Source of the DNA: Azolla caroliniana
Lineage: Eukaryota; Plantae; Polypodiophyta
DNA length: 64,000 nt
Assembly: GCA_043228905.1 (NCBI GenBank)
Contig: JBHGNT010000011.1
Location: 17,236,001 to 17,300,000 of the forward strand
Direction of reading: 5' to 3'
A program made the translations under genes and the position numbers. Below are positions 1 through 64,000 of this stretch, piece by piece. Numbering within the stretch: the first letter of the stretch is position 1; every line of letters begins with the position of its first letter. Under the pieces are notes generated by a model. It was not told where the DNA came from and did no database searches. It saw only the letters and a program-made list of their open reading frames with translations.

Positions 1-812
1 TGGGCTTCCGCGTCCAGATCATCCCGGTATCTAGGATATTGGAACGGCATATCATCGTCTGGTGTCGGTACACGGGCTGGTGGTGTCGGTGGTCGTTCCT
101 CCTCTTTTGGTGTCGGAGGTTTTTCCCGGTCTTCTATCGCCGTCAGAGGTCTTTCCTGCTCCTCTTTCGATGTCGGAGGCTTCTCCTCCTCGACTTCCAA
201 TGTCGGAGGTCTCTCGTCCTCGACTTTTGGTTCCGGAGTGTGGTCGACTTCTGGTACCGAAGGTTCCAACCTTGTCAATTCTGGTTCCGATGTCGGCAAG
301 GTATCCGACTCCTCGTCCTCTGGTTCGCCTGGGGTGTCGTTACTGTTGCGGTAGTTCATCTACGCATTGTATTCCCCGTCTGAACCCGATTCCAATGCCG
401 AAAATGCTTTGGATTCGTCTTCCCCCGTTGCCAATGCTTGGAGAAGGGATTCTGCTTCCTGGAGGCTGCTTAGGCCGCTTCCTTCGTCCGGGTAGGCGTT
501 TTGTGGTAACCGAAATGATTACTTGGCCACTCTCCGGATCACCTTGGAAAATGAGCGATCCGCTTTGATTTCTTCTGCCACTTGCTGGAAAGCCTCTCGC
601 TTCCTCAGCCGTTCAGCAAGTTTCCTTGCTCGCTCCGTAACCAGGTCGTTCGTTGGTCGCGTCATCCATTCCGGTCGATGTTCGCTGCAGTTGTGTAGGA
701 ATCGTTGTCGCCAAAAACTGTGTCCATCGTGGTCGCCAAAAACTGTGTTAATCCTTAGGACCGAACAATGGCCTAACACAGGGTGTCTCTGGAAGACACT
801 TCACCAAAGGGG
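1..812 (-). mobile_element. 5' internal region (leader and degenerate gag N-terminus) of an LTR retrotransposon that runs off the window start
   Basis: Lies directly downstream (minus strand) of the LTR at 813-1196. GC-rich minus-strand frames with stops encode Glu/Pro-rich repeats (EEEKPPTS-like, 30-bp units at ~110-240). Confidence 0.6.
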
Positions 813-1196
813 TGTTACGGCGAGATAACTTAAGACACAACGATTAATCCAACTTAATTGGCTACTTACCAATAAGGCATTCACTTAATATACGCGTAAG
901 ATATAACAATTAATACAGAACGGTAATCAATACGTGAAGATAAAACAAGAAGCTTATATTAATTCTCCGTCAAAGTTTTACATTGTAATCGGGCCTTTAT
1001 ATAGGTCACCGATGCGGCGTACAAAACGGTGCCAACCGGCACCTATTCGGAACCGGTCCGGATCCGGATCGGCAGACCGATTCCGGTCCGTCCGTTCACT
1101 ACATAATCATAATCTATTCTACTTAATTAAAATAGATTCCAAATAACCATCCCTTTCACATTTTAGTCTTTGTTGTCCTTTGCCAGCCGGGTAACA
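813..1196 (-). mobile_element. 5' LTR of a minus-strand LTR retrotransposon
   Basis: Termini TGTTAC...GTAACA. Minus-strand TATA (CCTATATAAAGG, ~994-1005). Followed on minus by CCCCTT-TGGTGAA. Confidence 0.7.
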
Positions 1197-1245
1197 ATTA
1201 TATTAATAAATGTGTGTAAAAAACACTACTTACAATGGGTGTGAC

Positions 1246-4200
1246 CAGTATTGGGCAAAGTCCCAGGAACAGTGTCAGCGTTCCGGTTGGGTTGGGACTT
1301 TTGCCGGCCAAGGTGGGGGGCAGCCGGAATTGATTCCGGCTAGGTTTTCCTACCAACCGGAATCTAGCTGGTTCATATTTTTTGAACCGGCTATTTATAT
1401 AGTTTGTAAAAATAAAAAGGTTAAAAAAAAACATATTCATTTACTCTTGAGCCTTTCCCCCCTTTTCCCCCTTTGCGTGTTTTTTCCCCCCCTCCTCTTT
1501 CTCTCTCTCTCTCTCTCTCTCTCATTTCTGTCTCCCTCTCTGTCGACGATTTCTTTCTCCCTCTCTGACGACGATTTCTGTCTCCCTCTCTGTCAATTTC
1601 CATTTCACTCTGTCGATTTCTGTTTTTTCTCACAACTCCATCCTTCGGACTTCATCATTACTCGTTCCTCCTTCCTCGTTGATCGCTGCTCGCTCAATCG
1701 CCGCTCGTCGCTCTCTATTGCAAGGTGAGTGCACAACTATAGTTTCTAAAAATTTCCAATTAGGTTCATAAGAACAAGACCAGTTTGAAATGGCAGTTGT
1801 AAAATGCAGAATGTATGTTAAATAGTTCAAGTATTCTAAAATGCATTTTATACATAAAATGCACATTTTTAATAGCTATGTTTGTGAAGGTTTTGTTTCT
1901 TTATCACAATAATTAATGACATCCATGAATATTTGCTCAAATGCCTGATGATTGCAATCCTGAATTATTGTTGCCTTTACTTCCAACGTTCATTTTCCCG
2001 CTGGAGAAATAGTGTTTTTTGTACTAGAGGCAAGTACAGTGGATGTCCGTAAACTACGGTAATTATTTCAGAACATGGGCGAGAGAAATTAGAGTACTAG
2101 AATTTTCTTCTTCTTCTTCTTCTTCATCATGAAACATGGCATGCCCATCATCATCATGAATCATGGTATGCACATACTCATGATGAAACATGGTCTGTTG
2201 AGAAGTGGCATGCCTATCATGAATGATGGTGTGCCCATTGCCATCATCATCATCATCACCACCATCATGAGATATGATATGCACATCATCATCATCCTGA
2301 ACCATGGTACATCCATCATTATCATTTTCATGAACCATCATGGTATTGCCATCATCCACATGACCACATTCTCTTTGAAACCTCATAATTCTTTCTCGCT
2401 AACAATTCTTGCAAAGGAACAAGAAAGACCTTGAAAGAAAGTTTCAAGTGATTAACTCATCTCCATAGCTGGATCTATAAGTGCTTTACCTCATACATCT
2501 TTGCAGCTAGCTGCTCCAATGGATATGGCTGTTAGGATTTCAGAACGATGATGGAAGCTAGAAGCTGGAGATATATCTAAATCATTTTTTAGGGGCATCA
2601 AAAGAGATTGTTGTATGTTTTGAGAGCATCAGAGTGCCTCTTCTGTCAATCAGGGTATGAAAGTTTGAGGCTTTCAAAAGGACACTGAGACTCTCTCAGA
2701 ATTAGGCCTGTATTGGGATTGAGACCCTAATTTAATGGTGAAACCTTATAAAGTTTTAAGATGGCTTGCTTGCTGCTGTTGGATACACAGAAAACAATCA
2801 GAGTCAACAAGAAGAGAGAGGGAAACAAAGGCTCTGCTTTCCTCTGTTTTTTTGTTTTCAAAAAAAGGCAAAGAAGAGGAGAGAAGTGCATGGGCCCATG
2901 ATTCGTGGCAAGTGTGTTTAACCATGAGAAAGAATATCATAAACTTTTTGGGCCTTCGCACTCCGTGATTTGGTACAATGGTCCGAATTTGTCCCGAAAT
3001 ATATAATGGTAATTGCCTCCAATATAGCATGCATAGCATATGTCAATGAAATGCTCATTTGTTTGTATTCCCCTCCCACATAGATTTCATAACTTGCTAC
3101 TAGTTGTCGTTTTCTCCCGTCTATTTGTCTCCTAGTTTGAGCCGAATGCGAACAATTGTGTACTTGTCAATGGTCTTGCTCATTTTTTTCATGTAAGATG
3201 TGGAACTACATATCTAAGAGAGTATGTTGATGTCATTAGGAACGAGTTGGAGCAAGTGATTTGATAACATGTCATCCTGATTCCTAACCCATGTTCTCTC
3301 GGTTTTATATCGCTTGATTTGCTAAGCTTTAAACCAATGAGTCCCTAACCAATGTTGTAGTGACGGTTCATAATCAATACATTGCATGGTAATTTCAATT
3401 ACTTTAAACAAACTTACCATAAACCTTAAGATGAAGTGGTGCTTTCAATATAGATGTAGCAAGAATTGTTACATATGCTCATGTATTTCATATTGTCTCT
3501 ATGTAAATAGATTTGTATGAAGATCCAAGAGTAGCATACAAGTTTAGGACAAGTCAAGATAGAGTAGCATAATTAGTGTAAACACCACGAGGCCACTTTG
3601 TGCATATTTGGATACACATGTATGATGTGTACAATGTATTGCTCAAACTTTTGACTTTATGACCCAAACATGAGACGAAGACAATGCATGCATTGGACGA
3701 AGACAATGCATGTATGTCTCATTGATAGTGAAATTATTTTGAGGTTTTGACATTCAATTTAAGAGTTTCAATTGCGTTTTGCATCGAACACGCTAAGAAA
3801 GAGATGAACTAGTAAATAGTGAAGATATGTATTATTTATCATTTGCATGTGCGTGTAAGCTAATGTGAGGCTTCCTCTTTCTTCTTTATTTTTTTATAGA
3901 TTGGAAGATCCATAATGGAAACTCAATCTTTTATAGCCTCGCAATCTTCCATATATTCCAGGTATTTTAATTTTCTTATTCTCTTTGGAAAACATGGATT
4001 GTGTATGTATGTTTCCCTTTCTTGTAAATGAAAATGATAGATTATGATTGTTCAATATACTCTACCTTATTGTTACAGTATGTCGCACAACAAAAATAGC
4101 AAAGGCAAGGGAAAACAAATGAGCCTTCATACAATGCCTTGTTTTAGGAAGAACATGTCATCTTCTAATGAAGATGTGTCTCTAGAAGAACCTATAAAAG

Positions 4201-6674
4201 ACCAACAATACTCTCAAGAGTCAATTAATGAGATAAATAGAGTTAGTAAGGCGAAACTAAGATTTCAAGAAGATTGGCCTACTAAATTTAAGTGGCTTCA
4301 AGAGGATTAGAAACTGGGCTTCTATGGTGTAGTTATTGTAGGAATGACCCACATTGTAAGTCCTTATTTGGAAAAACAGGTGCAAAAAATTTTAAGACTT
4401 CTGCATTAGAAGCACATGCAAGAAGTGTGGCCCATCGAGATGCCATTTTGTTACAAGAACGAGACAAGAATGGTCTTGAAAAATGTGCATCAAAGAAAAA
4501 AGCTAGTGTGGATTTAGCAGTTGAAAAATTGTTTAAATGTGCATATTTTATAGCTAAAGAGGATTTGGCATTTAGAAAATTGGAAAACCTCTTACGTTTA
4601 TTAAGAGAGTGTGGTGTGGAAGGCCTTCCACGAATGTACAATGATAATAAGGCTTGTGCAAGCTTTATCTTGCACATTAGCAAGGCTCTTGAAGCCGAGA
4701 TATATGAAAGGTTGAGGACAAGTCCTTGGTTTGGGCTTATGGTAGATGAAGCTACCGATGTAAGTGTGACCAAGAACTTGATCCTTTACGCTACATTTGT
4801 GGAAGGAAGGCAAGTACGAACCTCTTATTTAGGGGTACTTGAAGTAGAGGATGGTACAGCAAAAACAATAACAGAAAACATTTTAGCGTTGTTAAAAAAG
4901 TGGAACTTAGATGTTAGAAAAATGATGGGATTTGGAAGTGATGGAGCATCTATTATGGTAGGTATGTCTACAGGTGTTGCTACAAGATTGAAGTCATATA
5001 ATCCATTTATGACTTCATTACATTGTTGTGCACATCGAACAAACTTGTGTGTGCAAGAGGCTTCAAAGAACGTCGAAGTCAAAGAAACATGCAAGCAGTT
5101 AGATGCCCTTGTGAATCGGGTGGCTGCACATTTCTCGAGGAGCTCAATGCGCCAAGGTGAATTAAGTAAGATGCAAGATGCATTAGAATACACACATTTG
5201 CATATTCTTGGGATTGTGAAGACACGATGGCTTAGTCGGCATGGTGCTATCATGAGGGTATGTGATGTGTATGAACCCTTGATGAAGACTTTGCAATCGC
5301 AAAGTGATGCATACAATGTATTCTTGAGTTTAAGAAACTTTAAAGTAGTGTATATGCTTCACTTCCTTGCAGATGTACTTAAGATCATGTCTACATTAAG
5401 TATGGAATTCCAAAAGGAATATGTGGATGTGACATGCATTGGAGGTTTGGCTATGATAGCCATTGGGGAGATAGAAGAACAATTTTTACATCATGTTATG
5501 ATGGATCTGAATGGTTTTGAGAAGGATAACGATAATTATCCAATTATTCCAGAATATGGTAGAGAAAAAGGAATGCTTTCAGTTTTACGAGATGCCACAA
5601 AAGGTAATATGTATAAAAGCATCCTCATCGATAGAAGTGTTGATGGTGAGGACTTAATTGAAGCCATACAATTCCAAACTTTGTTTTCTAAGGCATTGAT
5701 AGAGACAATAAAAAAGAGGCTTTAAGATCCGGTGACTCTTTCCGCATTGAAAATGTTATCACCAATGAACATGTCTACCGGATCTACAAGCATTTTAGCA
5801 CGAAAAACTATGGGTCTTAATGAGTTGAAAACACTTGGAAATTTTTATGGCATTCAAAAAATGATAGATGGGAAAGCGTTTTCTCCCATAATTGATAATG
5901 ATAAATTGTATGATGAATATGCAATTTTCAAAAGGCAAGCTACCACGGAATGGCTTGGAAGAGATTTCTTAGATGTTTGGGGTATGATAAATTGTAATGA
6001 TGTGTGGAAAGAAAAGCTACCCGAGCTTCTAAAGCTTTCATTGATAGGGTTAATTCAGTGTTCTTCTACGGCAGCATGTGAGAGAGGCTTTAGTCGCCTA
6101 AATCTAATAAAAAATAAGTTTAGAAATAGGCTAAAAACCAATGCGGTTGATGCATTGATACGAATATCTATTGAAGGACCTGAATTAGAAGAACATGACT
6201 TCAATGCCAGCATTTTGTTGTGGCGAGAAAGCAAGGCATATCGTCATATTTTTACAGGTACTTCTCATGAGCATGATGATGACATCGAGGACTTCATAGA
6301 AGATATAGATTGAAATTTTGTAAATGTGATCTATTTTGTTTTGGAACTTTATATATATTAGCTCTAATTTGATCTAATATGTTGTTAATGCTAGTTTACA
6401 AAGTTTCGAAAAGTGAATTTTGTTTACAAAGTTAGTACATTTTTTGATAAATATATATATTTAGTTTTTGGGCTCCAATTTTTTGTGATTGATTTGATGT
6501 GGTATTGCACTAGAATTTTATTTATTTATTTGGTATGCGTTAAAAAAAATTTCAACATTTCCGGTTGACATTGTCACTAATAGGAACGTGGCCGGCTGAG
6601 ATTTTAACATTCCGGTTAGGTTCATAAGAAGCAGGAAAATTTCCGGTAGGGCCTAGAGACTTTGCCCAACACTG
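1246..6674 (+). mobile_element. Complete hAT DNA transposon (disabled)
   Basis: 17-bp TIRs CAGTATTGGGCAAAGTC / GACTTTGCCCAACACTG (1 mismatch). Perfect 8-bp TSD GGTGTGAC at 1238-1245 and 6675-6682. Encodes a hAT transposase. Confidence 0.95.
4080..6313 (+). pseudogene. hAT transposase (ZNF862/DUF4371-like, TTF-type zinc finger, C-terminal dimerization domain)
   Basis: Motifs W..KFKWL..WCSYC..H....H, MVDEATD, GSDGAS, HCCAHR, TRWLS, CERGFS..N.IKNK.RNRL. Frameshift near 4305-4310 and in-frame TAA at 5723-5725. ATG at 4080 follows a splice acceptor. Confidence 0.9.
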
Positions 6675-6748
6675 GGTGTGACCATGAAGTATGGTCACCC
6701 ACTAACTACACTACACTACATGGGTCAGACGAACATGTTGAATTGACA

Positions 6749-6960
6749 ATAGGCAAGACGAACATTCCACCGAGGAAAGGATTTCCACTTGCTCCAATAA
6801 AGAAAATTGCTACATTAGTACTCCCTTCAACTTTCGTAGATATGCTTTCACTCCATAGGCAAGACGAACATTCCACCGAGGAAAGGATTTCCACTTGCTC
6901 CAATAAAGAAAATTGCTACATTAGTACTCCCTTCAACTTTCGTAGATATGCTTTCACTCC
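6749..6960. repeat. 106-bp perfect tandem duplication in the LINE 3' region
   Basis: 6749-6854 is repeated at 6855-6960. Confidence 0.9.
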
Positions 6961-7865
6961 ATGTCTACCATCAAATACAAAAGCGTTGCGCATATTCCAA
7001 TTATGACGCAATCCCCAATATCTCAAAAATAGAAAAACAATCTTCATCTCTAACTTTGGGTCCACCTATGTAAATTGTACAAACACCCATTATTTAGGTG
7101 TCAAATAACACCGTGATAAAACTTGCCAATTTTGAGAAATGTAACTCCAAATTTGAGAAGCAATCGGGCATTGTATAAATCGATGAGTACTATCTTCCAT
7201 TTGAACAGTGCAAAAAAAATAATTACCCGTCCATAATAATTGGTGTGCTTCAACAAACTCCAAAATTCATTGAGATGGAGCCTCAACTATATCTCCCACC
7301 TCTTTGACCCCCAAACGAAACAAACAATTAAATTAAGAGCATAATCTCTCCTTTCCTAGCCAACATAATAACCAGAAGACACAAGTAACTCTTTTTGCAA
7401 AGAATTACAATGCTCTCTACTAGATGATGGTTTCCATTGTTAAGCACTTGGATCGCACCACGACCGGTAATGAAGAAGAGTGCATCAAAAAGGACGTAGT
7501 ATGGCTAAAGGACCTACGAAGAGGGAATGGCAAGAGAAAAGAGGGCTAAGGGACACCCAAGTGTGAAAGGCCCATACCCTAAATGTAAATGCTATATAAA
7601 CCACATGGTGGTGGCTTTGTAAGGGTTCTTCCATTTGTAAAGATCTCCCTATTGATTAAGAGCTACAACTTCCTCTCCTCCTTGTAACCTTTAAGCTTAA
7701 GAGAGATTAGTGAAGTGTTTAGTTAGAGAACACTAATCTCTCTTCCTTGTTGGTGCTAGACCTCTTAGCAAAGAGGGTTAATAAACATATTCATTACTCT
7801 TATTGTCTATATTCATTACCCTAGTGTCTATGAGAGCGAGCTTGAGAGAGTGAGAGAGATATCGT

Positions 7866-8995
7866 TATCGTGAAGATCTATCACTACGTGCGGATCGTGA
7901 GGCGGAACCGCCGAGGTCTTGGACCGGAAGGATTCGAAGTTTGCACTAGCTTTAGCGAGAAAGTATTTAAGATAGATTAAAAGAGAGAGAGATTGAGATA
8001 AGATAGAACGCTTGACTTTAGATTGAGAAAGATTGAAATGGAGAGAGAGATTAAGATTGAACCCTTTACTTTAGATTTAAGGAACAAGATATACCTTCAA
8101 TTGGATAACGATTTTATTTTCTTAATATTAATTTTGATATAAAGTACAAAGCTTGCTTGATTAATACCTAGCCCGTTTTTCCTCTCCATCCACTCTTTTA
8201 TAGATGCCCCCATGCATAATATGATGCATGTGAGGGTGCAAGACATGCATGATATGCATGTTTGCCATTTGGCGCTCATGTATTACATGTGTTACATGAT
8301 AACCATATCACTCATTCAAGCTCTCATGTATGAGAAATTTACATGTGAAACTATAATGATAGTAAAAACATTTCTAAATACATGACTTGGCTTAGTGGTA
8401 AGTTCATTGTCTTCTATCTTGGAGGTGCAAGGTTCAAGCCTTGTTCATATTTATTTTAAAACCACAAAATACTACTAGGCTTTTGGTCTTGTATTTACAC
8501 CGAAAATCTTCAAAACACCATGCACTGCGATCAACCGACCGATTCAGTCCGATCCCAATCCGATCCTGTCCGTCGTCATCTCGTCGGCTCCATCCAAAAC
8601 ACTATTTGAATAACTTAGCTACATCCATTCATCTAAGTTATACAACCCAACCTTTTTGTGCTCCTAGCACATAGATGAAACATAAGAGATATGGTTCTAG
8701 TTATATACTCTTGAATCCTGATGTTGTCCTATCTATGTAGGATATCTCACAATTTTGTTTTTCTCTTCTTCTTCTCAAACTTTACATTCACATAACTTGA
8801 CATTTAGTTGTTCGTTTCAAATGTAGTAAAGTACATTCAAAAGCTCTTGAGGACCTCCATCTTTTTGTACCAAGATATTAAACTAGTTTAAAATAGTATC
8901 TTCACTATTATTGTTTTATGTTGTGTGTGAAGAACCACACTCGATTTTGTACATTCCATTCAATTTTCACACCATTGGTGAAAATCTTCACGACA
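7866..8995 (-). mobile_element. Solo LTR (Ty3/gypsy type) nested in the 5' LTR of the 7438-10640 element
   Basis: Absent from the sister LTR. Termini TATCGTGAAGAT...ATCTTCACGACA. 4-bp TSD TCGT. End matches the TCTTCACGACA terminus of the 13611-20910 gypsy LTR. Minus-strand TATA near 8200. Confidence 0.85.
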
Positions 8996-9159
8996 TCGTG
9001 CTTAATCATATATTAATTGTTAAGTGAGTGTGAGGCTCGGAGGTGCCCAACTACCATCTCCGCCCAATTCGCCATCAAAAGGGTATACGTCGGTCCGAAC
9101 TCCGCAAACGACATCGAGGAGCTAACTCCATCGATACATGGATCCTACACATCTATCTG

Positions 9160-9410
9160 CTCGAGGAGAGGTTCTCTTCGAAGCCTTACTCCTCAAACCC
9201 CCTACCCCCGGTTCGAGGAGACTTACCCCTCGAATCCCCCACCGGTTCGAGGAGAGCTTCTCTCCACACCCTTACTCCTTGAACCCCCTACCCCGGTTTG
9301 AGGAGAGGAGACTTACTCCTCAAACCCCTACCCATTGGTTTGAGGAGAGGTTCTCCTCGAACCCCCTACCCCCGGTTCGAGGAGAGTTACTCCTCGAACC
9401 TCTACCCACT
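9160..9410 (+). repeat. Array of six palindromic stem-loop repeats
   Basis: GGTTYGAGGAG-loop-CTCCTYRAACC units separated by C-rich linkers. Confidence 0.85.
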
Positions 9411-12400
9411 TAACCCCTCCAAACCCCCCATCCTACGAATAAATTGTTCATGTCATTAGGTCCATACAATATCGTGGTCGACAATTAATAAATAAATAAA
9501 TAATAATAAAATACACAAAAAATCATAATAATAATAACAACAATTCAAGGTAGACAAGGGTCAAGACACACATGAATTGGTACACTCCATTTAACACTAC
9601 TAACCTTTGTCCTGGCATGTTATAATCGACGGTGTCCACCCAATTCACCACGCTCCTCCACGCGCACTACCTCGATGCCAGTCGTGGCTCCTTGGTAATT
9701 CAAGTCGGGTTCAGCAACACCCGTTGTACCTATCGTGCCTCACGTTCTTCCTCGGGATTGGCCTTTGGGGTGTACTTCCCAAGTTGGTCAGTCGGTTCCT
9801 CGCAAGATACAACCCCGATATCGGCCACGTTCACACGCACACCTTCGCGGATGCTACCCCTGTTGAGTTCCAGTTCAACGTCGCTGACGTTTGCATTACG
9901 CTACATTTGTTAGTGGATGGCATTCCCTTCCTCACCACTTTGTCCACTTCGTCATTTGTTGGTGGATGGTATTCCCTTCAGCCCGTAGCGTCGTCTCCAA
10001 CATCATCCTCGCTGCCTCCCATAGTGCACCCGGGAGTGTGCACTCGTTAGGTTGGGGGGGATGTTAAGCACTTGGATCACACCACGGCCAGTAATGAAGA
10101 AGAGTGCATCAACAAGGACGTAGTATGGCTAAAGGACCTACGAAGAGGGAATGGCAAGAGGAAATAGGGCTAAGGGACACCCAAGTGTGAAAGGCCCATA
10201 CCCTAAATGTAAATGCTATATAAACCACATGGTGGTGGCTTTGTAAGGGTTCTTCCATTTGTAAAGATCTCCCTATTGATTAAGAGCTACAACTTCCTCT
10301 CCTCCTTCTTGTAACATTTAAGCTTAAGAGAGCTTAGTGAAGTGTTTAGTTAAAGAACACTAATCTCTCTTCCTTGTTGGTGTTAGACCCCTTAGCAAAG
10401 AGTGTTAATAAACATATTCATTACTCTTATTGTCTATATTCATTACCCTATTGTCTATGAGAGCGAGCTTGAGAGAGTGAGAGAGATATCATGCTTAATC
10501 GTCTATTAATCGTTGAGTGTGAGGCTCGGAGGTGCCCGACTACCATCTCCGCCCAATTTGCCATCAAAAGGGTATACGCCGGTCTGAACTCTACAAACGA
10601 CATCAAGGAGCTAACTCCATCGATACATATATCCTACACATCCATACACATAACAAGAGTGCTTCTTGCCATGAGGTAACCAAGTGTTGAACACATGTAG
10701 AGCCCGAAATCCTAAGTGAAATACATCTATTTAGTACTTGCCACCATGAAGCCTTAATTGTTGTCCTCCCATGTGTTAAACCCTTATTCTCAATGAAATA
10801 TTGAACAATAGATATTCATGGTTGTGAGTTTGAACACATGTCTTGTAATAATGAAAATCTACGAGCCATCATATGCTTAGATAAGTTCAATACTCCAGCT
10901 CCCCCAAGCGCTTAGTAGTTGCTAGATGATTCCATGAAACCCAAGTGATTCCCATCTTATCCCTTTTCTTCCACAACAAATATCGAAGAGGTTGCAAAAT
11001 AGAATGCAAAGCCTTCTTTGTCCACGGTAGCAATGGCAAGTAATATAATATCATAGGTTCCATAATACATTGTACAACCTTCAAACGTACATGAAATGGC
11101 CAAGATTGTGATTTCCAATACATGAACTTATCCCTCAACTTACTAGACATCCATTCAATCAATTTACCATTTGTAACATTCATTCCTAATGGATAGCCCA
11201 AGTGTCGAAAAATAGAGCCTTTCTTCACCACGAATCCTTTCCATCCTAAACATTCCAAATCCCTTTCAGTACATAATATGGGACTAGACTTCCTCCAATT
11301 AATATGTAATCCGGAAGCCAATGCAAATTGGTTGCATACAAGCATCCCCTTCTCAAGATTCTCTCGTGAGGCTTGTAGAAACATGAAAGAATCATCAACC
11401 AAAGCTTGTACAACTAGTTGCCCTCCAAACGGAAGGTGTAGACCCACAATATCACCATTTGTTGTAAGCCTTGATAACATCACTAATAAGGGATGAGTAA
11501 CAATAGCAAACAGCAATGGGCTAATAGGGCATCCTTGACGAACGGATCTTGTAAGGGCAATATCTGATGTAACTCCTCCATTAAGCATGACTCGAGACAC
11601 CGCATCTTGTCCTAATAAAAATATGAGGCGAGACATACGAGGTCCAACCCATTGTATGCATTAACCCAGAAACAAAGGACCAATTAACATGATCATAAGC
11701 TTTCTCCAAATCTAATTGCACCGTAATCAATTCTTGATGAGTGTTTCGAACATAATCCATGGCCATTTGAACAGTCAACACATTATGTAATATATTTCTA
11801 ACTGCAATAAAACCATATTGGGCGGGATGTATCAACTTTGGCAAATACTTTTGTAATCTAATTGCCAAGACCTTTGTAAATATCTTATACAACCCCCCCA
11901 TCAAAGAAATAGGCCTCCATTGATGAAATGACTCTAGAGATGCCACCTTTGGAACTAATTTAATTATACCAACCTTCCAAACATGAGGTATACGACCAGA
12001 ATCCCAAGAATGTTGAAACATCAAAGTTAAGGGCCCCTTTAAAATGTGTGAATATCTCTTAAAAACTTCATTTGTCAAGCCATCCCAACCAAGGCTCTTA
12101 CCACTAGGAAGATGCCTTAAAATTGTGTCTACCTCATCCTCAGTGAAATCTGCATCCAATTCATGACTAATGAGGTCATGCACAATACATCCAACCACAT
12201 CATAAAACTCATGACGTGCTCTACTCACCTCATTTGTCATTAACAATTGTGGGCCAATCAACTCCTTAAAGTAATGAACACATCTCTCTCTCTCTCTCTC
12301 TCTCTCTTTCAACTAGAATTGAGAGAAGCTTTCCATGGACTATACCTCATCTCATTTATCATAATCAGTCTCTCGACATACTTTAAGAAATATATCTATT

Positions 12401-12929
12401 TATCTTATCATTGTCAACTTTTATCAAGTTGCTTGTCACAAAACTATTTCAATGTATATGGAATCAAATATAAGAGTGCGGGCTTACAAATAAATTGGCT
12501 TTTCAAAAATACAATACCACCATTGATCACTTTGTCACCCTTCAAGTATTAATGGAAAAAAGTTGCTTGAGAGGTAAGTGTTTACATTGTTGCTTCATAG
12601 ACTTCAATAAATTTTTTGATTTGGTTCCCCCTGAGCATCTTTGACACTACATGAAAAAACTTAGGTTATCAAATGAATATATGTTTACAATTTCCATAAT
12701 CTATAAGAAGGCTATATATTGTATGGGTGATAAAATTTCAAAAAAATTTCAAATGCAATGTTATGGGTGTTAAGCAATAATTCTTACTCTCGCTCACTCT
12801 TTTTTCTTTAATATGCATTGATGAATTAGAACAATTGGTTATTTGCATGTTTAAAGAGTAAGAAGACATTGAAGAAGTTGTCTCAAGAATGTAGTCATCA
12901 TGGTTTTGTTGTATGTAGATGATGGTAGC

Positions 12930-13340
12930 AATGGGCACGGTTCGGTTCAGTTTCTTTGCCTTGAAACCAAACCAAACCATTTATATAAAACAAAAACCAA
13001 ACCAAACCGTTTATGATTTCTCAAGCCGTTTAAACCAAACCATTGAAGAAAAGGTAAACCAAATCATTTAAACCCAAATCGTTTAGGTAAAAGTTGAAAC
13101 CAAATTGAGCCATTTAATAAAAAATTTAAACCTAACCAATTAAGTCAAACTAATTAAAAATCTAAAAAAACAAAAATACATTAAATTAAATAAGAATTTA
13201 AGCTAAATTAATTAAATCAATAAAAAACCATTAATTATTTACCATTATATTAATAAACTATTAAGGTGAAAAAAAAGTTAACAAAAAACCAATAAACCTT
13301 TAAACCAAACCATTTAAACCTATAAACCGATAAACCCGAG
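12930..13340. repeat. AT-rich MITE-like remnant (AAACC/GGTTC motifs)
   Basis: Dense AAACCAAACC motifs typical of plant non-autonomous DNA elements. No clear TIR/TSD. Similar patches at ~48340-48510 and ~54900-55075. Confidence 0.4.
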
Positions 13341-14473
13341 TTTTAGACATTCTTGATGCAATTGTTTTGGCTGTTGTTGTCGATGTGCTGAATGGGATGT
13401 GTGGTGTCGTCTCCGTCTCTATGTAGCCGGGTCGATCCGGCGTTCCTAGGTCATGGAACCACTCTTGGTGTTACGTCATATGATGTGAGGTGAAGGAGTC
13501 GACGAACCACACGTCTTCCGAGTTGGAGCTGCTTGTGGAGTCGGACGTCGTCATAGAGTTCACTCTATGTCTCATTACGAATAGCCCACCGCATTCGGAG
13601 TTGGTGGCGTTGTCGAGATATTACGCAAGTGCGTGTGGGAACGAGGCGGGACCGCGGGGGTCTCGAACCAAAGAGCAAGCGAGGGAGGAGAAAGAGAGAG
13701 AACCTGCTACGCAGGACCGGGGATACACAGGGACACGGCCCTTCAGCACGGAGAACGCGAACAGACACCGACACTGACAGATGCGAATGACTAAATACGT
13801 ATATTAACAAAATGGCTAACACGACTACAACCCTCGATGGGGCACAGGTTGGTTACAACCGAACAGGCCGGCGAACAGATGCTGATGCTTGTTCGCTTCG
13901 ACGCACAAAGGGGGTAGCAGGTCGGAGGTGCTGCCGGAAGCACTCGGGCGTTCCTCGAAACAGCGCGAGCCTCCTCGGAACCCTGCACAGAAAGCTATGG
14001 AGCTCAAGAAGGAAGGAAACAGAGAGAGAAGCGTCCAGAAACGGTCCGACAGCACTTCGTCCTCTCTGCGCGAGATGCCTGCAATAGCTCTTTCCTGCTC
14101 CTTATATAGGCCGACGAGCAGGCCGTCATGTCAGCTTTATTCCCTGTCCCTTTCGAACAGGGATCCGCTCCGTTCTTCACGCATCCGCGTAGTTACGCCG
14201 CCGACTCGTACAGTTCCTTAGCTCGCGCGCGCGACCGAAAAGACTGTTCGCGCGGTCTTTGTCTCCACTTGTGTTAGGGCCCGTTCCTGCCGATTATCCT
14301 CCTAATTCGCTTCTATGTACAACTTGGAGCGTGCGCGCGTGAAGAACCGGTTCCCACGCCTTGGTGCGCCGATTCCGCTTATGGACGGTTTTCTTCACGA
14401 CATCCGCCCCCACCTAACCGCGCATCCTCCGGTATGCGCCAAGAGAGTTGGGACGGAGAAAACCGGCCCGTCT

Positions 14474-17400
14474 TCATTCCTCGCCCGTCGGTTCTTCCTC
14501 GTTTTCGGATCGTTCGTCACTGCTGACTAGGAGAGCCGGGTCTGGCTCGTCGTCGTGTCGCTTCTTGAACACTTTGATCCGCTTCCCTGCAACCGGTATC
14601 GCCATTCTCGTGCCGTCGAGTTCCGCCAGGTGATATGTCCCGTTGTCATTGGCACTCCGTACCACGTAAGGCCCGAACCACCTTCGTGCGAACTTCCGTG
14701 TAGCTCGGTGCTGGTTGTCGAGGCTGCTGTCGTAGACAAGCACCCAGTCACCTTCTTCGATTTTCTTCGGTCGGAGCCGGTGCGTTCGGTCGAACCTGGC
14801 TTTGTTCTTCGTCCTCGCCACTCGGAGCTTCTCCGCAGCCAGTTCCACGTCCTCCGGTCTCCGCTCGAGCTGTCGTATACGCGCGGCCAACAACTCCTCC
14901 CGGCTCATCTCGTCCCTCCAATCGACCGTTGCCCATGAGGAGATCGTCCGTTCCATCGGCATGATCGGCTTCTGGCCGAACATAAGCTCCGTCGGCATGT
15001 ACCCGGTTACCGAACTGTGCGTGGTCCGGTCTGCCCACAAAGCATAAGGTAGCAGCCGCGGCCAGTTACCGACTCGGCCTCCACATGCCCGAACCAACGC
15101 CTTGACGATCGGTCCGTGTCCGCGCTCCACCTTTCCATTCGCCTCCGGATTGTACGCAGTGGTGAGCGAGAGCTTGACTCCCAGCCGGTCGAACAGCTCC
15201 GCGGCTTCTTCGGCGTCCAACTCCCCTCGGTCAGCCACGATCTTCCCGACGCACCCGTACCGGCATATCACGTCCTCGATTAGGAACCGACATACGGCCG
15301 CGGTCGTTTTGTTCGGAAGGGCCCGGCCTTCCACCTGGTTCGTCAGATCCTCCCGCGCTAGGACCAGGTACCGCATCTGTCCTACTCCCATTGGCATCGT
15401 TACCAGATCTACCGTCCATTTGAAATGGATGGCCGGAGGGTACGTAGGGTGAAGCTCGTCTCGATGTCGGACTACGGAGTGCATCTGACAGCTCTCGCAA
15501 GTTGTCACGAACCGATGCACGTCCTGGTACTGCCCCGGCCACCAATACTTCCCCTTCAGTTTCTCAAACGTAGCCCATGTTCCACGGTGTCCAGCCCAAG
15601 GGCTATCGTGGTAGGCCGCTAGCAGCTCCTCCTGATCTTCCTTCATTGCCACCACCCGGAGCGGGACGCCGTTCCTCTTCTTCGGGTGCTTCCACAAGTA
15701 TCCATCCCGGAGAAAGAACCGGTACGCTTTCTTCCGGATCCGGTTGGCCTCGTCCTTCGTCCATGACGCATCGGGCGTCATTGTCTTCAAAAACCCACCG
15801 ATCTGCAGCCACTCCCCGTCGTACTTGCTCGCGTCGAAGTCGCTAAGCGCCGGAGTGCTTGTTCCGTCGGTTGTTACAAACGCAGTCTCGAAGAAGTCCA
15901 CGCCGACCTCTTCGTCCTCCGAAACCATGCCTTGTCATCGAATCTCGCCCTTGAAAGCATGTCGGCTATGGCGTTGTCTTTCCCGGAAATGTGTCGTATT
16001 TCCGGGTCCAGGGACTTGATGTACGCTATCCACCTGAGCATTGCCAGGTTCGGCGTCGCGCATCCGGAAACCATGCCGAGAATCGGCATGCAATCCGTCT
16101 CTATGATTACCTCTGTCCCGATCAGATAGTCCTTGTCGGCCTTCACCGCCGAAACGATACCCCAGAGTTCGCGTTTAACCTGGGCGTATCCTCGTTGCCG
16201 CTCACTGAGGACCTTCGCGCCGAATCGGATCGGAAACCGATTGCCGTCCTCGTCTTCTTGGTTGACGACCCACCCGATTCCGGTCGGACTCGTGTCAACC
16301 GTTATGTACACTGGGGTGCCCTTCCTGTAGACGGCCTTTCGGAGCGCCGGTGCTGCCGAAAGAGCCTCCTTCAGCTTCCGGACCGACTCGTGTGCTTGTC
16401 TACCCATTCGAATCTTCGCCCTTTCTTCAATAATCCGTATAGCGGCTCCGCAACGTGGGCGTAATGCGGGATCCATATGTGGTAGAATGCGCATGCCCCC
16501 AGGAATCTCCGTACTTCCGTGACCGAGCTGCAGTCGAGCTTCATCGCGGAGATGGCTTCTACCTTTGCCGGAGACGGTTTCCGGCCATATGGCCCACATA
16601 AGTGTCCGACCACCATGATTTCCGACTGCCCGAAGGCTGATTTCTCCCCCGAGAAGGTGAGCCTCGCATCCTCTAGCCTTTGCAGCACCTTCTCGCAGTC
16701 GTCGATGTGCGTCATCACGAATTGCCGGCATCCGTTCGGCCCGATCGTCTCGTCCTTCTCTTCTACCGGGCATCCCTTGATCGGGATGTCGTCTAGAAAC
16801 GGCATGGTGATGTCCGGGATGCAGTCCCTCAGCACCTTGTTCATTGCATTCACCATGTGGGCCACCGAGTTGGTCCCTCCTTGCGGCAGCGTACACATCC
16901 GCACTAGGCCGAGGGGAGTTCGCATCGTCGTAATGTCTCTGCTCTCCACGGCTAGCTGGAACTGGTCGTACCCTGAGTATAGATCACCGACCGAGTAAAT
17001 CGACCTTCCGGCGAAGGCCTCCGCGAACTCGTCTATGGTCGGTCCGATCCCTGCGTTCCGAATGGTCACTCTATTGACCGGCTGCAGGTCCTGAATGAAG
17101 CGCAACGATCCGTTTTTCTTTGGTACGGTAAACCATCGGTTTGAATACGGGGCGCTCGACGGCTCGAGAATGCCCATATCAACTTTCTGCTTCAACAGCT
17201 CCATCAACTTCGGGATGTGAGCTCTCGGAACCGGAATTGGCTTGAGATTCCACGGTACATGCGGTACCGTGAATATCACCATCGGCTCTACGATCGTCGG
17301 GTCTACGCACCAGCTTTCCTCCGGTGAGAATGCGAAGGCTTTCCCGTGCCTTCCGAGCATTCTCCGAAACCGGTCTTCCTCCGCCGGTAGTAGGAACCCG

Positions 17401-17957
17401 CCCCCACCGATTTTGAGCTCCCGGAGCGTCTCGTTGGTGAAGGTGTGTCCTATGCAGGCCGGATCTCGTAAGCTGGGGTCCGATGCAACCCCTTTGATTC
17501 GCGACTCGCTGCCCTCCGGTAAGGGCACCGCAACTGGCCTCACCTTCCGGTCCACAGTCTTGTACTTGGTGCTAACTCGGGCCGTCCGTTCCGACTCGAG
17601 CCCTCGACCGAAGTCCGCGATGACTTCGTACATTTCTTCGGAACATACCGGTATCGTCCGGTCTTCGTTAAGGTCTTCTTCGACTACCTTCCCCAGCATT
17701 CCCAAGGTGTCGTCGAAGGAGACTACCTCCACGGCTCCGTTGATTTCTTCGTCAGGGCCGAGAACTCCGCACGCTCGAAGTCTCCCCTCCGTCTTTGTTT
17801 TCTCTCGGCCGGCGATGCCGACCATCGTACATGCTCCGCTGTCGGAGAAGCAAAATTTCCTACCTATTGTACACGGTTTTATCGTACAGATGTGGGGTTT
17901 TCCCGGAGCATCCGGACTGTCGCGGCCCCACGCCTTGGCAGTCCTCTCTAAAAATCC
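14474..17957 (-). pseudogene. pol: Pol (RT, RNase H, integrase) of the gypsy element, with two frameshift lesions
   Basis: RT: LPQGGTNS, FLDD. RNase H: TVDTS, RELW, ETDC, ADMLSR. Integrase: HHCC, DDE, GPY motif. Frame breaks near 16390 and 15930. Confidence 0.92.
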
Positions 17958-20101
17958 TCTCGGTTTTCGGAACCGAGGGAGTCGCGGTTACGTTCGTGGT
18001 TCGGCCGTACCGTCAGAAACTGGACCGAATGGCGCCCGTCTTGGCTTTTGACCCTCGCGTAGGCCGAACCATTGTCCAGCACCTTGGTCTCCATTCGCGC
18101 CGCCGTGATGTACGGCTCTCCCAGTATGACCGGATGCGAAGACGTCTCCTGCACGAAGAAGTGCTGGTCAATCTCGACGTCGCCGATCTTGACTCGCACA
18201 TTCGGACAGGCCTCGTGCAGTTCCTCGGTGGCGCGCATTGCTGCCCTTATTTTCCACCCGTGCTTGGTGTTGATCGGCCATTTGCCCTTCTTATAGAAGT
18301 CCATGGACATCAAATTGATCTCCGATCCGTGGTCCACCAAAGCTATCACCGGTTCCTGAACATCGCCGATCTTCACCGGGGTTTCCGTGGTCGCTCGGGC
18401 CCAGTGTGGTCTCGAATAGTGGCTTTCCGCCCACTCGTCTCCCAGCGTCATGTCGTCTAGGTGCGTCGTCCGCACTTCCACCGGTCTTTCCAGTTCTGTC
18501 TCCGTTGACAGCCTCTTCCGTTTCACCAAGTCCACGATGGAGTCGTGGAACTCCTTCTTGGCGATTCCCAGCACCTCTCGTAACGACAGTTCCACCTTGT
18601 TGTCGAGGATCCGTTCCTCCAGGACCTTTCGTAAGTCCGTGGTCCTTTCTATCTCCGTCCCCAGACGGTACCCGCCCTTCTGGGGTTTATCTTGCGTACC
18701 AGCCCCGCCGGCTTCGTCCCGTCGTGGCCCGGACCGGGTCTCGTATCGTTGTGAGGGCCCGGTCGTCCCGGGTTTCCCCACCCGCTTCTCTTCTACCAGA
18801 GCCTCGTAGTTCTGGCAAGCGGCTTCCATGAAGCCCGTCTTTTCCTCGACCGGGTCGCTCCACCCGGTCATCTCCCGTACCCGTTTCTCCGCACGGTCCG
18901 ATTCCTCCCTTTTAAGCCTTGCACCGGCAAGGCCTTCCAGCATCGTCGGCCAGAATCCGGCTTTGCTTTCCCTTCGGGTCTCGCCGCCCCCGACTCGAAT
19001 GCCGGCCGACGCCGAGTAGTGGACGGTTTCCGCGTGTCGGGCCGCCGCCTCTTCCATCAACCTTTTCATACCACCTCGCCTGTCGTTTCGGCTCAGGGCC
19101 CTTCGGGTGTCGCTGGCATGCACCCGTCCTTCCCACAGGTACACCACCCTGTTCCTCAGCGCCTCCGCGAAGTCGCCGCAGTCCTTCCGAATGTGGCCGA
19201 CTTCATCGCACCACATGCACCTGTTTCCTGCCGCCGGCCGTCGGTCACGAGCCGGTTCGCCACCTTCCCTTCGGGCCTGCGCGATTTGGAGGTCCTTTAT
19301 CGCCCTCGTCAATTCCTCCAGCGCCGCTCCTCCGGTTGAGCCTCTGACTACGCCGGTCGAAGCCGAACCGGTTTCCAACCACTCTCGGGTCTCTTCCTTT
19401 CGCACCTGTGGCGCTGGTTCGAGCTTCCTTGCTGCGACCGAGCCCGACCCGGTTGCCCCGTTATCCACCCATTCTCGCCGTTTGTCGAAACGGCCACAGA
19501 CTTTCTTGACAGCCGCCCAGTCGGTAGTGAGCCCGTCTTCGGTTTCCAGCAAGAGGCCCACTTGCTCCCGATCCCGCTCGTCGACCGACTTGACAAACAG
19601 CAAGACCCGGCTCGTGTCCAGGATGGTTCGGTCGAGCGCCGAAAGGCGCGCAAAGTTTTCCTCGAACTCCCGGAGGAGTGCCGACGCGTTTCTTCCCTTC
19701 CCCGGGGACTCCACCCATTCCATGAACCTTCGCTTCGAAAGCCGGAGCGCGTCGTCCAGCCCGTATTTCTCTAGGAGCCGACCTTCGAACTCCTCCCAGG
19801 TACGGCTCTCCGCCCGCACCTCGAGCACCTCCGCATGGATGCTCGGCATCGCCACTCGGGGAAATCCGGCAAGACGCCTTTCTTCCGGAATGTCCTGCAT
19901 CAGCATCTCTGCACCGTAGGACGCCAAATACTTCGTGGCATCCTTCCCATCGAACCGGCCGATCGTGCCGACGACCGCCTCAATAGCTCTGTCGAGGGCA
20001 CCGGTGCCCTCGCGCGCGTTTACAATCCGATCCACGGCCGAAGCCATGGCCTCTGCAAGATCCGACCCCCTCATCTTCTGCTCTTCTGCCGCCTCCTTCA
20101 C
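17948..20101 (-). CDS. gag: Gag-protease polyprotein of the gypsy element
   Basis: 717-aa ORF with Zn knuckle CMWCDEVGHIRKDC, aspartic protease ALVDHGSEINLM and VILGEP. The first ATG is a few codons inside the listed ORF. Confidence 0.9.
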   Translation of the reverse strand: MKEAAEEQKMRGSDLAEAMASAVDRIVNAREGTGALDRAIEAVVGTIGRFDGKDATKYLASYGAEMLMQDIPEERRLAGFPRVAMPSIHAEVLEVRAESRTWEEFEGRLLEKYGLDDALRLSKRRFMEWVESPGKGRNASALLREFEENFARLSALDRTILDTSRVLLFVKSVDERDREQVGLLLETEDGLTTDWAAVKKVCGRFDKRREWVDNGATGSGSVAARKLEPAPQVRKEETREWLETGSASTGVVRGSTGGAALEELTRAIKDLQIAQARREGGEPARDRRPAAGNRCMWCDEVGHIRKDCGDFAEALRNRVVYLWEGRVHASDTRRALSRNDRRGGMKRLMEEAAARHAETVHYSASAGIRVGGGETRRESKAGFWPTMLEGLAGARLKREESDRAEKRVREMTGWSDPVEEKTGFMEAACQNYEALVEEKRVGKPGTTGPSQRYETRSGPRRDEAGGAGTQDKPQKGGYRLGTEIERTTDLRKVLEERILDNKVELSLREVLGIAKKEFHDSIVDLVKRKRLSTETELERPVEVRTTHLDDMTLGDEWAESHYSRPHWARATTETPVKIGDVQEPVIALVDHGSEINLMSMDFYKKGKWPINTKHGWKIRAAMRATEELHEACPNVRVKIGDVEIDQHFFVQETSSHPVILGEPYITAARMETKVLDNGSAYARVKSQDGRHSVQFLTVRPNHERNRDSLGSENREDF

Positions 20102-22153
20102 GTCGGGTTCACCAAAGATGTCGAGATATTACGCAAGTGCGTGTGGGAACGAGGCGGGACCGCGGGGGTCTCGAACCAAAGAGCAAGCGAGGGAGGAGAA
20201 AGAGAGAGAACCTGCTACGCAGGACCGGGGATACACAGGGACATGGCCCTTCAGCACGGAGAACGCGAACAGACACTGACACTGACAGATGCGAATGACT
20301 AAATACGTATATTAACAAAATGGCTAACACGACTACAACCCTCGATGGGGCACAGGTTGGTTACAACCGAACAGGCCGGCGAACAGATGCCGATGCTTGT
20401 TCGCTTCGACGCACAAAGGGGGTAGCAGGTCGGAGGTGCTGCCGGAAGCACTCGGGCGTTCCTCGAAACAGCGCGAGCCTCCTCATAACCCTGCACAGAA
20501 AGCTATGGAGCTCAAGAAGGAAGGAAACAGAGAGAGAAGCGTCCAGAAACGGTCCGACAGCACTTCGTCCTCTCTGCGCGAGATGCCTGCAACAGCTCTT
20601 TCCTGCTCCTTATATAGGCCGACGAGCAGGCCGTCATGTCAGCTTTATTCCCTGTCCCTTTCGAACAGGGATCCGCTCCGTTCTTCACGCATCCGCGTAG
20701 TTACGCCGCCGACTCGTACAGTTCCTTAGCTCGCGCGCGCGACCGAAAAGACTGTTCGTGCGGTCTTTGTCTCCACTTGTGTTAGGGCCCGTTCCTGCCG
20801 ATTATCCTCCTAATTCGCTTCTATGTACAACTTGGAGCGTGCGCGCGTGAAGAACCGGTTCCCACGCCTTGGTGCGTCGATTCCGCTTATGGACGGTTTT
20901 CTTCACGACAGCGTAATTTGTGAGTTGTCGGCTTGTTGAAGCCGACTCGCTTCTCTTTTTCCGACACTTCTCTTTGTGGTGGCCGATTTTGCCGCAATAA
21001 TTGCAAGTAATGGGCCACATTTGCCAACCTTGTTCGGCATGGAAGCTCCCCCTTCTTCCGAAGGTTCCTCGATGGCTTCTGTCTTGCTGTTGAAGGTTTG
21101 AGTTCCCTTCGTTCGATGGGTCAAATCGACCTCTTCTACCGCCTCAACCTCGTCCTCGGCCACCATCCGAATCCAAGAAGAACATTTTTGCTTCCTACAT
21201 CTTGGTCTTGGTTCGGATGAGGTTCTCTTTTACCAATAACATTGATTGGAGGTTGAAGTACAAAGGAGGGTTTTCCCTCGCCAAGATTGCCATCCTCAAC
21301 GAGTCGAATCCTTGTGTGAGGCCACCCAAGCATACTTAACCATCTCGTCTTCGTCGACGTTTATGTTGATGGAGCCAAGCGAGTCACAAATGCTCTTTAT
21401 CTTGGCGGTGTAGTCCGACACAGACATATCTTTTTGTCGTATGTTGTTCAACTCTTGCCGAAGTTGAAGCTTGCGTGCCGATGTATTGGCGGCGAAAATC
21501 TTCTTGAGATTCTCCCACGCCTCTTTAGGCGTCTCGACGTCTCGAATGTGGCTAAGCATGTGGTCATGGACACATGTTGCCAAAAAATACATTACCCGAC
21601 TTGCTCCTTGCTCCCACGTTGGGTAGTTGGCGTTTGTGATGTCGGGTTTGGTTTCGAGTGCGTTGTTGATGTAGCTCCAATACCCTTGGCCGACTAGGTA
21701 TTGGTTCATCTTGTACTCCCAAGATGAATAATTGCTCCGGTCTAGCTTTTCACTAGGGAGCGAGCTACCCATTTCTATGTTCATGTTTATTAGTGTCTTC
21801 TCTTCTTTTTCTTCTTTAGTTTTTCTTCCTTCGATCACGTACCCGTGCTACGTAGCAGCACTACAATAGCAGATAGTCAGATTTGTCGTCGGCGTTGTGA
21901 ACACACAATCACGAAGAGTCGGGTGGGCTTAGTGAATGTGCTAAACCACACACTCTAATACCATGTTAATAATTAGGTAATTAAGCAAGGGTTAATTAGT
22001 ACCTAATTATGTGATTAAGTTAAGCAGCGAAAGATTATGTGATATGTGTGTGTATGTGTGTGAGAGGAAGAGAGAGAGGAAATTATACTTATGAACAATA
22101 TAAAATGGGGGATGCTTAATGAGAGTGTACTATATTAAATGTACTTGGGAGTG

Positions 22154-22239
22154 TTGTTCTTCTCACCGAAATAGCCATCAATTTTTGTATTGCTTATGAT
22201 TTTATAATACCAAGGTGTATCTTTTGTTTCAAAAAAAAA
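22154..22239 (+). mobile_element. Short poly(A)-tailed retroposed insert in the copia LTR
   Basis: Flanked by 17-bp direct repeat AAATGTACTTGGGAGTG (22137-22153, 22240-22256). Ends in an A-run. Confidence 0.8.
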
Positions 22240-23275
22240 AAATGTACTTGGGAGTGGAGGATCTAGAATATCTCACTTAAGTACAAGGTCCTATTTAAGG
22301 ATTTACGGTCAACACACTAACTAGATTGTATCTAGGTAACTACTAAGTTACGTGGTTGACTAACTAACTAAATCTAGTTGAGCTTGATATCTCAACACTT
22401 CTCCTCCACATTATCATTGAACTCTACATATGTTATGATGTATCATCATTATCAAGTAGCGCATCCCCTTAGTGTATGGTTAGCATTTTCATGAAATGTT
22501 GTCAAATATAGATAATCTCCTTTGCCTTGTCTTAACCGTGATTTGATGGAGGATTGTTCACCAAAATATGTAGTTATGGTGGATGGAGTTATGAAGACAC
22601 TTTTAGAATTTTAGAAAAAATATGTTTTTACATAGATGCATAGATTTCATCAATTATCTTTTCATATTAGTTGTAGCTTGGCCAAATTGGAGTTAGTGTA
22701 AAACAACTTTGATACATTACATCTTCTTTTCCAAATACATTTAACTTTTTGGGGTTGTTTTTTTCTTACTTGCTTTTTTGCGTTTGGCGCCTTTGTCTCT
22801 CTCTCTCTCTCTCTCTCTCTTGCTCTAACGGCTCTCTCTATCGTTGTCGTCGCCGTCGTCTGCAGCCGTTGTCTGCAGCCGCTGCAACCGTCGTCGTCTG
22901 CTCTCTCTCTCTCTCTCGCTCGCTTCCTCGTCTCTCTCTGTCGCCGGCTAGTGTCGTCGCCGTCGTCGTCGTCGTTGCTGCCGTTATCTGCAGCCGTCGC
23001 CGTCTGCCACCATGCAGTCGTCCACCGTCTTCTGCTGTCTGCTGCCGTCGTCTACCGTCGTTTGACGACTGCCACCGTCACCGTCGCCGTCACGGGGTGT
23101 TTTCTTCTCCGTTCTTGATGTGGTGAAGTACCCTTTTCTCGACGAGTTCGTGGGTGGGTTCTTTTGGTGTGCTCGTCCCGTGCTACAAAATGCCGATGTG
23201 ATTGCGACACACACACAAACTCGGCTAAGTCTCGAACCCATTTATTTTACCCTTTTTTTTCTTATTGACACCACA

Positions 23276-24088
23276 ATGACGTCTAGACGGACTAAGGAAC
23301 TTAAGGATATACAAGACGAGGCTATAAGTAAGGAGGACTTTTTAGATATGTTTAATCGTTTAACAAAAATAGAGATGGATATGAAAAAATGGGTGAAAGA
23401 CACCAAAACCTACAAGAAAAAAGATAGAGAGGAAAAAGACGCCCTCAAGGCCGAAATAGAACAACTTAAAGTAGAAAACATCGACCTTAAAAAACAACTT
23501 AAGGACATCGAGGTATCTCGAGAAGACGGTGAAATATCCTCTATAGAGGATATAAAGGACGAAATTAAAAAAGTTAAAGAGGAAGTTAATAATAACATAG
23601 AGTTAGCTAAAACGGGTTGGGTAGATGTGGTTAAAAGAAACATTAAAAAAGAAATAAAAGATGAAAATATTGTTAACACCACCCTTGAAGAAGAGAAAAT
23701 GCGTCAGGCCCGACGCTTAAATGTACGTGTCACTGGGCTCAAGGAAGGTGCATCCCCAAATGAGGACGCACAAACACTTGGGAAAATGTTAGGGTACACA
23801 GAGGCCCTACCTATCACCAAACCATGGAGGGCCGGGCGTGACACAACTAGGAAGAGAGCCTTAGTCCTTCAATTTAAAGACTTAGACTCTAGAATCACTT
23901 TCTTTAAGAAGAGACCAATCCTTCGAGGAATGGATGGGGACCCCATCTATCTCGATGAAGACCTCACTAAGATGCAAATTGAGCACCGCAAGAGTTGTAT
24001 GCCACGAGTTATGCAAGCTCGTAAAGAAGGCCATCGCGCCTTTTACCGAGACGGGCGAGTGATCATAAATGATCGCACTACTAACTGA
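23276..24088 (+). CDS. LINE ORF1 protein (coiled coil plus RRM-like domain)
   Basis: Open frame from ATG 23276. Heptad-rich N-half followed by R..N..V.GL.E and IYLDEDLT motifs typical of LINE ORF1p. Confidence 0.8.
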   Translation: MTSRRTKELKDIQDEAISKEDFLDMFNRLTKIEMDMKKWVKDTKTYKKKDREEKDALKAEIEQLKVENIDLKKQLKDIEVSREDGEISSIEDIKDEIKKVKEEVNNNIELAKTGWVDVVKRNIKKEIKDENIVNTTLEEEKMRQARRLNVRVTGLKEGASPNEDAQTLGKMLGYTEALPITKPWRAGRDTTRKRALVLQFKDLDSRITFFKKRPILRGMDGDPIYLDEDLTKMQIEHRKSCMPRVMQARKEGHRAFYRDGRVIINDRTTN

Positions 24089-24094
24089 CGGCGT

Positions 24095-27000
24095 GTGGCC
24101 CATGTGACAGAAAATGCACTTAGGATGACCCTATGGAATTGTAATGGCGCACTCTGGGCACACCCCGGCCGCCTAGAGGAGATACTAAAGGTATATGATA
24201 TACTTTTCTTGGTAGAAACACATCAGAGCCCAAATAGAGGACTCCCACGGGTCGAAGGATTCCGTTGGGAGTCCGCTTTTAGACAAACCTCACGTCGACA
24301 CACTACTAGGGGATCTGGAGGTGTCGCGATACTATTTCGTAGAGAGCTACATAATAGGATAGAAATAATGAAGATAGACCCAAAAGCTCGTTTTATGTGG
24401 GTGAAAGTCTCCACAAGCAAAGACCATGCAGTATTTTTCGCCATTTGTTACTTTCCCCCAAAAGGATCCCGTTATAATATTAGTGGCTTGACGAGATTAG
24501 TCGATGAAGGAATGCCACATGGGCCTTCTCCATACGAACCCCTATCGGATGACATAATCCGATATTCTTCCCAAGGAGAAGTATTTCTTGTAGGAGACTT
24601 CAATGCGAGAACCCAATCCCGACAATGCACAGTATTTCAGATGAATAGAAACCTAGAAATGGTAAATGTTGATCCTTTAGACATAGGCACCACACGTAGA
24701 TCAAAGGATCAAGGTGCGGACGCCACGAGCTTTGGCCATCATCTGCTCGAACTTGGCAGTCGGCACCAGATGGTCATATATAATGGTTTAGCTAAGTGGC
24801 CGGGCTCGGAAGAGCTCACATGTTTCCCACATGGAGGAGGGGAAAGCACAGTTGACTATCTAATAGGGCGCCCGGTAGCTACCCGCTTGATTAACTCCTT
24901 CCGAGTGGCCCCATGCCCTATTGGCGCAGACCATAGCTTCTTATACTTCGAGCTAAAATGTGATATCTCTAAGGTCACCAAGTCTAGTCAACCATGCCAT
25001 CACACCACAATACATTTCACACATGAGCTCTCTGACATATACTCTCAACATGTTCAGGCCCATCTCCCCTCCATTGATCCCTCTCTACCGTTAGAAAGCC
25101 TTAGTACAAAACTCACACACATCCTTCACTCCGCAGCAGCTAGTAGTTTCCCATATACAAAACACTCAAATCAAGGTAGATCAGGATCAATGCCACAAAA
25201 TAAATGGTATGACAAGGATTGTAGGGACCTACATAGACAACTTACAGTATCGCAACTCAATGGTAGTATTACCTCCACACAAGCTCGCAAAGAAATGCGT
25301 AAGATGACACATCGTAAGAGACGAGCGTGGGAGGCATCCCAATACTGGGAACTCTACCATATGCTCATGAGTAGCGATTGCGCCACGGCATGGAAGAGAC
25401 TACGGGAGCCAAGACCACAAACACCCATCGAAGATCCCGAAACTTGGCACACATATACAGAGAGACTTTACCAAATCCCAAACCAACCACCTTTTCCAAT
25501 GCCTTCCATACCCCGGCCTACCACGGGGACACTTTTCACGACCTCTAGGGTCATGAAGGTCATAAAGAAATTACAACATAGGAAGTCCATGGACCACACA
25601 GGATTGCGAGCAGAACACATTATATATGCGAGAGAGTGCCTAGCTCCTTGCTAACTCTAATCTTCAATCGTGCCCTTGCGGAGGGTTTTCCACCACAGTG
25701 GACTATGAATACAGTGACCCCCATACATAAAGGGGGGGACCCCATGGACCCAAATACATATAGGACCATTATGATAGGCCATACCCTTGCTAAGTTATAT
25801 GGTGCAATAATGGAAGCAGAGCTTAGCGACTACATGGAGACCCTAAACCTTCGTGCACCTGAACAAGCTGGCTTTAGACGAGCCTTCTCCACTATTGATC
25901 ACATCTTCACACTTAGATGCCTAATTGACCAAACTAGGGCTCGCAAGAAGAGATTATATTGTTGTTTTGTGGACTTCCGCAAAGCCTTTGACACAGTCCC
26001 TAGAGATCGATTGTCTGATAGACTTAAAAGCTTGAGGATACTAGATGATATGGTATGGGCCATCTACGCACTATATGAACAAGTGTCCGGGTGTGTCCGA
26101 TGCCCAGGTGGCCTATCCAATCGTTTCACTAGCACTATTGGTGTAAAACAAGGTTGCCCCCTATCACCGACGCTTTTTGGGATCTACATTGATGAGATCA
26201 CAGATTTTATTGCTCGTGAGGGAGGCACCGGAGTGGTCCTTGGGGATACGCAGGTTCGTATCTTGCTCTATGCGGATGACATAGTTTTGCTCTCTGAATC
26301 CGAACACGACCTACAGAGGCACCTCAATGCCTTAGATGACTTTTGTGTACAACAAGGATTGGTAGTGAATCTAGGGAAAACGAAAGTCCTTATCTTCCAC
26401 ACATCGGCCCAAGTTAGAGCTAAGTGTCACCTAACTATCTCCCATAGCCCAGTCGAGGTGGTTGGATCGTACGTATATCTCGAAGTCACTTTTAGTGCCC
26501 GCTCAGGTAAATTTTCGATGACACAGGCAGCGAAGGATAGACTCACGAGAGGACATGCATCCCTCTCACTCCTAGAGAGACAATGCCACCAAGCACACTT
26601 TCAAGAGCCACGGACTAAAGGGTGGCTCTTTGACTCATTAGTGACCCCCTCCCTCATGTATGCATCAGCAGTTTGGGCTCCAGGATTACCATCCTTCATG
26701 TGGACGCAATTAGAGAGACCATTGGTGATGATGCTATCACGCCAACTCCGAAGCAAATCGATTGTACCACATGACATTATTAGGGCCGAGTTCACGTTAC
26801 CCCCAATGCTAGTAGAGGCACTTTTTCAACTTGTAGTCTTTATTGATAGGATACATAGCCAACCACATGATAGAATATCTCACCAAGCCTTTAAGGCCTC
26901 TCGATCATTGTATGAGTCCGGCTATACTAGCTCATGGTATGGCATGATGGTGACTTGGCTTCTTGCAAATGGTCTAGACATTAATAACCTACCTCCCCTT

Positions 27001-27825
27001 AGGTACAACCACACGAGTGATAACACCTTAATCTCTCATGAGAACCGCAATAAAGTAATACGCCAAGAAATATGGCAAATTTACACTCGGTGTAAATGGA
27101 TCACCCCACTAGAGCCACTCCCATCTAAAATGTCGTACTATAAGAAACACTTCATGCACTTCTCTGAGTTAGGTTTTATCACACGGCCAAAATATCTAGA
27201 TGTATTCTTACCACATGCACTAAGGGTTGCCATTGGACAACTTAGAATATCGTCTCACCAACTTGAGATTGAAAATGGCCGTACTAGTGGAGTCCCTAGG
27301 GAGGAAAGGATATGTAGGTTATGTCACATAGAGATAGAGGATGAGTACCACTTTACATGCAAGTGTCCAACCTATGCCGAGATAAGGGCAAAATACCAAG
27401 ACATACTTGGTCCGTCTCCCACCCTCCCCAAACTATTAGATACTCTAGATATAAAGAAATTAGGCAAATACATTCTAGAGCTAAAACAACACAGAGAGAA
27501 TAAATTACAAAATGTTGACAATAATGTTGCTAATGATCACGAACATGTAACAAATGCAGTTTTTCAGGAACCTGAGGAGACAACGAATGTCGACACACTT
27601 GCACCACTCGGCCTTTCCATTGATGAGGCAGAAAACCAGAGAAGAACCAGACGTCCTCAGGTTCCGGGTTTCCAAACAACTCAACGTGATGTGGAAGCAA
27701 TATTGAAAATAAGGGAACGTGAGCTACACCGCCTAGAAGCCATGGCTAGGGCACTCTCTACATTGGAACCCACATCAAGACCCTTTGACCCCCCACTTCT
27801 TTTCGAGAGGCTTGGGTGGAAATAA
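24095..27825 (+). pseudogene. LINE ORF2 (AP endonuclease and reverse transcriptase), single 1-bp frameshift
   Basis: WNCNG, LVETH, GDFNAR, VDY, ADH (EN). FVDFRKAFD, QGCPLSP, LYADD (RT). CRLC..EDEYHF..KC. One frame break at ~25645. Confidence 0.92.
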
Positions 27826-28026
27826 AATTAGGCTTAGTGTATAGTCACTTTCGAGTATACTACATATTGTACACTACTAGAACTCTTTTAGTTTAAGTTC
27901 TATTTTTTTTTACTTAATTTTATTTTTAGTTATGATGACTGGATAAATACTCTATTGTTGTAAACCAGTTGTCTCATGGGCCAAATTTGGCCTTAGAAGA
28001 CGTTAATACATCTTTCTTTCTTTCTT

Positions 28027-28071
<45 letters not shown>

Positions 28072-28962
28072 TAATTGCTTCATTACTAAAGAAAAAACAC
28101 AACCATGACTAACTATAAAGTATAGAACCCTTGTATCTAGGGATCTAAAGACTACTACGACTCCAAACTCAATGCCACCCTACACACCAATTCAAATGGT
28201 GAATATGATGATATGTGACCTTGCAAAGTTCTCTCTCTTCATGGTTGAGATTTCGTGACTTCTCTAGCACCATCAATTGCCATAAAAGAAGTCCTTTTAA
28301 CTTTAGTACATATTTTCTCACCCCAACTTGCAAATCAAAAGTTAAGGCATTCCGCATATTCCAATTGAACCATAGCCCCCAATACTTCAAGAACTCAAAA
28401 ATAATTTGGAAATGAGGCATTGGTTCATCGTTCTCCATATGTGCAAAAACCCAACTAAAGGAAGATAGACTTACTATAGTTAGAGACATCCACACCAAAC
28501 TAATACACCTCCAAACCATCCTTGCCATCGGGCATGAAAGAAATCGATGTCTACTATGTTCCAATTCCACCGAACAAAAGAAACATGATCCTTTAGTAAT
28601 GTTTCTTTTTTTTAATGCATCCCCCAATGGTAAAGTTCCAAGCATAGCTCTCCAAATAAATACCATCAATCGAGAACACCAACCTGCCTTGATCACATGA
28701 AGCCACCAAGTAATGGGCTTATGAAAACCCCATATCTTTATAACCCTTACTTCCAACCACTTATATTTGTCAATCAACTTGTGATAAGTAACATTTGTTG
28801 AGATCATAGTCAATCTCTTATTTTCAACAAACCTCCAATCAAGCTCTTGAGATCACCCATCTAAATCAAGAATTGGCTCATATGAAGATAGTATTTCTTG
28901 CCAATTATCCCAAATAAAGGTATAACCTTTTGGAATACAAAATTGTTGCCCAAAGAAGAGTA

Positions 28963-29300
28963 TGTTCCGGAGGTCCGGATAATAGCTATTTAGTAATATT
29001 CTATTAACTTAGTAATGAGGGATCCAGATGGATGTACCGATCTAGATCTGCACCGTTTTGTATCTATACCGATTGGAGTATGCATCGTTTTGTATCAGAA
29101 CCAGATACCTATATAAAGGATCCAGAGTGTATGTATTGAGAGCAAGTAATATAATCTTTGTTGTTTATCTTGCATACTTGTCATTTGTACTTTCATGTTT
29201 TAATCTTACGTGTGTTAATATATGCCGGATGTTGTGTGTTCCGGATACATAACCGGTTTATCTCTAATTGTCTATGGACCAATCCAACATCCCGACCACA
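28963..29300 (+). mobile_element. Probable solo LTR (~340 bp) inserted in the LINE
   Basis: Starts TGTTCC and interrupts the LINE frame. Shares GCACCGTTTTGTA and CCTATATAAAGG with the LTR at 813-1196. Right boundary ambiguous (29300 or ~29311). Confidence 0.55.
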
Positions 29301-30576
29301 CCTTTGGAGAAAGTATTCTAGGAAGGGAATACCTTGTGTTTGCGGCTAAGGTCTAGCCCAAGATAAACAAAAATGTTGATCTTGTTTTTCAAAAGGCCAT
29401 TAATCTTCTTTGTGACACCAAAATAACATCCTTGACTGTTACCAAACCCAATCTAGTTATCTAATTAAATTGAAGGTTAAGAATTTGTTTAGCTTCCCAC
29501 CTCAACAACCTTGATGTCGCTGAAACCTCCATTTGTAATGAATTAGCACATCCCCTTTCTTGTGGAGGATGCCATTCCACAAAATCCAACATACTTTGCC
29601 AAGATGTCAACAAATGATTAACTATAATAGACCCTACACATTTGACATCCCTATAAGAATTAAGTACATTCCACCAATTAGCTTCAACCTTCATGTTTCC
29701 AAGCTTAATTCATTTCTTCTCTATAAAGTACGCTACCATTTCCGTCCAACGTTGTCGTAGTGTAGGTTGCACACTATGTGGAAATTATATTTTTGTCCCT
29801 CCGGATAGAGAATGGAGTGCTCGGTGAGAACCGGAAGAAAACGGCATACCGGCAAGGAGGAAAAACGGCATACCGGCAAGGAAGAGCCGGATAAAGAGAC
29901 ATAAATGTAAAAAGAAAGGAAATACTCACTACTGCGCAGGGCGTGATTCGAACTCTACACCTCCACGTTGACAAACCCCAACCTTACCATTACATTAACT
30001 TATCTTAAGTGCTTTAAATATAGATTTAATATGTATAAGACCTTTATTTATGCATACCTTTATTAAAAGGTAAATCGTGTATTCTTTAATATATGAAAAA
30101 GAAAAAACACGAGACACTAAAAATAACTCATGCACATCTAGCGTGCATGAGCCCTATACTTAGGAAATAAAAAAGCATCACATGCACATTTAGTGGACAT
30201 GAACACTTTTTGTAAAAAAAAAAAGCATGAAGCCATGCTTAGCTCTTCCTTCCTTATATAAGGAGGAGAGAAATATGTAAAGAGTTGTTGATTATTTGGA
30301 TTAAGAATTAATCAATATAAAAATTATTCGTGGGATTCACGATTTATACATCTACTTCTCTCTTAACACCCTAAGTACCAATTAATATAGTATACTCGTG
30401 TGATTCACGAGTTTCTTATCTTTCTCTTTGCTATTTACTCATAATTAATCTCTATCTCACGAACTTCTTTCTCCTAGTCCAAGACCTCTGTGGTTCCCAC
30501 CCGACTCACGCAACGATCCGGAGCCGAAAGGCACGACACAGTTGGTGAACCCGACGTGAAGACGGGTGGCAAGGAG

Positions 30577-32616
30577 ATGGAGGCTCAACAAGCTAACAAT
30601 ATGATGGCGATGTTCGAACGGATGCTTCAAGAACAACGCACGATGTCGGAGATTTCGGCATCAGTAGAGCGGCTCGTGCAACGCAACGGGCAATTTAATG
30701 GTAAGGATGTGTCGCGATATTTGCAGGACTACAAGGCGGAGATGCTCCGGTGCCGGGCTTCGGAAGGACTGCAAGTGACATCCTTTAACCGGGTGGCGAC
30801 CGACGGGCTTCAAGGGAGTATCCACGGGTTGCAACAACAAAATCCGACGTGGGAAGCATTCGAAGAGGCGTTAAAGACCACGTTTGCCATCGAGGACTCC
30901 TCCAAGGCAACGCGGAGGGGATTCGAGGATTGGGTGGAAACGTCAGGTAAGGGGCTGAAGGTCCTCGAAGTGTTTTCGGCATTCGAAAGTCGGTTCGGGA
31001 GGTTGTCCGCGAGAGATCAAACTATTCTTGCACCGGACAAAGTCATCATGTTTTTGCGAGCTGTGGACGTCCGGGACCGGAAAGATCTCGGAGTGCTTCT
31101 TGAGGACACGACCACCGAAAGCGGCCTCACCGAAACATGGGAAAGCGTGTGGGATATCGTCGCGCGGTACACGAAGAGGGGGCAATGGCTTGCCAACGAA
31201 GAAAAGAGGGTTTCGGAACCGATTCCGAAACCGAGAACGGGATTGGAAGACCATCAACCGAGGGCTCGGGAGATTACGGCCGAGAAGGGAGTCGACGCGT
31301 CTACGGTGGAGCAGCTGCTGAAGGAGATGGAGAATCTAAAGATCGCGATGGTGAAGAAGTCGGATGACCGCCCCACAAGCTCCAAATATACGGATCGACG
31401 GTGCATATGGTGCGATAGCGCCGAACACGATCGGAGGGATTGCGACGACCATAAGGAGGCGCTACGACGGGATCTCATCTACTACGAGGGAAACCGGATT
31501 CATTCGATGGACTCTCGGAAGCCACTCCGACCGAACTTCCGGAAAGGCGGCATGAAGAAGGTGCTCGAGGAGGAGTTAGCGGCAAGAAGCAACTATGCGA
31601 CAACCGCGGGAATATGTGTCGGGGAGTCATCGGGAGCGAAGGCGTCTTTCTGGCCGGAGGTGCTAGGAAACACCGAGAAAACCGACTCCAACGATATCCG
31701 AAACACCGCGGAAGGCGTCCGGGAAGCTACGGGATGGGAGTGCCCTGTCGACAAGAATAGCATATACGCCCTGTGTCAATTACATGAGGTGTATGTGGAC
31801 GAGAAACGACGGCGCACGGAGGATGCGGCCGGACCATCGAAGATACCGGAAAGCTGGAACTCCGGAGGTAAGGGAAAAGAAAAGGCGACTCCGGCATTCA
31901 AGCTCGCCTCGGACATAGAACAACAAACCGACTTGAAAAGAGTGTTCGAGGAAAGAATCTTGGATAGCCGGGTAGATTTTTCGCTGCGGGAACTACTCGG
32001 AATAGCGAAGAAGGAGTTTCACGATCTTCTCGTGGATCTCGTAAAAAGGAAGAGACAAAGTACGGAGGAAAATGCTCCAAGGGTGAATGCAAATACCGTT
32101 TCAATGAACGACACCGAAGTGGAAGGCGAAATTCCGAACTCCCACTATACAAGGCCACACTGGGCACGTGCGACTACGGAGACTCCGGTCCGAATCGGCA
32201 ACATCAAAGAACCCGTGCTAGCATTGATTGATCACGGATCGGAGATCAACTTGATGTCCAAGGAGTTCTACCGAAAGGGGAAGTGGCCTATAAACACCAA
32301 CCATGGATGGAAGATTCGGGCAGCCACGAAAACGACAGAAGACCTATTTGCGGCTTGTCCGGATGTGACGGTAAAGATCGGGGATGTCGAAATTGACCAA
32401 AATTTCTTTGTGCAGGATGAGGTTTCACATTCTGTCATCCTCGGCCAACCCTTTATCACGGCTTCACGGATGGAGACGAAGGTGCTCGATAGTGGTGCGG
32501 CTTTTGCGCGAATTCGGAGCCAAAACGGAGGGAAATCCGTCCAATTCCTAACGGTGCCGGCAAATCACGAAAGGAACAAGAGGGAACTCTTGTCCCAAGT
32601 GAGAATGGATTTTTAA
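30577..32616 (+). CDS. gag: Gag-protease polyprotein
   Basis: Uninterrupted ORF with CIWCDSAEHDRRDC knuckle and ALIDHGSEINLM protease. Clearly homologous to 17948-20101. Confidence 0.9.
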   Translation: MEAQQANNMMAMFERMLQEQRTMSEISASVERLVQRNGQFNGKDVSRYLQDYKAEMLRCRASEGLQVTSFNRVATDGLQGSIHGLQQQNPTWEAFEEALKTTFAIEDSSKATRRGFEDWVETSGKGLKVLEVFSAFESRFGRLSARDQTILAPDKVIMFLRAVDVRDRKDLGVLLEDTTTESGLTETWESVWDIVARYTKRGQWLANEEKRVSEPIPKPRTGLEDHQPRAREITAEKGVDASTVEQLLKEMENLKIAMVKKSDDRPTSSKYTDRRCIWCDSAEHDRRDCDDHKEALRRDLIYYEGNRIHSMDSRKPLRPNFRKGGMKKVLEEELAARSNYATTAGICVGESSGAKASFWPEVLGNTEKTDSNDIRNTAEGVREATGWECPVDKNSIYALCQLHEVYVDEKRRRTEDAAGPSKIPESWNSGGKGKEKATPAFKLASDIEQQTDLKRVFEERILDSRVDFSLRELLGIAKKEFHDLLVDLVKRKRQSTEENAPRVNANTVSMNDTEVEGEIPNSHYTRPHWARATTETPVRIGNIKEPVLALIDHGSEINLMSKEFYRKGKWPINTNHGWKIRAATKTTEDLFAACPDVTVKIGDVEIDQNFFVQDEVSHSVILGQPFITASRMETKVLDSGAAFARIRSQNGGKSVQFLTVPANHERNKRELLSQVRMDF

Positions 32617-34619
32617 AGCGGACTGTTGCGGAGTGGGGAAGTGATAGTCCGAGAAGCCCTGATACCCCACACAGGAAGAAAAGTCTCGGAGCAAAACAAG
32701 TACGAATCGGCCCGGATGGGGCATCTACGTACACAGCCGTAACCGGAGGAATGAAGAAACAATACCGACAAGTGGAGGATAAGTTACGGTCGGCATCAAT
32801 AATAAAAGAAGACGAAGAAATCGTGGGAGTGATCGAGGAAGTGTTCTATGGGAATACACTACAACGGCTTGAAGAGCTTGCGGAAGATAAAAGCCAAGGG
32901 AACCGGGTAGTCCCGGTGGAATCGGTCGAGATGTACGAGATCGTTGCGAAAATGGGGCCGGGTGCGCTCCGCAAAGAAGAAGCAATGGTAAGTACGAAAT
33001 ACAAGACCGTGGAGAAGAAGGTGAAACCGGCCGCGGGACCACTACCCGCCGATAGCGAACAAAAGAAGAAAGAAGTCTCGGGAGATCCGACACTTCGGAA
33101 GTCCGTGGATATCGGACATGCCTTCACAGATGAGACCCGGAAGAAACTTCGGATCGGTGGAGGTGGGTTCCTCTTACAAGAAGAAGAAAAACGGTTTCGA
33201 GAGATGTTGGAGCAACGCGGCAAAGCATTCGCGTTCACATCGAGGGAGATCGGATGCATTGATCCAAAGGTAGTGGAGCCGATGGTGATTTTCACGATTG
33301 ATCATGTACCGTGGAACCTGAAGCCGATTCCGGTGCCACGGGCGCATATTCCGAAAGTCATCGACTTGCTCAAGGAGAAGGTGGCGATGGGGATTCTAGA
33401 GCCATCAAGTGCTCCGTACTCAAATCGATGGTTTACGGTTCCAAAGAAGAATGGGTCACTCCGATTCATCCAAGACTTGCAACCGGTGAACAAGGTCACG
33501 ATCCGGAACTCGGGAGTCGGTCCGATAGTGGACGAATTCGCGGAAGCTTTTGCCGGACGTGCGATATACTCCATCGGGGACCTATACTCGGGGTATGACC
33601 AATTCCAACTAGCCGTGGAGAGCCGAGACATCACTACCATGCGGACACCGATAGGACTAGTTCGAATGTGCACACTACCACAAGGAGCGACAAACTCGGT
33701 TGCACATATGATGAACGCGATGAACAAGGTGCTTCGAGATTGCATCCCGGAGATAACGATGCCGTTTCTAGATGACATTCCGATGAAAGGATGCGCGGTG
33801 GAAGAAAAAGATGAGACTATGGATGATCGGGGATGCCGAAAGTTCGTGGTCGACCATATTCATGATTGCGAGAAAGTGTTGCGAAAGCTAGAAGATGTGC
33901 ACCTAACACTTTCCGGGGAGAAATCGGCATTCGGGCAAGAAGAAATATTGGTGGTCGGACATCTATGTGGACCCTACGGCCGAAGACCGTCACCAACAAA
34001 GATCGATGCGATTCAAGCTATGAAGGAAGTATGTGAGTCAACATCGGAAGTCCGAAGGTTTCTAGGTGCGTGTGCATTCTATCACATATGGATTCCGCAC
34101 TATGCACATATAGCGGACCCGCTCTATCACTTGTTGCGGAAAGGTAAGAAATTCGAGTGGAAACCGGAACACACTAAAGCCATGAGGAAGCTCAAGAAGA
34201 CACTATGGAGGGCGGAATCACTTAAGAAGCCAAGCTACGAGCGGCCAATCATAGTAACGGTTGATACAAGTCCAACCGGTATCGGGTGGGTCATCAATCA
34301 AGCCGACTCGGATGGTTCGCGGTATCCGATCCGATTTGGAGCAAAGGTCCTCAACGAAAGGCAACGCGGATATGCACAAGTCAAAAGAGAATTGTGGGGA
34401 GTCGTGTCGGCGATAAAATCGGATCGGGATTATTTGATCGGAGCTGAAGTGGTGATCGAGACGGATTGTCTTCCGATACTCGGGATGATGCGGTGTTGTA
34501 CGATACCGGATGTGGCTATGCTAAGGTGGATTGCATATGTCAAGTCACTTAATCCGGAGGTTCGACACATCTCGGGGAAGGACAACGCGGTAGCGGACAT
34601 GTTATCGAGGGCGCGGTAG
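32607..34619 (+). CDS. pol: Pol (RT and RNase H only), in the -1 frame relative to gag
   Basis: Open from the GGATTTT site at 32607. LPQGATNS, FLDD, TVDTS, ADMLSR, then TAG. Integrase absent. Confidence 0.9.
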   Translation, partial: GFLKRTVAEWGSDSPRSPDTPHRKKSLGAKQVRIGPDGASTYTAVTGGMKKQYRQVEDKLRSASIIKEDEEIVGVIEEVFYGNTLQRLEELAEDKSQGNRVVPVESVEMYEIVAKMGPGALRKEEAMVSTKYKTVEKKVKPAAGPLPADSEQKKKEVSGDPTLRKSVDIGHAFTDETRKKLRIGGGGFLLQEEEKRFREMLEQRGKAFAFTSREIGCIDPKVVEPMVIFTIDHVPWNLKPIPVPRAHIPKVIDLLKEKVAMGILEPSSAPYSNRWFTVPKKNGSLRFIQDLQPVNKVTIRNSGVGPIVDEFAEAFAGRAIYSIGDLYSGYDQFQLAVESRDITTMRTPIGLVRMCTLPQGATNSVAHMMNAMNKVLRDCIPEITMPFLDDIPMKGCAVEEKDETMDDRGCRKFVVDHIHDCEKVLRKLEDVHLTLSGEKSAFGQEEILVVGHLCGPYGRRPSPTKIDAIQAMKEVCESTSEVRRFLGACAFYHIWIPHYAHIADPLYHLLRKGKKFEWKPEHTKAMRKLKKTLWRAESLKKPSYERPIIVTVDTSPTGIGWVINQADSDGSRYPIRFGAKVLNERQRGYAQVKRELWGVVSAIKSDRDYLIGAEVVIETDCLPILGMMRCCTIPDVAMLRWIAYVKSLNPEVRHISGKDNAVADMLSRAR

Positions 34620-36597
34620 CGGACATTGTTAGCTTGTTGAGCCTCCATCTCCTTGCCACCCGTTTTTCACGTCGGGTTCACCAACTGTGTCGTGCCTTTC
34701 GGCTCCGGATCGTTGCGTGAGTCGGGTGGGAACCACAGAGGTCTTGGACTAGGAGAAAGAAGTTCGTGAGATAGAGATTAATTATGAGTAAATAGCAAAG
34801 AGAAAGATAAGAAACTCGTGAATCACACGAGTATACTATATTAATTGGTACTTAGGGTGTTAAGAGAGAAGTAGATGTATAAATCGTGAATCCCACGAAT
34901 AAATTTTGTATTGATTAATTCTTAATCCAAATAATCAACAAAAACTACAATGTGCTCCCCATCCTTATATAGTGATGGGAGAGACTAAGCATAGCTATAT
35001 GCTTTTTCTAATATGTTCATGCACACTAAATGTGCATGTGATGCTGCTTTTTTTTTATTTTATTTCCTAAGTATAGGGCTCATGCACGCTAGATGTGCAT
35101 GAGTTATTTTTAGTGTCTCGTGTTTTTTTTCTTTTTCATATATTAAAGAAATACACGATTTACCTTTTAATAAAGGTATGCATAAATAAAGGTCTTATAC
35201 ATATTAAATCTATATTTAAAACACTTAAGATAATTTAATGTAATGGTAAGGTTGGGGTTTGTCAACGTGGAGGTGCAGAGTTTGAATCACGCCCTGCGCA
35301 GTAGTGAGTATTTCCTTTTTTTACATTTATGTCTCTTCCTTGCCGGTATGCCGTTTTCTTCCTTGCCGGTATGCCGTTTTCCTCCTTGCCGGTATGCCGT
35401 TTTCCTCCTTGTCGGTATGCCGTTTTCTTCCGGTTCTCACCGAGCACTCCATTCTCTATCCGGAGGGACAAAAATATAATTTCCACATAGTGTGCAACCT
35501 ACACTACGACAACGTTGTACACCTTCAAACATAAATCAAATGAAAGTAAATCGACGAGCCATCATATTTTCTATAGATTCAACATTCATGCCCCACCAAT
35601 ACGCATCAGAGTACAAACATGATTCCATGCCAACTACGAAAGCACTTTTCCTTTTGTTTTTCCATAACAACATTCACATTGAGTGTGGCAAGATTTCAAG
35701 AGCTTTCTTCGACCATGGGAGGGAAGGAAGATGATAAGACACCATAGAGACCATAATCGATTGGACTACCTTAAGTCCTACATGAAAAGGCCAAATTTGA
35801 GACCTCCAGTACACAAACTTATCCTCCGACTTTTTGGATACCAACTTAATAAGTTTCATATGAGAAACTTCCACCCCAATTGGATATCCAAGGTGGTGAC
35901 AAAATCATACCTGATGTACTATCTTTCTGACCACCCCAACCCTAACACATATTGTTATGTACATGAAATGAGGACAAATTTACGCATATTAATTCTTAAC
36001 CATGAAGCATTTGAAAACAATTCCCACACATCTCTTGTCTTACTAATATTTTCACGATTAGGTGCCAAAAACATAATACAGTCATCTGTGAGAGTGTGAA
36101 CAATACATGAGTTCCCTAATGATAACCTTAGTCCAATCACTTAATCCTCCATAGCCATGTTGTGTAACTTAACATGATTAGGATGTGTCACAATAGTGAA
36201 TAGTAAAGGACTAACCGGGCATCCTTGTCTAAATGATCTCTGAATAGAAATCGGTTGTGTTACTCCTCCATTAAACATCAAATGTGAAACCAAACCCTCC
36301 CCTAGTCTGTATATCAACTTAGACATACGATCACCAAAACCCATATGAGACATCAACTGATTTATAAATGACCATCCACATTATCATAGGCTTTCTCAAT
36401 ATCCAATTGTAGCAACACTAATTCTTGTTTAGACTCCTTTGCATAGTCAATTGCCATTTGAACATTTAAAATATTATGTAAGGTTTCTCTTTTTGCTAAA
36501 AAGCTATATTGAGCATTATGAATAATAGAAGGTAAAACCTTATGCAACCTATTGGCCATCACTTTTGTTAAAATCTTGTACATCCCCCACATCAATG

Positions 36598-36682
<85 letters not shown>

Positions 36683-39600
36683 CATTGTGACTAGGGACAA
36701 CACAAAAACCTCTCACTAACCTACTTAAATAATGAGGATCTTTATGGCTGACTACATAGGCATCAAAAATACCCGAAGGTTAATTGACAAATGCCTTTTA
36801 GAACAAGCAACAAAGCTTAGATGTGGTAACTATCAAATAAAATTTCCTTTAGACGTGTTTAGGATTATTGTACTCCATTGAATATCATCTAGCCAGAACT
36901 TATTTTTCATGTTCCATTTGTATCTTAGACCTCAATGCATCCATCCCATATAGTGAGGGCAGTAAAGGTTTGATTCATTTAGCACAAACCCAATGAAAGG
37001 GGAACAAGACTTTTCTATTTAAGGATGACCACATATTTGGCATAACAATTTAATTGAATTTAACTATTCTCTTACTCTTACTATCTTGGTGACACATTCT
37101 TTCGTGATTAAGGTCTTACTCTAATAGGATCTAGTCATAATATGTCTATATTCTTCAATATGAATGCCCAAAGACAATAGTGGATTGTGCTTTAGTTTGC
37201 CCATGACCGAATATCCCAAAGTAGATTTATGAGGGTCCCAAATAGTAATAAAGAGGGTATGTAGGTTAATAATGCATTCCAATCTCTAATTATGGTAGGT
37301 TGGATCAAAAAGCCTTGTAGATATACTCATAATCAAATGGCATCATAACAAGTTTTATAAGTTTGTTTCTAAAATGACATTTCATTGTAATTATCCGCAT
37401 TGTGCCAAGTTAGTTAATAAACATCATATTCATAGTCCTAAGTTCTAACTGGTTGTATGCCATTAAAAATGATATCAAGTTGATAATGTCTAATTGGTTT
37501 AATTTTAGTAATGACCACTTCATATAACAAGTAATTCCATATGTTGTTTAAGTTCAATGAATGGGTCTTGAGTTGTTAAGCCGCATTTAGCGAATTATAG
37601 ACCATAATGACTTTTTGCATTTCATACATGTTATTGATATCCCTATGGTGTGTTTGTATGGACATGGTAACAAACAATCACTTCATGTTTTGTGCATTCT
37701 TTTACAAGTGATATAGTTTTAAAAGATTTGGTGCAAATGTGCATTTCATTTTATGTTGTGAAAAAATATCAATGTGAAACATTATTCATTGAAGAAATTT
37801 GCTACCTGCTACTATGCATGATCTCAAACTAAAATCATGAAAAATGTGTACAGTGATAAAAGCATCAAATCCACTGGTTGGCTATAACCTCCATGTAAAC
37901 CACAAGTTTCACTTTGACGCCATCTTATTATGATGGAAAAAGGCAAGAATTTGATGACAGGCTTTAGCAAGTAATGGCCTTGTTTAATCAACCTGTTGTA
38001 GCTTCAATTTAATGTAAATAATTTTAAAGCATATTGATTATGGCATAAACAATGGATTCTTTAAAAGATCAATGAAATTTCGATAAGTAGGGTCACCTTT
38101 ACAGATTTAGAAAGCCTCGGATTATTTTTATGACATTCCATACTTATTACTAAGAAATGTTTTATTTGTATATTGTTTGATCTCTTCATTCCGTGACAAT
38201 TGATTCCTATAGTCAATCAGATAACAATGTTTATCTATCAGAAATGAAGTTTTCCTCACAATAATGCATGTGCAAGATAACATTATTCAACATTTGTTAT
38301 ATAGGAGTTGTCTTGCACATAATACACAACAACCATAATCATATTATAGTTATTTCGATATACATATGTACATGATCTAGTTTTTCTATTGCACCTTTTA
38401 TTTGTCAAAAGCACAAATATTTTAGCTATAGGCTAAACATTGAGCAAAGTACACAGATACATACCTATGTACACACACACACACAATGTGTTTGTATGTA
38501 TACATCGAAAGAGTATTATGCCACATTTTATTAATTCCCCCCATAATTCACTCATTCTTTGTGTATTAGTGAAATTTAAGCAATAATAGACTTATCGTTA
38601 AATAAGATATTGACACGACATGACAACTTCAATGTTGACACATATCCAAAGTTCAAACTAAACATTTTCAACTAGTGTAACTTCCTCGTTAACCGCATTT
38701 TAAAACTATCACGCATGAGAGCTTTTTCTTGGCCTTCAATTAATCAATCCTAACGTCTATATTCCCATAAGTTCTCTTCTATAAAATATGCTAGAGCCTC
38801 TCTTGTCGAGTGTTTAGTCAAGAAGACCTCGTATTGATTAGATGGCAAAATTGAGCTACAAGATGGCGATGTAAATTTGAGAATTATCATCGCCTTCCAC
38901 AATCTTACCATGCGTGAGATCATGGGTAGGTTAATGCTAACATATGAAACTAACCAAAGTGTAGAGCATGACGAGAAAACGAGTTGGGTTATGTGAACGA
39001 GAAAAAGATACGTCCTCTTTATTTGACCCACTACTCTTGCTTAAAAGTAGTACCTTTGTAGTCATATAACATTTAAAAAGGAGCATCCAAATCCTCGAAA
39101 TGCTCTGATATTTTCTCTTTTTGTAACTATTTTAGATACTTTGAACTCAAATAAATGGAATTAGGTACAATTACAAAGTTACTCCATGATAAATTTGGGG
39201 CCACACATATGTAAGAGATGGTTATATTGATGAGGATAGTGAAGAAAGAAAAGAATACGTGCATCCCCAAGTTAGAATACCCTTTAAAGTTGTGCAATAC
39301 GAAAAAAAGGATTTACCCTCAACTTGGGTATGAACGGCAAATGCTTTAATGAGACAGGCACAGTGAATAGAAAATAGTTGAGTTTCTATCATTGAAATTT
39401 TTTCGATTTCCAAGTCACCTTGAACTTCTTGATATCATAAGTAGATCATTTGGTTGTTTGGATAGTAATTCAATAGCGACGTTGGTTCGTGGATGATGGA
39501 TTGGTTAGTTCTTGGATATGCAAATATACAAATAGTCAGAGTGAAGTGTGGAAATGGGTAACATCACACCAAATGGTTGAGAAAATCATTCGCACAAGGT

Positions 39601-40902
39601 GAATCACACATGTTGAAGTTATCATGGCATATGGAAATGTGAAAAGAAGGGATGATAACTATTGGCATCGAATATGTAACTTGCATTTAAAAAGTTATAC
39701 CCTTATTACATGAACATTTTGCGAAAATTGCATTGCGTGTTTAGATAGTTTTGCAATGAGTAGAAGTATTTTGTTGCGTGGAATTTGCCTTATGTCACTT
39801 GTGAACAAGGGTGACACTATGAAATTGAGCATTCATCACATGAATAGTATAAGTGAGTTAACTACTAACATATAATATGAAAAAATTGAGCTATGATGCT
39901 TTGACTACATGATATGAAGTTTATATCCATTGAAGGAAACATGGGAATAACGACAAATGCTCCATTCTTTGGATAGATGGTCATTTGTGTGAGAGAAAGA
40001 TGTACAACATTTGGTTATGTTATTGCCAAGGCACAAAGTTTCAGATGTGTGTCGCCTCTAGGTCTTATTGCTTGGGTAGGTTGACATACATATATAGTAG
40101 TCGATGTGTGTACATATATTAAAACTCAACATTGTAATGTTCTATATCAACGAGCATGTAACATCTAACTGCATCGATGATGTACCATAATGCATCATCA
40201 ATTACGTGACACAAACATGTATTGAATGTTGGCATCAAATGCATAAACACACACTTCAACGTGTACCAAATTGTGACATCAAATATAAACACACTAACAT
40301 GTATCAAATGTTAACATCAATAGTAAAGTGCAGGAGATTCTCAAAATCGAATGTAGAATTCACTGACATGGATCGCATCCTCAACAACAAATACGGAACA
40401 CACAAACATGGGTGAGGGAGGGAAAACAATTTTAGATGAGTGGGCGGGTAGGAAGGTATGAGAATGAGCATAATCCTTTTCTATAGCCATGAGAGAATTG
40501 CGAAGAAAATGTGTGTGAGAAGGTGAAGTGGGGTTCATGACATTATGAACTACATATATATATATATATAAGTTTTAGTTAGGAGGCCAAAAGGGTGAGT
40601 TAAAATGTGCAAAAGGCCAATTGGGTGGGGCGCATGGTACCGTGGAAGTTGTATGTGTAAGTGGTCAGAATGTCAAATGTGCAGAACATCAAGAAGGCCC
40701 AATGGCGGGGGAAACAAAGTGGCCATAAAGTTAAGGGGGGTGGAAAGGGCACACATATGTATCAGCTGGATTGTGTAAGTGTGTGAAGTGGTCGGAGAAG
40801 GGCAGGGGCGGGCAAGGTGAAAATGGGCGGTTGCGAGTTTGTCACCACGAGAATGTGTGTGAGCGAAGAGAGGTGCTAAAAATGCATGGGATACATACGT
40901 TG

Positions 40903-40904
<2 letters not shown>

Positions 40905-40955
<51 letters not shown>

Positions 40956-41224
40956 CCAAAGATAGAGATAGCGATAATGGAGATAGATATATGTAGATAT
41001 AGATAGATAGATAGATAGATAGATGTAGAGAAGAAATTGGGATGTAAAGAGAGAAAAGTGTTATGAAAGTGAATGGGCGCCCCCCCACCTCTTTCTTCTT
41101 CTTCTTCTTCTTCTTTCCCCTGTTTCCCCTGTTCCCCCCCACAACACACAATCCTCCCTCGAAGGGATGCGAATGAAAAATACGATAAAAACAAAACGAG
41201 AGAGAGACAGAGAGAGATCTGAGA

Positions 41225-41256
<32 letters not shown>

Positions 41257-41316
41257 GAGCTCTTCTCATGTATGGTGATGGTGGTCATGATGATAAATGA
41301 TGTGTCTGTGTTAGTC

Positions 41317-41368
<52 letters not shown>

Positions 41369-42090
41369 TCTGTTTCTGTGGCAATAACCATACATACCCC
41401 ATTCATTAGCCATAGGAACAGAGAAAAAGAGAAGAAGAGGAGAGACAAGAGAGGCATACTTCTTCTTCTCCTTCCTTCTCTTTGAATTTCGTCGTTCAAA
41501 GAGAGAGAGAGAGAGAGCAGAGACCAAGACCAGAGACCAGAGACAGAGACAGAGACAGAGACAGAGACAGAGACAGAGAGAGAGAGAGAGAGATATAGAG
41601 AGAGAATAAAACAGTCACTTCCATTCTTCTTCTTCTTACCCTTTCCTCGATATCTCTGTTTGCAGAGTGTGCGTACTCTTTTCTTCCAGATCCACTGAAA
41701 CCAAGACAAAAAAAAGAAAAAAGGAAACAGAGGAAGAGAGAGAGAGAGAGAGAGAGAGAGATAGTCATAGAAAGAGAATAGGGCAGGGAGAGAGAAGAGA
41801 GTAGGAACAGAGACACCCCCCCCCACACCATCTCTGTTTTCTCTTCTCTGCTCTTCTCATTATTACAGTATTTTCCTTTCTTCTCTCGCTCTCTTTCTCT
41901 CTTTCTCAGCACAATCCATTCATGGCTTCTTCATAACCCTTCTTCTTTCTTTCTTTCTTTCTTTCTTCATAATCATCATCATCATAATCTTCTTCTTCTT
42001 CTTCTTCTTCATGTAATGCGCCGCCTGAAGAGCATTGCTTCTGGCCGAACCTCCTTCTCTGACAATGTAAAATTCTCTCTCTCTCTCTCT
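40905..42090. repeat. Microsatellite-dense promoter/5' UTR region of the kinase gene
   Basis: (CA)n, (GATA)n, (CTT)n, (GAT)n, several (GA)n, (GACAGA)n and (CTTT)n tracts. Confidence 0.85.
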
Positions 42091-42334
42091 TAGAAAGTTA
42101 GATCTTCATTTTTGTGTTTTCTTCATTCACATTCCCAAATTTCCACTCCCAGATCACACTCTTGTGCTCTGTAGAGATAAAATGTTATGCATTTGAAATT
42201 TGTGATTAATGTATGATAAAACCCTGATTGTAGTTTGCCTTTTGCTTTTCAAGACCGGAGACAATAGCATCAAGAGGGCAAAATTCGAGCAAGGTGGAGC
42301 TGCAGCCGAAAGTAGCGATAACATCGACCATAGC

Positions 42335-42413
<79 letters not shown>

Positions 42414-45400
42414 GCAAGAAGAAGGAAGGGCATGACATGGCAACATCTGCTAGCACCGAGCCTCGTCTTTCTACATCAAAAGTAGAAGCTAGTGCAAGTG
42501 TGAAGGTAGGAAGAACTAGTGGCGTTGAGGAGCTACCCAAAGAGATGAATGAAATGAAGATAAGAGATGATAAGGCCCACAGCTCAACCGCCACTGAAGA
42601 AAAGGTATGCTCTCTATTTTCTTCTGCCTACATTTTTCACGAGAAATGTTGGGAATTTCGTACTATGATTTTTTTTTCTGGACATTCTGGATTCGGATTT
42701 AACCTAATGTTTTTATGGGAACATGAGGTAAACTGGGCTTTTCATGCCCATAGAAGAAAAGCTCATAATGTCGAGCATTGCAGATAAACCATAGGATACG
42801 TGTTTCTGTAGGAAAATATTCTTGAACTAGGTATATGAAGAGCCTCAACCTCATATAAAGCTCACAACTGTCGAGCACAATAGGAACCTACTTCTGTTTT
42901 CTCTGAAAAAGGAGAACTTTTCACAAAACAGAAGCGAGTTCTTTCCCACATGGGGAAATGGTGTTGAACGCTGTAGACCAAAATGAAGAAAAGTGGAGTC
43001 TTTACCACAGGGGATTATGTTCGCATAACTAGGAATCATGTAGAGTTTTACCTGAAGAAGATTGTAATGTTGGTCATTGATGGGGAAACATGAAGTAAAA
43101 GTGGGACACATGGTGCAAAAGCAGGGCCTTCCCCACAATGGAAAGTATGTTCTGGGCTTGGCACCAATTCAAGTATGTGGATCCTTGTCTTCATATGCTC
43201 ATGAAGTCATACATTCAGTAAAAATGGGCCCTTTTCTTCATGGGACATTGTCCTCAACTTGATATGTGGGGTCTTGCATAACTTGTAATGTTTGAACACT
43301 ATGGCATGAAGAAGTGTAGATACATTTCCCACCTGGGAATATGTTCTGTAACTAGGTATGTTAATCGGATCCTCTCATCCTTATGTTCATTATATTTGTT
43401 GAAATGCTGCATGAAAAAATATGAGTTAAATCTGGCTCCTTCACACATGGGGCAAACGTTCTCTAGGGTGGTTACCCAATTAGGTATATAAAGCCTTGCC
43501 TGAATAATCTCGTAATACTTGCATACTCTAGGGAAACATGAGGAAAAATATCTAATGATATACTTCAATATGAAAAAATGTCAAAAACATTTTGCTGGTT
43601 AAAAATCTTAAATGTGCTTCTTGAATTATCCCTGTTTCATGACCACTCAGGACATTGAAGCAGCCCTTGTGGACGGCAATGGAGCTGAAACTGGTCATAT
43701 AATAGTGACCACCATAGGTGGGAAAAACGGTCAACCCAAGCAAGTAAGTACGGGTTATTGTATTGGGACTTTTATTTTTTTATTCATTATATTTTGCCCT
43801 CTTCCTTTGAATCAACCTTATATTTGTTTTATCTATAGACAATCAGCTATATGGCTGAAAGGGTTGTTGGAACAGGCTCCTTTGGCATTGTTTTTCAGGT
43901 AAAGTGAAACTTGGCATTTATATTTTTCCATGGAAAGTATAAATAAATGAATGCTTCATTGATGACTCTATTGTTTTCCATGAGGTCATTAGACTTTGAA
44001 AGGAAAAAATTGAGACCTAATGATACCCAAAACCTTTTTCTTGAAAAATTTCAGGGTAAATGCCTAGAGACTGCAGAAACAGTTGCTATTAAAAAAGTGC
44101 TTCAAGATAAAAGATACAAAAACAGGGAGCTTCAGATTATGCGAATCTTGGATCATCCAAACGTCGTCTCTCTGAAACACTGCTTCTATTCTTCAACTGA
44201 TAAGGATGAGGTATTTTTAAATCTGGTCTTAGAGTACGTCCCGGAGACGGTGTATCGAATTGCAAAGCATTATAACCGGATGAGTCAAAGAATGCCTCTG
44301 ATATTTGTGAAGTTGTACACATACCAGGTAGATAAATATGTTTCTCTACAACGGAAAAGCCATAAAAAATACTTTGAACTAACTAGTTGGGTATATACCA
44401 AAATACCTTTAAAGTTTTGAAAAACTACTCGAATGCCTCTCAATAATACAAAATTTACTACTTCAGAGGGGTATTCTGACAATCTATAAAACTTTGGGGG
44501 TATTCTGATAAATATCCAAAAGTTATTGTTATTTGCCTTTTCTTATAATGAGTCTGAGACGGTGTACTCTTTTTTCCTTGTTCAAACTTAATATATGGAC
44601 TTGTAATGGGCTTGCAGATATGCAGGGCCTTAGCATATATCCATAACGCAGTTGATGTATGCCATCGTGACATTAAACCTCAAAATCTCTTGGTAAAAAA
44701 GCATCTCTCTCTCTCTCTCCAAAACTTTGTGGGATATAATTTGCACTAAGAAATATTATTTAACTTCCATTTTTATTCACTTGTTTGCTTACTTGAGGGT
44801 GTGCCCCTATGCAGGTGAACCCTCAAACCCATCAATTGAAGCTTTGCGACTTCGGTAGTGCAAAGGTTTTGGTAAGTTCACTTGTTTTTAATTTTTTTCC
44901 TTGTAATATAATTATGTTTATTAGATATAAAATACCTCTTGGTCCGAAGCTGCAGTGTGTTTTTCTGTGCTATTAGCTAGAAATATAGTTTACATTATTA
45001 ATAGCTAGAAAACTCTTGGTAACTGGAAAGATTGCCTGATGCTATAGGTGAAGGGAGAATCCAACATTTCATACATATGCTCGAGATATTATCGAGCCCC
45101 AGAGCTCATTTTTGGGGCGGTAGAGTATACCACTGCGATTGACATATGGTCTACAGGTTGTGTCTTGGCTGAATTGATGCTTGGACAACCTATTTTCCCT
45201 GGTGAAAGTGGAGTAGATCAATTGGTTGAGATCATCAAGGTTAGATCAATTCTTTGAAAAAAAGTTTAAAAACCCAAAAAATGTCCAAATGATATTTCCT
45301 TCAATCCCAGAAGCTTTATTTGAAAAATCACTCTCTTTTTAACATTCTTATACTTTTGAAAAGGCCGTTTTTACTAAGTAATTATTTTGCTTATAGGTTT

Positions 45401-47375
45401 TAGGCACTCCAACAAGGGAGGAGATTAAATGTATGAATCCCAATTACACAGAGTTCAAATTTCCACAAATAAAGGCTCATCCTTGGCATAAGGTAACCAT
45501 GCAAAGAATAGTTATATATATAATTTTGTATTGTATTTTTTATATCTAGTATGTTATATTAATATGTGTTTATAAGTTAATATATTATAATCAAACTAGA
45601 ACAATCCTTCATAATGTTGGAGGATGACAACCTCTAGCCTACAATTTTGCTCATCTGACACTATTCAAACATAGATAACATCGAAAACTAAAGATTTCGA
45701 TGTTATCTATGTTTGAATTCAACTGTATATTTTGTTTCATATGTTTTTATCTTGCACACAGAATAGTATATATCTACATGCTTTATGTTCTACATGTTTA
45801 ATAGCCTAGAATAAAGTGTAAATTGGTATGGGCTACACTTATTCCCCAATCTCAAGCAATCCTACTCCTACAGGCACCTTTATAACATCTATCTCTGGCT
45901 TTTGTGTGTTTCTTCATAATGAGTATACTACAAAAAGGATACGCAGATATCTACACTGACACACATTCATGCATATATAGGCTTTTTGGTTTGGTTTTTA
46001 CTTTCATCTTTATTATCGCTGAAATCCTTTTATTCTTTCCATACATGATTTCAACATATGTTAAGTCTCAATATCAATGATAAAATACTAGCATTTATCA
46101 TCGTAGGCTGTGTGTGTGATTGTTTCTTCCTATATGTGATTTCAAAGTACACCTATGAGTATTTACGTACTGAACTAAGCTTTTTTGGATGTGAAAACAA
46201 AATGGATAATCCAACAACAATTTCTATATGCACATTTAGGGGGGGTCTAATTATTTATGATTTCTGGGAATGAATATAAGCCTATGGCTTAGAGGCAAGA
46301 GCCCAAACACCAATTAATTTGATGTTTCAGTAGTGGTCTACATTTGTGCAATGTGCACATAGTTAATGTAATTTCTAGGTAAGAATTTGTCCCATTGTTC
46401 CAATAAAAGACGAGTCTTGTGTTTCTAGTCCTTCCAAGAAGAAAATTGCTTTCTCACTGGACATTCCATTTAAATATTGGTGAAACTTGACAGCTCCCAT
46501 GTCAAACAGATTTTATAACTCATTAGATTAGAACTCAATTTTCTACTTATGGAGTCTAAACATGAATTACATCCTCCGAACTAGGGGTTGAAAAAATTTG
46601 TTCTTCGTTCTTCAGAAACCCATTATAAACATTGATATTGAATTTCTAGCCCTAATATTGGGGTTTTTGCAGATGTTCCACAAAAGAATGCCCCCAGAAG
46701 CAGTCGATCTTGTATCCAGATTGTTACAGTATTCTCCAAATCTACGATTTACAGCTGTGAGTCAGAATCTGAATGCAGATATAAATATATATTTCTGCAT
46801 AAATATACATAAAATATTTATTTTCTCATGCATACATATATTGTCTGCATATATTTGTATACACCTCACATACTGTGCATATAAATATCTTGTTTCCTAC
46901 ATGTATAGAAATCCATGTTTATGAATTCCGACATATATATGCAAAGAAAGTCTTCATTTCTTAACATATTATTGTGCATAAAAAATCTATGGTTTTACTT
47001 GTGCATCTGTGCATAACAATCAGCACTTCTAAATTTATATTTATAATTTGCATTCTTATAAATCAAGTATGCTTACATTGATGCATATAAGTCCCCTGAG
47101 AGTTTCCATAGAAATATACACTTTATGTAGATTTACATAAATATATTCTAGTTTACATAAATAAAATCCATGCCAAGAAATTTATCTGCATGCTATAATT
47201 GCCGAATATACTTTTGAAAAGACCAATGGAATGGTCATGTAACAAAAAAAGATGAACAGTAAAACATTATGCAGCTCGAAGCATGCATTCATCCCTTCTT
47301 CGATGAGTTACGGGATCCAAATACTCGACTGCCAAATGGCCGCCCATTACCACCACTTTTTAATTTCAAGGCTCC

Positions 47376-47462
<87 letters not shown>

Positions 47463-47681
47463 CATATTATAGAAAGGTTCAAGGTTTGTATATAGATACA
47501 TATTATATTCAAATACATATTCTATTTTGATTCAGTGTTCGTTGAAGCTAGTTATATATATTATGTTCTTTAGTCAAATTCTCACGAAATTTGTGTTGTA
47601 GAATTGAAAGGAGCTACAACTGAAATGACCAATAAGTTGATTCCGGAGTTTGTGAGAAGGCAAAACTCAAATTTGGTGTAG
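42016..47681 (+). CDS. Shaggy/GSK3-like protein kinase, group III (ASK-theta/AtSK32-like), 12 exons, ~504 aa
   Basis: Exons 42016-42066, 42254-42604, 43651-43743, 43839-43898, 44055-44327, 44618-44692, 44815-44871, 45048-45239, 45397-45492, 46673-46756, 47275-47377, 47602-47681. All GT-AG and in frame (1515 nt). Motifs [47 protein letters not shown]. Confidence 0.96.
42335..42412 (+). repeat. (AAC)26 coding microsatellite giving poly-Asn
   Basis: 26 uninterrupted AAC codons in kinase exon 2. Confidence 0.95.
45663..45718. repeat. Perfect 24-bp inverted repeat (hairpin) in kinase intron 9
   Basis: ATTCAAACATAGATAACATCGAAA-8 nt-TTTCGATGTTATCTATGTTTGAAT. Confidence 0.9.
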
Positions 47682-48891
47682 AATGCTCTCAAGGACACAT
47701 GCTAAGCATGGAGAAAAAGCTTCACAGCAAATTGGCATTGACTCTGATATGGACAGACATGTTTGTTGCACATAGCTAAAGGAAGATGTATACACTACAT
47801 TGGATGCTTATGCTGTAATTTGCTCTCCTTGGAAGGTTCTTATTTGGTCATTTATCATGAGCAATGTGCAATTTCTCTTTGTTCCACATTCCATTTGTCA
47901 CACAACATACACGTAATAATATACACATCCACTATTGCATCCTTCTGGAGTAACACGATTGTATTTATCTTTCAGTTCGCAAACATTGGCAATACATACA
48001 ACTTATGCACATACTTGAAAAACATATTTTTGATGTAACATCATCACATTCAACATTTGGCTCCCAAACTACCGATTCATGATGTGTACATGCTTTCACG
48101 TTCCAGAGCATTTGGAGACTTATGATAATCTTAATATATAAATATGTATGTAGATAGATAGATATTTATCATAAGTGAAAAGACTTTGCAATTTGTAAAA
48201 TATAAACTTCGTGTAATCTTAATCTTAATAAATGGGTAAAAGAAGGAATGACAAAAGCATATAACAAAAGAAAGCATAGAGAAATAGGGAGGATGTTGAT
48301 ATTTTCATGTAGATAACTGACTAGCGAATAGTAATTGGCAATAGTTAGGTTCAAATGTAATTGAACCACTAAATTGTGCTTTAATGGCTTGACCAGTTTG
48401 ATTCAGGCATACATACTTGTGGATTTGTAAACAGTTTGGTTTGAATGGTTATTTTGGTTCAGTTAAGCCTTTATCAATTTAGTGGCTTAATGGCTTAAAT
48501 GGTTTAACAACTTAAATTGTATTATATGTAATTTGAACTTTAATAGCTTAATGTTTCTAGGGTGATATATAAGCTATGTAATATGTAATATGAAGTTTAA
48601 AATTTGATTCCTAACATTTGTTTTCGGTTATAGTTTTATTTTTTTATAAAGTTAAATAATAGACTATACAATCGTTAATAGTTTGTAGATCCCTTGAATA
48701 GTTTCTTTTGAGCTAGGAAAATCCTCAAATGGTTTGGTGTGAGTCGTTTGTGTTTACAGTTGAACACTGATCCTATTCCCTTGAACATTAACAACAAAAT
48801 GGTCACCTATATTCGTGGTGGGCCTAAATCCTCTTTCTATTTTATTAATTGTTTTTTGTTAGGTAGTGCAAGCTAAAAGGAGTGTGCTAGT

Positions 48892-50495
48892 GCGGATATA
48901 CATGCCAATTGTGTGGAATCCATTGATTAGAGATGTGGATGGGCTGATGATAGGCCAAAAAATAGGTTTCAAATGGGCTGAGTTAATCAATGCCCAAGGG
49001 AATGCATTAGTGGAGTGGGAGAGGTTTTTGTCCAATGAGGTGGGCACTCAAAAGGCTAGAATATGGAGAATAAGCAGGGGTAAAGGCATGCTCAAGAGAA
49101 TTACAGATGCCATTGCATGCTACAAGAATACATTGGAAGAGGAAGAAGTAACAACCTCTGAAATTGCGTGGACAGGTCTTATAGATGCTGAAAACTGTTT
49201 AATTGGCATTAAGGGAATGAAAGTAGAATCGAACGAGGTATGCTACTACAAACTAGAGCATGGAAGGGCAAGAGGTGAGCAACCAGTCTTTCGAAGAGAA
49301 AAGTCGATTAGGCTGATCGTAAAAACTGGCAAGAATATGATTATTGACCCTAAGCCAAGGGAGATCACACCGGCGACAGTGTGTTGGCCTATAGAAGGGC
49401 ATTTGGATCAGTTATCATGGGACCCAGCCAGGTATTTTTGGAGAACTCAAGGACAAACTGATGGGGAAAAGCTGGTTCAATTTTTCAGGTATAACACGAA
49501 GATTGGGAGGCAAATCCTTCTAGAACAAAAACATGACAAGGTTGCGGCAAGGAAATTTTGGATGCAGGAGGGCATAAGTGAAAGGAGACTAGATAAATTC
49601 TGGAAAATGATATGGCATGACAAATATGACCGCAAGATAATGATGTGTTTATGGCTTATTGCACATAGAGCCTTGCCAGTAGGGACGTGGGGTAAAGGCC
49701 CCAATGTAGACCCTCGATGTACTGCATGTGGACAGATAGAAAGCATCTCCCATTGTCTATGGGAATGTCGTGATGCAATGGCTGTATGGGGAAGGGCACT
49801 TCGTTTGCTTTGCCATGCCTCTAGTTTGTTCACCCTCAACTGGGGACATGCTTGTTGGATGTGTCTTGACGTTGATGTGGCGACATACGATAGCACATGC
49901 AATGCTAAGTACAGAGGGGAGAATGGCATTGTTCGGTTGATCCCTGACAACGGGGTACCTACAACTTGTGTACAGAATCAAAAACTTGAAGATCTTTGGA
50001 TGTTGCTTGCCCCCATTACTATATGGCATATATGGACAACAAGGTGTACCAGGGTATTTTCCGCACAAAAACGCCCTCCAGCTGAATCGATTAAGCTAAT
50101 TTGGCACACACTCATAACTACACTAAGAGCTCAATATGAGCGGATTAATGGTACTAATGATGCTGCAGACCTAATGAGGCTGAATTTTCGAAAAAGATGG
50201 TGTACGACACCAATGGCCGCAGCAAATGGAATGGATATACTATGGAAGTATGATGTACCCAGATGGTTGTTTACCCCTCCCATTAGTTGAACGAGGGGCG
50301 TGAAAGACATGGCAAGTGAGATAGTGAAGGTAGGTGATGTATCTGAAAGGATGGCTTGAGTCATATGTAAAAGTGTAAGATAAATAAGTGAGATCTCTCG
50401 TATGTAGGCTAGGATAATCTTGGCACGGCCTACCTGAGAAAGGGATCGTGTTCATGTATATTTTAACTAATGGAGTATATTCTTTTTTGTAAAAA
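48892..50495 (+). mobile_element. 5'-truncated L1-type LINE (ORF2 C-terminus with zf-RVT)
   Basis: 18-bp TSD TAAAAGGAGTGTGCTAGT (48874-48891, 50496-50513). Open frame to 50290 with CTACGQIESISHCLWEC and W.IW..R. A-rich end. Confidence 0.9.
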
Positions 50496-53398
50496 TAAAA
50501 GGAGTGTGCTAGTAGCCAAAGTATGGCTTATTAGGGCAATGAATCTACCTACCAAGAAAATGTACCTTTTGGATGTGACAGACCTTCCGTATCTAACAAG
50601 TCTCCATGGTCCCTATGTGGGGGTGTGGGGTACAATTTAGTCCTTAATTGTGCTTGAGGATAGTTTCACACATATGCATTGTGTGCAATTGTCCTCAGTC
50701 GGGTGTATGGTTGTGGTTTCATGAGGTAGAGCTTTTAGGTGTAGATTCGGAGTGCCACTTAACATGAGGTGATATCGAAGTGGTTAGTTGGAGGGGATTG
50801 ATGCGTGACTAGGTTTTTGCATGAGAAGTCTTTTTCCAACAAGGGTGGGATAGATGGGACGGGGACACTTACAAATAGATGGATGGACTGTTGGGCACAT
50901 TCGTGGCAGCATTGGTTGGGCACCCACTAAATTGTTTCCATCTCCCATCATATGAATGACACATATTTCTTGGTTATCCTCGTTGACGACGACTACTATG
51001 TCGGTGGGGACATGTTTGGCGATCTTTGAGCGTTTATTATGATGTTAAAGCATACTGTCATTCAATTCTCGACTATTCAATGTTGGGCTATGATTATAGC
51101 CATTATCTTAGTCTAGTACAAGATGCAAATGAGAGGTTTGTGTAGAATATATATATATAGCATTTGAACTGTCTTGTGTGGTTTGAAGCTGCCATTTGTA
51201 ATTTTGGGATTGGGCCTTTTATGGCTTACTTGAGCATTGCAATCATATATTTCTTGCAAAGCTGAATTAAAATGTTCACAAGAAGTTGATATAGTAAGTT
51301 AACGCACAAGAAATGAGGTCCAACAACATTTTAATAGGAAGAGATACTTAAATCTTGTTTTTCCAATAATTGCAAATGTCCAAACTTTAGTATGAGGGTG
51401 AAAACAACACAAAGGAGAAAAAATTGATGTGTATGTTTGGAGCATATTAGTTAGGGTTAGACAATCATGGAGAGAATATCAAAGTAATTGCATAAAGACC
51501 ACAATGTCTTTTTTAAACTACGATGATAGAAGGCTATATGGTTACGTGACTTAGATGTTGCTAAGGATGAATGCCACATGTCATTGAAATATTCCAAATT
51601 TGGAATCCTTGCCAATGAATTTGAAATTGGCGAAGATGAATATGGCTATTCATAAACCCTAATCTCATTATGCTCATGCAAAGATACTATTTAAGAGGTG
51701 AAGATGAATATGGCTATTGATAAAACCTAATTTCATTATGCCTATGCAAATATACTATTTAATACAATGAAAACCTACACTTGATATTGATGTCAGTGAC
51801 AATTACATGTTGATGTAGGAGTCTCGTGATGACTTGAATGCGTTAGTGTCAAGCCATTGATATATGGATGCATTTTGGCCAAAATAATATTCTCAAAGCA
51901 TGAAAATTGTATGTTTTCATGACATTGACAAAATGACAAGTGGGTCTGACTTAGTGCTTGTTGAGCATTATGGATCAAAAGGTTTTCTATGGCCATCAAG
52001 ATAATTCTCTTAGACCTTTGTTACTACATTGGAATGAATATTAAGGAATGGTTGAATTTCATCTAAGTTGAATATTCATATGTAATTTTGTAAAGTCTTT
52101 AGTTTCATTATTCTTTTGGCCTTAATACTTCTTTAAGAAAATATGTTTCATATCTTGACCTAGTGGTTATTTATTTATCATCGAAATAGTGGAAATATAA
52201 ATAAGCAATGAAATAGTGGAAATATAAATGTTGATTTATAGCATGGGATAACTAATGATGATGGTTGCATACAATGTGACGTAAGAGTCCCTACAGCCAA
52301 TGAACTAGGAATCATGATGTTTTTGTCTCAATTTATAGTAAGTAGGTTTTTACTATTACACACCTCAATATGATTGTTGGCATATGATTCACCGACGTGA
52401 AGAACTCAAGGGCAAGGTTTGGTTTGCCTAACAAAAAAGGAACATGTAAACCAAAAGCAAGCAAGGAATCTATATTGGCAAGTGAACAATGTTTGTATGG
52501 AATCTTATAAACCTTTATGGTGATAAGATTTTAATTTAGTTTCAGCAAGAAACACCATGGAGAAGTATGCAAAAAATATGAAGAAGCTATGATAAATTGT
52601 CTTGAGCGTCAATTAACACATTAATGAAAAGTTGTATCTCATTGTTGGGACGTCGAAATCAATTTTTAAATGACCCCAAAGCGCACATGGATCCACATGT
52701 TGGCCTCATACAGAGGAAGGTTTCTATGAAGATAATGTTGCTACATAATAAATATATGGTTGGTTGTATTGTGAGCATAGGTAGGGGGTGCCAAAACTAT
52801 CTAAGTCGTGTGCCCTTAGGTATGAGATATGCACATGTTTAGACAATTCGATCTAGGGTTTACATAAACCTACCTATAATAACACGAGCAAGCATGTGTT
52901 GCTCACATTCGACTAATCCTACCTACTCTTTAATATAATGCATATATTTAGTCAATGAAGAGGGATCACAAAAAATCATGTGCAAGACAAGGGGCCCCTA
53001 ATGCCATCATTTTCGGTCTTTTTGGTGGCTTTAGTTATGTTGATATAAAACATGCATTATTTTGAGGGAGCAACTTCATGTATTGGCCTCCACATAGTTG
53101 TCTCGATAATAAAATGACAAACATAATCATTGTTGTGACACAAGGTATGGGTATCCATGAGAAATGTGGATCAAGTAGAGGGTTCATACTCCACTATATA
53201 TATGTATTGTGCATTGAAGGTTTATTAGAAAATTCCTTAAACAAAACATTTCCTTTCTTTGTTTAATCATTTAAATGGTATTGTCTTGTACATAAAGTAA
53301 TACCAAAGGTGGGTTTTCGAAACCATTTTTTCGTTGAACCATGCGTTATACTTAAAATTTATTTGTGGCCATTGACTTATATAAGACTACATGTATAG

Positions 53399-53578
53399 TT
53401 CTGGTACAAATAACTAGGTTATTGGAGTTGTTTGGATACGTTTGTTGAAAATGAGGTGGGGACTATGTCCGCTTTGGTGGGAAGGCTAGAGTGAGGGCTG
53501 TTGAGAGGAATTTTGAGAGTTCTATGATGTAATTTTGTTTGCTAACTAATGCGAAGTAGTGATTTTTTGGAAAAAAAA
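53399..53578 (+). mobile_element. Short poly(A)-tailed retroposed insert (LINE 3' end or SINE)
   Basis: 16-bp TSD AAGACTACATGTATAG (53383-53398, 53579-53594) and an A-tail. Confidence 0.8.
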
Positions 53579-53949
53579 AAGACTACATGTATAGAGCTAA
53601 GTTGTAATGTTAACTTCGTTATATTGATACGTTAGTGTGTTTTCCATTCTTATGTAGAAACGATCTTGATGGCAATTCAAAGGCATATATTAATGGTCTC
53701 CATGGTGAAGATTTGTTTTGATTGTCATAAACCTCATATTTTGTAGATGTTTTTTGTTTTTTGAATTTTTATCGTCGTTCTGTGCATTTTATAAGAATAA
53801 TCAAACCCATCGACATTGTCTTTGTGATTTCCTTAGTAAACTTATACTATATGACCGCTAGTAATCTCTCTTTCTTTCTTGGTCTCTTCCATTTTCTTAT
53901 CATTCCAATTTTGACAAGTTATGGATTGAATAAAAAAGCACTACAAGCC

Positions 53950-54750
53950 CTACATTATTCAAAAAGGGGAAATCATCGAGAAAGAGAAAACTTACAATTT
54001 TTAAAACTATAATTATTATCGAGCTTGGGCCAAAAAATATCAAAAAACGAGGTGAACAGCTGTGGGCACTCATAATGGAGAATGAGAAATTGAAAAGTTC
54101 TTTACGCATCTCAAAACAATAATGGGAACAAGTTGTTTATGAAGAGAAACAATGTAAACATTTTCCATTTAGAGGTAAATGAAGTGAACCAAATTGAGAA
54201 ATTCGACACCATGAGACAAGATGGAGGTGAGGTGAAGAATTATATGTTCATAAAGTCATGGGTTCCAGATATATGTAATGGTAATGTCATTTCCAAATCC
54301 CCTATCATGCAAGTTATGGTTGAAACAAGGATTGTTGAGAATGTAGATGCACAAGAATTGAAGGAACAAGAAAGGTGTTCCAAGAATGTTGTTATTCATG
54401 GAATTATGGAAGAGATTCAAAACACCTACATTCCTTGGAAATGCTATTGATGAGTTCCTTAGTACCCTCTATGGCATGCCCAAAGTCAATGTTAAGGCAC
54501 ATAAAATTGGGGAACAATGCACCTCTCACTCTAGACGGACCAATTGTATGTTGCACCATGGCCAATGAAACATAGAAGGATCTTTCTTGAGCATTGTTGG
54601 ATCTACTTCAAGGTACACAATAATATGTGAAGATCATATCCTTCCATAGCAAAATTCTTGTTAAAAAGCATATGAGGAGAAAAAAAAAGAATGTTTGAGG
54701 TGCAAGAGGAGGGAAAATGCATAAACAAATAGGAACACATAACCAATGGT
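53950..54750 (+). pseudogene. Highly decayed LINE ORF1-like remnant
   Basis: Fragment ELKEQERCSKNVVIHGIMEE resembles the R..N.V..G..E motif of LINE ORF1p. Many stops. Confidence 0.45.
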
Positions 54751-55560
54751 ACTAAGGCACATCTATGATTGCGGCAATTGCATAGATGGGTTAACAAATG
54801 GGTCGATATCCCAACAAATGAGATGATAATTTGATCTACTTCCTCCGCCCCCCTCGCTAACGTGAAGTGCAAGTTGAACCCCATTTCAGTAATTGACAAC
54901 ACAAACATAAATAAAATGAAACCCTTTAAACTCAAACTAATTTGTGAGTCTCAAACTCAAATTGTTTTAGAATATTGAAACATAAACATATTAAATATAA
55001 AGAAACCCTTTAAACCAAACCATTTGAGTTATTCTCAAACCTCAATTGTGCCATTTACTTCAAACCATTAACCATTAGTGGATAACAATGTATGTGTGTG
55101 TGTGGATGGGTGGGGTTACAAAACCATGTGTTTGGTCAACTTAGCACAATCAATGGCTTTCTCCTAAAAACTCACTGTCAACCCCATTTTTGAAAGTCTC
55201 CTTCCACCAATGACCAACTTAATGCAACACAACCCTAACGTCAACCCAAGCAAACACTAGAAGCTCCCATGTGACACAAAATTTTGGAAACTGTTACTTT
55301 ATTTCATACTATGATTGTTGTTAAAATAGGGTTGGCACTTTGAGAGATCAACATTTCTACCGACTGCCATTTTTTAATTCGATCATGTAAGGATCGTGAT
55401 AACAAAAATTATAGAGAGGGAAAAAGAGAAGGTACACATACCCATGATCCATGAGCTTACATAAGGAGGGTTGGATTTTTCTTTATACAAGAGATTAATC
55501 CATACCAACAAACTTAGTATGAGTACATAGACATTCTTCTAATAATAAGCTCAAATGTGG

Positions 55561-55670
55561 ATGAATAATAACATCATTATGAAGAAAATTCTTCTCTTTG
55601 CTTTCATACTATTAATCACTGTGCAACTCACTGAGTCGGCTAGAAACATAAAACTTGATTGGAAGGTATT

Positions 55671-55704
<34 letters not shown>

Positions 55705-58700
55705 CCAACACACTTTATTTAAGTTTTTCTTATTGTGATTAAAAATGAAATTGCCAATTTTCAAGTCATTTCTAGTCCTTATCAAATTATAAATGTCGAT
55801 CGCAATCCTCGTAAAATCTTAATGTCACGAAGTTTAGAGCTCAATGTTTGTAATGTCTAGTGACTCAACCTTAATGTTCGTAATGTCTAGTGACTAAACC
55901 TTAATGTTTGTAATGTCTGGTGGTGACTGGACCTTAATGTTTGTAAAATCTACATATGAATGTTTGTTGTTTTGGTTTGTTAACATTTGTTAATGATGGG
56001 GATGAATGTGTGTTGGTAGATTCAATACACGAATGTCACTCGCCTCTGCCATACGAAATCTGCTGTCACTGTTAACGGACAATTTCCCGGTCCATCGGTC
56101 TACTTGACAGAGGGTGACACTGTGATCGTTAAGGTGACTAACCTAGTGTCCGAAAATATCACTATCCATTGGTAAATGTTTCTCCTTATAGTCCATAGAC
56201 TCACATTGTAACATAAATAGTTTATAATTATTATTATTATCATGCATTCATTTCTAGCCATTGTTTTTCATAGTTTACATGTTTTATCTGTTTTAATTAT
56301 CATTTCTTAGTTTTTTTTTCCCTTAATAGGCAATTAAAATGCGTGAGTGCCTAAATATTAAATCACACTCTATCCAACCAGTGGATAATTTATGGGAGAA
56401 TAAAATACATATTTTGCTCAATTATGGTCGTCAAAGTTTCAAGAAAGTAAATTTGGGAAGTGACTAATTTCATTACATGTCATGCACATTTGGTAGATTT
56501 ATATCACAACTTGCATACAAGCGAGAGATTGTAATTTCAATTAGCAGACATTAACTGGGCATATTTCTTTATGTTTTGGTAATCAGGCATGGTGTGCAGC
56601 AGATCTTATCGGCATGGGCAGATGGACCCTCCTACATAACACAATGTCCAATACAAACAGGTGCTTCATACACATATAAGTTCAAAGTGGTGGAACAAAG
56701 GGGAACTCTATTTTGGCATGCCCACATAAGTTGGTTGAGGTCAACATTGCACGGTGCATTCATCATTCGTCCAAATAAGCGTATTAACGAATCACCTTAT
56801 ATCCCACATAATGCTCGAGAAGTTAGTCCTATCATTCTAGGTGAGTCTTTGATCCAAAAACCATCATACCTTTGGTTAATTTACCAACATGTATGCCATA
56901 AGGTATAATGTCTATTATTGATAAACTGTTTTAAAAAAGGTGAATGGTGGAATTCAAACACTGAGGATGTAATAGCGCAAGCTACAGCGACCGGAGGACG
57001 ATACAATTCATCGGATGCATATACAATTAACGGTCAACCCGGGGCACTGTATAATTGTTCTTTGGAAGGTAAATATCCATGTTGTGAATCATGTGACCAA
57101 TAAGACAATTTCATGAGAAGTTGTAGGGCCACATTTTTCCCATGTGGGGAGGACACCAATGGCATTAATGTTTCCTTACAACATTAGGTGGTTCTCTACG
57201 CGAACTGGAAGTGGAGCATGCTTGGCTAGGTATTGTGGGTGGCTAAGGGGTTTTCCCCCCCTAGATCACCTAGCTACCAAGTATGTGCTTCTCGCACCAA
57301 AAGAACCTTATAAACAATTAGGTCCTTAGCTTGCAAAGTAGGAATCACAATGGGAAAAATGTCAAGAAAGAAAAACTCTAATATATTAATGGCTTCAGAC
57401 TCATAGTGTTATGAAAATTGCCAATGTATATAGGTACACATGTGGTCGAAGTTCAAAAGGGCCGGACATATCTACTCCGAATTATCAATGCCGCCATCAA
57501 CACACACCTCTTCTTTGGGGTAGCCAACCATACACTCACAGTGGTGGAGCGTGATGCCGTGTATGTGCAACCCTTTCAAACGAATGTCATCGTATTATCA
57601 CCGGGAGAAACGGTAAATGTGCTCTTGAAAGCGAAGAAATATTATGCGGGAAGCTTCGCGATTGCCGCGAATGTATACCAACCCCAATCTAGAATAAGGG
57701 CCGGGAATGTCCCCGCGACCGCGATTCTCTACTACCGACAGAGTGGCCCCATAAACACCGCCATCAATACGAGCCTTGTCCCATTGCCCGACTTCCCCGT
57801 CTCCACCAATGCAACCTTCGAGAACGAGTTCATCGCGCGCTTAAAGAGCCTGCCCGGACAGCACGTGATACCACAAACTGTGGACGAGAATTTGTTTTTC
57901 ACCGTCGGCTACGCGCTCCAAAATTGTAGCGATTGTCCGCGTAGCTTCAGCCCCGGAATTCGCATGGGAACAGCCTTGAGCAACTATGGATTTGTCCACC
58001 CCGTAACTAACTCGATCCTACAAGCCTATTTGGGCAATGTGTCCAATGTCTATGACCCCAACTTTCCCGATGTTCCGGAAGCTCAATATAACTATACATC
58101 TTCAAGGACCAACTTTGCAACCATGGCCACCAAGGTCAAGGTCTTGAACTACGGTGCCAATGTGCAAATAGTTTTACAAGACACTGGCTCACTCTTCTTT
58201 GAAAGCCACCCTATGCATCTCCATGGACAAAACTTTTTCATTGTTGGACACAATACGGGAACATATGACCCCTTAACGGATCCAGCGTCTTTTAACCTAG
58301 TCGACCCTCCGTCCGTCAACACTGTCTCTGTTCCTTTCGGTGGTTGGACCGCAATCCGCTTCCAAGCTCTCAACCCAGGTAAGGCCAAAGTCCCTTTTAA
58401 GTATATTTCGTAGTAATTTTACTAACACAAGGTATATGGAGTGAAACCTACTCGCAAAACATAGTTTGATGGATAGTATGCTCCAAAAGAAAAGATTGGG
58501 ACATTGTCCATGAATAGTATTTAAATTCAAACATACAAAATTGTGTGTGACTACTAACTAGTAAAAAACATGAATTCATGAAGGCTTGGTTTATGAATTG
58601 TGGGTGTGTCTTCTTCTACACCTGCCAATGCCCCATGTTTGTATGGCCAAACATGGCAGACCATGCTGATTACATGTGCACCCTTCCCAATGACCGACTG

Positions 58701-59062
58701 ACTATATTGGACCCAAGTGTGCTTAACTATTCTGTTGACTTCAAAGGGCCAATTATGGCAACTTTTAAGATTTATATGACATCACATTAATCATCTTATC
58801 TAAAACTTCAATCAAAGAGCTTGGCAATTGGCCATGTGCTATTCTAATGATGTTCACTTATAAATTTTCTCCTAAGCATTCATCTTCATGTGCAATTCTG
58901 GCTAAACATGGTGTTTGTTTATCATGTACAGGTGCATGGTTTTTCCATTGCCACATAGAAATACATGTGTCCCTTGGCATGTCCATGGCATTCATCACAA
59001 AGAATGGGAATCAACCAGGGCAAATCTTGGGCCCTCCTCCTCTGGATCTTCCAGTTTGTTGA
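55561..59062 (+). CDS. Laccase (secreted multicopper oxidase), 6 exons, ~571 aa
   Basis: Exons 55561-55665, 56020-56171, 56587-56840, 56940-57068, 57434-58378, 58932-59062 (1716 nt, in frame). Signal peptide. Cu motifs HWHG, WHAH, HPMHLHG, HCHIEIH. C-terminal PPLDLPVC. Alternative start at 55579. Confidence 0.95.
55818..55948. repeat. ~30-bp minisatellite in laccase intron 1
   Basis: CTTAATGTTYGTAATGTCTAGTGACT-like unit, about 4 copies. Confidence 0.75.
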
Positions 59063-61961
59063 GTTCTTCACTAAAAAAAAGCATTGCGCAATGAAAGGAT
59101 CCAATATATGTTAGCAATAAACATGTAAATGAAGACAATGATCTTATGAGCACTAAGTGACTTCAACATTCATGATATCGATCTATTGTTTGGGAATTGT
59201 CAATTTTAGCATTTATAAATGGAAGAAAAGTCTAAATGGCATTTTTTAAAAAGGGTTTGAGCTAGATCATGTATGACTATCATTATCAAGGAGTTAGATC
59301 ATGTACGACTATCATAACAAGATGTTAACAAATACTTTGTTCATGGAAAATTTGAATAGATTAGATATTAATTTCTACAAATTTTAAAGAATAATAATAT
59401 CATATAGCAAAATGTGTCAATTATTTCCATCATGCAATAGCCCTATGTGGGATAAATGAAAGCACATAATAAGCTAGGAATTCAAGCATTAGATAATTTT
59501 AAACCAATGACATAACTTACTACAAAACAAGCTAGATATTCCATTGGTCACTATTGGGTAAAAATGAAGATTATGTTTCATCCTTGGTTTAATTTATATG
59601 AATTATCCATTGTTCTTTCATCAAAACAATACTTTGGTATAGCGTGGTTTCCTATTCTCATTGTCACGTGAAGCCACTATTAAATATCAATATATGCTTG
59701 AAAATGTTCATCAAGGAGTACATTTATTGCTTTCCATGTTGAAGACGTTTTTGTGAGTCAGAACATAGAATTATAAAATATGAATGCAAATTAATTTCAT
59801 AGGGAAATTTGAATTGCTAGAAATAAACCAAATTGTACATTGACTCTCCTAAAGGTTAGCTATTCAAAAATCACATGGCTTGGCCCCATTCACATGGCAA
59901 CTATTCTAGTTTTACATCTTTGTCATTGCTATATCATTGTCTAGACGAAAGTTTTTAACCATTTGTAACAATATCACATTTCGATGCTATCTTGACCCTT
60001 GAATTAGACTTCACGATGAACGAGCCTTCAAAGTGACTACATGTCACACTTTATGGCTATTCTATTCTATATTATGTGATTGAGACAATCTTTCGCCAAA
60101 TGTAATATCCATAACCTATTGCAAGATTAATTTCTATAGCATGATCTTTATGTATACTAGTACAAATCCGTAATTTTTTTACTTTCTTTTAGTTTTTGTC
60201 TGCATACATCACAAGTTAGTGCAAGAAATAAAAACGTAAACTGGAGGTTATAATGAACATCGTGGTTCCTCTGATGTCCCACGCTATAAAACACTAAGAA
60301 CAAAATGTTTTCAAATAGAAAGCCCACTAAATTAATATTTCTAATAAGAAGTAATTACCTCTAAATGAAGGTTTACCTCTCATTGAAGTGAACTATTCCA
60401 CTTTGTGCATCAATCCATATAAAACATATGACGATTCTATGTGGATAATGGTATGTATTGGAGTATATAATTGAATGTCATTGATGAATACGCTAAAATA
60501 ATTATAATACATCAAATTGAGTAATCATCTAATCTCGTGGCTAACATTCACATAGTCAAATCTTAGTAACCAATGGGTTTAAGCCCATGCCTCAAAGCCA
60601 ATAAGATGTTTATAAGCAAAATATAAAGTGGTAATAAATGGTAGACCTTGCATGACTTGGAGAGAGTGTTTATGGGAAAGTAGAGACCTAAATTTGTTAT
60701 GGCCATGGTTTAATTGTAATAACAAGATATTCCTTATCAACCGACAATATTTTCTAAATTTAGTGTATTAAACCTTCTCTAAATTTAGTGTACTAAACCT
60801 AAATAAAGAAAAACCACAAAAGGGTCATGTGAATACTATGTAGGTTACCTAGAAAATGATCATCCCTGCAAACCTAGGTATGAGAAGATGAAATGATTTA
60901 CAAAACAATCAATCACTTTGAGGGTGAGTATATGTGGCCAAGTGTTTATCTTCATTGAAATTGATGTACTCATATGGGGTCCATATAAAGTAGTAACAAG
61001 TGATGTTACAAATACAAACACCCTAGGTTAAGGCAAAAGGACATCCCCAAGATGACTATCTACTTATAGATTTAAAATTGTTTGTTGGAGAACATTGTGT
61101 GTGTGTTCATTGTTGTACATTCCTTTGTATCATGTAGCAATTGTTTGAGTTCTTATGAGCTGCCCATTATTGGGGAGCATCCTTGTAATATATGGTCATT
61201 GAAATACAAACACTCATCTTATTGTATTTTGTATTTCTATCATGTTCTTTAGTCGCTTTTCATTGAATAGGTTATGTGGATATTTTTAACATACCCTAGA
61301 GAAAATATCGGGGTTCAATATTCCACGCTTATAGAGTCTAATACATACACTAGACAAAATATTGACGAACAATTCACAAATGAGCACATGGTGGGAGCAA
61401 GAGCCTCCATAAATAATATTCAAGAACATGCAATCATAAATATATCGCTTCCTCTAACGAGATCAATTTTTTGTTATTAATTTGTTTAGATGGAATTATC
61501 TTTTCAAGCATATTTAATTCCTTGCTCAAAAGCCTACATGTGTTATATAAGTATATTTCATGTTATCGTTAACCAAACAATCAAAACCAAATTAATATAC
61601 AAAATTACATGCTATCCGGACTCTGATATAATAATGCAAAGACAATACTTCCGACATAGAAGGATTGAACTTCAAAAAGTGGTGTGAGCAAAGGACTCTG
61701 TTTAGGGCTTTTTTCTGCGGTCGACAATCCTACCAATGGAATTTCTCCAAGACCAAGAAGCTTGGAAATGTTCTCATCTTACTAGTCTGGATCTGTTCTC
61801 ATTTGAGTAGTCGCTACTACCACCAAGCTCTATACTGAAGATCATTTTACACCCATGCCCTCCTCAACCATTTGATGCTCTATAAGTCGTTGAAGTTAAG
61901 ATTCTCACTAATAGGTATGCTTTACATTATCATCATATTTGAAAATAGAATCAAACTTAAC

Positions 61962-64000
61962 TTATAATCGGGATGAATTCCAACTTGCATCCACAGCTTC
62001 AATCAATATATTGTGTAGAGCCTTTCCCGAGCACACAATTATGCCCCTATCTAAATCCTCTAAAAATCTTCCTTGAGAAAAATCAAGCGGCTTGCCTCCA
62101 GCATCAGTCACAACCCCTCCGGCTTCTTCCACTATAATCACTCCTGCAGCATGATCCCAAATCTTTTCTTTATAACCTGACCTTGCAAACTTCATGAAGA
62201 TCTCTACATCACCACGTGCAATCGCACCATATTTTGCCATGCTATACACCCTTAGGGGTTGTTTTCTAGAAACAAAACAGACAAACATATGATAGAATAA
62301 ACATAAGTGACAAGAAACATCAACTGCAAATCTATGAAAAAGATACCTTTGGAAAAAACACTACCATGGTTATAACTTATGACAGGTGGACCTTTTGAAT
62401 GAAAAAACTATTTATGGCCACATAATAGAACAGAACAAACTTTAGTTCTGGACTTACTTTAACCCGATGCTCGATGCAAGCCCTGCAGTGATAGACTGGC
62501 TCGAGTTTGCCTTTTCAACAGGTTCACAAAATGTGGCCTCACTTGGATCCTCAATCAACGAAACCGAAACACGTCTCACTAGTTTCATCATTTCAGGGTT
62601 TGATACATTCCATATTAAAGGTTGCATCCACGATCCTTTTCCCCTTTGTGCCATGAACACACAACCTTTGTCCCACACATTAGCCCTAAGTGGGGCTGAC
62701 AGGTTGCTAAGGAATCGATAATATTTGTGGTGATACCTGAGCCACTCTTTTCGCATAGGGAGGTTAGGGCAACCTAGAACGCCAAGGACTACTTCTCCAT
62801 CTTCTATAAGAGAAAGAGCAACAGCATATTGATCACACCTAACAAACCCCAGTGTTCCATCTACAGGGTCGAGAACCCAGTATCTCCCTTTAGGTCCACC
62901 AATCAATGAACCTTTGTTGATCGCCTTAAGGACATCAACTGATGCCAGAGGATGACTAGGTGGATTTAACCCTACAATAGCACATGAATTGAGGCATTCA
63001 TTAACAGTATCGACAACCCTTTGTAGCATATGGATGCCATCCATCCCTTTGAGTGCATTGCTATCTTCTTCGGCTATTAGGTTCACTTCTTCATTTTTGA
63101 AGGATGCTGAGAGAACCCAGCTTATCACTGCTTGGACTCCCCAATCTGATTCATATAACACGCATTGAATTATACATGGTATGGCCTACAGCAACTACAA
63201 TGTATATATAGATAGCATCATAATTAATCATGAAAATTTATCAAATACATATCTATAAGGTGTTGTATACATCCAATTACTTATTTAAGTACCATCATAA
63301 TGAATCATGGAAATAATCAAAGACCATAACTAATCGTCAACGGCCACCTGAAGACCTAAATACACTACATATACCTGAACTCGTTACTAATCACCAAAAG
63401 AACATGCCATAATACAACTATAAAATCATAAATAGCTACTACAATCACAAAACAGGCTGGCCCATAACTAATCATCAACGGCCTCCTGAAGACCTAAATA
63501 CACTACATATACCTGAACTCGTTACTAAACATCAAAAGAACATGCCTTAATACAACTATTAAATCATAATAGCTACTCCAATCACAAAACAGGCTAGCCC
63601 ATAGTAAATTATTACCAACATAATAGCAATATGCATAAAGACAGAACAACAATCATAGCTCTCGTGTTGTTCTAAGGATCATGATTACAAAATGCATAAT
63701 TGAAAGAAAAGGAAAAAAGGCAATAATTGTGTATCAAGATTCACAATCCAACAAACTTATAACTGCAGAAGAAACTAACCCGCTACAGTGACGAGAGACC
63801 TATCCGTTTTTGATCCTGCTTTCTCTTCTTTCCTTAGAATTCTTTCTTGAACTTGTTGAGTTAAGTAACAAGATAGCTGCACAGCTCTGACAGCCACATC
63901 AATCTCTCTGGCATATCTTCCTTGCAATGCTTCCTCAGGGAGCGTCATACCACGGTTTAAAACCTCATCTTTTCTATCCACAGAAGAAGAAGAAGAGCCA
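61962..64000 (-). CDS. AHL: PAP-specific phosphatase, HAL2-like (3'(2'),5'-bisphosphate nucleotidase); 5' end outside the window
   Basis: Exons >64000-63780, 63145-62458, 62265-61962 with GT-AG junctions. Motifs [40 protein letters not shown]. Confidence 0.92.
63324..63600. repeat. ~138-bp tandem duplication in a phosphatase intron
   Basis: 63324-63461 is repeated imperfectly from 63462. Confidence 0.85.

What the first reader, a model, noticed from the sequence alone, without database searches (positions are those of the whole stretch)
29753..35511. Ty3/gypsy element with two inverted LTR+PBS arms, no integrase, yet a clean 4-bp TSD
Seen: the left arm (LTR, tRNA-Trp PBS, first gag codons; 29753-30600) recurs as its reverse complement at 34625-35511. 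Both outer ends are therefore U3 ends, and both promoters point inward. Gag-PR and RT-RH are fully open, while integrase, PPT and a direct 3' LTR are absent. ACGT flanks both sides, and removing the element plus one ACGT restores the host LINE frame (FMFEGVQRWTEMVAYFIEK), so it entered in one integration-like event. Known: LTR retrotransposons have direct LTRs; inverted termini occur in DIRS elements, which need a tyrosine recombinase, and none is here. Inference: either (a) concerted integration of U3 ends from two different cDNA molecules followed by end-joining repair, or (b) a propagating fold-back derivative. In either case it could produce ~850-bp hairpin or convergent dsRNA that silences the family.
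Basis: partly seen in the sequence, partly recalled or inferred. Interest (0 to 1): 0.88.

Follow-up and report, generated by a model that had tools for sequence, protein, structure and literature searches.

The report
Retrotransposon with two back-to-back left ends
This 5.8-kb plant insertion is made of the front halves of two different copies of a common jumping gene joined facing each other under one insertion scar; it is likely a one-off copying accident that the element's integrase still inserted, and it is predicted to be unable to copy itself.

Summary
The structure is real. Two inverted LTR+PBS arms (29753-30600; 34625-35511) enclose open gag and RT-RH, with no integrase, PPT or direct LTR, and ACGT on both sides. 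The host LINE register is exact across the site. The parent is an ordinary high-copy Phygy-like Ty3/gypsy family with integrase, PPT and direct LTRs (L001).

New here: the arms come from two LTR subtypes, so this is not a fold-back of one copy. The inner joint has a 7-nt templated filler of the polymerase-theta type, and the right arm stops 42 nt past its PBS.

Best reading (0.55): integrase inserted the U3 ends of two unfinished cDNAs in one step, or of a cDNA fused beforehand, and end-joining sealed the middle. Main rival (0.25): a second, inverted insertion into the re-created palindromic target, then deletion.

Self-propagation is mechanistically blocked. Silencing is untested, and an LTR-started hairpin would be about 317 bp, not 850. 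The scan noted similar two-left-end insertions on other DNA, including this genome (unchecked notes).

The parts
29749..29752 (.). left copy of the 4-bp target duplication (ACGT, fits NCGN)
   Evidence: LINE register
29753..30538 (+). LTR of copy A (786 bp), U3 end outermost; TATA-like box at 30255; same subtype as L001
30543..30558 (+). primer-binding site of copy A, 4 nt after the LTR (tRNA-Trp by recall and Phygy convention)
30577..32616 (+). gag(-protease) ORF from its ATG, open; DUF4100 hit; protease not detected by Pfam
32493..34619 (+). pol ORF in the -1 frame: RT and RNase H, ending at a stop created by the joint; integrase absent
34586..34600 (+). template of the 15-nt direct repeat at the joint (6-nt primer repeat, 7-nt filler source, 2-nt microhomology)
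34618..34624 (+). 7-nt templated filler between copy A (ends 34617) and copy B (starts 34625)
34625..34667 (-). leader and first gag codons of copy B, broken 42 nt after the PBS
34668..34683 (-). primer-binding site of copy B
34688..35511 (-). LTR of copy B (824 bp), U3 end outermost; second LTR subtype (different TATA block, more 23-bp repeats)
35512..35515 (.). right copy of the target duplication (ACGT)
28172..29748 (-). host LINE, 3' part (from P0121 residue 745 on; zf-RVT), decayed
35516..36598 (-). host LINE, RT part (P0121 residues 382-744), decayed

Best explanation
This is a 5,759-bp insertion made of the 5' parts of two different copies of a Phygy-like Ty3/gypsy family joined back to back under one 4-bp duplication; it likely arose in a single integration event in which the family's integrase joined two U3 ends to the target while end-joining repair sealed the two unfinished inner ends. 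Shown: precise LTR termini on both sides, the TSD, two LTR subtypes, loss of both 3' halves, and a templated filler at the joint. Inferred: RNAs of subtypes A and B were reverse transcribed together. Plus-strand synthesis stopped at the end of RNase H in A and 42 nt after the second strand transfer in B, so only the U3 ends were double-stranded and usable. Integrase supplied in trans inserted both ends with its 4-bp stagger. Polymerase-theta-type joining sealed the middle, either after integration or between the two cDNAs just before it; a reverse-transcriptase jump is a less typical source of such a filler. The product is predicted to be a dead end, since it has no sense 3' R and no PPT. If either promoter fires, the RNA would carry a stem of about 317 bp over R-U5-PBS-gag start.
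For: Both ends are exact LTR starts with an NCGN 4-bp TSD, the signature reported for Phygy (PMC6317226, passages and one supplement row). No host base is lost or gained. The left arm follows L001's LTR type and the right arm differs at several places along its length; left-type sequence appears as loose ends on the right arm in family contigs. So two templates were used. The joint has the repeat structure of loop-out SD-MMEJ (15-nt repeat at 34586/34612; 10 of 200,000 random joins gave a comparable match; model in PMC2943611, passages; fillers as a hallmark of plant TMEJ in PMC10923293, passages). B breaks 62 nt from its LTR, out of about 6.4 kb that were lost, close to the size of a plus-strand intermediate (a post hoc argument). 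Among the 40 of 277 rows shown, near-fixed differences number 6-7 in 2.0 kb of A and 2-3 in 0.89 kb of B, compatible with equal age. Co-packaging of different family members is established (PMC6894440, passages). Truncated retroviral DNA ends joined to further viral DNA in either orientation occur in aberrant HIV integrations (PMC5041404, passages).
Against: The target is special. It is an 8-bp palindrome, and its CA/TG flanks mimic an LTR-TSD junction. Only 2 of 1051 CG sites in the rest of the window have such flanks, and 20 of 1051 reach an 8-bp palindrome. A single event does not need this coincidence, and the sibling's target lacks it. The filler fits chromosomal repair after any route equally well. 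No central PPT lies at A's break. The aberrant HIV proviruses usually lack a normal TSD, so they are only a partial precedent. I found no paper showing two-donor U3-U3 integration of a retrotransposon in vivo.
Confidence: 0.55

Rival explanations
1. Same-site double insertion, then collapse. A inserted normally, B later inserted in reverse orientation into A's 3' target duplication, and the resulting palindrome of about 14.5 kb lost its centre (about 2.4 kb of A, 6.4 kb of B) by break and end-joining.
For: Every TSD of this lineage remains an NCGN target in the same register. Both LTR-host junctions re-create CAACGTTG (29747 and 35510), a rare context. An inverted tandem of two Rover LTR elements with a palindromic motif at the junction is reported in Drosophila and read as a double insertion (PMC5932611, passages). 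It explains two subtypes, the TSD and the filler.
Against: It needs a second hit on one 4-bp site in a large genome. It gives no reason for B to end 42 nt after its PBS. The rough age signal shows no gap between A and B.
Confidence: 0.25
2. Repair after insertion, using the 6-bp terminal inverted repeat. A's 3' part was lost and replaced by B's 5' end, either copied from another locus or left by a nested antisense insertion, with the outer join made at the microhomology shared by the two LTR ends.
For: The two LTR ends share 6 nt in inverted orientation, so a join there leaves the old TSD intact. Private rearrangements of this family are common (50 joints in 3.9 kb, 15 shown). Polymerase theta can copy from unrelated donor molecules (PMC10923293, passages).
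Against: It needs a break or join exactly at the LTR terminus and the use of 6 nt in place of about 800 bp of LTR homology. Copying from A's own 5' end, which would explain the palindrome best, predicts matching arms, and the arms are two subtypes.
Confidence: 0.12
3. Assembly artefact (chimeric read or mis-join of two copies).
For: No read from the source sample was available, so the joint is not independently confirmed.
Against: A fold-back read would give identical arms running into the same flank. Here the arms are different subtypes, the flanks are the two correct halves of one LINE in exact register, and the joint has a templated filler.
Confidence: 0.05
4. A propagating non-autonomous derivative with inverted ends, moved in trans.
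For: Gag and RT-RH are open, both arms keep a PBS, and both ends are integrase substrates.
Against: There is no sense R at the 3' end for the first strand transfer, no PPT, and no DIRS-type internal complementary region or recombinase (PMC7192593, passages). The family contigs listed at the two breakpoints run on into normal integrase-side and normal gag sequence (34617 in X1, X6, X15; 34625 in X1, X2, X3, X15). Open frames are expected at about 1% divergence (48 of 4075 nt from L001).
Confidence: 0.03

Closest known systems
Phygy (non-chromovirus Ty3/gypsy; Neumann et al. 2019, PMC6317226, passages and one supplement row)
   Same: 4-bp NCGN TSD (ACGT here, ACGC in the sibling), PBS assigned to tRNA-Trp, compact internal region filled by gag-pol, order RT-RH-INT in the parent.
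   Different: The parent is about 7.25 kb, just under the listed 7.66-9.97 kb. This copy has inverted arms and no INT or PPT. No tree with REXdb sequences could be built.
Template-switch complex LTR insertions (Sabot and Schulman 2007, PMC1950507, passages)
   Same: Two parent elements fused and integrated as one unit under a single TSD.
   Different: Those are direct, three-LTR structures with matching outer LTRs; the word 'inverted' does not occur in that text.
Inverted tandem by double insertion, Rover in Drosophila (McGurk and Barbash 2018, PMC5932611, passages)
   Same: Two LTR elements in inverted orientation at a palindromic target motif.
   Different: There the junction motif is kept between two insertions; here the centre is missing and replaced by a filler joint.
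Aberrant HIV/ASLV proviruses (PMC5041404, passages)
   Same: A truncated viral end joined to further viral DNA in either orientation.
   Different: One end is host-inserted and the normal TSD is usually lost; here both outer ends are precise.
DIRS-1 (PMC7192593, passages)
   Same: Non-identical inverted terminal repeats around gag-RT-RH.
   Different: DIRS has a tyrosine recombinase and an internal complementary region. This element has neither, and has tRNA PBSs, a TSD and a gypsy parent.
Mu killer of maize (PMC1563492, passages)
   Same: An inverted duplication of a transposon's 5' part that could give hairpin RNA.
   Different: Mu killer is a DNA transposon derivative with shown RNA and silencing; nothing of that is shown here.

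Membership tests
Ty3/gypsy LTR retrotransposon (parent family) | pol order RT-RH-INT | tested here: met
   L001 pol: RVT_1, RNase H, Integrase_H2C2, rve (rve below its curated cut-off)
Ty3/gypsy LTR retrotransposon (parent family) | direct LTRs, PBS after the 5' LTR, PPT before the 3' LTR | tested here: met
   L001; sibling 13611-20910
Intact Ty3/gypsy element (this copy) | direct LTRs, integrase and PPT | tested here: not met
Phygy lineage | 4-bp NCGN target duplication | tested here: met
   2 of 2 elements in the window; definition
Phygy lineage | PBS for tRNA-Trp | tested here: inconclusive
   assignment recalled; no tRNA gene in the window, and 0 of 31 viral loci with the motif were tRNAs
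Phygy lineage | RT/RH/INT phylogeny with REXdb Phygy | not testable with these tools
   no REXdb sequences were on hand; nearest named relatives are Riccia proteins (up to 68%) and an Adiantum protein
DIRS order | tyrosine recombinase | tested here: not met
   no such Pfam hit in either ORF; the element's coding space is filled by gag and RT-RH
DIRS order | internal complementary region repeating the outer ends | tested here: not met
   self-blastn shows only the two arms
Non-autonomous mobile derivative (LARD/TRIM-like) | further copies with the same joint and different TSDs | tested here: inconclusive
   no genome held; contig test in Tried and rejected
Mu-killer-type silencer locus | hairpin transcript and siRNAs that silence the family in trans | not testable with these tools
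   no RNA data could be laid; stem size predicted

The most novel reading that the evidence does not exclude
LTR integrases routinely insert pairs of U3 ends from two different, unfinished cDNAs, with polymerase theta sealing the middle. This would be an overlooked one-step route by which an active family makes its own inward-facing, Mu-killer-like locus. Here a 317-bp stem covers R-U5, the PBS and the gag start, the part most alike in both subtypes, so this locus could seed siRNAs against the whole family.
Probability: 0.12. Interest if true: 0.75.

Novelty: new variant of a known kind. Interest (0 to 1): 0.42.

Why it matters
If the best reading holds, it is a genomic fossil of two-donor integration, a reaction I recall from test-tube integrase assays and did not find described for a retrotransposon in vivo. 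It also gives a scorable signature: two U3 ends, one TSD, and a filler joint near a PBS. LTR finders that require direct repeats would miss such copies. Inverted 5' ends with inward promoters are a simple way to make double-stranded RNA against a family, which bears on how silencing of a new retrotransposon starts. As a single, probably dead copy without RNA data, its own biological weight is small.

Tried and rejected
Whole genome: none is held, so no copy count or survey of target sites was possible.

Joint in public contigs: the bin 34620-34624 had no cover in 4 of 4 runs (X1, X2, X3, X15) while the other 28 of 29 bins were covered. Contigs drop rare variants and none of these runs is known to be the source sample, so this hole is not taken as evidence for a single copy or for an artefact.

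Expression: no RNA holder listed; not evidence either way.

More target sites: the LTR-end pattern gave 1 metagenome contig (L001, no flanks) and 0 viral contigs. The protein search gave 0 confirmed viral loci and 1 short contig in genome contigs.

tRNA identity of the PBS: 0 of 31 loci were tRNA genes.

Central PPT at A's break: none. The bacterial promoter scan is irrelevant to a plant LTR.

Rejected: fold-back of one copy or self-templated inversion (the arms are two subtypes); a flipped 3' LTR (the right arm carries a PBS and gag start, not a PPT); two neighbouring insertions with the DNA between them deleted (the LINE register is exact); DIRS membership.

Scan notes on tRNA-Arg, PPT-less elements in this genome concern another lineage: this family has a PPT.
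Full report
OBSERVATION. The element spans 29753-35511 (5,759 bp). Self-blastn finds one internal repeat: 29744-30600 against the reverse complement of 34625-35520, 89.6% with indels. Each arm holds a full LTR (786 and 824 bp), a 4-nt spacer, a 16-nt PBS and the first gag codons. Both outer ends are LTR starts and ACGT flanks both. Gag (ATG at 30577) and RT-RH are open. Pfam finds RT and RNase H; it gives DUF4100 but no protease hit for the first ORF. The pol frame ends at a stop made by the joint. The integrase part of the family has no tblastx hit in or beside the element.

TARGET SITE. The flanks are two halves of one decayed LINE on the minus strand. Against homolog P0121 (87% identical to the query) the right flank ends at residue 744 and the left continues in register, so exactly one ACGT was duplicated and nothing was lost. 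A related complete gypsy element at 13611-20910 (minus; about 72% identical in pol) has direct 792-bp LTRs (8 mismatches), a PPT, an integrase and the TSD ACGC. Both TSDs fit NCGN, reported as the preference of Phygy elements, which have 4-bp TSDs and mostly tRNA-Trp primers (PMC6317226, passages and one supplement row). The TSD is therefore a normal integrase scar for this lineage. The site is unusual in one way: it is an 8-bp palindrome whose CA and TG flanks make each LTR-host junction read like the target again. That context occurs at 2 of 1051 CG sites elsewhere in the window.

PARENT FAMILY. Metagenome contig L001 is 98.4% identical over 4.4 kb and continues past the break into integrase, a PPT and a direct LTR. 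The parent is thus an ordinary element of about 7.25 kb; copy A lacks 1,588 nt of internal sequence plus the 3' LTR. Twenty of 24 listed runs, from 14 studies, hold the stretch or part of it. Single contigs reach depths of 2,786 against 11-25 for the others shown in X1, which suggests roughly a hundred or more near-identical copies; this is rough and not a count. Nearest named relatives are from Riccia and Adiantum, so the host is likely a seed-free land plant.

TWO TEMPLATES. Outside a block around the TATA box the arms differ at 12 of 757 positions; inside it at 13 of 76 plus 19 gap columns. They also differ in the number of 23-bp repeats and just after the PBS. The left arm follows L001 in these places. 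Left-type sequence shows up as loose ends on the right arm in runs X1 and X6 (read by eye), while the right type is itself deeply covered. Both are family subtypes. This excludes a simple fold-back or self-copied inversion, unless a whole arm was later converted.

THE JOINT. A ends at 34617, B begins at 34625, and the 7 nt between repeat 34592-34598. The result is a 15-nt direct repeat (34586, 34612) made of a 6-nt primer repeat, the filler and a 2-nt microhomology. Ten of 200,000 random joins gave a comparable match. This is the loop-out pattern of synthesis-dependent MMEJ (PMC2943611, passages), and fillers are a hallmark of polymerase-theta joining in plants (PMC10923293, passages). A slipping reverse transcriptase could leave the same trace (inference). 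Family contigs at both breakpoints continue into normal sequence. B's break lies 42 nt after the PBS. No central PPT lies at A's break.

MECHANISM. Any model must put a precise U3 end at the right TSD and use two family members. (1) One event, 0.55: unfinished cDNAs have a mature U3 end but no mature U5 end (from the standard scheme of reverse transcription; PMC7197481 and PMC6894440, passages). Two of them could be inserted together and their inner ends joined, before or after integration. This accounts for the subtypes, the termini, the TSD, the loss of both 3' halves and B's short length, but not for the palindromic site. (2) Double insertion then collapse, 0.25: this explains the site and has a precedent in an inverted Rover tandem (PMC5932611, passages), but needs a second hit on the same 4 bp and leaves B's break unexplained. 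(3) Later repair through the 6-nt inverted LTR ends, 0.12. (4) Artefact, 0.05. (5) Propagating derivative, 0.03. The sequence alone cannot separate (1) from (2). My first odds favoured post-insertion routes (55% against 30%). They moved on the subtype and breakpoint results, and also on unchecked scan notes of similar insertions in this and other genomes; those notes are leads, not support.

WHAT IT CAN DO. By the canonical scheme it cannot be copied: minus-strand strong-stop DNA finds no sense R at the 3' end and there is no PPT (inference). Both arms keep a TATA-like box (30255; about 34971 on the minus strand). If transcription starts some 30 nt downstream (inferred), the paired part is R-U5-PBS-gag start, 313 of 317 positions, with a 4,024-nt loop; convergent transcription could also pair the 4-kb middle. 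Mu killer shows that such a locus can silence a family (PMC1563492, passages), but no RNA evidence exists here. The locus lies among LINEs, a hAT element and other LTR elements, where silencing of the locus itself is likely.

COMPARISON AND NOVELTY. It resembles DIRS only in outline: there is no recombinase and no internal complementary region (PMC7192593, passages). Published complex LTR insertions under one TSD are direct tandems (PMC1950507 and PMC11899658, passages). Eight searches of the open library for this structure or its silencing role found no description of a gypsy insertion with two U3 ends and one TSD. 'Inverted LTRs' returned three DIRS papers (PMC5633606 and PMC3950715 seen as listings only); I saw 20 of 97 listings. 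Subscription journals and most supplements were not searched, and the Rover case rests on a supplement table I did not open. Verdict: a real, well-defined but probably dead rearranged copy; a new variant of a known kind. Interest 0.42.

Noticed in passing
window 13611-20910 (-): Complete related gypsy element with direct 792-bp LTRs (8 mismatches), the same PBS, a PPT, integrase and TSD ACGC; pol is split over three frames. It lies next to a copia gag ORF (21299-21847, -) and may be nested in that element.
   Followed up: partly
window 30539-30542, 34684-34687, 20115-20118: Both families keep a 4-nt spacer between the LTR end and the PBS.
   Followed up: no
window 30206-30284 versus 34942-35013: The block that separates the two LTR subtypes surrounds the TATA-like box and ends about 30 nt after it, where R would begin; downstream the arms are 99% alike.
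   Followed up: partly
window 29749-29752 / 35512-35515: At the target the host LINE codes Arg where P0121 and the second LINE copy in the window have Pro, so a private change in this LINE copy may have created the CG target.
   Followed up: partly
window 23066-27825 (+): A LINE of another family with long ORFs (340, 521 and 747 aa; endonuclease and RT hits), apparently young.
   Followed up: no
window 4292-6313 (+): hAT-type transposase in two ORFs split by one stop (DUF4371, hAT dimerisation domain).
   Followed up: no
window 10642-12312 (-): Second, more distant copy of the host-type LINE (44-57% to P0121).
   Followed up: partly
L002 46-1386: A 64%-identical relative of this plant gypsy RT-RH fills a 2.6-kb contig of a Streptomyces genome record; likely contamination.
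   Followed up: no
run X2 on window 33966 and 34686: One contig joins pol to the LTR/PBS border on opposite window strands, which is the same orientation in the family's frame; one of 50 joints listed for the family.
   Followed up: no
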